A DNA stretch of 64,000 bases. Origin: Obrimoposthia wandeli (Eukaryota). This document shows positions 1-64,000 of this stretch, piece by piece (position 1 is the first letter of the stretch; the number at the start of each line of letters is the position of its first letter). Location: contig CDROCS010000253.1 in the NCBI GenBank assembly GCA_977020255.1, forward strand, positions 248,001 through 312,000. The letters run 5' to 3'. The notes beneath the pieces were generated by a model. That model made no database searches and was not told where the DNA came from. It saw only the letters and a program-made list of their open reading frames with translations. The position numbers and the translations under genes are program-made.

Positions 1-1018
1 TCTGTTCAAACATAAGCCTAAGAATCAAGTCTCGGCGCTCTATCGCACGTGCTGGATGACGCCATGGATCGTAGTAACTTGGTCCTTTAACTTGCGCTAT
101 CAATAAAGCCATTTGAGCAGGGCTTAATTCATCAATTTTTTCCCCAAAATAAAACTGCGCAGCTAAACCAAAGCCATAAACACCATTGGCATAATTCTGC
201 CCTAAATAGACTTCATTGATGTAAGCTTCTAATAGCTGGTCTTTACTGTATCTTAACTCCAAAATCAGCGCCATTAGCGCTTCTTTAATTTTTCGAGAAA
301 GGGTCCGTTCTCGCGTAAGAAACATATTCTTTGCTAGCTGTTGAGTTAACGTACTTCCGCCCTGCACCGTTCGTCCTGCGCGGATATTACTGAATAGGGC
401 TCTAAAAATACCAACGGGTGAAACACCATGATGATGATAAAAATCACGGTCTTCAATTAACAATAAGGTATCAATCAATTGGCTAGGCAGTTCTTCTAGC
501 GACACAAGGACACGATCTTCCTTATTATCAGGAACTAAACGTGCCAGTAATTGTGGTTCAAGCATCAATGTGGCAACAGCTTGCTCATCAACAGTCAAAG
601 AAACAACAATATTGCTAACGACCTCAATACTGAGTTGCTGTGCGTAGTTAGCACCATTAGCAAAATCGAAAGCACGTTGGAAAATATGCAAACGTTCTGC
701 CGACTGTGCAAATTGCCCTGCTCGGGTGACAAAGTTAACTTTTCGATAACCATTGATTTTTAGTGATTGGGCGATCTCTTCCAGATTCTCCTGTTCACCT
801 AGCTGCAATTTTTTTATTTGACCGTAAACTTGTACCGGCACTTGCCAACGCTGTCCTTCAAATTTTTTTCTTACCTTCGCATCAAGATAAATAGAATAAA
901 TACCTAACGTAAATAGCATGGCAATCATTAGTTTGCCTAAGGTGATCGCTATTCGACGTAATATTGATTTTTCTTTATTCACTGGCGCACTGCGTTTTGT
1001 TACTTTATTTTTTGACAT
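1..1018 (-). CDS. mrcB: Penicillin-binding protein 1B, 5' part (runs off the left edge of the window)
   Basis: Not in the ORF track. Manual translation from ATG at 1018 gives MSKNKVTKRS..., a TM segment, KFEGQRWQVPVQVY and the transglycosylase motif QGGSTLTQQLAKN. It lies downstream of hrpB as in other gammaproteobacteria. Confidence 0.93.
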   Translation of the reverse strand, partial: MSKNKVTKRSAPVNKEKSILRRIAITLGKLMIAMLFTLGIYSIYLDAKVRKKFEGQRWQVPVQVYGQIKKLQLGEQENLEEIAQSLKINGYRKVNFVTRAGQFAQSAERLHIFQRAFDFANGANYAQQLSIEVVSNIVVSLTVDEQAVATLMLEPQLLARLVPDNKEDRVLVSLEELPSQLIDTLLLIEDRDFYHHHGVSPVGIFRALFSNIRAGRTVQGGSTLTQQLAKNMFLTRERTLSRKIKEALMALILELRYSKDQLLEAYINEVYLGQNYANGVYGFGLAAQFYFGEKIDELSPAQMALLIAQVKGPSYYDPWRHPARAIERRDLILRLMFEQ

Positions 1019-1096
1019 TATTTTTCGATATACTTTGAGGCTATTGATCTTTAATGATTATTTTTTAAGCAGGAAATCAAATACTCCCCGCTCCGG

Positions 1097-3628
1097 TTAC
1101 TCTTTTATATGACGCTTCATTTTATTGGTTGCCTTAGCGTTGACAGGATCATCGGGCCAATAATGCCTAGGATAACGGCTTTTCATGTCCTTTTGCACTG
1201 CTTGATAACTGCCAGACCAAAATTTAACTAAATCTTGTGTTACTTGAATAGGTCGTTGCGCCGGTGAAAGTAACTCTAACAGTAAAGGTACGCCTTGATT
1301 TTGTTCAGTTATACCGACAATAACACCGACATTAGGTGTTATTGTTAGGCCATATAATTCTTGCATCGGCAATGAGACTTTGGGGGATTCATCTTGAGAA
1401 TAGCTAATAGGGCAGTTTCTTCCTGTTGGGCCAACATAAACAGTAGGCGCCGCTTTGCTTAATATTTGTTGTTCTTGGTAGCTCAATAACGATAATAACA
1501 TTGATGATAAATCAAGTTTATCGAGCTGCGCTTTAGTTTTTATACTGCCAACAAACGGAGCAAACCACGTGGTTAGTTTTGCTAATAATAGCGCATCATC
1601 AATAATCGCTAAATGATATTCAGGGAAGTACTTATTTAACCACTGCCAACGAGCTTTTAATGCTAAGTCTTTTGGCTGCCAAGATAAAAAACCCAGCCCT
1701 TTTTTTATCACCAGTTCACACCACATAGCACTAATTGTTTCAGTTGTTACTTCTTGTTTTAATGGCTGTTCTGATAAGACTATTGCACCTAATGATGTTT
1801 GTCTTTTAGCTATTATTCTCCCGCTCTTATGGTCAAAATTGGCTATATCCTGTTGCTTTATTTGCGCAGCAAAAATATCAGTTATTTCTTCCAAGCTGAT
1901 CTGACTAGCTAATCTCACCGTTAACTGGTTACCCAGTTGGCTCGTGTGAGCAATAACAATAAAGTCTTCACTTGCTAAAACATCTTGTTCGTTCACTGAC
2001 GTGCCTTTACCGTTAACGCAAATAAATTCGCCATGATTTCCCCGAGTTTTAGCAACACGTTCTGGGTAAGCATAAGCGAGCAGTACAGCTGTTTTTGCTA
2101 AATCCAGTGAATGTACGCTAAAACGTAATTGTACATTTTGAGCAAGTCGGTTTGCTTGCTGTAAAATCCGTTCAAATAATGGATTTTTATTACTCTTATG
2201 CTGAATAAGTAATTGTAATCGGTGCACTAGGTCACAATCGAATTTCGATTGCTCACCTTTAAAAATATCTCGTTCCTCGAGTAGCGCTGCGATTAAACAA
2301 GCTAAGAGTGTTATGTTTTGGCCTTTAGCTTGTGCCATTAAAATCATATGAGCAAAACGTGGATGGCAAGGCAAGTTAGACGCTTTTTCGCCGTGTTTAG
2401 TAAGTAAATATTTATCATCGACAATAGCTAGACTGTGTAATTCTTGCCAGGCTTGTTGCTCTTTAACTTTACTCGGCAGCTCCAATAAAGGTAAGTCAGC
2501 TAAAGTAGAGACTCCCCATCGAGCGGCTTCAATCAAGGTCGGTAGTAAATCGGCTTGTTGAATATCATTAACACTGTGCAGCGGTCTACGTTCAAAATCA
2601 TCTTTGCCATATAAACGAATACAATGCCCTGGCATTAATCGGCCAGCTCGCCCAGCCCTTTGAACCGCTGAAGCTTTTGATATCTGCTTTTGCATGAGCT
2701 TATTCATCAAACTAGCACTATCAAACACAGCTACTTTTTCAAGCCCGCAATCAATAACCAGATCAATGCCATCAATGGTCAGTGACGTTTCTGCAATATT
2801 TGTCGCTAAAACAATTTTACGGTGACCCTCTGTACAAGGTGCTATTGCCTGTTGTTGCTCTTTAAGACTCAGTTCGCCAAATAAAGGGCAAACTTTCACG
2901 CCCTGCGTTTGTTGGACCATTAAACGTTCAAGTAAAAAGCGAATATCAGCGACACCCGGTAAAAAAACTAAGATTGATCCTGTATGATCCAACATTTTAT
3001 CTTTGATCACCGTCAACGCATGTTCACGCCAACGTTGATGCCCCCTAGGTGCTTGATAACTCACTTCTATGGGATAACTTCGCCCTTCACTATTCAATAT
3101 ATGAGCATCGGGCAATGCTTGGCTTAAATACTCAATATCTAGCGTTGCTGACATAAGCAGTATTTTTAAATCATCGCGCAACTCTGTTTGCACTTCACGG
3201 GTAAGCGCAAACGCTAAATCGCCCTGTAAACTTCGTTCATGGAATTCATCAAAAACAACCAATGCGGTATCTAATAGCTCGGCATCTTTTTGGATAATCT
3301 GCGTTAATATGCCTTCAGTAATGACTTCAAGGCGTGTCTTCGCTGACGTTTTACTGTCGTTACGTAATCGATAACCAACAGTCTCACCTACCTTCTCACG
3401 CAATTGTGTGGCCAAAAATGTCGCTATATTTTTAACGGCCAAACGTCTTGGTTGCAGCAAATATATTTTTTTATTAGCCAAACTTGGTAACGTTAATAGC
3501 CATAAGGGTAAACATGTTGATTTACCCGCTCCAGGTGGAGCCGATAATATCAGGGTATTTTGCTCATCAAGGGCTTGGCAAAATTGTTGTTTAATGTCTT
3601 CTATAGGTAAAGAAGTAGTCACGGCCAT
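1097..3628 (-). CDS. hrpB: ATP-dependent RNA helicase HrpB
   Basis: GAGKST Walker A, DEFH box, SAT motif, QRAGRAGR, C-terminal YPRHYWPDDP typical of HrpB. Confidence 0.95.
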   Translation of the reverse strand: MAVTTSLPIEDIKQQFCQALDEQNTLILSAPPGAGKSTCLPLWLLTLPSLANKKIYLLQPRRLAVKNIATFLATQLREKVGETVGYRLRNDSKTSAKTRLEVITEGILTQIIQKDAELLDTALVVFDEFHERSLQGDLAFALTREVQTELRDDLKILLMSATLDIEYLSQALPDAHILNSEGRSYPIEVSYQAPRGHQRWREHALTVIKDKMLDHTGSILVFLPGVADIRFLLERLMVQQTQGVKVCPLFGELSLKEQQQAIAPCTEGHRKIVLATNIAETSLTIDGIDLVIDCGLEKVAVFDSASLMNKLMQKQISKASAVQRAGRAGRLMPGHCIRLYGKDDFERRPLHSVNDIQQADLLPTLIEAARWGVSTLADLPLLELPSKVKEQQAWQELHSLAIVDDKYLLTKHGEKASNLPCHPRFAHMILMAQAKGQNITLLACLIAALLEERDIFKGEQSKFDCDLVHRLQLLIQHKSNKNPLFERILQQANRLAQNVQLRFSVHSLDLAKTAVLLAYAYPERVAKTRGNHGEFICVNGKGTSVNEQDVLASEDFIVIAHTSQLGNQLTVRLASQISLEEITDIFAAQIKQQDIANFDHKSGRIIAKRQTSLGAIVLSEQPLKQEVTTETISAMWCELVIKKGLGFLSWQPKDLALKARWQWLNKYFPEYHLAIIDDALLLAKLTTWFAPFVGSIKTKAQLDKLDLSSMLLSLLSYQEQQILSKAAPTVYVGPTGRNCPISYSQDESPKVSLPMQELYGLTITPNVGVIVGITEQNQGVPLLLELLSPAQRPIQVTQDLVKFWSGSYQAVQKDMKSRYPRHYWPDDPVNAKATNKMKRHIKE

Positions 3629-3937
3629 CGATAAAATAAAGTTATTAATATAGCGGCTATCATAACAATTATTAGTTGTTGGGTATAATCAATTGAGCTT
3701 TTCTATATTCTACCCATCTTCCCTTCTGGTATTTCTTAAATGAAAAACGTTGCTTGGAAATAAGATAAAAACTAGCAATAACAAACACTCCGCTATCAGC
3801 TTAAAAAAAACAATTTAAATACTAAAAAAAAGCGAGTGTAATACTTGCAAATATAAATTTATATGCTTACTTGGAAAGTCATTTAAAGACTGTTATTACT
3901 AAACATTCACCCCTTTATTAATCAGAGAGGAACTAAC

Positions 3938-4369
3938 ATGCAACATTCGACACATGGAAGTTATGTCATTGAACAGCAAAGTAATATTTTATTGGTTGAT
4001 GTACAAGAACCGTTTAATGACGTGACTGCGGAAAAATACCACCAAGAAATAAAGCAGCTAACAGAAAAAATGAGTGGTGAACCATGGGGATCATTAATTA
4101 CCTTTCATGGCAATAGTATTTTTACCCCAGATGCCGAACAAAAATTAAGAGAAACAACTCAATATAGACAGAAAAAAGGCATGATCGCTATTGCTGTGGT
4201 TATTTTAAATAGCGCCTATGCAGATATGCAACAAATGCAATTACAGCGTATTTACCACGACTGCCAAATAGAGTTCCATGTTTTTAGTGATAGCGAAAAT
4301 GCTAGCGATTGGCTCAATGGCTTTATTGAGCAAGCAAACTTATTAAAAAATAAACAACGAAAGGCATAA
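3938..4369 (+). CDS. Hypothetical protein, probably STAS/SEC14 (SpoIIAA-like) fold
   Basis: 143-aa ORF with SD-like GAGG; C-terminal FSDSENASDWL pattern resembles SpoIIAA-like small proteins; family assignment is tentative. Confidence 0.6.
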   Translation: MQHSTHGSYVIEQQSNILLVDVQEPFNDVTAEKYHQEIKQLTEKMSGEPWGSLITFHGNSIFTPDAEQKLRETTQYRQKKGMIAIAVVILNSAYADMQQMQLQRIYHDCQIEFHVFSDSENASDWLNGFIEQANLLKNKQRKA

Positions 4370-4444
4370 TTTGTTAATTACCATGACAATGCCAACAAAA
4401 AACTACATGATGAAGATCTACCAACTTAATTAGCTCATTTTAAT

Positions 4445-5158
4445 ATGATACTTCAAGTACGACCCGCCAAATTAATTAAGCGCTATAAACGCTTTCTAGC
4501 CGATATTGAACTTAATAGTGGTGAGGAAACAACTATACATTGTGCTAACACAGGTGCAATGAAAGGTTGTGCGGAGCCTGATGACACCATTTGGTATAGC
4601 ACGTCAACCAACACTAAGCGAAAATACCCTTTTAGTTGGGAAATCACCCAAAGCCAAGATGATCACTTTATTTGTGTAAACACCTTGCGCGCCAACCAAT
4701 TGGTCGAGGAGGCATTACACCAAGGTTTGATCAGTGAATTATCTGACTTCAATGAATTAAAACGAGAAGTAAAATATGGTAATGAAAACAGTCGAGTTGA
4801 TTTTTTAGCAACTTATAATAATGCTCCTAATACATATATTGAAGTCAAATCAGTCACTTTATTAGAAAATGGTCATGGCTATTTCCCTGATGCTGCTACC
4901 ACGCGTGGCCAAAAACACTTACGTGAATTAATGGACATGGTCGCACAGGGACATAGGGCTGTATTATTATTTGCCGTTTTACATACTGGCATTAATGCTA
5001 TTTCTGCCGCGAGTCATATTGACCCAACTTATGCTAAATTACTTAAAGAGGCCAATGCTGCTGGCGTTGAGATAATCGCCTATAAAGCCTTTTTTTCACT
5101 AAAACGTGGAGATCTTGATTTTAATTTATCTGAAAAAATTCCCTTTATTGAACGATAA
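4445..5158 (+). CDS. sfsA: DNA/RNA nuclease SfsA
   Basis: [36 protein letters not shown] motifs. Confidence 0.95.
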
Positions 5159-5431
5159 AGATTGACTAGTCCTAGTAAAACTTGCTAAAAGAGCTTGCTC
5201 AAAATTTTTAAATAATAGAATCAAAATTACCATTACCATTAACTAGTTGATAAGATTAGATAAAATATTTATTTTAACTAATTAGTTGATTTTTATCATG
5301 AGCGACACAATATAGTCCTGATTAATCGGGTCATATATACAATATTGGTACTTACAACAAAGGCACCATATCACGTAAAACGTGGTATATTAGTAAATTG
5401 CCTTGGTCTATGTAGCATTTGGAGAATAAGC

Positions 5432-5878
5432 ATGCCAAAAAGTAAACACAAGCCATTAGGTATCCTTGCCTTAGCAGGCGTTGCGCCATATCAAGAAAAA
5501 GCTGGCGAAGAGTACATGGAAGAGCCTCAGCAAGAGCATTTTAAGAAAATTTTAGATGCTTGGCGCTTACAATTACGTGAAGAAGTTGATCGTACCGTAT
5601 CGCATATGCAAGACGAAGCAGCAAACTTTCCAGATCCTGTGGATAGAGCGGCTCAAGAAGAAGAGTTTAGTCTTGAATTACGTACACGAGACCGTGAACG
5701 TAAACTTATCAAGAAGATTGAAAAGACCTTACAGTTAATTGAAGATGACGATTTTGGTTTTTGTAAGTCTTGCGGTATAGAAATTGGTATTCGTCGTTTA
5801 GAAGCTCGTCCTACTGCAGATCTTTGTATCGAATGTAAAACGTTAGCTGAAATTAAAGAACGTCAAATGGCTGGCTAA
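5432..5878 (+). CDS. dksA: RNA polymerase-binding transcription factor DksA
   Basis: FPDPVDRA coiled-coil tip and CKSC/CIEC zinc finger. Start moved to ATG 5432, which follows the SD GGAG. Confidence 0.96.
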
Positions 5879-5904
5879 CTTTTAGCTAACCTTAACTAGC
5901 TCTA

Positions 5905-6885
5905 GTGAACGTAGACATAGTTAACATGCAAAATTTGCATACCTTCGCATACAATAAGCGACCACTGGAGCCTAAGCAGGCTTCTCAATATCGTGGTCGC
6001 TTTGCTCCATCCCCTTCTGGTTTACTCCACTTTGGTTCACTTATCGCTGCTTTGGCGAGTTTTCTTGATGCAAAATCATTTGTTAATGATCGCGACGAGC
6101 AAGGAAAGTGGCTAATTCGCATTGAAGATATTGATCCACCTCGTGAGCAAAAATACGCCAGCGCAGCAATATTAACAACGCTTGAAGCTTTTGGGCTACA
6201 CTGGGATGAAACCCCGCTCTATCAGAGTACTCAATCTCAATACTACCGTGATATTTTATCAACCCTAGCATTACAAAAGCGAAGCTATTACTGTCAATGT
6301 ACTCGCGCTCAAATCAAGGCCAGCGGCGGCATATATCAAGGGCATTGCCGTACCGCTAATTATCAACCACAAGAGAACGCGACCAGAATTATTAATCAAT
6401 ACGGTTTGCATCAATTTAATGACATCTTTCAAGGTCACGTGGTTTGTGACAAAGCATTAGCTGATGAAGATTTTATTATTCACCGTAAAGATGGTCTATT
6501 TGCGTACCAGCTTGCGGTAGTCGCTGATGATATTGATCAGGGCATTACCCATGTTGTCAGAGGCTGTGACTTACTCGAACCCACAGCCAGACAGTTGACT
6601 CTTTTTCAAACATTAAATAATAGTCTTTTGCAATGCACAACACCACAATACGGTCATATTCCTTTAGCAATAACGAGTGAAGGTTACAAGCTTAGCAAGC
6701 AAAATAAAGCGCCCGCAATTAATAACAATAGACCACAGCCAGCACTTATTGCCGCGCTAAAGTTTTTAGGCCAAACACCTTTGCCTGAGTTAACTGGTGC
6801 TAGCGTTGAAGAAATAATTCAATGGGCAATAAAAAATTGGCAACGAAGTAATGTGCCTAAAGCTGTTGAAATAAATATTGATTAG
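5905..6885 (+). CDS. gluQ: Glutamyl-Q tRNA(Asp) synthetase
   Basis: RFAPSPSG-LHFGS, RIEDID, KLSKQ; short GluRS paralog downstream of dksA. Confidence 0.92.
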   Translation: MNVDIVNMQNLHTFAYNKRPLEPKQASQYRGRFAPSPSGLLHFGSLIAALASFLDAKSFVNDRDEQGKWLIRIEDIDPPREQKYASAAILTTLEAFGLHWDETPLYQSTQSQYYRDILSTLALQKRSYYCQCTRAQIKASGGIYQGHCRTANYQPQENATRIINQYGLHQFNDIFQGHVVCDKALADEDFIIHRKDGLFAYQLAVVADDIDQGITHVVRGCDLLEPTARQLTLFQTLNNSLLQCTTPQYGHIPLAITSEGYKLSKQNKAPAINNNRPQPALIAALKFLGQTPLPELTGASVEEIIQWAIKNWQRSNVPKAVEINID

Positions 6886-6948
6886 TCTGATAAAAAATAG
6901 TTTTTAAGCACTATTCATTTTAAAATATAGGTTAATAAAGGAAATATT

Positions 6949-7641
6949 ATGTCTACTAAAACACCCAATACTATTGTAATTACTGGCGCCAATCGTGGTA
7001 TCGGTTATGCCATGGCTCAAATCTGTCAACAACGTGGTGATATCGTCTATGCACTCTGTCGTCAAAGCTCTAAGGAATTAGATATGCTTGGCGTCAATAT
7101 AGTAGAGCAAATAGATGTTGCTACTCAAGCAGGTATCGAGAAAGCGGTATCTGCCCTTAACGGAATCAGCATTGATTTATTGATTAACAATGCTGGAATT
7201 TTGCGTGATGAACAACTAAGCGACTTAAACAAAGACACCATTATTGAGCAATTTAATGTCAATGCACTTGCACCACTCTGTTTAAGCCACGCTTTACTAG
7301 CGAACTTATCTTCAGGTAGCAAAATTGGCTTAATTACCTCTAGAATGGGCTCTGTCACCGACAATACTTCAGGAGGCAGATATGGGTACCGCATGTCGAA
7401 GGCTGCACTTAATATCGCAGCAGTATCATTGGCAAGAGATCTCAGCGATGAAAATATAGCAGTCGGTATTTATCACCCTGGTTATGTGCAAACCGAGATG
7501 GTAAATAGCGATGGCGTATTAAGTAACGGTGACATCAGCGCAAACGTAGCAGCAGAGCGCCTAATCGCCTTAATGGATAACTTAACCATAGCAGATTCAG
7601 GCGTGTTTAAGCACTCAAATGGTGAAACATTACCCTGGTAA
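6949..7641 (+). CDS. Short-chain dehydrogenase/reductase (CsgA/C-factor-like)
   Basis: TGANRGIG, NNAG, YRMSK catalytic motif, HPGYVQTEM. Confidence 0.9.
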   Translation: MSTKTPNTIVITGANRGIGYAMAQICQQRGDIVYALCRQSSKELDMLGVNIVEQIDVATQAGIEKAVSALNGISIDLLINNAGILRDEQLSDLNKDTIIEQFNVNALAPLCLSHALLANLSSGSKIGLITSRMGSVTDNTSGGRYGYRMSKAALNIAAVSLARDLSDENIAVGIYHPGYVQTEMVNSDGVLSNGDISANVAAERLIALMDNLTIADSGVFKHSNGETLPW

Positions 7642-7812
7642 TGTTGGTCTAGATAAATCAGTTTAGATGAAGAAAAGTGGGTTTTGCTTCTTATGCTTCT
7701 TTTTCTATCCTTTGTTTGCTGCTTTTTCATGCTATTTACCATGACTGTTATTCTCTTTTGCCCTGCACTGTTATATCATTGCGCCACTATTTTATGTCTG
7801 TATTAAAGGCCT

Positions 7813-9288
7813 GTGATTATCAAAAGCGTTATTAATTTATGCAAAAAAGTTTTCTCCAAAAAAGTGAGTAAAACTATCGCCAAAACGATCCCTAAAAAGG
7901 ATGCCAAGAAAAGCGCCCGTAGCAACACTGATGTTGCCACTGCATCCTTTGATAATCCATTGGTCTTCTCACGAGATAAGCATCCAGTTTCGCGCAAATT
8001 AATGAGCCCAAATGCACTTAAAGTATTATACCGCTTAAATAAAGGGGGTTTTGATGCCTATCTTGTTGGTGGCGGCGTTCGTGATATTTTATTAGGTTTT
8101 GAACCTAAAGATTTTGATATTGCCACCAATGCGACACCTGATGAAATTAAAGAACTGTTTAGAAATTGTCGCTTAATCGGTCGACGCTTTCGTTTAGCAC
8201 ACATTGTTTTTGGTCGAGAAATAATAGAGGTGGCAACTTTTAGAGGCCATCATGACAATGCTTCTGACCAAGAAAAAAGCTGTAAGAAAACCTCTAAGCA
8301 AAGCGAAGATGGCATGTTATTGCGTGACAACATCTATGGCACTATAGAGGAAGATGCTGAACGTAGAGACTTTACTATCAATGCACTTTATTATTCAGCT
8401 AAAGACTTTAAAGTATATGATTTTGCCAATGGCGTTCAAGATGTAAACGATAAGGTAATTCGCTTAATTGGAGATCCTGAAACTCGTTACCGTGAAGATC
8501 CCGTACGTATGTTACGAGCAATCCGTTTTGCAACGAAACTTGATATGCAAATAAGTGAAGAGACTAAAGCACCAATTAAAGAACTCTCTTCATTAATGGC
8601 CAATATTCCTGCGGCGCGTTTGTTTGAAGAATTCTTGAAAATGTTTATTGCCGGTAAAGCTGTTGCGAACTTTGAACAACTGCGTAGTTACAACCTCTTT
8701 GGTTATTTCTTTCCTGCTGTTGAGCAAGCACTTAACAATGAATCAGACCAACAACGTTTTTTACTCGACTTTATTACGCTGGCGATGGAAAACACTGACA
8801 AACGAATAAACAATGATCAACGAGTAACACCTGCATTTTTATTTGCTGCCATGCTTTGGTATCCATTACAAAAGCATATTCAACAAATTAAAATTACGAC
8901 TCAACTGACTCCACAAGATATATTCTTTGCAGCCCTAAATGAAATCATGCCAGAGCAGCAACGCAGTATTGCTATCCCTAAACGTTTCCAATCAGTCATT
9001 AAAGATATTTGGATCCTGCAAGAGAAGTTAGATCGCCGCGAAGGAAAGCGCGCGTTTAAAACGTTAGAGCATCCTAAGTTTAGAGCGGGTTACGACTTCT
9101 TGTTATTACGCGCACAAATAGAAGCGACACCTGAACTCAATGAATTAGCACACTGGTGGACAGATTTTCAAGAAGTATCAAATGATGCCAAAATTCAAAT
9201 GATCAAAGGTGTAAACGTGCCACAAGGCTCAAAGCGACGCTCTCCAAAGAAACGTCGTAAGCCTGCTGCAAAGCCAACTGAATTGTAA
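7813..9288 (+). CDS. pcnB: Poly(A) polymerase I
   Basis: LVGGGVRD, DFDIAT, GRRFRLAH, RRDFTINAL, EDPVRMLRA; GTG start. Confidence 0.95.
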   Translation: MIIKSVINLCKKVFSKKVSKTIAKTIPKKDAKKSARSNTDVATASFDNPLVFSRDKHPVSRKLMSPNALKVLYRLNKGGFDAYLVGGGVRDILLGFEPKDFDIATNATPDEIKELFRNCRLIGRRFRLAHIVFGREIIEVATFRGHHDNASDQEKSCKKTSKQSEDGMLLRDNIYGTIEEDAERRDFTINALYYSAKDFKVYDFANGVQDVNDKVIRLIGDPETRYREDPVRMLRAIRFATKLDMQISEETKAPIKELSSLMANIPAARLFEEFLKMFIAGKAVANFEQLRSYNLFGYFFPAVEQALNNESDQQRFLLDFITLAMENTDKRINNDQRVTPAFLFAAMLWYPLQKHIQQIKITTQLTPQDIFFAALNEIMPEQQRSIAIPKRFQSVIKDIWILQEKLDRREGKRAFKTLEHPKFRAGYDFLLLRAQIEATPELNELAHWWTDFQEVSNDAKIQMIKGVNVPQGSKRRSPKKRRKPAAKPTEL

Positions 9289-9298
9289 CGGTAAGCTA

Positions 9299-9799
9299 AT
9301 GCAAAAAAAAGTAACAGCTTACATCGGCTTAGGTAGCAACTTATCAAACCCAAGGGTACAGATAAGTAATGCTGCTAAAGAAATAGCCAATATATCAGCA
9401 AGTCATGTTATTGAATTATCAGCGTTGTACTTGAGTAAACCTATGGGCCCTCAAGATCAAGATGATTACATCAATGCAGTAATTGCCTTAGATACTCGTT
9501 TATCTGCGCTTGAATTATTAGACGCTTTACAAGCCATAGAGAATTCGGCTGGCCGTGTACGAAAAGATAACCGTTGGGGCGCTCGAATTCTTGATTGTGA
9601 TATTTTACTGTACGGTAATGAATCGATAGAAAATGAGCGCTTAACGGTTCCTCATTATGGTCTGAAGGTGCGAGAGTTCGTTTTACTTCCGCTAGCCGAA
9701 ATTGCGCCTTCTTTACATTTACCAGACGGTACCTCAGTCAGCTTACTTGCTAATAAAATAAGCAACAATGGCATAGTAAAATTATCACTATTAACATAA
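9299..9799 (+). CDS. folK: 2-amino-4-hydroxy-6-hydroxymethyldihydropteridine diphosphokinase
   Basis: YIGLGSN, RWGARILDCDILLY, PH motif; pcnB-folK-panB synteny. Confidence 0.95.
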   Translation: MQKKVTAYIGLGSNLSNPRVQISNAAKEIANISASHVIELSALYLSKPMGPQDQDDYINAVIALDTRLSALELLDALQAIENSAGRVRKDNRWGARILDCDILLYGNESIENERLTVPHYGLKVREFVLLPLAEIAPSLHLPDGTSVSLLANKISNNGIVKLSLLT

Positions 9800-9896
9800 T
9801 AAATATTAAATCTATATCCCTTAACACTATAATTCTAAGCACAATAATAATTAACGCTCACAGCTTAATAAGCTAATTAACCTATTCGGAAAAGTT

Positions 9897-10691
9897 ATGG
9901 CTAAAATCACTACTGCAAGCTTGTTTAACATGAAACAACAAGGCGAAAAAATATCAACCATTACCGCCTATGATGCCAGCTTCGCAAAACTATTTGATCA
10001 AGCAGGCATACACGCCATACTTATTGGCGACTCTTTAGGTATGGTATTGCAAGGTCAAGACAGCACATTACCCGTGACTATCGAAGATATGGCTTATCAT
10101 ACGCGTTGCGTAAAACGTGGTGTTGAAGAAACTCTTATTATCGCCGACATGCCTTTTATGAGCTATGCCACTCAAGAGCAAGCTTTAGCAAATGCCGCTC
10201 TGTTAATGCAAGCGGGCGCTAGCATGGTAAAAATGGAAGGTGGCGCTTGGCTTAATGACACCATTTCTGCACTCGTTGAACGCGGTATCCCCGTTTGTGC
10301 TCATTTAGGTTTAACACCGCAATCAGTCAATATTTTTGGCGGTTTTAAAGTACAAGGCCGTGAAGATGATAAAGCTCAACAAATGATCGCAGATGCGAAA
10401 GCACTTGAGGCAGCTGGCGCTCAATTATTAGTACTTGAATGTATTCCTGCAACTTTAGGTGAAGCAATCACTCAAGCGCTTACTATTCCAACTATTGGTA
10501 TAGGTGCAGGTAAAGATACTGACGGTCAAATTTTGGTTATGCACGATGCCTTAGGTATTGCGTGTAATTATATGCCTAAGTTTTCGCGTAATTTCTTAAA
10601 AGATACCGGTGATATTAAAAAAGCCGTTGAGCTTTATATCAGTGAAGTGAGTCAAGGTAACTTCCCCGGTGATGAACATATATTTAAGTAA
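9897..10691 (+). CDS. panB: 3-methyl-2-oxobutanoate hydroxymethyltransferase
   Basis: [28 protein letters not shown]. Confidence 0.96.
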
Positions 10692-10785
10692 TAATCACAA
10701 AAAAGTGATGCCAATAAATATTCAAAAATACAGCTCTATTAATAAACAACAAGTAAATAACAATAAATAACGGCAAGATAAATTT

Positions 10786-11652
10786 ATGAAAACAGTCAGT
10801 CAGATTAGTGAATTACGTGCGCAAGTAAAAGCATGGCATCAACAAGGTTTAACCGTTGCTTTTGTACCTACTATGGGTAACTTACATGCTGGTCATATTT
10901 CGTTAGTAAATGAAGCATACAAACATGCCGATAAAGTTGTTGCTAGTATCTTTGTCAATCCAATGCAGTTCGGTGTAAATGAGGACATAGCTAATTACCC
11001 GCGTACGATGATTGATGACCAGCAAAAATTGACTAACGCAGGTACCGATTTGCTCTTCACTCCAACACCCGACATGATTTACCCAAAAGGCCTAGCTAAA
11101 CAAAGCTTTGTTGAAGTGCCAAATATCTCTGACGGATATTGTGGCGAAAGTCGCCCTGGCCACTTTCGCGGTGTTGCCACGATTGTCTGTAAACTATTTA
11201 ACCTAGTTCAACCGGACGTGGCTTGTTTTGGCTTAAAGGATTATCAGCAAGTACAAATAATTCAAACGATGGTTGAAGACTTATCTATGCCAATTACCAT
11301 AATTCCAGTAGCTACCACCAGAGAAGAAAGTGGTTTGGCGCTGAGTTCTCGTAATGGTTATTTAACTACTGAAGAAAAAGTTACAGCTCCAGTGTTACAG
11401 CAAAGTTTGCAATGGTTAGCCGGACAAATAAGTACTGGTTATATTCAGAAAGACAGTATTGATTTTATTGGCTTAGCTAAACAAGCAGCTAAAGCAATCA
11501 ATGATGCTGGTTTACACACGGATTACCTACATGTTTGCAACGCACATACATTGCAACCAGCAAGTGAAGATGACTCTCAGTTAGTTATTTTAGCGGCAGC
11601 ACATTGCGGTAAAGCTCGTTTAATCGATAACTTGCAAATAAACCTAGCTTAA
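10786..11652 (+). CDS. panC: Pantoate--beta-alanine ligase
   Basis: [32 protein letters not shown]. Confidence 0.96.
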
Positions 11653-11752
11653 CTAACCTTTGTTCAGGATTTCAGTGGACTTACAGACTGCATGATGAAA
11701 CTGTCATGCAGAAATACTAACGCTACTACCAAATACTACCAAGACTAAAAAT

Positions 11753-11796
11753 ATTAAAGCCCTGCTATAGTTTGTTAACCATAGCAGGGCTTTAAT
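11753..11796. terminator. Bidirectional intrinsic terminator between convergent panC and uraA
   Basis: 16-bp inverted repeat ATTAAAGCCCTGCTAT / ATAGCAGGGCTTTAAT with A/T flanks. Confidence 0.8.
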
Positions 11797-11816
11797 GGTT
11801 TTAATTAACAGTGGGT

Positions 11817-13088
11817 CTACTCGTTAATTTTTTCTTCTTCGAGCTGAGTTTGTGGAAGAACAGCATTGAGTAAAATAGCAACTAAACCACATAAACTAAT
11901 ACCTGTTAGGCTAAAATCATCATTACCAATAGCCATACCACCAATACCAAAGACTAACGTAGTTGAGACAATTACCAGATTACGCTGTTCAGCAAGGTCT
12001 ACTTGAGCTTTTATTAGAATGTTCATGCCTACTCCTGCAATAGAACCAAAAAGTAGGATCAGGATGCCGCCCATCACTGGCGCTGGAATGGTTTGTAGTG
12101 CAATACCAAACTTAGCTACGAATGCCAGACCAATAGCAAAAGCTGCTGCCCAAAGCATAATACGAGGATTAAACATTTTTGTCAGCATTACAGCACCTGT
12201 AACTTCTGAATAAGTGGTATTTGGCGGTCCTCCGAATAACGATGCTAAAGAGGTCGCTAAACCATCACCTAAGAGTGTGCGGTGTAGACCAGGGTTTTTG
12301 GTGTAATCTTTACCGGTTACGCTGCCAATTGCGATAATATCCCCTACGTGTTCAATTGCAGGTGCAATGGCTATCGGAAGCATGAAAAGAATAGCAGCTA
12401 GATTAAACTCAGGCGTTACAAAATTTGGAATTGCAAACCACTCACTAGTCGCTATTGCTTCGGTACTAACCATACCCATAACCGACGCCATAATATAGCC
12501 AACAAACACTCCGGCCATAATCGGAATTAACCGGAAGATACCTTTACCTAGGGTTGCTACTAACAATGTAGTAATCAATGCTGACATAGACACTAGTAAT
12601 GAATCAGCGTAAGGGAAAAGTTCCGCTGCACCATCACCGGTTTTACCCATAGCCATGTTCACTGCGATTGGCGCTAGACTCAATCCGATAACCATTATGA
12701 TTGGACCTGTTACTACTGGAGGCATTAGCTTATGTAGAAAACCAGCACCACGCACAGCAACGACAGCAGAAATTAATACATAGACTAAACCCGTAACGAA
12801 TAAAGATCCCATAGCTGCTGCAATACCCCAAGTTTGAACGGAGTAAGCAATTGGCGCAATGAAAACAAAAGAAGAAGCCAAAAATAATGGCACTTGCTGT
12901 TTGGTGATAAATTGAAACAAGATAGTACCGATACCCGCAGTAAATAAAGCTACGCTTGGGTCTAGTCCTGTAATTAATGGCATTAATACCAATGCGCCGA
13001 AAGCGACAAACAGCATTTGCAGTCCGGCAAGGGCATTACGCCAAGAAGGTTGATTGAAGCTGCTTTGATTTAAAGAGGGTTCCGACAT
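11817..13088 (-). CDS. uraA: Uracil permease (NCS2/NAT family)
   Basis: LQMLFVAF, EHVGD, GPPNTTYSEVTG NAT signature; downstream of upp. Confidence 0.93.
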   Translation of the reverse strand: MSEPSLNQSSFNQPSWRNALAGLQMLFVAFGALVLMPLITGLDPSVALFTAGIGTILFQFITKQQVPLFLASSFVFIAPIAYSVQTWGIAAAMGSLFVTGLVYVLISAVVAVRGAGFLHKLMPPVVTGPIIMVIGLSLAPIAVNMAMGKTGDGAAELFPYADSLLVSMSALITTLLVATLGKGIFRLIPIMAGVFVGYIMASVMGMVSTEAIATSEWFAIPNFVTPEFNLAAILFMLPIAIAPAIEHVGDIIAIGSVTGKDYTKNPGLHRTLLGDGLATSLASLFGGPPNTTYSEVTGAVMLTKMFNPRIMLWAAAFAIGLAFVAKFGIALQTIPAPVMGGILILLFGSIAGVGMNILIKAQVDLAEQRNLVIVSTTLVFGIGGMAIGNDDFSLTGISLCGLVAILLNAVLPQTQLEEEKINE

Positions 13089-13136
13089 AAAGCGTCCTAT
13101 TAAGTTATTGATTATTTAATTTATTTACGACTAGTT

Positions 13137-13295
13137 ATACCAAAGGAATTAAATATATGATCTTTTTAAGTGGTCTAAATAATCAATAACTTCGTTGCTT
13201 TCATTCCCAATAGCCAGCTATTAGTCGATCAAGCGCCTTGCTCTTGAATATTTATCTTCACTTAAAACTGATCACCAACTTAATGCCTTTGGTAT
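13137..13295. repeat. About 160-bp MITE-like element (family 2) between upp and uraA
   Basis: Terminal inverted repeats ATACCAAAGGAATTAA / TTAATGCCTTTGGTAT (15/16 match), internal palindrome AATAGC-CA-GCTATT; clearly homologous to 45447-45606. Confidence 0.8.
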
Positions 13296-13304
13296 TAGTA
13301 GATT

Positions 13305-13931
13305 TTACTTAGTGCCAAATATTTTATCGCCCGCATCGCCAAGTCCAGGGATGATATAACCACTCTCATTCAAATGGTCATCAATTGATGCGGTATAAAT
13401 ATCTACATCTGGGTGGGCACTTTGAACCTTTGCAATACCTTCTGGAGCAGCAACTAAAACTAAGGCACGAATATCAATACAACCTGCTTTTTTTAATATG
13501 TCGATGGTCGCATTCATTGAACCACCGGTAGCTAGCATTGGATCGATGATCAAGGCTAGCCGCTGGTCTATATCACCCGCTAATTTTTCGAAATAAGTAA
13601 CGGGCTCTAGCGTTTCTTCATCACGATAAAGGCCTACTACACTAATTTTTGCACTTGGCATTAGCTCTAATACACCATCCAACATACCTATACCAGCACG
13701 TAAAATTGGCACTACGGTTGCTTTTTTCCCAACGAGGCGTTGACCAGTAATTTCACCGTCCCAACCTTCCATTTGGAAGTCTTCCAGTTCAAGACCTTTG
13801 GTCGCTTCATAAGTTAATAAAGAACCAACTTCAGCTGATAGTTGACGAAAGCTACGAGTACTCATGTCTTTGGCGCGCATTAGGCTAATTTTGTGTTGTA
13901 CTAGTGGGTGTTTTATTTCGAATACTGACAT
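13305..13931 (-). CDS. upp: Uracil phosphoribosyltransferase
   Basis: [32 protein letters not shown]. Confidence 0.97.
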
Positions 13932-14343
13932 GGTTTATAATCCAATGAAAAAATTTTGCTTATTTTCACATAAATTAGTCAGATGGTAGAGAGTTTTTAA
14001 CACTATTTTTCACCTTCGATGGCAAGATCAATAGTTTCACTCCTAACTGTGGCTATTGTGACGACTTTCACCGAAATAACGGTTATAAAGCAACCGATTA
14101 GTAATAGTAAACTATAGGGCTACAAATTATTAATTTTCTCTTAGAATAATTAAGACCAGAGAAATAAAAAGCTAGTAATGCAATTTATTAAGTGATGCTT
14201 TAATACCAAAGCACCTAAACTTGCTCATGCCCTTGTTAATTTATTAATTATCTATTTGATGCTCTTTTTTAATGCCATCCTTAGTCTCAATTATTCCACA
14301 CTATTATTAATAGTTTTCTAGTGTAAGCAAATAGTGATAAATG

Positions 14344-15246
14344 TCATGCCTGACGTATTTCAATAGAGATATGTGAAAGCTGTGGCAAGAAGCCCTTTAA
14401 AATACTTTTATACTCGTCTGACTTCAGTGGCTGAGCAGATGTTACCGTAAGAATTGCAGCTTGGTGAGCTGTCGCTATTGTCCAAACATGTATATCGTTA
14501 ATTACCGTATTATTTTTGCTCAATGCTTTTGAAATTTGTTCTAACGTTGACTTTTGTATCGATTTATCGAGAAGAACATTACTAGAATCCTTAATTAAAC
14601 CATATGACCAACGTAAGATTACGATAGCGCCAACAATCCCCATTAAAGGATCCATCCATATTAAGCCAACATATTTTCCTACTAATAAAGCAACAATGGC
14701 TAATAACGACGTGAGTGTATCCGCAAGCACATGAAAATAGGCTGCTTTCATATTGTGGTCGTGATCATGATGGTGCTCTCCATGATGATGATGGTCATCA
14801 TGTAGAATAAAAACAGAGGCAACATTAACAACTAAACCTATAATGGCAACAACGATTGCTTCGTTAAAATGAATTGATTGTGGTTCTAATAACCTTTGAA
14901 CCGACTCAACGATCATCATCAATGCGACTATTGCTAATGCAATTGCACTGGCAAAACCACCTAGAGAATTGACCTTACCAGTACCAAAGCTGAAGTCCTT
15001 ATTGTTTGCATGTTTTTTTGCATAAGAATAAGCGAAAATAGCAATCAAAAATGCTGCGGAATGAGTGCCCATATGCCAGCCATCAGCAAGAAGGGCCATA
15101 GAGCCCGACCAAGTACCAGCACCAATTTCAAGCACCATGATCACTGTGGTTAACCAGAAAACAGTTTTAACTTTATTTTCATGAAGTTTATTATCAATAC
15201 CGAAATCATGAGAATGTTCCCATTGAATACTACTATCATTTTCCAT
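14344..15246 (-). CDS. dmeF: CDF-family Co(II)/Ni(II) efflux transporter, DmeF type
   Basis: GSMALLADGWHMGTH, His-rich loop HDDHHHHGEHHHDHDH, HVLADTLTS, DIHVW. Confidence 0.85.
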   Translation of the reverse strand: MENDSSIQWEHSHDFGIDNKLHENKVKTVFWLTTVIMVLEIGAGTWSGSMALLADGWHMGTHSAAFLIAIFAYSYAKKHANNKDFSFGTGKVNSLGGFASAIALAIVALMMIVESVQRLLEPQSIHFNEAIVVAIIGLVVNVASVFILHDDHHHHGEHHHDHDHNMKAAYFHVLADTLTSLLAIVALLVGKYVGLIWMDPLMGIVGAIVILRWSYGLIKDSSNVLLDKSIQKSTLEQISKALSKNNTVINDIHVWTIATAHQAAILTVTSAQPLKSDEYKSILKGFLPQLSHISIEIRQA

Positions 15247-15304
15247 TGAACGTCCTAAAATTATTACTTTACATTACTTAGAAATAGCATATATTTTAAA
15301 CCTG

Positions 15305-15329
15305 AAATATACTACCCCCCTGTATATTT
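15305..15329. promoter_or_regulatory. RcnR/CsoR-family operator in the dmeF/repressor divergent promoter
   Basis: AAATATAC-TA-CCCCCC-T-GTATATTT: an inverted repeat flanking a C6 tract, the established architecture of RcnR/DmeR sites. Confidence 0.8.
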
Positions 15330-15350
15330 ATTTTCAAGTAAAGGAAGAAG

Positions 15351-15626
15351 ATGTCACATACCATAGCAAGTAAAAAAAAGCTGCTCAGTCGCGTTAGACG
15401 CATAAAAGGTCAGTCTATTGCTTTAGAAAATGTTTTAGAAGGCGAGCCAGACTGCATGGCTGTTTTACAACAAGTCGCAGCGATTAAAGGCGCGGTTAAT
15501 GGACTGATGAAAGAAGTATTAGAAGGTCATTTGAGAGAACATTTAGGTGCCGACGATTTGACTCAAGAAGAAAGAGTAGAAGAAGTTGAGCAAGTTATTA
15601 CTGTTCTAAAGAGTTATCTAAAATAA
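15351..15626 (+). CDS. RcnR/FrmR/CsoR-family metal-sensing repressor (DmeR-like)
   Basis: MSHT N-terminus, RVRRIKGQ, C-MAVLQQVAAIKGA, VLEGHLREH; divergent from dmeF. Confidence 0.9.
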   Translation: MSHTIASKKKLLSRVRRIKGQSIALENVLEGEPDCMAVLQQVAAIKGAVNGLMKEVLEGHLREHLGADDLTQEERVEEVEQVITVLKSYLK

Positions 15627-15764
15627 AAGAAGCGATGGCGAGTTTTATTTTTCTCCGATACGGGCTATCGATAAAAAATATCGATGTTTACCTTTTATTC
15701 AGCCTTATGCATTAATCTTAGTGTTAATGTGAATGTGAATGTTAAAAATAGTGCTTAACGTTAT

Positions 15765-16976
15765 TTAGCGTTCACCAAAAGATTCCGCCAATGTTTTACG
15801 CAAAGGTTTTAGTAAATAATTCAACACTGTACGATCACTTGTTTTAATATCAATCTGTGCTGTCATACCCGGTAAAATATCTAAAACCTTACCTGAAGTC
15901 GTTGTCACAGGATTTTTTTTTGTTGAAACATGTACCCGATAATATATCTCTTCACCTTGACTTTTTTCTTCTTTTAAGGTGTCAGCACTAACATAAACGA
16001 CCTCACCAATGACACCGCCATAAATAGTGTAATCGAATGGGTCAAAACGTATAGTGGCATTAAGTCCTTTACGCACTTGAGCAATATCTGCAGGGCTAAT
16101 TTTCGCTTCAAGAATTAACTCATCACCCACAGGAATGATTTGCATTAACTCTTCCCCAGCGCGCAATACACCGCCGATGGTCGTTACACGCACATTTTTC
16201 ACTATGCCAGGTAATAAAGCCTTAAAAATACTATCTTCTAATTGTTGTTTACGTTGCGTTAGCACTTGTACATTTTGAGCAATTTCATCTTCAGCTTTTG
16301 CTAATTCTGCCCCAGCATCTTCAAGGTAAGTATTTTTTCTATTCAATAATTTAGCTTCACTGTCATTCAAGCTCCTAGCGGCTCTAATAACTTCGGTACG
16401 ATTCACATCACCTGACACTGATAATTTTTTAATCAATTCAGATTCTTCTCGTGCTAAATCTACCCCTCTTTTTAACGCTTTTAACTCTTCAGCCAACGTT
16501 GTACTTTTTTGCTCAAATAAGGCACGTTCCACTTTGATCTGTTCTGGAAAACGCAGTAAATCATCAGCAAAAACTAACGTTTTATTGCCAAGAATTTCTG
16601 CCCGCAATCGCGCTGCTTTTGCTCTTAGTGCAGAAAGACGTGCATCAACCTCTTTCACTGCAGCGCCAATACGCGTGGTATCTAATGTCGCAATTATCTG
16701 TCCTTCAGTAACGCTATCTCCCTCTTTTACATATAAATTGGAAATAACACCTCCATCAACTGATTGAATAATTTGTACACGGCTACTGGCAATCACTTCG
16801 CCGGTACCTCGTGCGACTTGGTCAAGTCGAAAGTTTGAAGCCCACAGCACAAAAAAAACCAACCCGGCCAATATCCCCCATAACACTAATGAATAATTAC
16901 GCAGGTAATAATTCTCTAAACGCGCAGTTGACTCTTGATTATCGTCATCATCGGAAAAAAAGCTGTCAAATAACAT
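15765..16976 (-). CDS. HlyD-family periplasmic adaptor of a type I secretion system
   Basis: N-terminal TM, IIQSVDGG, lipoyl halves, coiled coil, LPGMTAQIDIKT and YLLKPL; start overlaps the ABC gene stop. Confidence 0.93.
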   Translation of the reverse strand: MLFDSFFSDDDDNQESTARLENYYLRNYSLVLWGILAGLVFFVLWASNFRLDQVARGTGEVIASSRVQIIQSVDGGVISNLYVKEGDSVTEGQIIATLDTTRIGAAVKEVDARLSALRAKAARLRAEILGNKTLVFADDLLRFPEQIKVERALFEQKSTTLAEELKALKRGVDLAREESELIKKLSVSGDVNRTEVIRAARSLNDSEAKLLNRKNTYLEDAGAELAKAEDEIAQNVQVLTQRKQQLEDSIFKALLPGIVKNVRVTTIGGVLRAGEELMQIIPVGDELILEAKISPADIAQVRKGLNATIRFDPFDYTIYGGVIGEVVYVSADTLKEEKSQGEEIYYRVHVSTKKNPVTTTSGKVLDILPGMTAQIDIKTSDRTVLNYLLKPLRKTLAESFGER

Positions 16977-19269
16977 GATTATCTCCTTGATTCACGTTAG
17001 TTGCGACAAAACCTTTTGGTGTGCGTAATGTTGGCGCTTCTTTACCTGAGACAGTTGCTTTATTTTTGGTAACATTAGCCATAATTTTGGACAGAACTTC
17101 CTCCGGCTTGCCATCATTGATTATCTCACCATGCTGCATCACAATAACACGATTCGCGATCTTCGCCGCTAAAGCAGGGCGATGAGTTGAAATAATTAAG
17201 ATATCATCGGCTTTAACATTGTCTTGTAATGCCTGTAATACTTTTTGTTCCGATTCATTATCTAAGGTCGCCGTAGGCTCATCCAACAACCATATTTTAG
17301 GTTGTGCTAAAAAGGTACGACCAAGGCCAACCAACTGGCGCTGACCGCCTGATAATCCTTCTCCGCCTTCACTAATGGCTAATTCCATACCTAGTGAATC
17401 ATCCGCAGCAATTTTATCGATACCAAGTTGCTCAGATACCTGTAACAAATGAGAGTCACTTACCGCGCCAGATAATGCTAAATTACTACGTAAGGTTCCC
17501 TTAAATAAATGCACACTTTGGGGTAAGTAACTGACCTGATCCGCGACAATATTGGGATCTATTTCCCATAAATCAGCCTGACCCAGTTTAATTCTGCCTT
17601 CCGCTGGTTTATATAAGCCTGCTAGCACTTTAAGTAAGGTAGATTTACCTGATCCTATCGCGCCAAGCAATACAACACGCTCACCCGCAGTAAAGGTTAA
17701 TTTATTAATATTTAATTGCCGTATAGGCGATTCAGGATAAGAAAACATTATCGCGTCTAAACTGATTTTTTTGGGTAACTCATCGGGTAATAATAAATTT
17801 TGATCTACGCGGCGCTCCGTGTTCAATAATAATACCTGATTCACCATTTCTAATGCTTGCGCAACATTTTGCCACTGCGAAAAATACTGCACACTTTGTG
17901 CAACTGGGGCAATAACACGGCCACCTAAAATACTACAAGCAATCAAGGCCCCCATGGTTAAATTACCCGCTTCAATTTGGCCAACACCAACAACAATAGC
18001 ACTGATATAAGCAGCAGTAGATAAACTGCCTGTACTAACAGTGGCAAAATTACTGATCGCTTTTTGGCGTATATTATAGCTCGAAATAGTTTGCGTTATT
18101 TCTTGCCATTGTGCTGAAAAACGCCATGTTGCGTTATTCGCCCGAATAGATTCAGCGCCTTTAATGGCATCAACTAATAACCCTTGTCGTTCATTAGAGC
18201 GCATCATTTGCTGTTTAAGTAATCGGCGTAATCGTCTTTGTGTGATCCAGCCTAAAGTCAGTGCTATAGGTAATAACATCAGATAAACCCAGCCAATATG
18301 ACCGCCAACAAGTGCAATCATACCAATAAAAAATAAAGCGAAAGGTAGGTCAACTAAAGCAAAAACAACCCCTGAGCTAAAAAATTGTCTGACCGAATCT
18401 AAACCACCCACTTGCGCGGCCAGTGTCCCCAAACTACGGGGGCGCTCATCTAACTGCAAGTGCATCACATGGTCAAACACTTGTTGTGACACCGCTTTAT
18501 CTACCGCACAACTGACACTGTCTAAGGTACGTGCTCGGATAGTTTTTAAAAACCAATCAAGTACAACGACAATGAACATCCCCATGACTAAGGTCGTTAG
18601 CGTGGCATACGCTAAGGTGGGTACCACTCGATCATAAACTTGCATTGCAAAAATAGCGGTCGATACCGCCAAAACATTAATAATAACCGTGGCAACAATA
18701 ATATCGATTAACCAACGACGGCTTTTAAACATTTCACTAAACACAAGTCGAGCGGCAATATTACCCTTTAATGAAAAAATGGAGGTTTGCTCACGTTTTT
18801 TTGCGACGCGCAGCCACAAGACAATGCCCGCTTCGAGTTGCTTGTGTGTACAATGCTCGCACTCACCTGCCTCATTCGTCACTAATAACTGATTATCTTT
18901 TGCATGTTCAACCAATACCCAGCCCGAGTGCGTAAAAAGCATGGCCGGTAATCTACGTTGGTCAAAACGCGCCCACCTGACTTGGGCTGCTTGTATACCT
19001 TTTAACTTTAATGCATTAAAAACAAAGTACAGTCGTTTAATCACCGATGCTTGTGGCAGTTGCATTTGAGCCTGCTGACAAGCGTCAACTAAAGCACCTT
19101 TTTGCACCGAAATCGCTAACTTATCCAATAAGTTTTTTAACACGTTAACCGGTAGCGCTTGTTGTAATAATGCCTGCTCTAACGTTAATTCATCTGCTGT
19201 ATTGGATGCAGCCGTTTGTGTGGATGCTTTTTCTACAGTTGGCTTTTCTAAGGTATTACTGCTGTTCAT
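16966..19269 (-). CDS. Type I secretion ABC transporter with C39-like N-terminal domain (LapB/HlyB-like)
   Basis: QVYDRV, six-TM domain, Walker A GAIGSGKST, LSGGQRQ, LLDEPT, H-loop STHR; no catalytic QxxxxDCG in the N-domain. Confidence 0.93.
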   Translation of the reverse strand: MNSSNTLEKPTVEKASTQTAASNTADELTLEQALLQQALPVNVLKNLLDKLAISVQKGALVDACQQAQMQLPQASVIKRLYFVFNALKLKGIQAAQVRWARFDQRRLPAMLFTHSGWVLVEHAKDNQLLVTNEAGECEHCTHKQLEAGIVLWLRVAKKREQTSIFSLKGNIAARLVFSEMFKSRRWLIDIIVATVIINVLAVSTAIFAMQVYDRVVPTLAYATLTTLVMGMFIVVVLDWFLKTIRARTLDSVSCAVDKAVSQQVFDHVMHLQLDERPRSLGTLAAQVGGLDSVRQFFSSGVVFALVDLPFALFFIGMIALVGGHIGWVYLMLLPIALTLGWITQRRLRRLLKQQMMRSNERQGLLVDAIKGAESIRANNATWRFSAQWQEITQTISSYNIRQKAISNFATVSTGSLSTAAYISAIVVGVGQIEAGNLTMGALIACSILGGRVIAPVAQSVQYFSQWQNVAQALEMVNQVLLLNTERRVDQNLLLPDELPKKISLDAIMFSYPESPIRQLNINKLTFTAGERVVLLGAIGSGKSTLLKVLAGLYKPAEGRIKLGQADLWEIDPNIVADQVSYLPQSVHLFKGTLRSNLALSGAVSDSHLLQVSEQLGIDKIAADDSLGMELAISEGGEGLSGGQRQLVGLGRTFLAQPKIWLLDEPTATLDNESEQKVLQALQDNVKADDILIISTHRPALAAKIANRVIVMQHGEIINDGKPEEVLSKIMANVTKNKATVSGKEAPTLRTPKGFVATNVNQGDNHVI

Positions 19270-20695
19270 ATGTATTTAATCCTGCGGGATCATCCAACAT
19301 ACCCATTAAGGTTAATAACTGTAACGACAACTGTTGCCAATCACTGGCTATCTGTACAAGTTGTAAACGTAGCTCTGTTAGCTCTCGTTGGTTATTAAGT
19401 ACCTCTACCCATGATTTACGTCCTGAATCATATTGGCGTAAAAACGATGCCATCGTTGCTTCAACAGCATCTACTATATCTTTTTGTGAACGCATTAAAT
19501 CGTGCTGCACGCTCCTATTAATCATTAACACATTGACTTGACGCCTAATATCATTCAAAGCAGACTTTACCTCTTCATCTGCAGCATTTAAACGCGCAGC
19601 AGCTGCGTTTACGCGCCCTACGCTGACTAAGCCAAGTCCTTCCATATTACTTTCAAACACTAAGCCTGCTCGAGTTTGATCGACATTCATGTCGTTATCA
19701 AAAACATCATACTCAACACGAAAAGAAATGGTCGGCAGTGAGGCCACTTTTTCCTGTTTTAAATTTAAACGTACCACCTTAAGTTGCTCACGCTTATAAC
19801 GAACATTCGCATCATTTTGCATCACTAATTTGTTAATCACCAAGCGGTCGGGCAAACCTAATAAACTATCATCAATAACACCTTCGGTAGAAACACTTAT
19901 TTGTGTTAATGACTTTAACTCAGTTTTAGCCACTAATTCTTCACCCAAAATACGTTGTAATCTTGAACGCGCTTGCAGTAAGCGCGAGTAAGCTAAACGT
20001 GTATCGGCATCAGAGGCTAACTGGCCTTGTTGACGACGAAAAATGCGACCATGTAAGCTTTCATGTTCTGTAATATTTTGTTTTGCAACGATAATACGTA
20101 ATTTAACCCCTTGTATTTTAGCGTAAATTTTTGCGGTATCGCTTATCAATTCACGCTGCGTTTGTATTAGGCTCCATTGCTCTGCGCTATAATTTGCGGT
20201 TGCTTCATCAATCGCTGTATCTATTTTACCAAAGGCCCACAGTGGTTGATTTAACCTTAGTGTGCCTTGGTCTGCATTATTATTTAAATTATTGGCCTGC
20301 GCAGACAACGTGGGGTAGCGTCTCGCTTTTGCACTGTCAATATTCGATTCATACGCATTAAGAGCTGCTTGTTGTCCTTTTAATGCGGGGTTATGGATGA
20401 TAACCGCTTGTAACGCGTTTAAAAAATCACGTGGTAATGTTGGCTTTTTAAGCTGGGTAAAATTATCCCGCCTTGATAGAGTAACTGATGATAAAGTCGA
20501 AGTATTATCCTCTATACTGGGGGTATGCTGCGCCTGAAACCCCTTTGTCTCTGTTGCTTTTATTGTCATTGATGTCAGTGCTATCAATGACAGTGCAATT
20601 GATAACAAGCTAGGCATAAATAAAGAATACCTACGTTTGGGGTTGCTATAACTATCTCTTGTTTTTAGCTTTATTTTTTTTATTATTTTTTGCAT
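19256..20695 (-). CDS. TolC-family outer membrane channel of a type I secretion system (AggA/LapE-like)
   Basis: Signal-like hydrophobic segment, two OEP repeats, QYDSGRKSWVEVLN motif; stop overlaps the ABC gene start. Confidence 0.88.
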   Translation of the reverse strand: MQKIIKKIKLKTRDSYSNPKRRYSLFMPSLLSIALSLIALTSMTIKATETKGFQAQHTPSIEDNTSTLSSVTLSRRDNFTQLKKPTLPRDFLNALQAVIIHNPALKGQQAALNAYESNIDSAKARRYPTLSAQANNLNNNADQGTLRLNQPLWAFGKIDTAIDEATANYSAEQWSLIQTQRELISDTAKIYAKIQGVKLRIIVAKQNITEHESLHGRIFRRQQGQLASDADTRLAYSRLLQARSRLQRILGEELVAKTELKSLTQISVSTEGVIDDSLLGLPDRLVINKLVMQNDANVRYKREQLKVVRLNLKQEKVASLPTISFRVEYDVFDNDMNVDQTRAGLVFESNMEGLGLVSVGRVNAAAARLNAADEEVKSALNDIRRQVNVLMINRSVQHDLMRSQKDIVDAVEATMASFLRQYDSGRKSWVEVLNNQRELTELRLQLVQIASDWQQLSLQLLTLMGMLDDPAGLNTYEQQ

Positions 20696-20770
20696 TAAAT
20701 ATCAAGCTCCCTGTTCGATTGATAAACCACTTCAGGTGTGAATAACAAGGCGCTGTTATTCCAATTTTTG

Positions 20771-23491
20771 TTAGACTATTTTGGTATTCGTTGTAAACGC
20801 ATCACTGATGAGCCGTTCAGCAAATAAGCCATTGTCTGGTTCGTGTTCATCAGGGGTAACGGCATCACTGGCAGTCAATCGTTGGTATTTTTTCTTAAAC
20901 ACCGCTATTTTATCGATTTCATCTTCTTGCTCATACGCTTTCAATAAGTTTTGTCGCCATTCTTTTTGCCAAGGACAGCTAACAACTGCTTTTTCAAGAT
21001 GGCGAATACCATCTTGAGCATGGTGCTTAGTTAAATAAACTAGCCCTACCATATAATGACACGCTGCATGCTCAGGGTTATGATGTAACATCTTTTTAAA
21101 GCACATTTCAGCGTCATCAAACCTCCCCTCTTTGTATAGTGCGACACCGTCGGTTAAAAAACCGGGCTCAGGCAAGGTGAAAAAATCAATCATAGGGTTT
21201 GATACTATTTTAGTATTAGTGCCTTTGATTAATGGTGTTAACTGGGTTTGATAACGCTGCCACTTCGCTTTTGAGGTTTTATAAATAGGTTGGCGTACCT
21301 GCCAAACACTAGCCGTTTTAACGGTACGCACTAACTCATTAAACTTAAGTACGCTGGGCTGCCAGTCTACGCCAATATAAGTCAACATTTTACGGGCGCT
21401 TCCTTCTAAGTCGTCAACGACATCTTCATAATTAATTTCTAGAATTTCACCGGGAAAGGTTTGCTGCCAATGATGCATTAACAAGTTATGATCGGCTAAC
21501 TGTTGTCCAATATGCTCTAGGTCATAAGCAAAACCCATACCGCCATGTTTGGCTTGATAATCAGTAAAATAATTCGACATGGCAATGTCGCGTGGGTCAC
21601 GACGTACTGAAATGATTTTAGCCTTGGGGAACAGAAATTTAATTAAGCCAATATTTTCAAAGTTATGCGGCATCTTATCCACCACATATTTCGACTCCGG
21701 CTTGTCTTCTGCAGCTAGCTCTTGTAATTCTTTTAGCACATTCTTTGCAATACCTGCGATGGTATAAGCATTAAAATCATCAATACAATCGGGGTATTTT
21801 CGGCCAGATCCAGTGTGGCGTTCCCAGCGATTCATCCCCTGTACGACTTGCGGAATAACCCCTAACTCACCGGCACCAAAAATATCACTGTGCCCTGATA
21901 AAATTTGTTCCACTAAGCTGGTGCCCGAGCGCGGCATGCCTAACACATACACAGGCATTGTTGATTCAACGCCGCAGTTAGGGCGATGCTGATATAAGGT
22001 TTTGTTAAAACAGACACGCAATCGCGCACAATCTTCGCGGTGTTTTTGAGCATTGTAGGGTAAAAATTTTTTACTGGCGTTATTGGCCTGTTTGGCAAAG
22101 GCAAAGGCTTTGTTATAGTCTTGCTGTTTTTCCCACGCGGCCGCTAATTGGAATAAAATACCAGCACGCAGCGAGCCCTCCATGCTGGGCTTATTGGCCG
22201 CGATGGCCATTTTATCTAAGGTGTCTACATCGTCAGGAAAACGCCGAGCATTAATTAGAGCCGAATAGCCTTTCAGTGGGTCAATGTCTTTAACACGTTC
22301 AAACAAGGCAACGGCTTCATCAATATACCCCTGCTGCATTTGTTGCTGACCTAAGCCTTGCAATGCCGGTAAAAAATGGCTGTGCTCTGCTAAAATATCA
22401 CGGTAGAGCTGCTCTGAAACCTCAAAATTTTGCTCTTGGCTTTCCACTTGCGCTAAGGCATTATTTGCCTGTGCTTGTTTCATTTTAATCAGCACTAAGG
22501 TTTGTTGCTCAGTAACTTCTAGCGCTTCTGCCAAACTGACCGCGCGCTCTGCCGCTTTGCGTGCCTTTTTATCAAAACGGTGCAAACAGGCTGTTGATAA
22601 CTGCACCCAAAGGGTGCTATTTTTTTCATCATTTTTTAGCGCCCTTTGCAGTAAATTAACCGCCTGCATAAAGTGCCCTTGCACTTGCGCTAGTTCGGCA
22701 AGTGCCATGCATAGCTCTACGTTATCATTATACGGCTTTAAATATTCACCTAAAATATCTGTTGCTTGTTGATGAAAATCGTTTTCCGCTAATACTTGGC
22801 TATAGCTTTTAACGCATTGTACTAATACGGCCTCTTCACAGTCACCCGCTTGCTGTTGCACACCTAACTGAGTGAGCCATTCTTCCGCAGGGGTAAATAA
22901 GCCTTGTGCTACCCACAGTTGTAATTGTGTAGTGTTCAGTTGCAACCAATATTGCTGATAAAGCGCATCTTCGAGCGAGTGATGATTAGCTAGCACTTCT
23001 CTTGCGCTATCGAGTTGATTTTGTGCCTGGCTGAGCTCATTTTGTGCAATATATACTGCCACTAAATTACGGTGTACGGTGAGGCGATCAGGAGTAATTA
23101 TTAATGATTTTTTAAAAAAGTGTTGTGCCTCAGTTAAGCGGCCAGAAGTTAAATAACAATACGCCAAACGTGCCAGCGCTAATGCATGGCTAGCTTGCTC
23201 CACCAAGACATCGCTTAACATTTTAATGGCGTCATCTATACGCTGCATCACAATTAATACCACCGCCAAATCACAGCGGGCATCGGCGTCAAGCACGTCA
23301 AAATGTTCAAGCGATTGTTGGTATAAGGCTTGGGTATTTTCTTTTAATCCCATATGGGCGTTAGCTGTCGCTAACAAAGGTAATACTGCCGGGTTGCCGC
23401 TGTCATACCAAAGAGATTGCGCTAATTCGAGCAAGCTAGGGTATTGTTGATTTTCAGCAAGTTGTCGCAACAGAATTAATTCGTTCATCAC
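20771..23491 (-). CDS. TPR-repeat protein with a PAPS-dependent sulfotransferase domain (TPST-like)
   Basis: N- and C-terminal TPRs; 5'-PAPS loop GMPRSGTSL, HSDIFGAGEL, DKMPHN, 3'-PAPS motif RDPRDIAMS, YEDVV. Confidence 0.88.
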   Translation of the reverse strand: MMNELILLRQLAENQQYPSLLELAQSLWYDSGNPAVLPLLATANAHMGLKENTQALYQQSLEHFDVLDADARCDLAVVLIVMQRIDDAIKMLSDVLVEQASHALALARLAYCYLTSGRLTEAQHFFKKSLIITPDRLTVHRNLVAVYIAQNELSQAQNQLDSAREVLANHHSLEDALYQQYWLQLNTTQLQLWVAQGLFTPAEEWLTQLGVQQQAGDCEEAVLVQCVKSYSQVLAENDFHQQATDILGEYLKPYNDNVELCMALAELAQVQGHFMQAVNLLQRALKNDEKNSTLWVQLSTACLHRFDKKARKAAERAVSLAEALEVTEQQTLVLIKMKQAQANNALAQVESQEQNFEVSEQLYRDILAEHSHFLPALQGLGQQQMQQGYIDEAVALFERVKDIDPLKGYSALINARRFPDDVDTLDKMAIAANKPSMEGSLRAGILFQLAAAWEKQQDYNKAFAFAKQANNASKKFLPYNAQKHREDCARLRVCFNKTLYQHRPNCGVESTMPVYVLGMPRSGTSLVEQILSGHSDIFGAGELGVIPQVVQGMNRWERHTGSGRKYPDCIDDFNAYTIAGIAKNVLKELQELAAEDKPESKYVVDKMPHNFENIGLIKFLFPKAKIISVRRDPRDIAMSNYFTDYQAKHGGMGFAYDLEHIGQQLADHNLLMHHWQQTFPGEILEINYEDVVDDLEGSARKMLTYIGVDWQPSVLKFNELVRTVKTASVWQVRQPIYKTSKAKWQRYQTQLTPLIKGTNTKIVSNPMIDFFTLPEPGFLTDGVALYKEGRFDDAEMCFKKMLHHNPEHAACHYMVGLVYLTKHHAQDGIRHLEKAVVSCPWQKEWRQNLLKAYEQEDEIDKIAVFKKKYQRLTASDAVTPDEHEPDNGLFAERLISDAFTTNTKIV

Positions 23492-23685
23492 TACTTCTTA
23501 ATATTGTTATCAGTTAATAATTAATTTATAGCTGTTTTGTACCTAATTTTTTTATAGCTAGTGCATACTTATTTATCGCATTACTGCGCAATTTTTTCAT
23601 TGGGGTAACCACTTGCCTAACTCGCAAGTCTGACTATGGTATTACTAAAACCTACAGAAAAACCTAACAGCTGTAATTGAGAAGT

Positions 23686-26600
23686 TTATACTCCCTGAGA
23701 TGTGGCAACACCGCTAGGTAATATCGTCAGGATTGCCCCCCCTTGTAATAAAGTCCCCACCCAACTTCCGGCCCATAGATCAGCAGTATCCATGCCGCCT
23801 GTGCGAAATGTTGTGATTCCCCCCCCTTTATTCAAAGCCACCAAGGCTGGATTGCTCCACGCCATAAGCGAAGCGGTAGCGGCCTTGCTGGCAGCGGGGT
23901 TTCCATCTTGGCCCAGTGGCGCGGCGCCACTGCCCACGAGAATAATGGTATCGTCTGAGCCCAAGTTTCCCGCTCCTGTCCACGGATTCGTCACGCTGAT
24001 ACCGACCGCACTAGTCGCCACCTTTATATAGATAGTATAAGTGGTGCCGCCATCAAAACTGCGACCCGAGTGTGAAGAGGTGTCGCCATCGGTGAGATCA
24101 AAGACAACAATCGAAGTATCTGCCTCAGTGGTAAAATCCAGCGTAGTCGAATCTGCAATACCGACGAAAGAATTACCTGCATTGTCATCGATGGCCGTGG
24201 CCGCTATTTGCACATTATAATTGGCCGAGTTATTGGCTAAATCAACGGTTGGGTTAATGGTTAGAGTATTGCCACTAACCGTCAACTGACCACTGTGATT
24301 GGCGACATCAATGGTAATTGTCTGCGCCCCGTCCGAGATAACAATATTGCCTGTGCCCAGAACGATACTCTCACTGAAGTTGAGAACGATATTATCCGTT
24401 ACCAATACCCCAGTGCCATTATCCGTCGGGGTACTCGAACTTAAAATAGGCGCCGTGGCATCGATCGCATCGCTGCTCTGACTAATCGCCGTGGTATAGC
24501 TGGCACTGGTGTTAGCGGATGAATCATCAATAGTCAGTGAAACGGGAATATCGGTGCCCGCTGGAACATCTGTACCGCCATTGATGATGGTAAATTTCGC
24601 GGTATAAGTGGTGCTGTTAGTGCGGGTCAAATTGCTCAGCACAAAACCACCGACACTGCCTGATATGTTCGTATATATATCACCCCCATCGTCAGCCACA
24701 GTTAAAGTAACCGTCACCACATCATCGACATTCATCGGAGCATCGGGGATACTGATCAGAGTAATAATCGGCGAAACTTCATCAAGATCGGTAATATCGA
24801 GCGTGATCGCTTTTTCGCTGCTGTTACCGGCAGCATCAGTCGCCACCACGGTAAAGTTGTAATCGGCTTTGTTTTCATCATCTGGATCCGCTGTTAAGGT
24901 TACTTCCCCCGTACTGCTGTTGATGGTAAATAAGGCCGCATCAGCACCCGTTTTTAAGCTGTAAGCTGTGGTGCCCGTGGCAACATCACCGCTGTCGGTT
25001 GACGTGACCGTGTACACCACTTGGCCGGCACCGCTATTTTCATCAATGGCGCTTGCGGTCGCCAACGAGGTGATCGTCGGCGAAACTTCATCAAGATCGG
25101 TAATATCGAGCGTGATCGCTTTTTCGCTGCTGTTACCAGCACCATCAGTCGCCACCACAGTAAAGTTGTAATCGGCTTTGTTTTCATCATCTGGATCGCG
25201 TTACACTACCAATGGCGTACTGCTGTTGATGGTAAATAAGGCCGCATCAGCACCCGTTTTTAAGCTGTAAGCTGTGGTGCCCGTGGCAACATCACCGCTA
25301 TCAGTTGACGTAACGGTATACACCACTTGACCAGCACCGCTATTTTCATCAATGGCGCTTGCGGTCGCCAACGAGGTGATCGTCGGCGCAACTTCATCCA
25401 GATCGGTAATATCGAGCGTGATCGCTTTTTCGCTGCTGTTACCGGCAGCATACTAGCGTCGCCACCAACGTAAAGTTGTAGTTTCATCGGGGTTAGTTTC
25501 ATCATCAGTTTCATCATCAGGGTTTGCCGTTAAGGTCACCGTAATATCACCGCCCCCGTACTGCTGTTGATGGTAAAATAAGGCCTGCATCAGCAAGCTG
25601 GCTTTTTGCTGTAAGCTGTAAGCTCGTGTCGGTGCCCGTGGCAGCACATCACCGCTATCGGTTGACGTGACCGTGTATACCACTTGGCCGGCACCACTTG
25701 GCCGGCACTTTCAATGTTTCCATCGGCGGCTTTGCGGGTCGCCAACGAGGTTATCGTCGGCGCAACATCATCAAGATCGGTAATATCGAGCATGATCGCT
25801 TGTTCGCTGCTGTTACCGGCGGCATCACTCGCCACCACGGTAAAGTTGTAATCGGCTTTGGTTTCATCATCCGGATTGGCCGTTAAGGTCACCGCCCCCG
25901 TACTGCTGTTGATGGTAAATAAGGCCGCATCAGCACCGGTTTTTAAGCTGTAAGCTGTGGTGCCCGTGGCAACATCACCGCTGTCGGTTGACGTGACCGT
26001 GTACACTACTTGACCAGCACCGCTATTTTCATCAATGGCTGTCGCGCTTGAAGCTGACGTGATAGTCGACGCAACTTCATCAAGATCGGTAATATCGAGC
26101 GTGATCGCTTTTTCGCTGCTGTTACCGGCAGCATCAGTCGCCACCACGGTAAAGTTGTAATCGGCTTTAGTTTCATCATCAGGGTTTGCCGTTAAGGTCA
26201 CCGCGCCCGTACTGCTGTTGATGATAAATAAGGCCGCATCAGCAACTGCTTTTAAGCTGTAAGTCGTGGCGCCCGTGGCAATATCACCACTGTCAGTTGA
26301 TGTGACCGTATACACCACTTGGTCGGCACCACTGTTTTCATCAATGGCGCTTGCGGTCGCCAACGAGGTGATCGTCGGCGCAACTTCATCAAGATCGGTA
26401 ATATCGAGCGTGATCGCTTTTTCGCTGCTGTTACCGGCAGCATCAGTCGCCACCACAGTAAAGTTGTAATCGGCTTTGTTTTCATCATCTGGATCCGCTG
26501 TTAAGGTTACTTCCCGTCGCTTGTTGATGATAAATAAGGCCGCATCAGCACCCGTTTTTAAGCTGTAAGCTGTGGTGCCCGTGGCAACATCACCACTGTC

Positions 26601-29600
26601 AGTTGACGTGACCGTGTACACCACTCTTGACCGCTGCTATTTTCATCAATGGCGCTTGCGGTCGCCAACGAGGTGATCGTCGGCGCAACTTCATCAAGAT
26701 CGGTAATATCGAGCGTGATCGCTTTTTCGCTGCTGTTACCGGCAGCATCAGTCGCCACCACGGTAAAGTTGTAATCGGCTTTGTTTTCATCATCTGGATC
26801 CGCTGTTAAGGTCATGCGCCCCGTACTGCTATCAGTGATGGTAACACCACTGAAGGCCGCATCATCACCTGCGTTTTACCTGGCAGTCGCCACCACGGTA
26901 AAGGTGCCGCCGTACTGCTGCAACCCGTATCACCACTGTCCGTTGATAACGGTACCGTATACACCACTTGGTCAGCACCACTGTATTTTCATCAATGGCG
27001 CTTTCGCCAACGAGGTGATCGTCGGCGCAACTTCATCCAGACGGTAATATCGAGCGTGATCGTTTTTCGCTGCTGTTACCGGCAGCATCAGTCGCCACCA
27101 CGGTAAAGTTGTAATCGGCTTTAGTTTTCATCATCATTTGCTTGTTAAGGTTACTTCCCCCGTACTGCTGTTGATGGTAAATAAGGCCGCATCAGCACCC
27201 GTTTTTAAGCTGTAAGCTGTGGTGCCCGTGGCAATATCACCACTGTCCGTTGATGTGACCGTATACACCACTTGGTCGGCACCACTGTTTTCATCAATGG
27301 CGCTTGCGGTCGCCAACGAGGTGATCGTCGGCGCAACTTCATCAAGATCGGTAATATCGAGCGTGATCGCTTTTTCGCTGCTGTTACCGGCAGCATCAGT
27401 CGCCACCACGGTAAAGTTGTAATCGGCTTTAGTTTCATCATCAGGGTTTGCCGTTAAGGTCACCGCGCCCGTACTGCTGTTGATGGTAAATAAGGCCGCA
27501 TCAGCAACTGCTTTTAAGCTGTAAGTCGTGGCGCCCGTGGCAATATCACCACTGTCCGTTGATGTGACCGTATACACCACTTGGTCGGCACCACTGTTTT
27601 CATCAATGGCGCTTGCGGTCGCCAACGAGGTGATCGTCGGCGCAACTTCATCAAGATCGGTAATATCGAGCGTGATCGCTTTTTCGCTGCTGTTACCGGC
27701 AGCATCAGTCGCCACCACGGTAAAGTTGTAATCGGCTTTAGTTTCATCATCAGGGTTTGCCGTTAAGGTCACTTCCCCCGTACTGCTGTTGATGGTAAAT
27801 AAGGCCGCATCAGCAACTGCTTTTAAGCTGTAAGTCGTGGCGCCCGTGGCAATATCACCACTGTCAGTTGATGTGACCGTATACACCACTTGGTCGGCAC
27901 CACTGTTTTCATCAATGGCGCTTGCGGTCGCCAACGAGGTGATCGTCGGCGCAACTTCATCAAGATCGGTAATATCGAGCGTGATCGCTTTTTCGCTGCT
28001 GTTACCGGCAGCATCAGTCGCCACCACGGTAAAGTTGTAATCGGCTTTGTTTTCATCATCTGGATCCGCTGTTACTTCCGGTACTTCCCCGTACTTGTTG
28101 ATGGTAAATAAGGCCGCATCATCACCTTTTGCTTGTAAGCTGTGGCGCCCACCCGTGGCAATCATCACCACTGCGCTGATGTGACCGTCACCACTTCACC
28201 ACTATTTTCATCAATGGCGCTTGCGGTCGCCAACGAGGTGATCGTCGGCGCAACTTCATCAAGATCGGTAATATCGAGCGTGATCGCTTTTTCGCTGCTG
28301 TTACCGGCAGCATCAGTCGCCACCACGGTAAAGTTGTAATCGGCTTTAGTTTCATCATCAGGGTTTGCCGTTAAGGTCACCGCGCCCGTACTGCTGTTGA
28401 TGGTAAATAAGGCCGCATCAGCAACTGCTTTTAAGCTGTAAGTCGTGGCGCCCGTGGCAATATCACCACTGTCAGTTGATGTGACCGTATACACCACTTG
28501 GTCGGCACCACTGTTTTCATCAATGAACGAGGTTATCGTCGGTGCAACATCATCAAGATCGGTAATATCGAGCGTGATCATCAGTCGCCACCACGGTTTG
28601 TAATCATCATCTAAGGTAACCGCGCCCGTACTGCTGTTGATGATAAATAAGGCCGCATCAGCGCTGCAATATCACCGCTATCGGTTGACGTGACCGTGTA
28701 CACCACTTGGCCAGCACCACTGTTTTCATCAATAGCGGTTGCTGTCGCCGCCGAGGTTATCGTCGGCGCGATTTCATCAAGATCGGTAATATCGAGCGTG
28801 ATCGCTTGTTCGCTGTTGTTACCAGCACTATCACTCGCCACCACAGTAAAACTGTAATCGGCTTTAGTTTCATCATCCGGATTTGCCGTTAAGGTCACTT
28901 CTCCTGAACTGCTGTTGATGGTAAATAAGGCCGCATCATCACCGACTTTTAAGCTGTAAATCGTGGCACCCGTGGCAATATCACCACTGTCAGTTGATGT
29001 GACCGTATACACTACTTGACCAGCACCGCTATTTTCATCAATGGCGCTTGCGGTCGCCAACGAGGTGATCGTCGGCGCAACTTCATCAAGATCGGTAATA
29101 TCGAGCGTGATCGCTTTTTCGCTGCTGTTACCGGCAGCATCAGTCGCCACCACGGTAAAGTTGTAATCGGCTTTGTTTTCATCATCTGGATCCGCTGTTA
29201 AGGTCACTTCCCCCGTACTGCTGTTGATGGTAAATAAGGCCGCATCAGCACCGGCTTTTAAGCTGTAAGCTGTGGCGCCCGTGGCAACATCACCGCTGTC
29301 AGTTGATGTGACCGTATACACTACTTGACCAGCACCGCTATTTTCATCAATGGCCATAGCTGTCATCGCCGAGGTTATAGTCGGGACTGCATCATCAAGA
29401 TCGGTAATATCGAGCGTGATCGCTTGCTCGCTGCTGTTACCGGCGGCATCAGTCGCCACCACGGTAAAATTGTAATCAGCTTTAGTTTCATCATCAGGGT
29501 TTGCCGTTAAGGTCACCGCGCCCGTACTGCTGTTGATGGTAAATAAGGCCACATCATCCCCCGCTTTTAAGCTGTAAGCTGTGGCGCTCGTGGCAACATC

Positions 29601-32066
29601 ACCGCTATCAGTTGACGTAACGGTATACACCACTTGACCAGCACCGCTATTTTCATCAATGGCGCTTGCGGTCGCCCCCGAGGTTATCGTTGGCGCAACT
29701 TCATCCAGATCAGTAATATCGAGCGTGATAGCTTGCTCGCTGCTGTTACCGGCGGCATCAGTCGCCACCACGGTAAAGCTGTAATCGGTTTTGCTTTCCT
29801 CATCAGGGTTTGTCGTTAAGGCCACCGTGCCCGTACTGCTGTTGATGATAAATAAGGCCGCATCATCACCAGCTTTTAAGCTATAAACCGTAGCGCCCGT
29901 AGCAACATCATCGCTATCGGTTGACGTGACTGTATACACCACTTGCCCAGCACCACTGTTTTCATCAATGGCGCTTGCGCTTGAAGCTGAAGTGATCGTC
30001 GGTGCGATTTCATCACGATCGGTAATATCGAGCTTGACAGATTGCTCTCTACTGTTACCGGCGGTATCACTCGCCACCACGGTAAAGTTGTAATCGGCGT
30101 TGGCTTCATCATCAGGATCGGGCGTTAGCGTCACTACCCCTGTAACTGTGTTAATAGTGAATAAAGCCCCATCATCACTCGCCTTTAAGCTGTAAGTGGT
30201 GACGCCCGTGGCAATATCACCGTTATCGATTGACGTGGCCGCGTACACCACTTGGCCAGCACCGCTATTTTCATCAATAGTGGTTGCTGTCGCCCCCGAG
30301 GTTATCGTTGGCGCGACTTCATCAAGATTGGTAATATCGAGCGTGATCGCTTGCTCGCTGCTGTTACCCGCGGCATCACTCGCCACCACAGTAAAGCTGT
30401 AATCGGCTTTGGCTTCTACATCAGGATTTGCCGTTAAGGTCACCACCCCCGTACTTCTCTTGATGATAAATAATGCCGCATCATCCCCCGTTAAGCTATA
30501 CGTGGCATTTTCATCGTTAGTGACTGCACGATAAACCACCTGATGACTGCCACTGTTTTCATCTAAAGTTGTGGCAATAGAGCCCGAATCAAAAACAGCG
30601 GTAGTAGTATCGACATTAATGATGATGGCAGAACTTTGATTTTGTTCGTTTATTTGAGAGGTAACTACAATGCGGCCATCACCACCAGCATTTACAACAG
30701 AACTGGGGACTAAAATGGTTGCTACGCCATCTAGCAGCTCAGCACCACTAATTTCAACACTATAACGTTGCACACCCCATTGGATAACAACCGTATCACC
30801 AATATTTACATTAGCTACCTGAACAGCAACACCTGCATCACTTTCTACTTTATTAACGCTATCCTGCGCCGCATCAATGACAGGAGGTCTAATCAATGCG
30901 CCATTTAAATCAACCACTTCAGCATTCACACCGGCTTCAAATGCCTCAACTCCATCCTGCAATAGTGAAAATCCAGAATTTGTAAAGTTTAACTCACCAT
31001 CAGCCTGTGTTTCTATCTCGCTTATTAATTTATCTATGGTCACATCAAGACTCGGCCTTGATGTTGAATCATCCCCATTTGAGGCTGCTAATGCATTGTC
31101 TGTTCCTGATAATAATGCCAAAATCTTACCATACTGCTCTGCGGCATCAAGGCCATCTGAACTGTCATAATTGGCATCTAAGATAGTCGTTACAGGGGCT
31201 AATATATCTTCAACACCGAATAATTTGGAAACATCAGCGTTTACTGCAACATTTTTAGTTGTTACTTTATTATCATCACTAATACCTGCCTGACGCGAAG
31301 CAAGTTCAGTTAAAGGAGTGATGCTCATAATGACATCATCAGAGTCATCCGTGTGTCCCATTGCACGCAGTGGCGAATTACCTAAACTAACTAGCTCTCC
31401 GATCGTTTCATCCAGATAATCACCCTCACCACCATTGCTATCGACAACCTTAGCTAATAATGGTCCTTGATAGCCATTGTTGATGGTAAAACTAACCGGC
31501 CCATCACTAAAATCATGCTCTTTACTTGCCAGCTCATTACCGTCTTTATCATACAATATAACAGTCACAACCGACTTAAAAGGACCCGCTACTGCCCCCA
31601 ATGTCACCTCGTAACTTGCAAAGTCATCATCATCATCCAACACTGCTACGCCAATCACATTAGCGCCAAGTAAGCCAACGGACCATGTCAAAGGAGATAG
31701 TCCTAAAAAGTCATTATTCTCTTGTGCTGCCCCCACAAGGGTTTCATTATCTTCAGCGTCCACAGGTTTATCTACACTGCTGACACTCATCCCTTCGGCG
31801 GGCGTAAAACTACCATCCATTGAGAAAGTAGCATTCATCGATTCACTATAAAAACCTTCAACTTGAGCAACAGTTATTCCTTCTACCTCTACTTCTAAAT
31901 TATCACCTTTACGCTTTAACATTAACTCCTGAGGAGCTTGTTGAGTTCCTTCTTCAACTACCGTATAAATTGCACCATTTAATGCGGTCAATATCTGTAA
32001 TTTGACCAAAGTAAATGTTTGACGCTCGCCATTTGCTAATTCAACAAGTAAAGTTAACTTTATCAT
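23686..32066 (-). CDS. Giant T1SS-secreted cadherin-repeat adhesin (Bap/Lap-like), about 2800 aa if intact; frame broken within the repeats
   Basis: ORF pieces 28611-32066, 28165-28581, 27134-28171, 25590-26624, 26558-26815 and 23686-25158 are segments of one repeat protein. It has a Bap-prefix-like N-terminus, cadherin repeats, an Ig-like (SbsA/Big_5-type) domain and a non-RTX C-terminus, and lies upstream of the T1SS genes. Confidence 0.85.
24780..30600 (-). repeat. Tandem array of about 19 cadherin-like repeats, 309 bp / 103 aa period
   Basis: Shadow ORFs recur every 309 bp (27205, 27514, 27823; 28707, 29016, 29325, 29634). Each unit carries IDENSG, PDDE, ATDAAG and ITDLDEVAP Ca2+-binding-type motifs. 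Confidence 0.92.
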
Positions 32067-32083
32067 TATATGCCCTTTAAAAT

Positions 32084-32537
32084 GGCTCTCTTAGCACGGA
32101 ATATTCTTGGATTAAAATATCTAAATTAATCTGCTATTTAATACCATACTCAACGATTCTTTTTATTGCTTTGCTGCCCCACCTTCAAGAAATCTACACC
32201 AAGCAAGATAATTACCCAAATAAGCTGTTTCCACATCATTAAGAGCGATCAAGCTATTACAAGTAATGTCATGTTTCTTGAAGAAGTTTTTATAGGCATG
32301 AGCGCTATCAGTACAGAGAATTGAATCTTTATTTACAATCAGTTTGAGGGTTTCACTAATAGCGTCATTATTGTGTTCACCAAGCACATAGTCTGTCGTT
32401 ATACCGCTTCGTTCTTTAACAACGAGTACCACTATTTTATCCTCGTCAAAGCGTTTATCGCCTTGTTTACCATGCTTTTGTATGCAGATAAAATTGAAAA
32501 GTGAATGACTAATTTTTCTAAATATATGATTGTTCAT
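32084..32537 (-). mobile_element. Degenerate IS1595-family (ISXO2-like) transposase remnant
   Basis: ORF 32163-32537 has VLVVKERSG, LCTDSAHAY and AYLGNYLAWCRFLE, but lacks the N-terminal Zn-ribbon and the HIQNVN region. Possible right end GGCTCT at 32084 (uncertain). Confidence 0.7.
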
Positions 32538-33161
32538 AAGAAACCATCTCGTCTATATCAACGACATGGTATTAGTTTAGTAGAGACCTACAATTAACGC
32601 TAATAGTGCTTTTAAAATAGTGTTCGAGGCAGTAGATATAACTAGAGGTAAAAACGCTTATGGTAGAGGCCATAGTTACATTAAAAATTCTAATTATATG
32701 CCAATATTTTCAGAAATGTAGAGGGTATTATCCCTATTAGGGATAAAATTCACGAACTAAATGAATTAGCTAAACGGTATTCAACTCATCGGAAAAACCA
32801 TAATCTATTAGTACAATTTAGCAAAAGAAACATCAAATTCTTATATAATTATAATATTACTAACGTCAAAGAAAAAATAGATAGTTGTTGTGATGTAGAT
32901 GGTTATTTATACTTAATTGATGGCCTAAATAAGACCTAAACAGATAGCTCAGTATCTTCTGGTATAAAGGGTATTCGTCAACTTGATCAAATGAAAGATA
33001 AAGATATTTTAGCTATCAAGTGCATTGGAAGTGTTTAACTCAAAAAATTAGTGCAGTAATGATTTGGAGAATAAATTACTAACTAGACCTTAGTTTGATT
33101 TCTTATTGATTAGATTAGTGATTAGATTAGTGATTATTTACTTGGGATGTGCTTATGAAAA

Positions 33162-33238
33162 TGGTGGGCCTTCGCAGACTTGAACTGCGGACCTGCCGAT
33201 TATGAGTCGGATGCTCTAACCAACTGAGCTAAAGGCCC
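33162..33238 (-). tRNA. tRNA-Ile2 (CAU anticodon, lysidine type; ileX-like)
   Basis: 77-nt cloverleaf GGGCCTTTAGCTCAGTTGG...CTCATAA...GTTCAAGTC...AAGGCCCACCA. G1-C72 excludes the initiator tRNA. C4/C5 acceptor-stem bases and the location downstream of rpoD favour Ile2 over elongator Met. Confidence 0.9.
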
Positions 33239-33414
33239 ATTTTCACATTTTGGCCTGATATTGTCTAATGCCTTTATTAGTGCAATCAAATGAATGAACT
33301 AACAAAGCGGGTGCAGTATAAGCATTTTTTATTTTGTTGTCACCTAATGAACTTTAAATAATCCTATTTTTTTACTGACCGCTCACTTCTTAAACAAACT
33401 GGTGTAACTTAGCA

Positions 33415-34032
33415 CTAAAATTTGTAGGTTAACCCTGCGCTCACCTCAGTTTGGAACCAAATATCACTCGATATGTACACCGCACAAGTTTCCACATCAC
33501 AAAATATTGCGCTGTCGGAGTTAAAGAATGTTCCGTATACACGGCTATCTAGCCTTAGGCTAATTCGTTCACTTAGTTCAATTTTACTTGCTAAGCCAAC
33601 ATTTACCGAAAAACGTGTTTCATTACTCAGTTTGTTATCCTTAGGGTCAAGGTGAGTTAAACCTAAACCGCCGGTAAGATAAAAAGGTATAACCCCTTCA
33701 GAAATAGGTACATTACCGCCTATGTGTGCATAAGTAATACCTAGGCGAGTACTGCTTGTTGAAAAGTCATCTGACACGGAGAAGTTAGTACTGTAATGGC
33801 TTATTAAGAGTTCAGCTTGTCTTTTTCGATCAAAAGACCAAGCAGTTAATAAGCCGTAACTCGTTTCTTCATTTAACTCTATTTGATTGTGTACTTTATC
33901 TGGAGCAGTATCAAAATCACCATCAAAGCGATAGCCAATCAAGGGGGTAACTTCAAGGTTTAGTGCTTGTTTTGCTAGAGAGGGCATAGATATGATGGTA
34001 AGTGCACAAGTAATTGTGAAAATAACGCGCAT
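33415..34032 (-). CDS. Outer-membrane beta-barrel protein
   Basis: Signal peptide, alternating amphipathic strands, terminal Phe (GLTYKF). Confidence 0.8.
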   Translation of the reverse strand: MRVIFTITCALTIISMPSLAKQALNLEVTPLIGYRFDGDFDTAPDKVHNQIELNEETSYGLLTAWSFDRKRQAELLISHYSTNFSVSDDFSTSSTRLGITYAHIGGNVPISEGVIPFYLTGGLGLTHLDPKDNKLSNETRFSVNVGLASKIELSERISLRLDSRVYGTFFNSDSAIFCDVETCAVYISSDIWFQTEVSAGLTYKF

Positions 34033-34056
34033 AAAAATCCCTTATCTTAGAAAATA

Positions 34057-34093
34057 AAAAAGAGTAAGCTAGTATTACTAACTTACTCTTTTT
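34057..34093 (-). terminator. Intrinsic terminator after rpoD
   Basis: AAAAAGAGTAAG / CTTACTCTTTTT inverted repeat about 50 bp beyond the rpoD stop. Confidence 0.7.
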
Positions 34094-34142
34094 CATGTGT
34101 ATTTAAAACAGAATTTGAAGTGCTATTTTAAATATTTTAGTT

Positions 34143-35990
34143 TTACTCTCCGTCTAAGAAGCTTTTAAGCTGCTCAGAACGAGATGGGTGACGTAATTTA
34201 CGTAAAGCTTTCGCTTCAATTTGACGAATACGTTCACGTGTTACATCAAACTGCTTACCAACCTCTTCAAGCGTATGGTCAGTATTCATATCAATACCAA
34301 AGCGCATTCTAAGTACTTTAGCTTCACGGGCAGTTAAACCAGCGAGTACTTCATGAGTAGCACCTTTAAGGTTTTCTGACGTCGCTGAATCAACTGGAAG
34401 CTCACCACTACCATCTTCAATAAAGTCGCCTAAGTGTGAATCTTCATCATCACCAATTGGCGTTTCCATTGAAATTGGCTCTTTAGCTATTTTCAATACT
34501 TTACGAATTTTATCTTCAGGCATTACCATACGCTCAGCTAACTCTTCTGGCGTAGGCTCACGTCCCATTTCTTGTAACATTTGACGAGAAACACGGTTTA
34601 GTTTGTTAATGGTTTCAATCATGTGCACAGGAATACGAATAGTACGCGCTTGATCGGCAATAGAACGGGTGATTGCTTGACGGATCCACCACGTTGCATA
34701 AGTTGAGAATTTGTAACCACGACGGTATTCAAATTTATCAACGGCCTTCATTAAGCCAATATTACCTTCTTGGATTAAATCAAGGAACTGTAAGCCACGA
34801 TTGGTGTACTTCTTCGCAATTGAGATAACTAAACGTAAGTTTGCCTCAACCATTTCTTTCTTCGCACGACGTGCTTTCGCTTCACCAATAGACATACGAC
34901 GGTTAATGTCTTTAATGCCGTGAATATTTAGATGTGTTTCTTCTTCAATTTGGTTAAGTTTGTAGATACAACGCTCAACATCATGCTCAATATCACCAAG
35001 CTTTGCTGAATAAGGATTACCTGCAGCTTTTTCTGCATCAAACCATTCTTTTGAGGTTTCATTACCCGGAAAAATTTTGATAAATGTTGTTTTAGGCATA
35101 CCAGCACTAACACAGTGCTTCATGATCAAACGTTCTTGAACACGTAGTCTGTCCATCATGCCACGCATGTTTTTAACTAACTTATCAAATAATTTAGGAA
35201 TTAAGCGGAATTCTTTAAAAACTTCGGCAACCGCATCAATAGCTTCTTGAGCGTCTTTATGGCCGCGGCCTTTCTTTTTGACTACTTTGGTAGCATTCTC
35301 ATGTGCTTCGCGCAGCAAAGTGAACTTTTCACGCGCTAGCTCTGGATCTGGGCCAGTATCTTCTTCTTCTTCATCTTCTTCAGCGTCGCCTTCTTTCTTT
35401 TCGCTATCTTCATTGGCGAGATCTTCTTTCGATAATTCACTACCAACATGCGTTGCTGCAGCCGCAACATCGTCATCTTCAGCATCTGGATCTAAAAAGC
35501 CGATTATAATATCAGTTAAACGAACTTCTTCCGCTTCAAAGTTATCCCACATATCTAATAAGTAGTTTATCGCTGGCGGATATTCAGAAACACTACGCTG
35601 AACTTCTTTAATACCTTCTTCTATACGCTTCGCAATGACGATTTCGCCTTTACGGGTTAGCAGTTCAACCGTACCCATTTCACGCATATACATACGTACA
35701 GGGTCTGTTGTGCGACCAATTTCACTCTCTACCGTTGCAAGCGCTTGTGCTGCTGCTTCGGCTGCATCTTCATCAGTATTACCTTCGCTCATCATCAAGG
35801 TGTCTTGATCTGGCGCATTTTCAAATACTTGAATGCCCATATCGTTAATCATACTAACGATATCTTCAACTTGATCAGAGTCGATAATGTCTTGTGGAAG
35901 GTGATCGTTAACCTGCGCAAACGTTAAATAACCTTGTTCTTTACCTTTGGTTATCAGGTCTTTAAGTCTAGATTGAGGGGCTGGTTCCAT
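34143..35990 (-). CDS. rpoD: RNA polymerase sigma factor RpoD (sigma70)
   Basis: [59 protein letters not shown]. Confidence 0.98.
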
Positions 35991-36250
35991 TGACGAGTGT
36001 CCACCTGTATATTATAAATATGGGATGTAAAATATGCGCTTAAAACATTAGTAAAAGCTAATAAATGACGCAATAAAGCCGGAAATTATAGCGAATTTTT
36101 AAGTCAGTTACCAGCAAATATCCTGTCTTAATCGCTTGTTAACATTTCAAGCTATATAATAGCTCTAATCTTATTTATACCCACGTCACCTAAAAATGCA
36201 TCTTCAAGTAGCACAGGCATATACTTGCTAAGTATAGCTAAAACTAACAG

Positions 36251-38008
36251 TTAAGCATTTAGTATTGCTTGTAACTCTAGCTTTTCCTCAGCAGTCATTT
36301 GCCCAGCCCGTGCTTTTTGTAATAATACTTCAGCACGTTGCTCAACAAAGTTATTCAATAACTTTTCAATACTATCAAGAAAAACATCGGTTGCTGCATC
36401 AGCTTCTACATGGTGCTGCCAACACATCAACTTTGCTAATTGTAATCCTTGCTCGGTACCACGAAAATATTCAAGTAATTGCGGTGATTTAATATCAGGA
36501 TTTTTCTGACAAACATCTAACACTTGCATTAACAAAGGTATTCCTGGTGCCGTTAAGGGTTGCAATACACTAAGTTCACCTAAGCTATTTGCTATATGGG
36601 GATGTTCTAACAATAAAGCAAGTGCTAACCTCACAGGGGTTACTTTTGTGCTGACTTTAACGGGTGTTTTTACCACTTCACCTTGCAAGCTTTTAGTGAA
36701 CTTTGTAAGAAACTGCTCACTACCGGTACCAAAATTATTAGCTATTTCATTAATCATGGCATCTTTTAAAATACTGGCGGGCAGCTTAGCTAAATAAGGC
36801 TGGAATGACTCAACTAAAGCAGCTCTTCCTTCTAGAGAGCTCATTTCAACTTTCTGCATGAGTTGCTCAAAAAGGAATTTGGATAACGGCATAGCATTAT
36901 CAATAATTTTTTCAAAAGCTTGCTGCCCTTGAGTTCTTATTAAAGAGTCAGGGTCTTCACCATCAGGTACAAAAACAAATTTTAATGAAAAGCCGTCACG
37001 AATAAGCGGCAAGGCATTTTCCATTGCTCGCCATGCCGCTTCGCGCCCTGCTCTATCACCATCATAACAACAGATAACATCAGGCACTGTGCGAAATAAG
37101 GTTTGTAATTGCTCAAACGTCGTCGCTGTTCCTAATGATGCAACAGCGTAATCGACACCATGTTGTGCTAACGCAACGACATCCATATAACCTTCAACAA
37201 CAATTAAGCGCTTAAGTTGCTTATTGGCTTGTTTAGCTTCATGTAATCCATAAAGTTCTTGTCCCTTATGATAAACACGCGTTTCGGGCGAGTTTAAATA
37301 CTTGGGTTTTTCATCACCTAAAACACGACCACCAAAACCAATGACTCGACCACGCTTATCACTAATAGGAAACATGATACGACCACGGAAGCGATCATAA
37401 GGCCGCTTTTTATCACCCGCAATGGCCATACCTAAATCAATCAATTGCTGATTGGCTTGACCATTACGCGAGAAGGTACTCATCATACCGTCCCAAGCGT
37501 CACTGATGTAGCCAATACCGAAGCGCTTAACAACCTCACCACTAAGCCCTCGACCTTTTAAATAGTCGATAGCTCTGTCTTTGTCACTAGCCACTTTTAA
37601 TTGCTGCTGGAAAAAACGACTAATTTGCGACATTAGTTCATAGTCATCTTGTTTTTGTTGGTAAACTTGTTGCTGTCGACGTTGTTCTTCTGGACTAGCA
37701 GTATTTTCGTCTCGGACCACTTCCATTCCGCAATGGGAAGCAAGCTCTTCAACCGCATCAACAAAATCAAGACGGTCAAACTCCATCAAAAATGAAATAG
37801 CATTACCGTGTTCACCACAGCCAAAGCAGTGATAAAACTGTTTATCTTGACTGACAGTAAACGAAGGAGATTTTTCATTATGAAATGGGCAACAAGCCTG
37901 GTAGTTTTTACCGGCCTTTTTTAACGGTACTCGGCTATCAACTAGATCAACAATATCTGCTCTGCTGAGTAAGTCATCAATAAATTGTCGAGAAATGCGT
38001 CCAGCCAT
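36251..38008 (-). CDS. dnaG: DNA primase
   Basis: CPFH..CFGC zinc finger, FRGRIMFP, KYLNSPET, EGYMD, DGDRAG TOPRIM. Confidence 0.97.
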   Translation of the reverse strand: MAGRISRQFIDDLLSRADIVDLVDSRVPLKKAGKNYQACCPFHNEKSPSFTVSQDKQFYHCFGCGEHGNAISFLMEFDRLDFVDAVEELASHCGMEVVRDENTASPEEQRRQQQVYQQKQDDYELMSQISRFFQQQLKVASDKDRAIDYLKGRGLSGEVVKRFGIGYISDAWDGMMSTFSRNGQANQQLIDLGMAIAGDKKRPYDRFRGRIMFPISDKRGRVIGFGGRVLGDEKPKYLNSPETRVYHKGQELYGLHEAKQANKQLKRLIVVEGYMDVVALAQHGVDYAVASLGTATTFEQLQTLFRTVPDVICCYDGDRAGREAAWRAMENALPLIRDGFSLKFVFVPDGEDPDSLIRTQGQQAFEKIIDNAMPLSKFLFEQLMQKVEMSSLEGRAALVESFQPYLAKLPASILKDAMINEIANNFGTGSEQFLTKFTKSLQGEVVKTPVKVSTKVTPVRLALALLLEHPHIANSLGELSVLQPLTAPGIPLLMQVLDVCQKNPDIKSPQLLEYFRGTEQGLQLAKLMCWQHHVEADAATDVFLDSIEKLLNNFVEQRAEVLLQKARAGQMTAEEKLELQAILNA

Positions 38009-38136
38009 AATGTTTAAGCGTCATCTTTAAAGGGAAAATATCACACTAGTATTCTACACAAAAGCAGTACAAATGTAGTTGGATTTATTAAGTTTCAGTT
38101 AAAGAAATCTTAAAATATGTCACAAAAAAAAATCAT

Positions 38137-38171
38137 AAAAAAACCGTAATAGCTGAAGCCATTACGGTTTT
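38137..38171 (-). terminator. Intrinsic terminator between rpsU-yqeY and dnaG
   Basis: AAAACCGTAAT / ATTACGGTTTT stem with T-tract on the minus strand; same position as the rpsU-dnaG terminator of the macromolecular synthesis operon. Confidence 0.75.
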
Positions 38172-38212
38172 ATTTAATGCACTAAATAATAGTGTTAGCT
38201 AGAAAGCCTTGA

Positions 38213-38662
38213 CTATAACCCTTGAAGGCCTGCTCTTACTTGACCGCTTACAGCGCCCATGTCAGCTTTACCTTGCATTAAAGGTTTTAACACTGCCATC
38301 ACTTTACCCATATCAGCCATAGAGGCTGCTCCAGATTCAACGATTGCCTTGCTTATTAATTCATTAATTTCTTCTGCACTAAGCGGTTGTGGCATAAAAA
38401 AGTTTAAAGCAACGACTTCTGCTGCTTCTTTTTCTGCCAATTCATCACGACCACCTTCAGTAAACATCTTAATGGATTCTTTGCGCTGTTTAACCATTTT
38501 GGTTAAAAGCACAATGATATTCTCATCAGTTGCTTCGGTTTTATGATCAATTTCTGCTAGCTTAATTGCAGAAATTGCCATACGAATTACACCAAGACGT
38601 AATTTGTCTTTGGCTCGCATAGCTATTTTCATTTCATCTTTGAGTTGACTTAGAAGTGACAT
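38213..38662 (-). CDS. GatB/YqeY domain protein
   Basis: MKIAMRAKDK, KQRKESI, DMGKVM; start set at ATG 38662 after GGAGAG. Confidence 0.92.
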   Translation of the reverse strand: MSLLSQLKDEMKIAMRAKDKLRLGVIRMAISAIKLAEIDHKTEATDENIIVLLTKMVKQRKESIKMFTEGGRDELAEKEAAEVVALNFFMPQPLSAEEINELISKAIVESGAASMADMGKVMAVLKPLMQGKADMGAVSGQVRAGLQGL

Positions 38663-38713
38663 CTTTCTCTCCATAGTAGGCAATCTCTTAGAATAGTTAT
38701 ACTAAGATAATTC

Positions 38714-38929
38714 TTAGTACATGCGAACGCGACGAGCGTTCTCACGAGAAACTTTCTTCGCAGCACGTTTAACAGCAGCTGCTTTCTTACGTTTACGTTC
38801 CCAAGTCGGCTTTTCATAAGATTCGCGACGACGAACTTCTGAAAGGATTCCTGCTTTTTCACATGAACGTTTAAAACGACGTAATGCAACGTCAAATGGT
38901 TCGTTTTCTCTTACTTTAATTACTGGCAT
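38714..38929 (-). CDS. rpsU: 30S ribosomal protein S21
   Basis: [27 protein letters not shown]; start at ATG 38929 (71 aa). Confidence 0.98.
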
Positions 38930-39231
38930 GTACTTTATTACCTTAGGGTAGCTATATAAATTGGTGACTGATTTCGACTGATACAATGCAACTATTTGCA
39001 ATGCTTGCCTCATCCACACCCACTCTATTAAAAATTGGTGCCGTATTCTACTGCTAAGCCCTCACCAATGTAAAGGTTAATTTCATAACAATTGTTTGAA
39101 TACGCTGGTGTCTGCCTTATAAACACAGTAAAATTCCCTTGCCAATATTTACGATAATATAGCCGAATAATTATTGGTTACTATTTCTATTTTTGAGCCT
39201 TCTTTTTGAACTTTTTTGAGATTATATATTT

Positions 39232-40281
39232 ATGCGTATTTTGGGTATTGAAACTTCTTGTGATGAAACAGGTATCGCCATTTATGATGACGGCCTAGGT
39301 GATAGTCCTGAAGGCATACTCGCCCATCGTTTATATAGTCAAATAGCCGTTCATGCTGATTACGGTGGCGTGGTACCTGAACTCGCATCAAGAGATCATG
39401 TGCGTAAAACTATTCCTTTAATTAAACAAGTATTAGCAGATGCCAACCTTACTCCTCAAGATTTAGACGGTGTTGCTTACACAGCAGGTCCTGGCTTAGT
39501 GGGTGCTCTATTGGTCGGTTGTTCTATTGGTCGAAGCTTGGCTTATGGTTGGGACTTACCAGCAGTTCCTGTGCACCATATGGAAGGTCATCTATTAGCT
39601 CCGATGCTTGAAGATGATGTACCTGAGTTTCCTTTTGTCGCTTTATTAGTTTCTGGCGGGCATACCATGTTAGTACGCGTTGATGCTATTGGCGAATATA
39701 AACTATTAGGTGAGTCTGTTGATGATGCTGCCGGTGAGGCCTTTGATAAAACAGCTAAATTACTCGGGTTAGACTACCCTGGTGGACCTGCTTTATCTAA
39801 GATGGCTGAAAGCGGTGCAGCGGGACGTTTTAAATTACCTCGTCCGATGACAGACAGACCCGGTTTAGATTTTAGCTTTAGTGGTTTGAAAACAGCAGCG
39901 GGAACCTTAGTTCGAAAAGAATGCACTGGCTTAACTGATACAGAGCTGAAACAAACGAATGCTGATATCGCTCATGCTTTTCAACAAGCCGTGGTAGATA
40001 CCTTAGCGATTAAGTGTAAACGAGCCCTGCAACAAGAAAAATTAAACCGATTGGTGATTGCTGGTGGTGTAAGTGCTAATACGGCTTTACGAGAGCAGTT
40101 GGCCATAACAACAAAGAAACTTGGCGGTAGTGTTTTTTATCCACGCCCTGAGTTCTGCACCGATAACGGCGCAATGATCGCTTATGCTGGTTTGCAGCGT
40201 TTAAAAGCGGGTACAGATGCCGACCTAACGTTTAAGGCTAATCCCCGATGGGCTTTGGATTCGCTTCCGTCAGTAAAATAA
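39232..40281 (+). CDS. tsaD: tRNA t6A N6-adenosine threonylcarbamoyltransferase
   Basis: [39 protein letters not shown]. Confidence 0.97.
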
Positions 40282-40396
40282 CAGACAAGTAAACGCAAAA
40301 TCACCTGTACGTTATGCAGACTATAGGTGATCTTAATATATACCCTCTGCACTTGAAAATGCTCGTTTCAGGAAGTATGAGCGATTCATAATCAAG

Positions 40397-40987
40397 TTAA
40401 ATTTTATGGCTGATTTTACTTTCTGTGCCTTTAAGTAAACGTTTAATGTTATCTCGGTGACGAAAGAGTATCAAAGCGCTAAGCATTAATGTTGGGTAAA
40501 CATATAGCGGTTTTAAGAAATAGACATAAAGTGGTGCAATAGAGACAGTGACTATGGCCGCTAGGCTAGAGTATTTACTGAATTTCACCACTAGTATCCA
40601 AGTAAAAATTAACAATCCTCCCAAAATAAAACCGATTGGTAATAAAGTCCCCAGCGCTGTAGCTACCGCTTTTCCGCCCTTAAAATTGAAAAATATCGGA
40701 TACATGTGACCTAAGCAAGCGGCAACACCAATAAAACCTAAATATAGGGAATCAATTTTTAAAAAGTAAGCCCCCCAAACAGGAATGGTACCCTTAAGAA
40801 TATCAAGGAATAATACCGTTGCAGCAGTGAACTTATTACTTATACGCAACACATTAGTTGCGCCAGGGTTTCTTGACCCCGTTGTTCTAGGATCGGGTAA
40901 ACCTGAAAATTTGCATACTAATATAGCACTCGAAATAGAGCCTATTAGGTAAGCGGCAATGATCATTGTGAGCGTAAGTAACAACAT
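40397..40987 (-). CDS. plsY: Glycerol-3-phosphate acyltransferase
   Basis: [31 protein letters not shown]. Confidence 0.96.
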
Positions 40988-41009
40988 CTAAATGATAAAA
41001 TCCATTGTT

Positions 41010-41183
41010 ATACCCAAGCCACTTGAAGCTGTGTGTTTCAGGAGTCCCCATAGGGCTGGTTTAGAAACGCTTTATGCTACGTTATTTATTTCGACAATAG
41101 AATAACTATTCTCTTCAATCAATGCCTTGCCTAAAGCCGTTTCTAATTCCAACTGAAACCTGCATATTCATGTGGTTTGGGTA
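41010..41183. repeat. ERIC-like MITE (family 1) upstream of plsY
   Basis: Imperfect 30-bp terminal inverted repeats TACCCAAGCCACTTGAAG...TTTCAG / CTGAAAC...GTGGTTTGGGTA. Confidence 0.7.
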
Positions 41184-41329
41184 GTAAGTACAAAAAGGTT
41201 AATATTCTATCTTCATCTCTGCTAGTTTTTCTACAACTTCACAGGTAAAATCCTTCCTTATTTTGTAACAATTGCGGAGTTACTGCAATAGTTCTTCTAA
41301 CAGTCCACTCACAGCATAATAGGTAAGTC

Positions 41330-41701
41330 ATGGATAAGGTGTTCATCAAGGGTTTAAGCATTCAAACCACCATTGGTTTTTTTCAGTGGGAAAAAGAAAT
41401 AAAGCAAACCTTGGTCATTGATCTGGCCATGGGCTGGAATACGGCCAATGCAGCGTTAAATGACGAGCTAGAAAAAACATTAGATTATGCCGACATTTCA
41501 GTCGCTATAGAGCGCTTTGCGAACGATAATCCCGTTGACTTAATTGAAACACTTGCTGAACGCTTAGCGAGTTATTTAATGACACAATACCAAATACCTT
41601 GGCTAAAACTCAGCATTGGTAAGCCTGGCGCAGTTCATAATGCCCAAACCGTTGGTGTTGAAATAGAACGTGGTAAGCAGACCGTTGAGATAAGTTCTTA
41701 A
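41330..41701 (+). CDS. folB: Dihydroneopterin aldolase
   Basis: DKVFIKGL, TIGFFQWE, LDYA, LIETLAE, KPGAV. Confidence 0.95.
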   Translation: MDKVFIKGLSIQTTIGFFQWEKEIKQTLVIDLAMGWNTANAALNDELEKTLDYADISVAIERFANDNPVDLIETLAERLASYLMTQYQIPWLKLSIGKPGAVHNAQTVGVEIERGKQTVEISS

Positions 41702-42198
41702 TGGCTCAAATCTATATTTCATTAGGTAGCAACATTGATCGTGAGCATTACGTTAAACAAGGTCTACTCTCGTTAGCTAAAGCATTTGAGCTGCCTTTTG
41801 AACAGTTAACATTATCTTCCTTATTTGAAAGCGAGGCCGTTGGTTTTGATGGTGCCGCTTTTTATAATATGGTGATAGGTATCACCTGCTCACAAAGTGT
41901 TGAAGCTGTGGCTAGTATATTACGCGCTATAGAGTTTTCTCATGGCCGTGACCATAACGCAAAGAAGTTTAGCCCGCGTAGCTTAGATCTTGATTTATTA
42001 TTGTATGACTATTTGATTATTGACCAGCCAGCGCAACTGCCACGTGATGAAATAACTAAGAATGCCTTCGTCTTATGGCCGCTGAGTCAAGTTGCACCTG
42101 AGCTTATTCATCCCATTGTAAAACAAAACTATCGAGATTTATGGCAAGGTTATAATAAAACCAAACAGCAACTTAGCATTGTAGCTAACTGCTGGTAG
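41701..42198 (+). CDS. folK: Second HPPK paralog (FolK-like)
   Basis: YISLGSN, PRSLDLDLLLY, FVLWPL; TAATG overlap with folB. Confidence 0.88.
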   Translation: MAQIYISLGSNIDREHYVKQGLLSLAKAFELPFEQLTLSSLFESEAVGFDGAAFYNMVIGITCSQSVEAVASILRAIEFSHGRDHNAKKFSPRSLDLDLLLYDYLIIDQPAQLPRDEITKNAFVLWPLSQVAPELIHPIVKQNYRDLWQGYNKTKQQLSIVANCW

Positions 42199-42217
42199 AG
42201 TCGCCCCATTAAATACA

Positions 42218-42271
42218 TATATCCGTAACCATTCAAAGTCAGGAACATACATCTTGATTGTTTACGGGGAT
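42218..42271. repeat. Internally deleted ERIC-like element (two ends only)
   Basis: TATATCCGTAACCATTCAAAG matches the left end and CATCTTGATTGTTTACGGG the right end of 47903-48166. Confidence 0.6.
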
Positions 42272-42307
42272 TCACCCACCAAAATAGTAAAGGACAACTA
42301 ACACCCC

Positions 42308-43129
42308 ATGAGTACTTTAGAAATAATTATCCTGGCCTTATTGCAAGGCTTAACCGAATTTTTACCTATCTCTAGTTCAGCCCATTTAATATTGCCGTCA
42401 CAAATTTTAGGTTGGCAAGATCAAGGTTTAGCCTTTGACGTTGCTGTGCATGTTGGTACTTTATTGGCGGTAATGATGTATTTTCGTAAAGAAGTAGGTG
42501 TTATGGCTGTCGCTTGGTTAGGTACTGTCGGCGTCGGCCCAGAGAAAGGGCGTAGTAGTTTTGATGGTAAATTAGCCTGGTGGATTTTACTCGCTACTAT
42601 TCCCGCTGGTTTATTTGGTTTATTAGGTAAAGACTTTATCGAGGAGAATTTACGCTCTGCATTAGTCATTGCCGCGACTACTTTACTCTTTGGCTTTCTT
42701 TTAGGTTTTGCTGATATCAAAGCCGGTAATCGTACTGAACATAAACCTATGGAGAAGTTGGGATTTAAAGGGGCAATGTTAATTGGTTTAGCACAAGCCA
42801 TTGCCTTAATTCCTGGAACCTCACGCTCAGGCATTACCATGACCATTGGTTTAATGTTAGGTTTAAGTCGTGACAATGCCGCTCGTTTTTCCTTTTTACT
42901 TTCTATTCCTGCTATTGCGATGGCGGGAAGTTATTTAACCTTAAAGCTGGTTTTATCAAGTGAGAGTGTCGATTGGTTTGCCATGGGCTTAGGCAGTTTA
43001 ATCGCTTTTGTTAGCGCCTATGCATGTATCCATTACTTTCTTATTTTATTAGAAAAATTGGGGATGATGCCCTTTGTTATCTATCGATTAGTGCTAGGTG
43101 TTGGCTTACTTTGGTTTATTTTAGGATAG
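42308..43129 (+). CDS. uppP: Undecaprenyl-diphosphate phosphatase (BacA)
   Basis: [29 protein letters not shown]. Confidence 0.96.
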
Positions 43130-43232
43130 TCCCTATCTTGCCTAAGCTCAGCAAGTAGACAATATAAATAGCACTAATTACCTGTTAAAATATAACTATC
43201 AACATATTACCAACACATTCGAGAATACAAAT

Positions 43233-44075
43233 ATGATTGCCATTACCCTAGATAATTTTCAACACGTTGTTGTTGAAGAATCAAAAAAAAAGTTAGTACT
43301 CGTTAGCTTTTGGGCCGAACAAGTACCCGAGAGTGTAGAGTTACGAGATAAACTAGCCGCTAAGCTGTCAAACTTAAGTAGTCATATAACGTTGGCTACT
43401 GTTGACTGTCAAAGCCAAGGACAAATTGCAGAACAATTTGGCATTAAAGGCTTACCAACCGCTATATTACTAAAAGATGCCCAGCCTCTTGATGGTATTT
43501 CTGGGCCACAAGATGATGCGAGCATTGCTGAGTTTTTAAATAAGCACTTACCAAAACCTGAAGATATCTTACTAGAGCAAGCAAAATCTGCCTTGGGAGA
43601 TAACCTATTAGTTGAAGCTCAAAGTGCTATAACACAGGCCTATCAAGTTGATAATAGTCGTGCAGACATTAAGTTAGTATTAATTGATGTTTACTTGCAA
43701 ACAGGTAAAACCAGTGAGGCGAAAGCATTATTAGAGACCATAATGCTGGTTGATCACGATAGCGAATATTACGCATTGATAGCTAAGGTCGAATTAGCTG
43801 AGCAGGCGGAAAACTCCCCTGAAATTAAAGCGTTAGAAACACAATTAAAAGCAACGCCTGATGATATCAGCCTCAGTCAGCAACTTGCTGCTCAGTACAG
43901 CCAAGTTAACCGCCAAGAAGATGCCCTCATGATATTATTTCGTTTAGTACAAGCGGGTGATGAGAGTACAAAAGATAGAAGCAAAGAATTATTTCTCGAT
44001 GTCTTAAAAGCATTACCTGATGGCGATCCTCTCGCAGCAAAGTTTCGTAGAAAACTTTACACCTTAATGTACTAA
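43233..44075 (+). CDS. cnoX: Thioredoxin-like/TPR chaperedoxin (YbbN/CnoX)
   Basis: Trx-like N-domain without CxxC, TPR C-domain, terminal FRRKLYTLMY. Confidence 0.85.
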   Translation: MIAITLDNFQHVVVEESKKKLVLVSFWAEQVPESVELRDKLAAKLSNLSSHITLATVDCQSQGQIAEQFGIKGLPTAILLKDAQPLDGISGPQDDASIAEFLNKHLPKPEDILLEQAKSALGDNLLVEAQSAITQAYQVDNSRADIKLVLIDVYLQTGKTSEAKALLETIMLVDHDSEYYALIAKVELAEQAENSPEIKALETQLKATPDDISLSQQLAAQYSQVNRQEDALMILFRLVQAGDESTKDRSKELFLDVLKALPDGDPLAAKFRRKLYTLMY

Positions 44076-44140
44076 AACCTTAATGTAGTAGACCGTTAAA
44101 GTACTAAATCACTGACATATAATTATTGTGTTATCGATAT

Positions 44141-44176
44141 AAAAAAGCCCGTTTCATCAATGAATCGGGCTTTTTT
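44141..44176. terminator. Bidirectional intrinsic terminator between cnoX and zapE
   Basis: AAAAAAGCCCG...CGGGCTTTTTT. Confidence 0.85.
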
Positions 44177-44202
44177 AGTTACTTTCAATTATAAGCTAAC
44201 GC

Positions 44203-45318
44203 TTATGGGAGATGTTCACTGGCAAGATAGTCGTGAGATTGCATCTCTTGTAAACGACTTAAACAACGCTTAAATTCAAAGGCTAAACGACCACCACTAT
44301 ACAAATCATCTAAGGGCAGCTCTGCCGACATAATTAACTTTACATTACGTTCATAAAACTCATCAACCAAAGCAATAAATCGGCGAGTAGTGTCATCGCT
44401 ATCAGGCCCCATTTCTTTAACATTAGCCATTAAAACTGTGTGATAAAGTTGGCTGATTTCCATGTAATCACCTTGACTACGTGCACTTTCACAAAGTACC
44501 GAGAAGTCAAAGTACACCACACCATCACTCACTAAAATAGTTTCTAATGGGCGATTATGGATCTCAATAGATTGTCCTGCTTTGCCCTCATCTGCCGAGA
44601 GTTGCTTAAAATAATGCTTTAAATTTTCATCCGCTTGAGCATCAAGCGGATAATGAAATATTTCTGCCTGTTCTAAGGTTCTTAAACGATAATCAACACC
44701 ACTATCAACATTAACAATGAGGGTATGCTTATTTATAAGTTTTATAGCTGGTAAAAAGCGCTCACGTTGTAAACCATTACGATATAACTCATCTGGGATA
44801 ATATTAGATGTAGCGACTAATGTGACATTATGAGCAAATAATTCTTCGAATAATGTACCTAAAATCATAGCATCGGTAATATCAGAGACAAAAAACTCAT
44901 CAAAACAGATGATTTGTGTTTCATCTGCGAATTTCTTAGCAATGATTTTCAGCGGATCCGACTGCCCTGACAGGCTTTTCAGTTCTTGATGAACTCTGTG
45001 CATAAAACGATGAAAGTGCACACGCATTTTATTTTTGAAAGGTAAGCTGTCATAAAAAGTATCAACTAGATAAGTTTTCCCTCGACCTACACCCCCCCAA
45101 AAATACAAGCCTTGAATAGGTTGTATCTCTTGTTTTTTATAAACTTTTTTCCATCGGTTAAGTACTTTTTTAAAGCCAGAAACAGCTAATGGCTTGCTTT
45201 GTAAATCGTCATATAAACGTTGCAGGTGAATAACCGCATTTTCTTGTGCTGCATCAAAGAGAAAATCATCTCTGGTTAAATCTTGCTTATACTTATCAAT
45301 AGGAGAGAGCTTTATCAT
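44203..45318 (-). CDS. zapE: Cell division ATPase ZapE (AFG1 family)
   Basis: GGVGRGKT, CFDEF, TSN, RFIALVDEFYE, RLQEMQS. Confidence 0.94.
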   Translation of the reverse strand: MIKLSPIDKYKQDLTRDDFLFDAAQENAVIHLQRLYDDLQSKPLAVSGFKKVLNRWKKVYKKQEIQPIQGLYFWGGVGRGKTYLVDTFYDSLPFKNKMRVHFHRFMHRVHQELKSLSGQSDPLKIIAKKFADETQIICFDEFFVSDITDAMILGTLFEELFAHNVTLVATSNIIPDELYRNGLQRERFLPAIKLINKHTLIVNVDSGVDYRLRTLEQAEIFHYPLDAQADENLKHYFKQLSADEGKAGQSIEIHNRPLETILVSDGVVYFDFSVLCESARSQGDYMEISQLYHTVLMANVKEMGPDSDDTTRRFIALVDEFYERNVKLIMSAELPLDDLYSGGRLAFEFKRCLSRLQEMQSHDYLASEHLP

Positions 45319-45446
45319 TGAGAACCTATGTTAATTTTAATCAATTATTAATGCGTAAAAATACACTTTTTGCCACGATATTTTTACTAAGTAAATTGTT
45401 TTGATGATAGTATAATCTATCTCGGCAACATATTTAATTTCTAATT

Positions 45447-45606
45447 ATACCATTTGGATTAATTAAGGTTACAAAATTCAATGAGAATACATTTTCAAGA
45501 ACAAGGCGCCTGATTGAGCAATAGCTGGCTATTGGGATTGAAAGCAACGACGTTATTGGATATTTAGGCCATTTGAAAACGATCACTTAATTAGTGTAAT
45601 TGGTAT
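45447..45606. repeat. About 160-bp MITE-like element (family 2) between divergent zapE and zapG
   Basis: ATACCA...TTGGTAT ends; the reverse complement aligns with 13137-13295, including CGTTGCTTTCA.TCCCAATAGCCAGCTATT and GCGCCTTG.TCTTGAA. Confidence 0.8.
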
Positions 45607-45626
45607 TACAATGTAAGGTACACCCT

Positions 45627-46076
45627 ATGAATGTAGTAATCGCTCTAGTCATTTTTATCATCGGCGGCATTGGTGGTTTTTTCGCAACTCGCCTTCTTTC
45701 TAGTACAGGCAAAGAGCAACGTAAATTAGCAGACCAAGTCAACAAAAGTGAAGCCGCATTAGATCAATACAAGCTTGATGTTGCCGACCATTTAGAAAGT
45801 TCGGCCAAGTTACTCGATCAAATGAATAGCACTTGTCAAACAGCCATGAAGCAAATGCAAGAAAGTACTCAGCTACTGCAAAAAGCAACCACAGTTGAAG
45901 CTGAAGGCATGCCATTTTTCTCTGCTGAAACTCAGCAACAACTTGCACAAACAGCGACGTTACGTCACCAAAAACGTGAGGCAGCTGAAGCAATGACTGA
46001 AGCACCGCTCGATTATTCTGGTAACCCAAGTGGTTTATTTGCTGACCAGAAACAAAAAGTTACAACTACAGTGTAA
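45627..46076 (+). CDS. zapG: YhcB/ZapG family membrane-anchored protein
   Basis: N-terminal TM plus coiled coil, C-terminal PLDYS motif, zapE/degQ synteny. Start set at ATG 45627 because the track start lies inside the MITE end. Confidence 0.85.
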   Translation: MNVVIALVIFIIGGIGGFFATRLLSSTGKEQRKLADQVNKSEAALDQYKLDVADHLESSAKLLDQMNSTCQTAMKQMQESTQLLQKATTVEAEGMPFFSAETQQQLAQTATLRHQKREAAEAMTEAPLDYSGNPSGLFADQKQKVTTTV

Positions 46077-46470
46077 TTTGATACATGATTTACTGAACTA
46101 AAGCCTTTTAGTTCAGTCTATTTAGGAGTATTTACTAGGGTCTGTTGATCTTTCGAGATTATTTTTTGCAGCTATTTGTTGGGTATTTATACAAGATAGA
46201 GCCGTTGTCATGTGATTGTTCCACATCAAAAGGCTATAACGCCGTAAAAATGACCAACAAACGCTGTCCGAAGGATTCGGCTAAAAACGTTTTACTCTTT
46301 GTTCAATAATATTTGCTTAGAGTGACTAGGCTACACACTACTCGCCGCGATTAAGACGCTTTTATCTCGAACAAAATTTAACCGCGAAAGGTCAACAGAC
46401 CCTTAAGTTAACTGAACTGCAGTTAATTTTTTTTATTGGTATAACAATAAATCCCGGAGAACTCTTAAAT

Positions 46471-47862
46471 ATGAAAAAGCCATTTACACTATCTACATCA
46501 TCAAAATCGTCTAAATTATCTATTGTCATCAGTACTGCATTATTATCCTCTACCTTAGCACTTATTAGCGCCCCTGCATTAGCAAGTTTACCTGCCCAAG
46601 TCGATGGACATGTAATGCCTAGCCTAGCTCCTATGCTTGAACATGCTACCCCTGCGGTGGTTAGTATATCCGTAATAGGTACCCATAAAGTGCCACAACA
46701 AAATGTACCCGATGCCTTCAAGTTTTTCTTTGGTAATAAAGAAAAAAATCAAAATCAACAACGACCATTTCGTGGGTTAGGCTCAGGTGTCATTATTGAT
46801 AGCGATGAAGGTTATATTGTTACTAACAACCATGTCATAGTAAATGCTGACAAAATTATGATCACCTTAAAAGATGGTCGTCAATTAGAAGCGAAAAAAA
46901 TAGGTAGCGATGCAAAAAGTGATATTGCCTTATTACAGATTGATTCTGACAACTTAAGTGAAATCAAATTAGCCGATTCCGATAATTTGCGTGTTGGGGA
47001 TTTTACCGTAGCTATTGGTAGTCCGTTTGGCCTAGGACAAACCGTCACCTCTGGCATTGTTAGTGCGCTTGGGCGTAGCAATCTAAATATAGAACATTAT
47101 GAGGACTTTATTCAAACCGATGCCGCCATAAACAGTGGTAATTCCGGTGGTGCTTTAGTTAACTTACGTGGTGAATTAATTGGTATTAACACGGCGATAT
47201 TAGGACCTGGTGGCGGTAATGTCGGTATTGGTTTTGCTATCCCAAGTAATATGATGCATAACCTAATTACGCAAATTATTGAATTTGGTGAAGTACAACG
47301 CGGTATTCTTGGTGTATCTGGACGTAGTGTTAACAGCGAAATTGCCAAAGCAATGGAGCTAGAAACCAGTCAAGGTGGCTTTATTGAACAAGTTATGCCT
47401 GACTCTGCTGCCGACGAAGCGGGAATTAAAGCGGGTGACGTGATTATTGCGGTAAATGGCAAAGCCATTAAGAGCTTCTTTGAACTACGCGCTAAAATAG
47501 GTTCAATTGGCGCGAATAAAAAGGTTAAGTTAACGGTAATAAGAGATGGTGACAATAAAGATTTTACCGTTAAGTTAAAGCAAGATCAAAGTGCCGATAT
47601 TACTGCGGCAAGTATTCACGGTATGTTAGATGGTGCTCAATTAGATAATGACACCAAGAAACAGGCAATTATCATAAAACAAGTTGCCGACGGATCCCCA
47701 GCTCAAATGGCAGGATTTAAAGCAGGTGATATTATCACTGGCGTTAATCGTAGCCGTATCAAAGATATTGCTCAGTTACGTGATTACCTCAAAGATAAAA
47801 GTGGTGTGTTAGCGTTAAACATTGTTCGGGATAATCATTCGCAGTACATAATGATCCGTTAA
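46471..47862 (+). CDS. degQ: Periplasmic serine endoprotease DegQ (Do family)
   Basis: Signal peptide, TNNHV / SDIAL / GNSGG triad, two PDZ domains. Confidence 0.92.
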   Translation: MKKPFTLSTSSKSSKLSIVISTALLSSTLALISAPALASLPAQVDGHVMPSLAPMLEHATPAVVSISVIGTHKVPQQNVPDAFKFFFGNKEKNQNQQRPFRGLGSGVIIDSDEGYIVTNNHVIVNADKIMITLKDGRQLEAKKIGSDAKSDIALLQIDSDNLSEIKLADSDNLRVGDFTVAIGSPFGLGQTVTSGIVSALGRSNLNIEHYEDFIQTDAAINSGNSGGALVNLRGELIGINTAILGPGGGNVGIGFAIPSNMMHNLITQIIEFGEVQRGILGVSGRSVNSEIAKAMELETSQGGFIEQVMPDSAADEAGIKAGDVIIAVNGKAIKSFFELRAKIGSIGANKKVKLTVIRDGDNKDFTVKLKQDQSADITAASIHGMLDGAQLDNDTKKQAIIIKQVADGSPAQMAGFKAGDIITGVNRSRIKDIAQLRDYLKDKSGVLALNIVRDNHSQYIMIR

Positions 47863-47902
47863 TACTATTAAAGATATTTAGTAAATAATACCGAAAGCTG
47901 AT

Positions 47903-48166
47903 TATACCCATTACCATTCAAAGTGTAGGATTTCAGTGGGAATTAAAGTGACTTTAGCCAAGGATAATAATTTAAGCATAGTCATTCTATCGTTTGATTA
48001 TTTAACGCCGTATAAAGTCATTTTAAACCCATCGTAGAAGGTTGTGAACCATCTCATTTTATTGTTGCAGCAATCAAATAGGGAATAACCATTATTTAAT
48101 CGCTGCGCCTAAAACTGAAATGGCTCACAAACTCTGAAACATGCATCTTGATTGGTAACGGGTATA
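47903..48166. repeat. 264-bp ERIC-like MITE (family 1) between degQ and degS
   Basis: TATACCCATTACCATTCAAAG...TTTCAG / CTGAAACATGCATCTTGATTGGTAACGGGTATA terminal inverted repeats, TA at both ends. Confidence 0.8.
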
Positions 48167-48260
48167 TACTGAGCTGAGCTATTCAATAGCGGATGCCAAT
48201 GTAATCAGCTTTTTTTATGTTACACTGAAAATATTGGTACAACATAAAATAAGATAACCT

Positions 48261-49331
48261 TTGAAACTCTTCTCTTCAATCAAATATACAATTACAGCAA
48301 TAAGTTACGGTGTACTCATCGCTGTAGTATTATTACTCTTTATGCCTGGTTTAGTTCCTGGCTTAAACGAAACCAGTTTAGCAACAAGCTTTTTTAAAGG
48401 CAGCCAAGCACAACAAGCACCACTTTCATTTGCCAAAGCAGTTAGCATCGCTAGTCCTGCGGTTGTTAATATTTATTCTCAACAAATTGAAGTGAATCCA
48501 CAGTATGGTCGAAAAGCACGTAAAAGCACTCGTTTAGGCTCAGGGGTGATCATGGACACCCATGGTTATATTTTGACTAACTTACACGTTATTCGCCAAG
48601 CAGACCTTATTCAGGTACTACGACAAGATGGTCAGATATATCCGGCTGAATTGATTGGTTTTGATCATTATACTGACTTAGCGGTTCTCAAAGTAAATGC
48701 TAATAACCTACCAGTAATCCCACAAAAAGAGCAACAAACATCACTAGTTGGCGATATTGTTCTGGCGATTGGTAACCCACTAAATTTAGGGCAAACAGTG
48801 ACCCAAGGTATTATTAGTGCAACGGGACGTAATGGTTTGAGTAATACTAGCTATTTAGAGTTTTTACAAATGGATGCTGCCATTAATGAAGGTAATTCAG
48901 GCGGAGCACTTATTAATAGTAATGGTATTTTAGTCGGTATCAACTCAAGAAAATTTACCCAGTCAGATCCGCAACTATCGATTCAAGGAATTTTCTTTGC
49001 CGTACCTTATCAATTAGCTTACAAGGTAATGCGTCAAATAATTGCCAATGGCAAGGTTGTACGTGGCTGGTTAGGTATTGCCACTAACCGTTACCATAAC
49101 GAGCTAAAAGGTTTTGTTATTGAAGAAGTAATGGAGAATAGTCCAGCAAAAGCTGCCGGAATACAAGTAGGTGACGTGGTGTATCAGATAGATAATGAGG
49201 CCATCAAAAGTGTTGCAGGTGCCTTAGATATTATTGCGGAAACGCAGCCAAATACCGAGCTAACCTTCAAGATTTATCGACAAGGCAATACCATAGAGGC
49301 TAAGGTAAAAATCATTGAATTAAGAAACTAA
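48261..49331 (+). CDS. degS: Serine endoprotease DegS
   Basis: N-terminal TM, TNLHV / TDLAV / GNSGG, single PDZ; follows degQ. Confidence 0.92.
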   Translation: MKLFSSIKYTITAISYGVLIAVVLLLFMPGLVPGLNETSLATSFFKGSQAQQAPLSFAKAVSIASPAVVNIYSQQIEVNPQYGRKARKSTRLGSGVIMDTHGYILTNLHVIRQADLIQVLRQDGQIYPAELIGFDHYTDLAVLKVNANNLPVIPQKEQQTSLVGDIVLAIGNPLNLGQTVTQGIISATGRNGLSNTSYLEFLQMDAAINEGNSGGALINSNGILVGINSRKFTQSDPQLSIQGIFFAVPYQLAYKVMRQIIANGKVVRGWLGIATNRYHNELKGFVIEEVMENSPAKAAGIQVGDVVYQIDNEAIKSVAGALDIIAETQPNTELTFKIYRQGNTIEAKVKIIELRN

Positions 49332-49368
49332 TTTTAGTGGCAGTAATCAACCTAGTTACAAATAAAAT

Positions 49369-49405
49369 AAAAAAGGCAGATGGTATAAATACCGTCTGCC
49401 TTTTT
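49369..49405. terminator. Bidirectional terminator between degS and dsbA
   Basis: AAAAAAGGCAGATGGTAT / ATACCGTCTGCCTTTTT. Confidence 0.85.
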
Positions 49406-49488
49406 ATTAACTAATTTTGATTAACTGACTTTTATTAACTGATAGTAGTACTAACTAAGTATCATCAACTAAGCGCTATCGATAGTGC

Positions 49489-50133
49489 TTATGAATCTAA
49501 TTCAAGTAAGTATTTTACTAAGTTCTGATAGTCTTGCTCAAAATTGTTACGGTCTAATTTAGTGGCGTCAATTTTATATTTACCATTAACAATAATCGTT
49601 GGTACACTTGTTAATACACGCTTTGCACTCATGGTATCTTGATGCTTTTTAATTGATTTTGCTTGTGAGTTCACACTAAAGCTTTTCATTAACTTATCAA
49701 ATTTATCACCATCAGCACCATTTAAAACAAAGATATTTCTTAAGTCTTTTTCTGAAGTAATTACAGCCTTTTGCACATGAATATAGTTAAAGACGGCACC
49801 AATCAACTTATCTGAATCAGCTAAATGCTCAGCAACAACGGTGGCTTTAGTGATCATTTGTTGAATCTTAGGGCTAGCTCCACGAAGAAAATCTACATGG
49901 TTACGTTCAAATGAAGCATCCTCAGGTAAGCTCTTCTTAAGACTATGCATGATAGGCTCAAATTTAAAACAGTGACCACAATATACTGAGAAATATTCTC
50001 TCACTTCTTTTTTCTTAGTTACCGTTTCATTCACTTTAGTGTATTGCTCCCCCTCGGTGTATTGTGCAGCTGTCGCGTTTACCGATAAAGCTAATAACGG
50101 TATTAACAAAAGAGTTTTCAGTAATTTATTCAT
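49489..50133 (-). CDS. dsbA: Thiol:disulfide interchange protein DsbA
   Basis: Signal peptide, EYFSVYCGHC, VPTIIVNGKY; follows srkA. Confidence 0.9.
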   Translation of the reverse strand: MNKLLKTLLLIPLLALSVNATAAQYTEGEQYTKVNETVTKKKEVREYFSVYCGHCFKFEPIMHSLKKSLPEDASFERNHVDFLRGASPKIQQMITKATVVAEHLADSDKLIGAVFNYIHVQKAVITSEKDLRNIFVLNGADGDKFDKLMKSFSVNSQAKSIKKHQDTMSAKRVLTSVPTIIVNGKYKIDATKLDRNNFEQDYQNLVKYLLELDS

Positions 50134-50217
50134 TCTTATTTCCTAAAGTAAAATTGCCCAATTAAAGTAAGCAATAATAAGTAGCTTATATTAGTTACTT
50201 ATTATTAGTAATTAAGG

Positions 50218-51204
50218 CTAAAAATTATTCAAACTTAACGGTGGTTGTTGCAATGCTGACATTTGCTCTTTAAGCATCAGTATTTGCTGCTCCCAATACT
50301 TCTCAGTATTAAACCAAGGAAAGTTTTGTGGGAAAGCCGGATCATGCCAACGTTTACATAACCATGCCATGTAATTAACAACGCGCATAGTTCTTAGTGA
50401 TTCTATCAAAAGAAGCTGGTCATTTTCAAACGTAAAGAACTCCTCATAGCCCATTAATAGTGTATCAAGTTGTAACAACTGCTGTTGCCTATCCCCTGAT
50501 AACATCATCCAAAGGTCTTGAATAGCAGGGCCTGTTCGACAATCATCTAGGTCAACAAAGTGAGGTCCTTCATCTCGCCATAAAATATTACCTGCGTGAC
50601 AATCACCATGTAAGCGAATTTTCTGCATGTGCTGTGCAGGTAAATATTGCTCCGCAGCAACCTTAATGACTTGGTCCAAAATAGTAAAAAAGGCTGTCGT
50701 TAAGCTTTTGGGGACATAATTTGAAGCAATGATAGTTTCACGTGCTTGAAACAGTAGTTCATCGCTATTGAAACTTGGTCTCTGTATGAAGTCATTTTGC
50801 GATGAAACAGCATGAATACGCGCAATAAAGCGCCCCATCCATTCTAGCTGGTTAAGGTTATCAACCTCAAAAATACGGCCACCTCGACAAGGAAACACAG
50901 CAAAATGATAACCTTTGTGCTCAAATAAGCTTTGTCCGTTTATTTTAAGTGGCGCAACAATGGGTAACTCTTGCTCCTCCAACTCAAAAGAAAAGTCATG
51001 TTCTTCGTTTATTTGCGCAAGCTGCCAACGCTGTGGTCGGTAAAACTTGGTCACATATTTAACTAAATTATCATCATGAAATTGATAGACACGGTTCTCA
51101 TAGCTATTAAGTGCTAATAAACCACTATCAACATTGAAACCGGCACTCTCTAAGCCATCAATAATTAAATCTGGTGACAAGGCACTGAAATCAAATGATG
51201 CCAT
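50218..51204 (-). CDS. srkA: Stress response kinase SrkA (RdoA/YihE)
   Basis: LNSYENRVY, KFYRPQRW, RLHGDCHAGN, VDLDD, WFNTEKYW. Confidence 0.95.
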   Translation of the reverse strand: MASFDFSALSPDLIIDGLESAGFNVDSGLLALNSYENRVYQFHDDNLVKYVTKFYRPQRWQLAQINEEHDFSFELEEQELPIVAPLKINGQSLFEHKGYHFAVFPCRGGRIFEVDNLNQLEWMGRFIARIHAVSSQNDFIQRPSFNSDELLFQARETIIASNYVPKSLTTAFFTILDQVIKVAAEQYLPAQHMQKIRLHGDCHAGNILWRDEGPHFVDLDDCRTGPAIQDLWMMLSGDRQQQLLQLDTLLMGYEEFFTFENDQLLLIESLRTMRVVNYMAWLCKRWHDPAFPQNFPWFNTEKYWEQQILMLKEQMSALQQPPLSLNNF

Positions 51205-52667
51205 TAGCGTTTATTAAAAAATCGGCTTTCTTGCTCGATTCTCGCATCACTTTCTGGTGAAACTTGTTCAACAATAAAGGTAATATTACTCATGTACTTT
51301 TCCAATTCATAAGGGTCAACCGAAATACTGATAGGCAGTGTGTAAACTGTCGCAGCCTCAACTATTACTTCTTGCTTACCATGCCACTGGGTATTCTCAA
51401 TACCTTTCACAGAAAGTTTATAAGTATTATCTGTTTGTGACATATTGAGAATCTTTAAGGTATAAACATTTTCAATTTCGCCATTAAATTTTTCTCTTGC
51501 TAACTCAGTGCGGTCACGAATGATATCTAAAGATAGCGGTACACGATTAACTATTTCAAGTAGTAACATAGTGCTCATAATAACAAGCAACACGGCATAA
51601 CCAATAAGCTTAGACCGTACTAGGTGAACTTTTTTACCTTGCAGTTCATGTTCGGTAGTATAACGAATCAGACCTTGCGGATAATTCATTTTACTCATAA
51701 CGCCCGAACAAGCATCAACACAAGAGCCACAGTTGATACATTCATATTGCAAGCCATTACGAATATCTATACCGGTAGGACAAACTTCAACACATAAATT
51801 ACAGTCGATACAATCCCCTAACCCCATCGCTTTATGATCTTGTTTACGACCACGAGCGCCGCGTCCCTCACCACGTTCATTATCGTAGGCAACCGTTAGG
51901 GTGTCTTTATCAAACATAGCTGACTGAAAACGCGCATAGGGGCACATATGCAAACATACCGTTTCTCGCATCCATCCTGCATTACCATAAGTAGCAAAGG
52001 TGAAAAAAGCTAAAATACCCGCCATCATCGCACTGGTATCTAGCGTGAAAACATCGACGAATAAATCCTGCATCGGTGAAAAATAACCGGCGAAGGTCAT
52101 CGCTGTAAATAAGGAGAATAATAACCAGGCACTATGCTTTAAGGTTTTTCGTATGACCTTCTTACCATTTAATTTTTGGCCATCTAGCTTCCTGCGTTGA
52201 TTAGCCGTACCTTCGATTTTTTCTTCGAACCAAATAAAAATAAAAGTCCACACAGTTTGTGGGCACATATAGCCACACCAAACTCGCCCTAAGAAAGTGG
52301 TAACAAAAAAGAGTAGAAAAGCACCTAGAATAAAAAACCACGCCAGCAACGTTAGATCTTGTGGCCAGAGTGTTAGGTTAAATATGGTAAATCGCTGTTC
52401 GCTGATGTCGAACAATATAGCTTGATGGCCATTAAACTGGAGCCAAGGAAGCATTAAAAAGAAAGCAAAATAAACCAAGTTCATACGCTGTCTTAGCTTT
52501 TGGAAAAACCCAGAGACTTTACGCACGTAAATTTGGTCACCTGGCTTATAGCGTTCTTTACCAGTATTTTTACTGCCATGAATTTTGACATTTTTGATTG
52601 GGATATGCTGCTCTACCACAGGCTTATTGGTCTTAGGCGTAGAGGATGATTGGTCGTTTGCTCTCAC
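51204..52667 (-). CDS. ccoG: Cytochrome c oxidase accessory protein CcoG (FixG)
   Basis: GRVWCGYMCPQT, CLHMCPYARFQ, CIDCNLCVEVCPTGIDIR, CINCGSCVDAC. Confidence 0.94.
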   Translation of the reverse strand: MRANDQSSSTPKTNKPVVEQHIPIKNVKIHGSKNTGKERYKPGDQIYVRKVSGFFQKLRQRMNLVYFAFFLMLPWLQFNGHQAILFDISEQRFTIFNLTLWPQDLTLLAWFFILGAFLLFFVTTFLGRVWCGYMCPQTVWTFIFIWFEEKIEGTANQRRKLDGQKLNGKKVIRKTLKHSAWLLFSLFTAMTFAGYFSPMQDLFVDVFTLDTSAMMAGILAFFTFATYGNAGWMRETVCLHMCPYARFQSAMFDKDTLTVAYDNERGEGRGARGRKQDHKAMGLGDCIDCNLCVEVCPTGIDIRNGLQYECINCGSCVDACSGVMSKMNYPQGLIRYTTEHELQGKKVHLVRSKLIGYAVLLVIMSTMLLLEIVNRVPLSLDIIRDRTELAREKFNGEIENVYTLKILNMSQTDNTYKLSVKGIENTQWHGKQEVIVEAATVYTLPISISVDPYELEKYMSNITFIVEQVSPESDARIEQESRFFNKR

Positions 52668-52842
52668 GATAAATCCTTGTTAAGCGAAATTATGACTAAA
52701 AAAATAATGACTAACAGGCAACTAGCTAGTATCAAAAAGAGGAATGATTTTATTAACAAAAGCCGACAATAGCTAATAATTTATACCTTAAACAGCCTAA
52801 TTAATATAAAATCATTTCTTATCATTTATTATATGGCATCTT

Positions 52843-53199
52843 ATGAAGCATTTATTGATCTTAATCGTGGCTGTATCACTCTATTTACATTTCTATCCAA
52901 ACGAGAAAGTAACTGAGTTTTATAATGAACAGAAACAAGTTTTGCTTGATGGTTTCAGTGAATTTAGTGATACCAAGGTACGTTTAAAGGCCGATAAGAT
53001 TTATTTAGATTTAGAAAGTGACCTAGCAAGTTTTTCAGAGAAAGAAGTTGCCCGTTTAAAAGAAATAACCTCTTCAAGAGATAACGTTAAGGCATTTTAC
53101 TTAACCGTCTGTAAAAATGATATGAGAGACATTGATTTTCATCTCACCAATGAAAAGAAAGTATGCTCAACCATAAGCCCCTATGTAAATATGCTTTAA
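52843..53199 (+). CDS. Hypothetical membrane-anchored protein
   Basis: 118-aa ORF with a hydrophobic N-terminus and two C-terminal Cys; no recognised family. Confidence 0.6.
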   Translation: MKHLLILIVAVSLYLHFYPNEKVTEFYNEQKQVLLDGFSEFSDTKVRLKADKIYLDLESDLASFSEKEVARLKEITSSRDNVKAFYLTVCKNDMRDIDFHLTNEKKVCSTISPYVNML

Positions 53200-53232
53200 C
53201 CCTCCGGTTAAAGCATATCTTTAATACCAAAG

Positions 53233-54627
53233 CTAACTAGCAGATAACCTCATTAATAATTGAGCAAAGTTATCACTCGCTTGCGCTTGCTCAACATGCT
53301 GTTGCGCTTTTATCTGCCAGACACCATTAACCATCACATCTGAAACCGGATTTTGCTGACTAGCAAAAATCATACTATCGAGTAACTGTTGGTTGGCGTT
53401 AGCAAATAACTTGGTTTTATCCTGATCTAATACTAATAAATCAGCCTGCTTGCCAATAGCTAAACACCCGGTATTACTATTGGTACTTTGCGCGCCACCT
53501 ATGGCAGCTTGCTGCCATAGGTTTTGCCCAACGGAAGCTTGTTCATCTGTTGCTAAAATAGCGCGTTGTTGTTTTATAAGACGCTGCGCATATTCAAGCC
53601 AGCGTAATTCTTCAATAGGGTTTACTGATATATGACTATCAGAGCCAATGGCAATAGTGCCTTTTTCAGCGAGAAACTCTGTCGTTGGGAAAATTCCATC
53701 GCCTAAATTAGCTTCTGTTGTTGGACAAATACCGGCAATGGCTTGTTTAGCAATAATGCCTTTTCTTTCTGCTTCATCAATATGCGTTGCATGAATTAAA
53801 CACCAATATTTATCAAGCTCGACATTATCAAGCAACCATTGCACCGGTCTTTTGCCAAAATGGGTCAAACAATCATCAACTTCTTTTTGTTGCTCACTAA
53901 TATGAATATGGATGGGTGCTTGATTATCTAAGCTACGCACATGTTCCACCGCACTAAGTAGTGATGTTTTATCAACGGCGCGTAGAGAGTGAGGCGCAAT
54001 ACCCACATTAGTATTCGAATATTGTTCACTTAAGGTGAAACAATCACTGACTAATTGATTAAATTGCTCAGTAGAATTGATAAATCGCTTTTGTCCATCA
54101 CTCGGTTTTTGTTCTCCAAAGCCGCTGTATTGGTAAAGTACAGGTAACAACGTCAAACCAATACCTGACTCTTTTGCCGCATCGAAGATAGCTTTTGCCA
54201 TAGTAGCTAAGCTAGCTGAATGGTCTTCTTTAGTTGCAGCATTATAAGTACTGCCATCAATATCATGATGTAAATAATGAAATTCTGCGACACGGGTATA
54301 ACCCATTTTTAGCATTTCAATATAAAGCTGTTTGGCAATGTTTTTAGCGTCAATAGCAGTTAACTGAGCCAAAAATTGATACATGATTTTTCGCCAAGTC
54401 CAGAAACTGTCTTGTCCTTCACTGCCTTGCTCACTAAAACCAGCAAAAGCCCGTTGGAAGGCATGTGAATGACAATTGACCATACCGGGAATTACTGCCC
54501 CTTTTACAACCTCTGCACCTTCAGTCATGCCAGCATTAATAGCCGTAATAACACCTTGCTCAATAGTGATAGTTTTTTTGCTTGCCCAACCATCATTTAA
54601 TAAAATATTTTCTGCGTATAATTTCAT
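53233..54627 (-). CDS. hutF: Formimidoylglutamate deiminase
   Basis: NCHSHAFQRA, AEFHYLHH, APHSLRAV, HIHISEQ, CPTTEANLGDG, GSDSH. Confidence 0.94.
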   Translation of the reverse strand: MKLYAENILLNDGWASKKTITIEQGVITAINAGMTEGAEVVKGAVIPGMVNCHSHAFQRAFAGFSEQGSEGQDSFWTWRKIMYQFLAQLTAIDAKNIAKQLYIEMLKMGYTRVAEFHYLHHDIDGSTYNAATKEDHSASLATMAKAIFDAAKESGIGLTLLPVLYQYSGFGEQKPSDGQKRFINSTEQFNQLVSDCFTLSEQYSNTNVGIAPHSLRAVDKTSLLSAVEHVRSLDNQAPIHIHISEQQKEVDDCLTHFGKRPVQWLLDNVELDKYWCLIHATHIDEAERKGIIAKQAIAGICPTTEANLGDGIFPTTEFLAEKGTIAIGSDSHISVNPIEELRWLEYAQRLIKQQRAILATDEQASVGQNLWQQAAIGGAQSTNSNTGCLAIGKQADLLVLDQDKTKLFANANQQLLDSMIFASQQNPVSDVMVNGVWQIKAQQHVEQAQASDNFAQLLMRLSAS

Positions 54628-54716
54628 ATTGCTCTACTAATTTATTCTACTGAATTTGTTATTTGGAATTGCCTAAGTAATTTGCCAAAAAGACGAAATA
54701 AATCTCGCTATATCAC

Positions 54717-55505
54717 TTATTTCTCTTGAGTGAAATCTGCTAAACATTGCACAAACGCTTGCAGCTTTTCTTTAACTTCTTCTGCCTTTAATTCATTGTA
54801 ATGATCACTTGGTTCATCCATATAGGTTTGTTGTGATAGCTCTAACTGAACCGCATGAATATTTTCTGCTGGATTACCATAACAACGGGTGATATATCCG
54901 CCCTTAAAGCGACCATTTACCACAGTAGAATAAGGGGATAGATCAAGTTTTTCTATTTTGTTAATTAGTTCAGCACTACAGCTTTCACCATTAGCACTAC
55001 CAAAATTAAAGTCAGGTAATTGTCCATCAAAAAAGCGGGGGACATGTGACAATATTGAGTGAGCATCAAGTAACACTACTTTGCCATATTGAGCTTTCAT
55101 TTCAACTAAGGTATTTTTTAATGCTTGGTGATAGGGTTGCCAATAGCGGTCAATTCTTCGCTTAACCTCAGCCTCATCAGGTTCTTTCTCTGTGATATAT
55201 AATGGCGACAAATCAAATGCGGTCGTTGGACAAAGCTCTGTGCTATTTGCACCTGGGTATAAATTTACGCCATCAACATTTCGATTTAAATCGATAACAT
55301 AACGACTATATTTAGGTTTAATAATCGAGATACCAAGATCTTGAGCAAAGTCATAAAGCTTATCCATGTACCAATCAGTATCAGGAACCTGATGACCAGT
55401 CTTTGTCATATTGCTGGCTATACCATCGGGGATTAATTGCCCGTTATGCGGCATGCTAATTAACATAGCAATGTTACCCGTGACCAAGTCATAACTTGTC
55501 TTCAT
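54717..55505 (-). CDS. hutG: N-formylglutamate deformylase
   Basis: SMPHNG, DTDW, SRYVIDLNR, DAHSI, RFKGGYITR, HAVQLEL. Confidence 0.94.
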   Translation of the reverse strand: MKTSYDLVTGNIAMLISMPHNGQLIPDGIASNMTKTGHQVPDTDWYMDKLYDFAQDLGISIIKPKYSRYVIDLNRNVDGVNLYPGANSTELCPTTAFDLSPLYITEKEPDEAEVKRRIDRYWQPYHQALKNTLVEMKAQYGKVVLLDAHSILSHVPRFFDGQLPDFNFGSANGESCSAELINKIEKLDLSPYSTVVNGRFKGGYITRCYGNPAENIHAVQLELSQQTYMDEPSDHYNELKAEEVKEKLQAFVQCLADFTQEK

Positions 55506-55535
55506 ATTATCCCTTAAAATTGGCTACCGAACAAA

Positions 55536-55547
55536 TTGTATATACAA
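55536..55547. promoter_or_regulatory. HutC operator
   Basis: Perfect palindrome TTGTATATACAA (TGTA-N2-TACA, the HutC-type site) 31 bp upstream of hutG. Confidence 0.8.
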
Positions 55548-55660
55548 CTTGGTGGCAGCTAATTTATCACGCGTTAGTTACTCTGAGCAAGGATAGATGG
55601 AATTCTTTTCTCTTACTCAACTCAACTTTGGCAATTCAAAATTTATTAATTTTTTATTAA

Positions 55661-55697
55661 ATAGGTTTTACCTATCATAATGATAGATTTAATGCAC
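55661..55697. promoter_or_regulatory. OxyR binding site
   Basis: ATAG-gttttac-CTAT-cataatg-ATAG-atttaat-gcac matches three of four tetramers of the OxyR consensus with exact N7 spacing; upstream of the peroxiredoxin. Confidence 0.75.
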
Positions 55698-55799
55698 TTT
55701 ACTTAAATAAATTGAGCTATCATAATAGCTGCATCTTAACGCAAAAAGCCAAGTAACTACTTGGTAAAACGATTACAATTAACCCTAAAGGATTTCATT

Positions 55800-56528
55800 A
55801 TGTTTACTGATATTACCGGTCAAAAAGTCCCTGCTGTCACTTTTCCAATCATAGCTAATGACACATGGAGTTCACGCAATTATGACGATATTTTTGCGAA
55901 CAAAACTGTTGTAGTTTTTTCATTACCTGGTGCCTTTACTCCTACCTGTTCATCTTCTCACTTACCGCGTTATAACGAATTAGCACCTAAATTTTTTGCT
56001 AATGGTGTTGATGAGATTGTGTGTGTTTCAGTAAACGATACTTTTGTGATGAATGCTTGGGCAAAAGACCAAGATGCTGACAAAATTAGCTTTATTCCCG
56101 ATGGTAACGGTGAGTTCACTCAAGGCATGGGTTTATTAGTTGATAAAGCAGAGATTGGTTTTGGAAAACGTAGCTGGCGTTATGCCATGTTAGTTAAAAA
56201 TGGCATTATTGAAAAAATGTTCATCGAACCTGATTTACCAGGCGACCCATTTGAAGTATCTGATGCTGACACTATGCTTAACTTCATTAACCCTGAAGCG
56301 GCTCAAAGTACTGAAGTAGCCATTTTCACCAAACACGGCTGTTCTCATTGTACGAAAGCTAAAGCATTATTAACTGAACAAGGTTTACAGTATGAAGAGT
56401 TAATATTGGGCGAAGGTACAACGATTACCGCAATGCGTGCTATTTCAAATGCAGATACCACACCACAAATATTTATTGATGGTAAGCATATTGGCGGCAA
56501 TGACGAATTAGTAAAATACTTTAGCTAA
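55800..56528 (+). CDS. pgdx: Hybrid peroxiredoxin (Prx5)-glutaredoxin
   Basis: LPGAFTPTCS, VSVND, RSWRY and C-terminal Grx CSHC..TTPQIFIDG; start set at ATG 55800. Confidence 0.92.
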   Translation: MFTDITGQKVPAVTFPIIANDTWSSRNYDDIFANKTVVVFSLPGAFTPTCSSSHLPRYNELAPKFFANGVDEIVCVSVNDTFVMNAWAKDQDADKISFIPDGNGEFTQGMGLLVDKAEIGFGKRSWRYAMLVKNGIIEKMFIEPDLPGDPFEVSDADTMLNFINPEAAQSTEVAIFTKHGCSHCTKAKALLTEQGLQYEELILGEGTTITAMRAISNADTTPQIFIDGKHIGGNDELVKYFS

Positions 56529-56578
56529 ATAATTTGATGACCGTTTTAACTTACTAAATTACCGCACTGAACACTAAT

Positions 56579-56620
56579 AAAAACACAATAATGATATACT
56601 ATCGTTATTGTGTTTTTTTT
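56579..56620 (+). terminator. Intrinsic terminator after pgdx
   Basis: AAAACACAATAATGATA / TATCGTTATTGTGTTTT followed by a T-run. Confidence 0.7.
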
Positions 56621-56675
56621 GTATACAACGCTAGCTATCAATAACTAGTAAAGATGTTACTTATTGGAATTTAAA

Positions 56676-56927
56676 ATGGATAACCAACCTTATAACCCTC
56701 TTCATGGCCTAACGCTAAAGACCATAGTTACTGAACTAGAAGCCTACTTTGGCTTTGAAACGTTGGGTAAAACAATCAAAATCAAGTGTTTTACTGATGA
56801 CCCAAGTATTCAATCTACGTTAAAGTTTCTGCGTAAAACGCCATGGGCGAGAGAGAAGGTTGAGCTGCTTTACATTAAAAATAAAATTAAAATTCAGAAT
56901 TCATTTGAATCAGATGATTTGAACTAG
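56676..56927 (+). CDS. VF530/DUF2132-family small protein
   Basis: NPLHGLTL, CF..DPSI.STLKFLRKTPWAREKVE. Confidence 0.85.
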   Translation: MDNQPYNPLHGLTLKTIVTELEAYFGFETLGKTIKIKCFTDDPSIQSTLKFLRKTPWAREKVELLYIKNKIKIQNSFESDDLN

Positions 56928-57052
56928 TTCGACTGCCTTTCCCACTTAGCTCACTATTAATTTAATAAGCTATCAAAGTTCTGGTATTGCACCAAAAAAT
57001 ATCTATTATGGCTGTAATATTCATTACTAAATAAGTAAATAAATAAGGTCTT

Positions 57053-57913
57053 ATGTCTTCAGCTACTCATTATATTTTAACTTGGCAATGCCCTGACAAT
57101 ACTGGCGTGTTAGCCAAAGTATCGCAAAGCCTGTTTTCACACGGTGCTTTTATTACCGAAACTTCGCAATACAGTGACCCTTATAGTGAAACTTTCTTTT
57201 CACGTATTGCTTTTGATGATCGTAATTTAACGGTTTCCAGTAGTGAATTTATTCAAGCACTAGATGAATTAGCCAAACCGCTCGCCATGCAATATCAATT
57301 ACGTAAACGTGCTGATGTTCCCAATATCCTAATTGCGGTATCAAAAGACGATCACTGTTTAGTATCATTGTTAACTAAATGGCGCTCTGGTGCTTTACCC
57401 GTCAATATTGTTGGTGTTATCTCTAATCATCAAGATTGTCAGCCATTAAGTGAATGGCATAATGTGCCATTTTATCATTTACCGGTAAATGCAGAGACTA
57501 AGCTCAAACAAGAAGCTCAAATTACTGACTTGATGACAGAACTTGAGGTCGACTTATTAGTATTAGCCCGCTATATGCAGATACTTTCTGATGGTTTATG
57601 CCAACAATTACAAGGTAAAGCCATCAATATCCATCATTCGTTTTTACCTAGTTTTAAAGGTGCTCGCCCTTACCACCAAGCTCATGCTCGTGGTGTTAAG
57701 GTCATAGGAGCAACCGCCCACTATGTAACCGCGAATCTTGATGAAGGGCCAATTATCGCTCAGGAAGTAAAACCAATTAACCACGCTTTTACCATCGAGC
57801 AAATGGTACATATGGGTCATGACTTAGAAGCAACAGCATTAAGTCATGCCGTAAGGATTCATGCTGAACAACGCGTTTGTATTAATGGCGATAAAACGGT
57901 AATTCTAGCTTAA
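57053..57913 (+). CDS. purU: Formyltetrahydrofolate deformylase
   Basis: ACT domain CPD..G, SNH, LARYMQILS, INIHHSFLPSFKGARPY, LDEGPII. Confidence 0.94.
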   Translation: MSSATHYILTWQCPDNTGVLAKVSQSLFSHGAFITETSQYSDPYSETFFSRIAFDDRNLTVSSSEFIQALDELAKPLAMQYQLRKRADVPNILIAVSKDDHCLVSLLTKWRSGALPVNIVGVISNHQDCQPLSEWHNVPFYHLPVNAETKLKQEAQITDLMTELEVDLLVLARYMQILSDGLCQQLQGKAINIHHSFLPSFKGARPYHQAHARGVKVIGATAHYVTANLDEGPIIAQEVKPINHAFTIEQMVHMGHDLEATALSHAVRIHAEQRVCINGDKTVILA

Positions 57914-57990
57914 TTTTAGCTTTAATTTAGCTTAGCTTGAGTTTAGTTTGAGCTAAGTTAACGCTTAGAAAAACATTTTAGATGTATGGC

Positions 57991-58008
57991 TGTAAGTAAA
58001 TTTTTACA
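57991..58008. promoter_or_regulatory. Candidate TyrR/PhhR box
   Basis: TGTAAG-TAAATT-TTTACA, one mismatch to TGTAAA-N6-TTTACA, about 115 bp upstream of the VOC gene. Confidence 0.5.
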
Positions 58009-58122
58009 GCCGTCAACTCCCCCTGACGTATAGTGTTTTACTAAATAAGGTTAAAATTAGCCTAAGTGTTCACTTTATGATTAAAATTAGCACATAACCT
58101 ATTTTAATAAAAAGTCCTGATT

Positions 58123-58653
58123 ATGATTAATATAGAAAAAATTCATCACGTTGCTTATCGCTGTAAAGACGCCAAAGAAACAACCAATTGGTACAAAGAC
58201 AAGCTAAACATGGATTTAGTACTCGCCATCGCTGAAAATGAAGTGCCATCAACCAAAGCACCCGATCCTTATATGCATATTTTCCTTGATGCGGGTAATG
58301 AAAATGTATTGGCCTTTTTTGAGTTACCTAACTCTCCAGCTATGGACAGAGATCAAAATACCCCAGCTTGGGTACAACATATAGCCTTAAGAATTGCGAG
58401 TTTGTCTGAGTTAATATCCGCTAAAGAAGAGCTCGAAAGTAAGGGCGTTGATGTTTTAGGGCCAGTTAATCATGGTATATTTAAATCTATCTATTTCTTT
58501 GATCCAAACGGTCACCGTTTAGAGCTTGCTGTCGATATTGGTACTAGCGAACAATACAAAGAACTTAATAGAGTCGCTCACGACATGATTGAAGAATGGT
58601 CAGTGACTAAACGAGCACCACGTCATGCAGCTTGGTTACACGAACTAGATTAA
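58123..58653 (+). CDS. VOC (glyoxalase-like) family protein
   Basis: HHVAYRC, HIFLD..LAFFE, QHIAL, SIYFFDPNGHRLEL. Confidence 0.9.
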   Translation: MINIEKIHHVAYRCKDAKETTNWYKDKLNMDLVLAIAENEVPSTKAPDPYMHIFLDAGNENVLAFFELPNSPAMDRDQNTPAWVQHIALRIASLSELISAKEELESKGVDVLGPVNHGIFKSIYFFDPNGHRLELAVDIGTSEQYKELNRVAHDMIEEWSVTKRAPRHAAWLHELD

Positions 58654-58842
58654 TTTACTCTCGTAAATATTTAGGGATGAAAGAGATAACAAACAGGATC
58701 CCCGACTAAAATACCACGGGGATGACGATTGGAAGATTGATATCTAATAACTTAACTTCAATGACAGCTAAAAGGTTAATGTCTAATAATCTATCTAACG
58801 ATAATAACATTCAGCTTTAAGTTGTATGGTTCAAGTTAAAGG

Positions 58843-58877
58843 AAAAAGCACGGAGTTGACGTTGGTCAAAACTCCGT
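58843..58877 (-). terminator. Intrinsic terminator about 130-160 nt downstream of dnaB
   Basis: Minus strand ACGGAGTT...AACTCCGT then GCTTTTT. Confidence 0.65.
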
Positions 58878-59004
58878 ACATCCTGTACTCCACCTTTCAG
58901 GTCATCCTTTAGATGTGCAAATTATTTCCCAAAGAATTTGTAAGTACTTTTGACGCCTAAATTGGACCATACAACGACAAGATGAATATTATTTAGCCAT
59001 TATT

Positions 59005-60423
59005 TTAGTCTTCTTCTAATACATGCGGTCCGGCGTAGTTATCAAAGCGAGAATACTTACCTTGGAAGGTTAATGGCACGCGACCAATCGGCCCATTACG
59101 TTGTTTACCAATGATAATTTCTGCCATACCTTTAAACTCACTGTCATCATGATAAACCTCGTCACGATAAATAAACATGATTAAATCAGCATCCTGCTCT
59201 ATTGAACCTGACTCACGTAAATCGGAGTTAATTGGACGTTTATCACTACGTTGTTCCAAACCACGGTTTAGCTGAGACAGTGCAACAACAGGCACTTTCA
59301 ATTCTTTCGCTAAGGCTTTAAGTGAACGGGATATTTCAGCAACTTCTAAAGTACGGTTATCAGAGAATTGTGGTGCACGCATTAATTGTAAATAATCAAT
59401 CATGATCATACTGATACCGCCATGATCGCGATGTATTCTTCGTGCTCTTGAACGAACTTCTGTTGGCGTTAAACCAGCAGCATCATCAATAAACATCTTA
59501 CCTTTTTCCATGAGCAAACCCATGGTTGAAGAAAGACGTGCCCAATCTTCATCTTCTAACTGACCGGTACGAATTTTGGTTTGATCGATTCGCCCTAAAG
59601 AGGCCAACATTCTCATCATGATTTGATCTGCAGGCATCTCTAAACTGAAAATAAGTGCTGGATGTTCTTGTGTCATCGCTGCATGTTCAGCCAAGTTCAT
59701 CGCAAAAGTTGTTTTACCCATCGATGGACGAGCAGCAACAATGATCAAATCAGATTTTTGTAACCCTGCCGTCATTTTATCTAAATCAGCATAACCACTG
59801 GGTACTCCGGTAACACCACCTGTTGGTGTTGAACAAAGCTTTTCAATTCTATCAACTGTTTTTTCTAATACTGAATTAAGACTTTCAGGGCCTTCATTCT
59901 TATTGGCTCTTTTTTCAGCAATAGCAAACACTTTGGTTTCAGCAAAATCAAGTAATTCCGCGCTGCTTCGACCTTGCGTATCATAACCTGCTTCAGCAAT
60001 TTCATTAGCGACACTGATCATTTCACGGGTTACCGCTCGCTCACGTACTATGTCGGCATAAGCGGTTATGTTTGCTGCACTCGGCGTGTTTTTCATCATC
60101 TCTGCGAGATAAACAAAACCACCAGCATCATCAAGTTTTTGATCGTTTTCTAAGGCTTCGGAAAGCGTGATTAAATCAACAGGCTCACCTAACTCAATTA
60201 ACCCGCCAATGGTTTCGAAAATAAGGCGATGTGAGCGACTATAAAAATCAGCAGCTACGGCTTTCTCAGCAACACGATCCCATGTTTCATTATCGAGTAA
60301 CAAACCACCCAATACAGACTGCTCAGCTTCTAACGAGTGCGGGGGTACTTTTAATTCATCGATTTGTTTATCTCGAATAAATTGCTGTTCTTTTGCAAAT
60401 TTACGTGGCTTTTTGTCGGCCAT
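59005..60423 (-). CDS. dnaB: Replicative DNA helicase
   Basis: PPHSLEAEQSVLG, AARPSMGKT, IDYLQL, LSQLNR, DLRESGSIEQDAD, KQRNGP. Confidence 0.98.
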   Translation of the reverse strand: MADKKPRKFAKEQQFIRDKQIDELKVPPHSLEAEQSVLGGLLLDNETWDRVAEKAVAADFYSRSHRLIFETIGGLIELGEPVDLITLSEALENDQKLDDAGGFVYLAEMMKNTPSAANITAYADIVRERAVTREMISVANEIAEAGYDTQGRSSAELLDFAETKVFAIAEKRANKNEGPESLNSVLEKTVDRIEKLCSTPTGGVTGVPSGYADLDKMTAGLQKSDLIIVAARPSMGKTTFAMNLAEHAAMTQEHPALIFSLEMPADQIMMRMLASLGRIDQTKIRTGQLEDEDWARLSSTMGLLMEKGKMFIDDAAGLTPTEVRSRARRIHRDHGGISMIMIDYLQLMRAPQFSDNRTLEVAEISRSLKALAKELKVPVVALSQLNRGLEQRSDKRPINSDLRESGSIEQDADLIMFIYRDEVYHDDSEFKGMAEIIIGKQRNGPIGRVPLTFQGKYSRFDNYAGPHVLEED

Positions 60424-60616
60424 TACCTTAACCCTACTCTGCTACATCACCATACTCGCGCTTGTCTTAACTATAGTCTTAACTATTGCTTTACACCTTA
60501 CTTTTACTAGGCTAAAACAACACTGGCGAGTATCTAAAAAAGGAGTGCTAATGTAGCAGAATTTACCCCGTGGGAATATAAAAGTTTCCCCTAAAAAGAG
60601 CTTGAAGTTAAAAAGC

Positions 60617-61582
60617 TTATTTACTGCTAACCTCAATATTACCGCTAACCGTTGACACTCTTACTAAAGCACTGCCATTGGCCGTTTGAAAATTTAACTC
60701 TGCGCCCGGACCATATTCATCATGCTCAGTTTTAACCTGAGTAATATTATTGTCTATGTCGCCGCCAACACTTGTTTTAAGGCTAAAGTCAGCATTAACA
60801 CCTTTTTGAAAAGTAAATACTAAGTCACCACTTACGGTTGACGCTTTAAGTAAGGCCTTCTCATTTAAGGTGAGCTTTGCCTTTAAATCGCCACTGACTG
60901 TTCTGATACGTAGCTCTATAACCTCATCTAAATTGAGTTTACTTTGACCGGAAACATTATCGAAAAACACTTCCTTGGCTTGGCTGTTGATAACAACTTC
61001 GCCACTCACCGATCTAATTTCTAATCGACCAGTAGAGTCGGTATCTTTTATATCGCCACTAACAGCAGATAACGATACCTTTCCAGCTAATTTATCACTA
61101 TTGATATTGCCACTAATACTATTAAGTTCAATACTCTGTGTTACATTTTTTGCCAGAATATCACCACTAACGGTTCTCACTTCAACGCCACCATGTAAAT
61201 TCGATAAACGAATGTCACTAGAGATACTTGAAGATTTCATGCGGATATTTTTTGGCATAAAAACCGTGATTTTTGAGCCATCAGCACTCCAACTATCCAT
61301 TCTTGGGTATTCGACTTTAATAATAACTTGTGCACCTTTTTGTTCAAAAATAAGTTTTTCTGCATCATCATCTAGCGTGCCAGTAACGGATATTTTATCT
61401 TTATTCCATCCCACTACATTAATAAAACCACTGTGATTATTAATAGACACGTTGGTAACATTGTCGCTTGGCAAGCTCTGCGCAATGTCAATGGCTGCAA
61501 ATGATTGCCCACTTACTATTAAGCAAGTCGCCACGGTGATGATAGTTGTGCATTGCTTTATTTTTCTTATAATTTTGTTCAT
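60617..61582 (-). CDS. DUF4097-family beta-strand repeat protein, exported
   Basis: Signal peptide; repeated TVSGDI/SVSGEV beta-solenoid motifs. Confidence 0.88.
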   Translation of the reverse strand: MNKIIRKIKQCTTIITVATCLIVSGQSFAAIDIAQSLPSDNVTNVSINNHSGFINVVGWNKDKISVTGTLDDDAEKLIFEQKGAQVIIKVEYPRMDSWSADGSKITVFMPKNIRMKSSSISSDIRLSNLHGGVEVRTVSGDILAKNVTQSIELNSISGNINSDKLAGKVSLSAVSGDIKDTDSTGRLEIRSVSGEVVINSQAKEVFFDNVSGQSKLNLDEVIELRIRTVSGDLKAKLTLNEKALLKASTVSGDLVFTFQKGVNADFSLKTSVGGDIDNNITQVKTEHDEYGPGAELNFQTANGSALVRVSTVSGNIEVSSK

Positions 61583-61636
61583 TTGAACCTCTTATCTTTA
61601 GTATTTATTACTGTGTTTAGCGAACGCTGTATTTAG

Positions 61637-62212
61637 CTAAATCACTTGATATTGACGATATAATTGTTGTAACAGCTTCAATTCTTGTTGTTGAGTAAAG
61701 TCTAATAAATTGAGTAAATCGGCGTTATTTTCATCGGTTAACAAGGCTTTTTTTATTGATGATCTTGCGTCCGCTAATTGCGTTAATTCTTGTTGCATTG
61801 CTGCAGGTAATTTATCAAAAGTGGGTTGGCCATAACTTGCCAGTAATGTTTGTTTTTGTTGCTTAAAATTGTGTTGCATAAAATTAACCAACTGCCCCGA
61901 TGTAACGCCACTTTCTTCTTGCGATTTCACCAATGCAGGTACATTTTGTTCAGTTGTCGAGGGAGAAAAAGTGAACCAAGACATCAATATGACCAGTGCA
62001 ATAGAAGCTGCCCAGACGCTTGGTATGAAAACATTACGTTGTTTATCTACTACTATTTCTTGGGGCTTACGGTTGATGGCTCGCTCAATACCTGACCATA
62101 AATCTCGTTCTGGTGTCATTTCAATGGGTAACGCTGCCACTTGCTCTGCGAGTGTTTTATCTGAAATTTCATTATTTAAATGCATGTGGTCTTGAGGGTT
62201 GTATTTACTCAT
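61637..62212 (-). CDS. Putative anti-sigma factor / single-pass membrane protein
   Basis: Overlaps the ECF stop by 8 bp; N-terminal P.RDLWSGIE segment, then one TM (VWAASIALVILMSWF) and a helical periplasmic part. Confidence 0.65.
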   Translation of the reverse strand: MSKYNPQDHMHLNNEISDKTLAEQVAALPIEMTPERDLWSGIERAINRKPQEIVVDKQRNVFIPSVWAASIALVILMSWFTFSPSTTEQNVPALVKSQEESGVTSGQLVNFMQHNFKQQKQTLLASYGQPTFDKLPAAMQQELTQLADARSSIKKALLTDENNADLLNLLDFTQQQELKLLQQLYRQYQVI

Positions 62213-62858
62213 GATTTATTTCCTCCTCAATCGATACAAAGCCATTAGCTAGTAATGATTCCTTTAATAAACTTCTCGCTCTGTGGTATTGCGATTTACT
62301 TGAACCTACTGCCATTTTTAACATTATGGAAATTTCCTCATGACGATAGCCTTCAACAGCAAACAAAACAAAAACTAAGCGTGCTCGTTCAGGTAAACGC
62401 GCAATGTGCTGGTCTAATAAAGTGAGCGTTGAATCATCAGTTAAACTAACACTCGGCTCTTGGACACTTGCCCCTTGCTCTTCAATACTAAAAACACGCT
62501 GTAACCAGTTTTTATGCTTGCGTAAGTGTCCCAACACTACATTGGTCGCGACACTGTGTAGCCAAGTACTAAATTTACTTTCGCCCCGAAAATTATTAAT
62601 CTTTTGCCACAGCACAACAAAGACTTCCTGACAGACATCTTCAGCACTGTCTTTATCTGCCAGCATTCGCCAACACAAGGCATAAATTCGCCTATGGTGC
62701 TTTTCATAGAGCTGATAAAACGCCGTTTGCGATCCTTGCTTGGTTTGTGCTATCCATGCCTGTTCATCGTCACTATCACCGCAGTAATGATCTTTATTGG
62801 TACTAAAGCGTGCCTTTAGGTCGATGACTTTTTTATCTGGTCTTATTTGGCTATCCAA
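62205..62858 (-). CDS. ECF RNA polymerase sigma factor
   Basis: AEDVCQEVF, FSTWLHSVATN, LPERARLVFVL..VEGY.HEEI, GSSKSQYHRAR; TTG start. Confidence 0.92.
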   Translation of the reverse strand: MDSQIRPDKKVIDLKARFSTNKDHYCGDSDDEQAWIAQTKQGSQTAFYQLYEKHHRRIYALCWRMLADKDSAEDVCQEVFVVLWQKINNFRGESKFSTWLHSVATNVVLGHLRKHKNWLQRVFSIEEQGASVQEPSVSLTDDSTLTLLDQHIARLPERARLVFVLFAVEGYRHEEISIMLKMAVGSSKSQYHRARSLLKESLLANGFVSIEEEINHE

Positions 62859-62942
62859 AAGCTAAAGCCTCTGTTTGGTTCAAAATAATTATCCAATATA
62901 GTTATCTAAAATAGTTGTCTAAAATAATATGCAATATTAACT

Positions 62943-62970
62943 AAGATACCTAATTCGATGAAAAGGTTTA
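62943..62970 (-). promoter_or_regulatory. Candidate ECF-type autoregulatory promoter
   Basis: Minus strand TAAACC-N15-GTATCT has the AAC/GT signature of ECF promoters, about 85 bp upstream of the sigma gene; weak match. Confidence 0.3.
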
Positions 62971-63112
62971 AAGAGTATTTTATTAAATGATAAAAAAGTA
63001 AACAACAGTAGTAGACGCGCCTTTTCGTCTCGATGACAAATTGTCGCTAACCTAGATGATACAATTAATTACAGTGTAAATATCGAAGTAAACTCGCTCA
63101 ATTAGCAGGCAC

Positions 63113-63140
63113 AAAAAAAGCGCCAACAGGCGCTTTTTTT
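63113..63140. terminator. Intrinsic terminator after rpmE
   Basis: AAAAAAAGCGCC-AACA-GGCGCTTTTTTT. Confidence 0.85.
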
Positions 63141-63167
63141 ATGTCTATTACAAATAATAAGAAGTAT

Positions 63168-63380
63168 TTACTTCTTACCAATTGTAGCAAAACGTTTGTT
63201 GAATTTATCAACACGACCACCGGTCTCAGCAGCTTTTTGCTTACCAGTGTAAAATGGGTGACAAGCAGAACATACGTCTAGGTGAATATCTTTACCTATA
63301 GTAGAACGAGTTGTTACAACATTGCCACAAGAACAGGTCGCTTTAAATTCAGCATACTTAGGATGAATATCTTTTTTCAT
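63168..63380 (-). CDS. rpmE: 50S ribosomal protein L31 (zinc-binding C+ type)
   Basis: [12 protein letters not shown] and CSAC Zn ligands, [17 protein letters not shown]; start ATG 63380. Confidence 0.97.
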
Positions 63381-63697
63381 GGGAACCTCTATCTCTTTAA
63401 AGAGAAATTGGGCGCATCGCCACTTAGCCATTTACTCATTGTTTACTTTCAAAATATACTCTTGAAGAGTTCATTCTATTAAGAAAACCGAAATGCCAAG
63501 CACCATACGTAGTTAAAAATTAATGGGGGCGAATAATAAATGATAGCCTAAATAACTGCAACATAAATAAGCCAAAATAGACTAATAAAAGACTAGTTAG
63601 GCTTATTTAGAAAGAAAGCAATATTGGTACTTGGCAGTATTCATTACACGGGGCAAAATAGCACTAACCATTGTTAACCAAAATCTGCTGATTAAAA

Positions 63698-64000
63698 GTG
63701 CCTGAACAATACATTCAAGTTGCGATTCCTGTCCCTATGCGACAGCTATTTACTTATCGAGTGCCAGAAGCACTATCCGATCCTGCTATTGAAGTTGGCG
63801 AGCGTGTCGCTGTATCTTTTGGCCCGCGAAAAGTGATTGGTATTGTTATTGACGCACAAGCACAATGTGATTTTGAGGTGAGTAAAGTTAAAAACATTAC
63901 CGCCCGTCTTAATGATAATTTTAATCTAAGTAAATCACTGGTTAGCTTTTTACAATTATGCGCTCATTATTACCACCACCCCGTTGGCGATGTTTTCCAG
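63698..64000 (+). CDS. priA: Primosomal protein N', 5' part (runs off the right edge)
   Basis: Not in the ORF track. Manual translation from GTG 63698 gives VPEQYIQVAIPVPMRQLFTYRVP...GERVAVSFGPRKVIGIV...HYYHHPVG; divergent from rpmE. Confidence 0.92.
   Translation, partial: MPEQYIQVAIPVPMRQLFTYRVPEALSDPAIEVGERVAVSFGPRKVIGIVIDAQAQCDFEVSKVKNITARLNDNFNLSKSLVSFLQLCAHYYHHPVGDVFQ

Follow-up and report, generated by a model that had tools for sequence, protein, structure and literature searches.

The locus occupies positions 15765-32066 of the window, by which is meant the whole 64-kb stretch of DNA that was analysed, located on the chromosome designated contig C253, and all of its genes lie on the minus strand. 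Read in the coding direction, the cargo gene opens with a piece of 1151 aa (28611-32066) holding an N-terminal domain of ~500 aa and six in-frame cadherin-like repeats of 103 aa, continues through a broken middle (25159-28610) made of a 309-bp cadherin-like repeat array, and closes with an open piece of 490 aa (23686-25158) that contains one cadherin repeat, a Big_5 domain and then a family-specific C-terminal tail domain of 147 aa (23689-24129). A gap of 194 bp (23492-23685), in which no terminator-like site was predicted on the coding strand, separates the cargo gene from that of a TPR-Sulfotransfer_3-TPR protein of 906 aa (20771-23491), whose catalytic sulfotransferase domain (21332-21964) carries the PAPS loops and a Glu and a Lys aligned with those of tyrosylprotein sulfotransferases (TPSTs). 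There follow the genes for a TolC-family outer-membrane channel of 479 aa (19256-20695; OEP, 1e-31), a type I secretion system (T1SS) ABC permease/ATPase of 767 aa, closest to the LssB/HlyB type (16966-19269; ABC_tran and ABC_membrane, TIGR03375) and an HlyD-family T1SS periplasmic adaptor of 403 aa (15765-16976; TIGR01843, 320 bits against a cut-off of 209). The genes for the enzyme, TolC, ABC and HlyD are all intact, with 86-97% identity to Colwellia orthologues. A preliminary description had claimed five co-oriented genes, overlaps of 11-14 bp among the exporter genes and a sulfotransferase placed between the cargo and its secretion genes; all five are present on this strand, the overlaps measure 14 bp (TolC/ABC) and 11 bp (ABC/HlyD), and the position of the sulfotransferase is kept across loci. 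A fragment of an IS1595 transposase lies at 32163-32537, just upstream of the cargo gene.

The intact enzyme comprises TPR arrays at residues ~1-480 and ~775-870 on either side of a sulfotransferase domain at ~510-720, with ~600 of its 906 residues in TPRs, and is 91% identical to its Colwellia orthologue. In line with its earlier reading as a TPR-sulfotransferase, it is recognized by the Sulfotransfer_3 and TPR profiles (PF13469, 149.3 bits with a cut-off of 27, E 2.5e-43; TPRs on both sides), and the motifs quoted for it, including RDPRDIAMS, are present and align to TPSTs. The 5'-phosphosulfate loop reads PRSGTS and the 3'-phosphate motif RRDPRD...S, and P520, R521, S522, G523, T524, R630, R631, D632, P633, R634, D635, and S639 are invariant in 15 orthologues; in sets of 15 to 24 orthologues, the PAPS loops together with the catalytic Glu (E542) and Lys (K606) do not vary. 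In the HMMER alignment, the Glu of GAGELG falls on the second Glu of the TPST motif CGEET and the Lys of DKMPHN on the Lys of NKDP; the catalytic positions of TPST2 are Glu99 and Lys158. Among relatives of solved structure, the TPSTs are the only strong ones, matching by sequence at 2e-11 where the family ranked next reaches 1.5e-5. In Foldseek the first 13 matches are all TPST chains (E 4.5e-11 to 6e-9, TM about 0.55), followed at 1e-8, only about 100-fold weaker than the TPSTs, by CurM ST, which with OLS represents the non-protein sulfotransferases that rank next in structural similarity. By sequence and fold alike, the animal TPSTs come nearest to the catalytic domain. No signal peptide or hydrophobic anchor was found at the N-terminus of the enzyme (VMNELILLRQLAENQQYPSLLELAQ...), which fits a protein acting in the cytoplasm. 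Among natural proteins in the PDB, the TPR region of OGT matches the N-terminal TPRs best, and weak HMM matches to SycD/LcrH and SctY also occur in the enzyme.

The N-terminal domain of the cargo (~500 aa) shares 40-44% identity with that of other cargos, and no Pfam or NCBIfam match was found in its first 500 aa. The label of a Bap/Lap-type adhesin, given to the cargo in the preliminary description, has to be dropped, as the protein fails the Lap, Bap, and RTX tests: no HMM of an N-terminal retention module (NCBIfam, Pfam) matches the first 500 aa, none of the 13 LapG matches (Peptidase_C93, PF06035) in the assembly lies on the window's chromosome, and no RTX repeat (HemolysinCabind) is found in any cargo piece of the window or in three full-length cargos from Colwellia, Kosakonia, and Pseudomonas. 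An acidic Tyr motif in the N-terminal domain, GDYLDE, was rejected as a general acceptor site because no more than 11 of 26 full-length cargos contain it, one cargo having Phe in place of the Tyr, and an acidic Tyr site universal to these 26 cargos was sought and not found.

The tail domain spans ~165 aa in other cargos, compared with 147 aa in the window, and follows the pattern ...DTSIVVFDL..G.SS.HSGR.F.....YTIY...NLGSDD.I.LVG.G...DLW.G.W...SGVATSQGV; the family ends in ...LTSQGLA, and the terminal peptide reads ...MPAGILTSQGLA. Across 138 terminal copies, Tyr31 is found in 137/137 and Tyr34 in 133, and a polar cluster (D11, S17, S18, H20, S21, and R23) is almost invariant. The fold is predicted with confidence and places Tyr31 and Tyr34 at or within a beta-strand (YTIYI). 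No match was obtained in the Pfam and NCBIfam library searched, in which PF28399 was not included, and PF28399 is assigned to three tail-domain proteins in their precomputed domain annotation. The predicted model matched nothing in the PDB at E ≤0.001 with Foldseek, reached a best Z of 3.8 against 48,161 chains with VIA-align, and matched only its own family among the AlphaFold clusters, while the tail region, used as query in a word-indexed protein search, yielded only six proteins, all generically named. The C-terminal region of the Marinomonas ice-binding adhesin gave the only long alignment, at a Z of 3.0, and was rejected as a relative because this is too weak. When enzyme residues 55-906 and the tail domain were modelled as a complex, the chains being folded without supplied alignments, the tail had a pLDDT of 24-25, and the model speaks neither for nor against binding of the two.

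The three exporter proteins, an ABC protein, an HlyD-family adaptor, and a TolC-family channel, together make up a type I secretion system. The best NCBIfam model for the ABC protein is TIGR03375 (LssB type) at 606.8 bits, below its cut-off of 693.1 bits, and the best PDB match is HlyB (6e-60). Peptidase_C39 matches neither this protein as a whole nor its N-terminal 190 aa, and an N-terminal extension of ~180 aa has no match in Pfam or NCBIfam. The TolC-family protein scores 101 bits with the TolC model TIGR01844, below the cut-off of 225 bits.

The enzyme belongs to a single orthologue group, represented at 489 genome loci; the loci cover Gamma-, Beta-, and Zetaproteobacteria, Desulfobacterota, and one Myxococcota MAG, and the module is common to a few hundred other bacterial species from marine, soil, and enteric habitats. 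Synteny was scored in the best 80 of these 489 loci, where the upstream flank was adequate in 74 and the downstream flank in 60. A large same-strand ORF ending in the tail domain lies directly upstream of the enzyme in 55/74, and TolC, ABC, and HlyD lie directly downstream in 40/60, leaving about a third of the loci with adequate flank without an exporter at that place. In Enterobacteriaceae, the stop of the cargo gene overlaps the start of the enzyme gene, which constitutes translational coupling. The tail domain and the full-length enzyme are found in the same 2 of 201 genomes in one sample and in the same 5 of 251 in a second, with no discordant genome in either; 26 other genomes have shorter enzyme paralogues only, and the tail domain is absent from them. 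Each genome has one enzyme and from one to six tail-domain ORFs. In addition, about 15 of the best 80 loci include a gene for an APS kinase (PF01583, 1e-60 to 5e-67) within the module, and the only families that recur in the 80 are the cargo, the enzyme, TolC, ABC, HlyD, and this kinase; no recurrent glycosyltransferase or polysaccharide gene was found among them. On the window's chromosome, cysC and cysD are both present, in keeping with the earlier expectation. A lack of enrichment of the sulfotransferase beside T1SS adhesins would have refuted the preliminary description; the association was found at both flanks and, with the tail domain of the cargo, as perfect co-occurrence in both samples. 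As the arrangement recurs in distant proteobacteria, it is far beyond chance; the enzyme is strongly and specifically tied to a T1SS and a giant cargo, a link of function, and the window locus is best explained as a copy of a secretion module that is conserved and has spread horizontally.

The module would consist of one or more giant cadherin-repeat surface proteins, all ending in the ~165-aa tail domain, a cytoplasmic enzyme with a PAPS-dependent sulfotransferase domain of the TPST type set between TPR arrays, and a dedicated TolC/ABC/HlyD exporter serving the cargo, with an APS kinase presumably added in lineages whose sulfate assimilation gives no PAPS. The TPR arrays may hold the unfolded cargo, most likely by its tail domain or its ...LTSQGLA end, while the catalytic domain would move sulfate from PAPS onto hydroxyl groups of the cargo, and export, C-terminus first, would come last. 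The strongest candidates for the acceptor are Tyr31 or Tyr34 in the tail domain, or else acidic Tyr sites like GDYLDE in the N-terminal domain. Folding alone might explain why the two tail tyrosines are conserved, and they do not lie in the acidic context typical of TPST sites. With a giant cargo, a TPST-like enzyme, and its own exporter encoded side by side, the exported protein is probably sulfated. The earlier claim that the enzyme sulfates the adhesin (or its glycans) in the cytoplasm holds insofar as the link to cargo and T1SS, the TPST-like catalytic residues, and the missing signal peptide agree with it; we infer the rest, namely the cargo itself as sulfate acceptor, the modified residue, the binding role of the TPRs, and the order of events. 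Taken as a whole, sulfation of a tail-bearing giant cargo by the TPR-sulfotransferase before dedicated T1SS export is considered fairly likely. A more far-reaching version is put forward tentatively, as quite possible but short of probable: a dedicated bacterial pathway that sulfates giant secreted surface proteins on tyrosine (or through O-sulfation of another kind), in which a TPR-armed TPST-like enzyme would recognize a tail domain of unseen fold that would also be the T1SS secretion signal, sulfated cadherin-repeat proteins then being exported.

The partnership of enzyme and tail domain could also be one of ligand and receptor rather than enzyme and substrate, if the enzyme sulfated a non-protein acceptor (a cell-surface glycan, LPS, or an exopolysaccharide precursor) and the tail domain bound the sulfated polymer, thereby anchoring the secreted cargo. 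T1SS surface proteins that have no retention module need an anchor, and neither LapG nor such a module was found here; the polar cluster of the tail domain could form a binding site, CurM and OLS stand next after the TPSTs in structure, and a typical acidic Tyr site is not universal among the cargos. This is nevertheless judged unlikely, since the 80 loci have no glycosyltransferase or polysaccharide gene in common, TPR arrays typically bind proteins, the TPSTs are clearly the nearest enzyme relatives, and enzyme and cargo are translationally coupled in Enterobacteriaceae. The large share of TPRs in the enzyme would also fit another main function, that of a secretion chaperone or adaptor which keeps the cargo export-competent or passes its tail to the ABC protein, sulfotransfer being secondary, regulatory, or aimed at the secretion machine. 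TPR proteins do serve as type III secretion chaperones, to which the SycD/LcrH and SctY matches relate, and the strongly conserved free C-terminal peptide of the cargo is the kind of ligand bound by TPR clamps; however, every PAPS-binding and catalytic residue is invariant in distant orthologues and a dedicated APS kinase is present within the module at a number of loci, which together argue for catalysis as the selected function and make a mainly chaperone role very improbable.

The preliminary description had read the cargo gene as one intact gene for an adhesin of ~2800 aa. The stretch 23686-32066 is not one ORF: its main frame holds 84 stops, and the gene is split into at least seven open pieces (28611-32066, 28165-28581, 27134-28171, 26558-26815, 25590-26624, 25260-25517, and 23686-25158, all on the minus strand) by four or more shifts of frame within the array of 309-bp repeats. 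Such shifts were located near 28614, 28145, 26628, and 25542, and the coding path is further interrupted at 27137-26875 and 25600-25200; all open pieces remain readable as cadherin-like 103-aa repeats, and the broken region contains no runs of N. These frame changes and extra stops, together with the IS1595 fragment just upstream and the fact that the window's tail-domain ORF is the sole one on the chromosome, could indicate a true pseudogene decaying by repeat indels beside an insertion sequence remnant, the module being defunct and its enzyme and exporter either relics or serving another cargo. Such decay is a real possibility but on balance doubtful, given that the enzyme, TolC, ABC, and HlyD are intact and close to their Colwellia orthologues and that Colwellia demingiae has an intact cargo orthologue of 2612 aa. 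The indels are densely clustered, with several 1-bp events within 150 bp, DNA alignment of the repeat units to one reference unit being too noisy to place each of them, and the indel-dense stretches are exactly those without any short-read unitig of the best-matching sample, whereas adjoining repeat stretches are covered at ≥99% identity; the unitigs are short, so that these holes are suggestive and prove nothing. Furthermore, contig C1957 of this assembly bears a second module in which frameshifts run through every gene, showing that the assembly is prone to errors, at least on that contig. The breaks in the cargo gene more likely stem from consensus errors in its repeats than from real decay.

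To our knowledge, bacterial protein sulfation is known essentially from one system, RaxST/RaxX. The literature search found no paper on the module or on sulfation of bacterial surface proteins of this kind and, RaxST papers aside, gave only an unrelated study of a dioxygenase-sulfotransferase neighbourhood (PMC2938197). If sulfation of the cargo is true, the module would extend bacterial protein sulfation to giant surface proteins in hundreds of species and would provide the first sulfated bacterial adhesins. It would also give the animal TPST system a counterpart among prokaryotes, which may be related to it; the closeness of the enzyme to animal TPSTs bears on the origin of tyrosine sulfation in eukaryotes. 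Sulfate on a cadherin-like, Ca-binding surface protein could alter adhesion, charge, ice or mineral binding, or host recognition. The module offers a testable pair of enzyme and substrate, with intact loci in cultured strains such as Colwellia demingiae ACAM 459, Pseudomonas borbori DSM 17834, and Phytobacter diazotrophicus DSM 17806. The cargo tail domain is newly defined, with no Pfam, NCBIfam, PDB, or AlphaFold-cluster relative in the sets searched, and its link with the enzyme can serve as a rule by which cargos of one T1SS subtype are recognized.

Among the closest known systems is RaxST/RaxX/RaxABC of Xanthomonas oryzae, in which a PAPS-dependent TPST-like sulfotransferase is encoded beside the exporter genes of its substrate (PMC4646787, PMC6637879). 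RaxX, a leader-bearing peptide of ~60 residues, is sulfated in the cytoplasm before export and cleaved by a transporter containing a C39 peptidase (PMC4646787, PMC6637879). The analogy drawn in the preliminary description holds only loosely: in both systems the sulfotransferase gene adjoins genes for ABC, membrane-fusion, and outer-membrane exporter proteins, but the cargo here is a giant cadherin-repeat protein with a C-terminal domain instead of a leader peptide, the transporter is closest to the LssB/HlyB type and has no C39 match, and the enzyme, three times larger than RaxST, carries TPR arrays on either side of its catalytic domain. With TPST1/TPST2 (PDB 3AP1, 5WRI, and 8W5Z) the enzyme shares the aligned 5'-PSB loop, 3'-PB motif, and catalytic Glu and Lys. 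TPSTs are Golgi-lumenal type II membrane proteins without TPRs, whereas the window enzyme, at about 20-23% identity, is predicted to be soluble, cytoplasmic, TPR-flanked, and free of a membrane anchor. Its design, a long TPR superhelix fused to a protein-modifying transferase, resembles that of OGT and SPINDLY by analogy only, as catalytic domain, donor, and chemistry are unrelated. The HlyC/CyaC acyltransferases of RTX toxin operons (hlyCABD) acylate Lys residues of the unfolded cargo in the cytoplasm before export, and in those operons, as here, a cargo-modifying enzyme is encoded with the T1SS, but the enzyme fold is unrelated, the modification here would be O-sulfation, and the cargo has no RTX repeats. 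With LapA/LapBCE, SiiE, MpIBP, and BapA the cargo shares its giant repeat form and an exporter of ABC, HlyD, and TolC proteins, the ABC protein having LssB as its best family at a score below the cut-off, and its N-terminus, judged by eye only, is like the Bap prefix; the cargo described here differs from these giant T1SS adhesins in having no retention-module match, chromosomal LapG, RTX nonapeptides, or C-terminal target domain of VCA0849 type, and bears instead a distinct tail domain found only with this enzyme.

The TPR-sulfotransferase of the window (906 aa; 20771–23491, minus strand) is intact and carries TPR arrays at residues ~1–480 and 775–870 around a Sulfotransfer_3 domain (PF13469, 2.5e-43). 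The exporter genes on the same strand are also intact and encode a TolC-family channel (19256–20695), an ABC permease/ATPase (16966–19269; best family the LssB type TIGR03375, 607 bits with a cut-off of 693; best solved relative HlyB, 6e-60), and an HlyD-family adaptor (15765–16976; TIGR01843, 320 bits). The preliminary description of this region was correct in its gene set, its 14- and 11-bp gene overlaps, and its sulfotransferase motifs, which are seen in the alignment to tyrosylprotein sulfotransferases (TPSTs), but the adhesin that it read as a single gene at 23686–32066 (minus strand) is broken and is not one gene in the sequence as it stands. A search of the catalytic region against all PDB sequences retrieves TPSTs first (tick TPST, 2e-11; human TPST1, 9e-10; TPST2, 5e-8), followed by the CurM sulfotransferase (1.5e-5), with cytosolic sulfotransferases matching worse (at least 0.1). 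Similarly, the top 13 Foldseek matches of the predicted catalytic fold (pLDDT 77) are TPST chains (4.5e-11 to 6e-9), with CurM/OLS at ~1e-8. PRSGT aligns with the TPST 5'-phosphosulfate loop, RRDPRD...S with the 3'-phosphate motif, the Glu of GAGELG with the TPST catalytic Glu, and the Lys of DKMPHN with the TPST Lys; the PAPS loops and the catalytic Glu/Lys are invariant in the enzyme orthologues. Because TPSTs are nearest by both sequence and fold, and neither a signal peptide nor a membrane anchor was found at the N-terminus, the enzyme is predicted to be a soluble, TPR-flanked, TPST-like sulfotransferase, for which tyrosine specificity may reasonably be inferred.

The enzyme forms a tightly conserved orthologue group; full-length identity between members of different orders is 53–91%, and the mean column identity is 65% (n = 15 orthologues). 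Scanning a single genome from each species yielded 489 enzyme loci, and in the best 80, which were inspected, the enrichment beside T1SS giant proteins expected from the preliminary description is present. An ORF whose C-terminus is a shared tail domain lies directly upstream of the enzyme on the same strand in 55 of the 74 of these loci with enough upstream flank, and TolC, ABC, and HlyD genes lie directly downstream in 40 of the 60 with at least 5.5 kb of downstream sequence. Enterobacteriaceae (Kosakonia, Phytobacter, Silvania, and Leclercia) have the genes in the order ABC-HlyD-cargo-enzyme, with the stop codon of the cargo gene overlapping the start of the enzyme gene. Carriers of the module include Gamma-, Beta-, and Zetaproteobacteria, Desulfobacterota, and one Myxococcota MAG. 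When all ORFs of these 80 loci were clustered, no more than six families recurred, namely the enzyme, the cargo, ABC, HlyD, TolC, and an APS kinase. The cargo ORFs upstream of the enzyme range from a few hundred to >3,300 aa with varied repeats, and the tail domain is common to them. Since tail-domain ORFs number two to six in some genomes, often arranged in tandem on the upstream side of a single sulfotransferase (loci L027, L030, L035, L042, and L050; genome G448), one enzyme and exporter appears to serve several cargos.

The tail domain (~165 aa; 147 aa at 23689–24129, minus strand, in the window) has the consensus DTSIVVFDLv.G.SS.HSGRTFDA..SYTIYIRV...W..W.GA.NLG.DD.IVLVG.G...dLW.G.W...Y...MP.GiLTSQGLA-COOH and matches no Pfam or NCBIfam family. 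PF28399 is among the Pfam entries precomputed for three proteins with the tail domain (P0122, P0124, and P0126), where it may or may not span the tail domain. The AlphaFold2 model is confident (pLDDT 88, pTM 0.87) and beta-rich; Foldseek found no PDB match, an exhaustive aligner gave a best Z of 3.8, and comparison with 2.3 million AlphaFold fold clusters returned the domain's own family only. Exhaustive searching of 1.84 billion representative proteins with a profile identified just 360 members, nearly all having one copy at the very end of the protein. In some ten giants, positions 2–135 are repeated as 3–9 internal copies (P0127, 7573 aa; P0125, P0128, P0123, and P0129), which makes the core a structural domain that can be reused, with the last ~28 residues (...LTSQGLA) as a separate terminal element. 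At least 93% conserved in 138 terminal copies are D11, S17, S18, H20, S21, and R23, together with F25, Y31 (137 of 137), Y34 (133 Tyr, 4 Phe), W58, D68, and the final QGL; the first six form a near-invariant polar cluster, which looks less like a plain secretion signal than like a putative site of binding or catalysis.

The tail domain and the enzyme also co-occur. Among 201 genomes sampled at class level, two contained the tail domain, and the same two contained the full-length enzyme orthologue, while 26 others had only shorter TPR-sulfotransferase paralogues (210–313 bits, positions ~350–755) without a tail domain. Among 251 genomes sampled at order level, the two were found together in five; no discordant genome was found in either sample, and each positive genome had one enzyme and 1–6 tail-domain ORFs, although related genomes are not independent and these counts are therefore not a probability. 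Paralogues of 500–900 aa occur without the tail domain in ~13% of sampled Gammaproteobacteria; for example, a 527-aa protein (TPR + Sulfotransfer_3) is encoded on the window chromosome ~20 kb before the window (L090:5089–6672 = C253:227089–228672), adjoining a TonB-dependent receptor and a sigma-54 two-component pair. Taken together, co-occurrence and synteny show that the enzyme is tied specifically to the tail domain.

An APS kinase gene (PF01583, 1e-60 to 5e-67) lies within the module in ~15 of the best 80 loci, immediately following either HlyD or the enzyme (L062:17218–17814, L015:17358–18074, L021:12758–13381, L010:10416–11102, and ~11 more loci). These loci belong to Marinomonas, Neptunomonas, Marinobacterium, Marinobacter, Pseudomonas, and Burkholderiales, and none of the Colwellia, Vibrio, or enterobacterial loci among the best 80 had the gene. 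As background, the kinase-bearing lineages assimilate sulfate via APS reductase, so PAPS would not be needed there. The presence of a PAPS-making gene in the module speaks strongly for catalytic use of the enzyme. For the window organism, the preliminary description had looked to cysDN/cysC elsewhere in the genome, and cysC and cysD are on the window's own chromosome.

The sequence comparisons thus point to a strong functional link among enzyme, tail-domain cargo, exporter, and PAPS supply, which upholds that part of the earlier interpretation; sulfation of the cargo itself we infer. T1SS cargos leave unfolded and C-terminus first in HlyA-type systems. The TPR arrays would hold the unfolded cargo by the tail domain or the free ...LTSQGLA end; O-sulfation of the cargo by the catalytic domain would follow, still in the cytoplasm, and the ABC/HlyD/TolC channel would take the sulfated cargo out. 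That the enzyme instead sulfates a surface glycan bound by the tail domain is unlikely, as no glycan gene recurs in the best 80 loci, and a role mainly as a TPR chaperone is more improbable still, given that the catalytic residues do not vary among orthologues and that an APS kinase is carried in some modules. As candidate acceptors in the cargo, Tyr31 and Tyr34 of the tail domain are the only near-invariant tyrosines; both fall at or within a predicted strand and have non-acidic surroundings. An acidic site of the classical kind, G-D-Y-L/I-D-E, is conserved in the N-terminal domain (~500 aa, with no other annotation) of many cargos (GGEGDYLDETI at residue 217 of the window cargo, ~31410–31440; L012, L060, L062, L004, L008, L039, L044, and L071). 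GDYLDE is conserved in the window cargo and in those of Colwellia, Kosakonia, Pseudomonas, Oceanisphaera, and others, but in only 11 of 26 full-length cargos, with Phe for Tyr in one (L015). It fits the usual context of tyrosine sulfation, a Ca-binding or structural role being equally possible.

The cargo gene of the window has 84 stops in its main frame, and its cadherin-like coding path shifts frame near 28614, 28145, 26628, and 25542, with more interruptions at ~27137–26875 and ~25600–25200. It consists of seven open pieces, the largest being an N-terminal one of 1151 aa (28611–32066) and a C-terminal one of 490 aa (23686–25158), and 103-aa cadherin-like repeats (309-bp period) are read in all of them. 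The repeat array (24000–30000) has a G+C content of 50–51%, compared with 35–41% in the remainder of the window, which is tentatively attributed to its Ala/Gly/Asp/Thr-rich repeats. An IS1595-family transposase remnant (124-aa ORF; 32163–32537, minus strand), matching the transposase middle (2.4e-10), lies directly upstream of the cargo gene.

Indels amount to 9% in the broken repeat array, compared with none in the intact array, and 1-bp indels are clustered, several within ~150 bp. The assembly behaves like a metagenome, since it comprises 1.35 Gb in 6,912 contigs with many bacterial genomes and at least 18 cysD and 9 cysC matches; the window contig (4.68 Mb) looks like a complete Colwellia-like chromosome, and the closest orthologues of the window enzyme are from Colwellia (89–91% identity). 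A second whole module (HlyD, ABC, TolC, sulfotransferase, and tail-domain ORF), from another organism, occupies positions 1–20000 of the 51.7-kb contig C1957 and is frameshifted in nearly every gene, with TolC and the sulfotransferase in pieces, which points to a noisy consensus there; the assembly is thus prone to errors, at least on this one contig. Contigs from sequencing runs containing the window strain were placed on 24700–28700, and many repeat stretches were covered at ≥99%. The best-matching run, X1, gave no cover at 25504–25637, 26442–27111, and 28452–28585, which contain or adjoin the frame changes near 25542, 26628, and 28614, and cover is thin around the change near 28145. Assembly error is thus favored over true decay, but only modestly, because a coverage hole proves nothing. 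The orthologue in Colwellia demingiae is intact (2612 aa), and a truly dead cargo gene in the window genome is the less probable, though still a serious, reading.

The Lap/Bap-type label of the preliminary description fails, with no retention-module match and no LapG on the window chromosome, and a test for RTX found no nonapeptide repeats in four cargos; the module is placed among type I secretion systems that encode a putative modifier of their own cargo. The full-text literature searched gave no account of a TPR-sulfotransferase associated with a T1SS cargo, which does not prove that none exists. The RaxST/RaxX/RaxABC system shares the logic of a sulfotransferase acting on an exported molecule before export, but its defining C39 transporter and leader peptide are both lacking in the window module. 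In architecture, the enzyme is similar to OGT, since its N-terminal TPRs find their best natural match in the OGT TPR region, and the proposed sulfation of the cargo before export would follow the same logic as the acylation of HlyA by HlyC.
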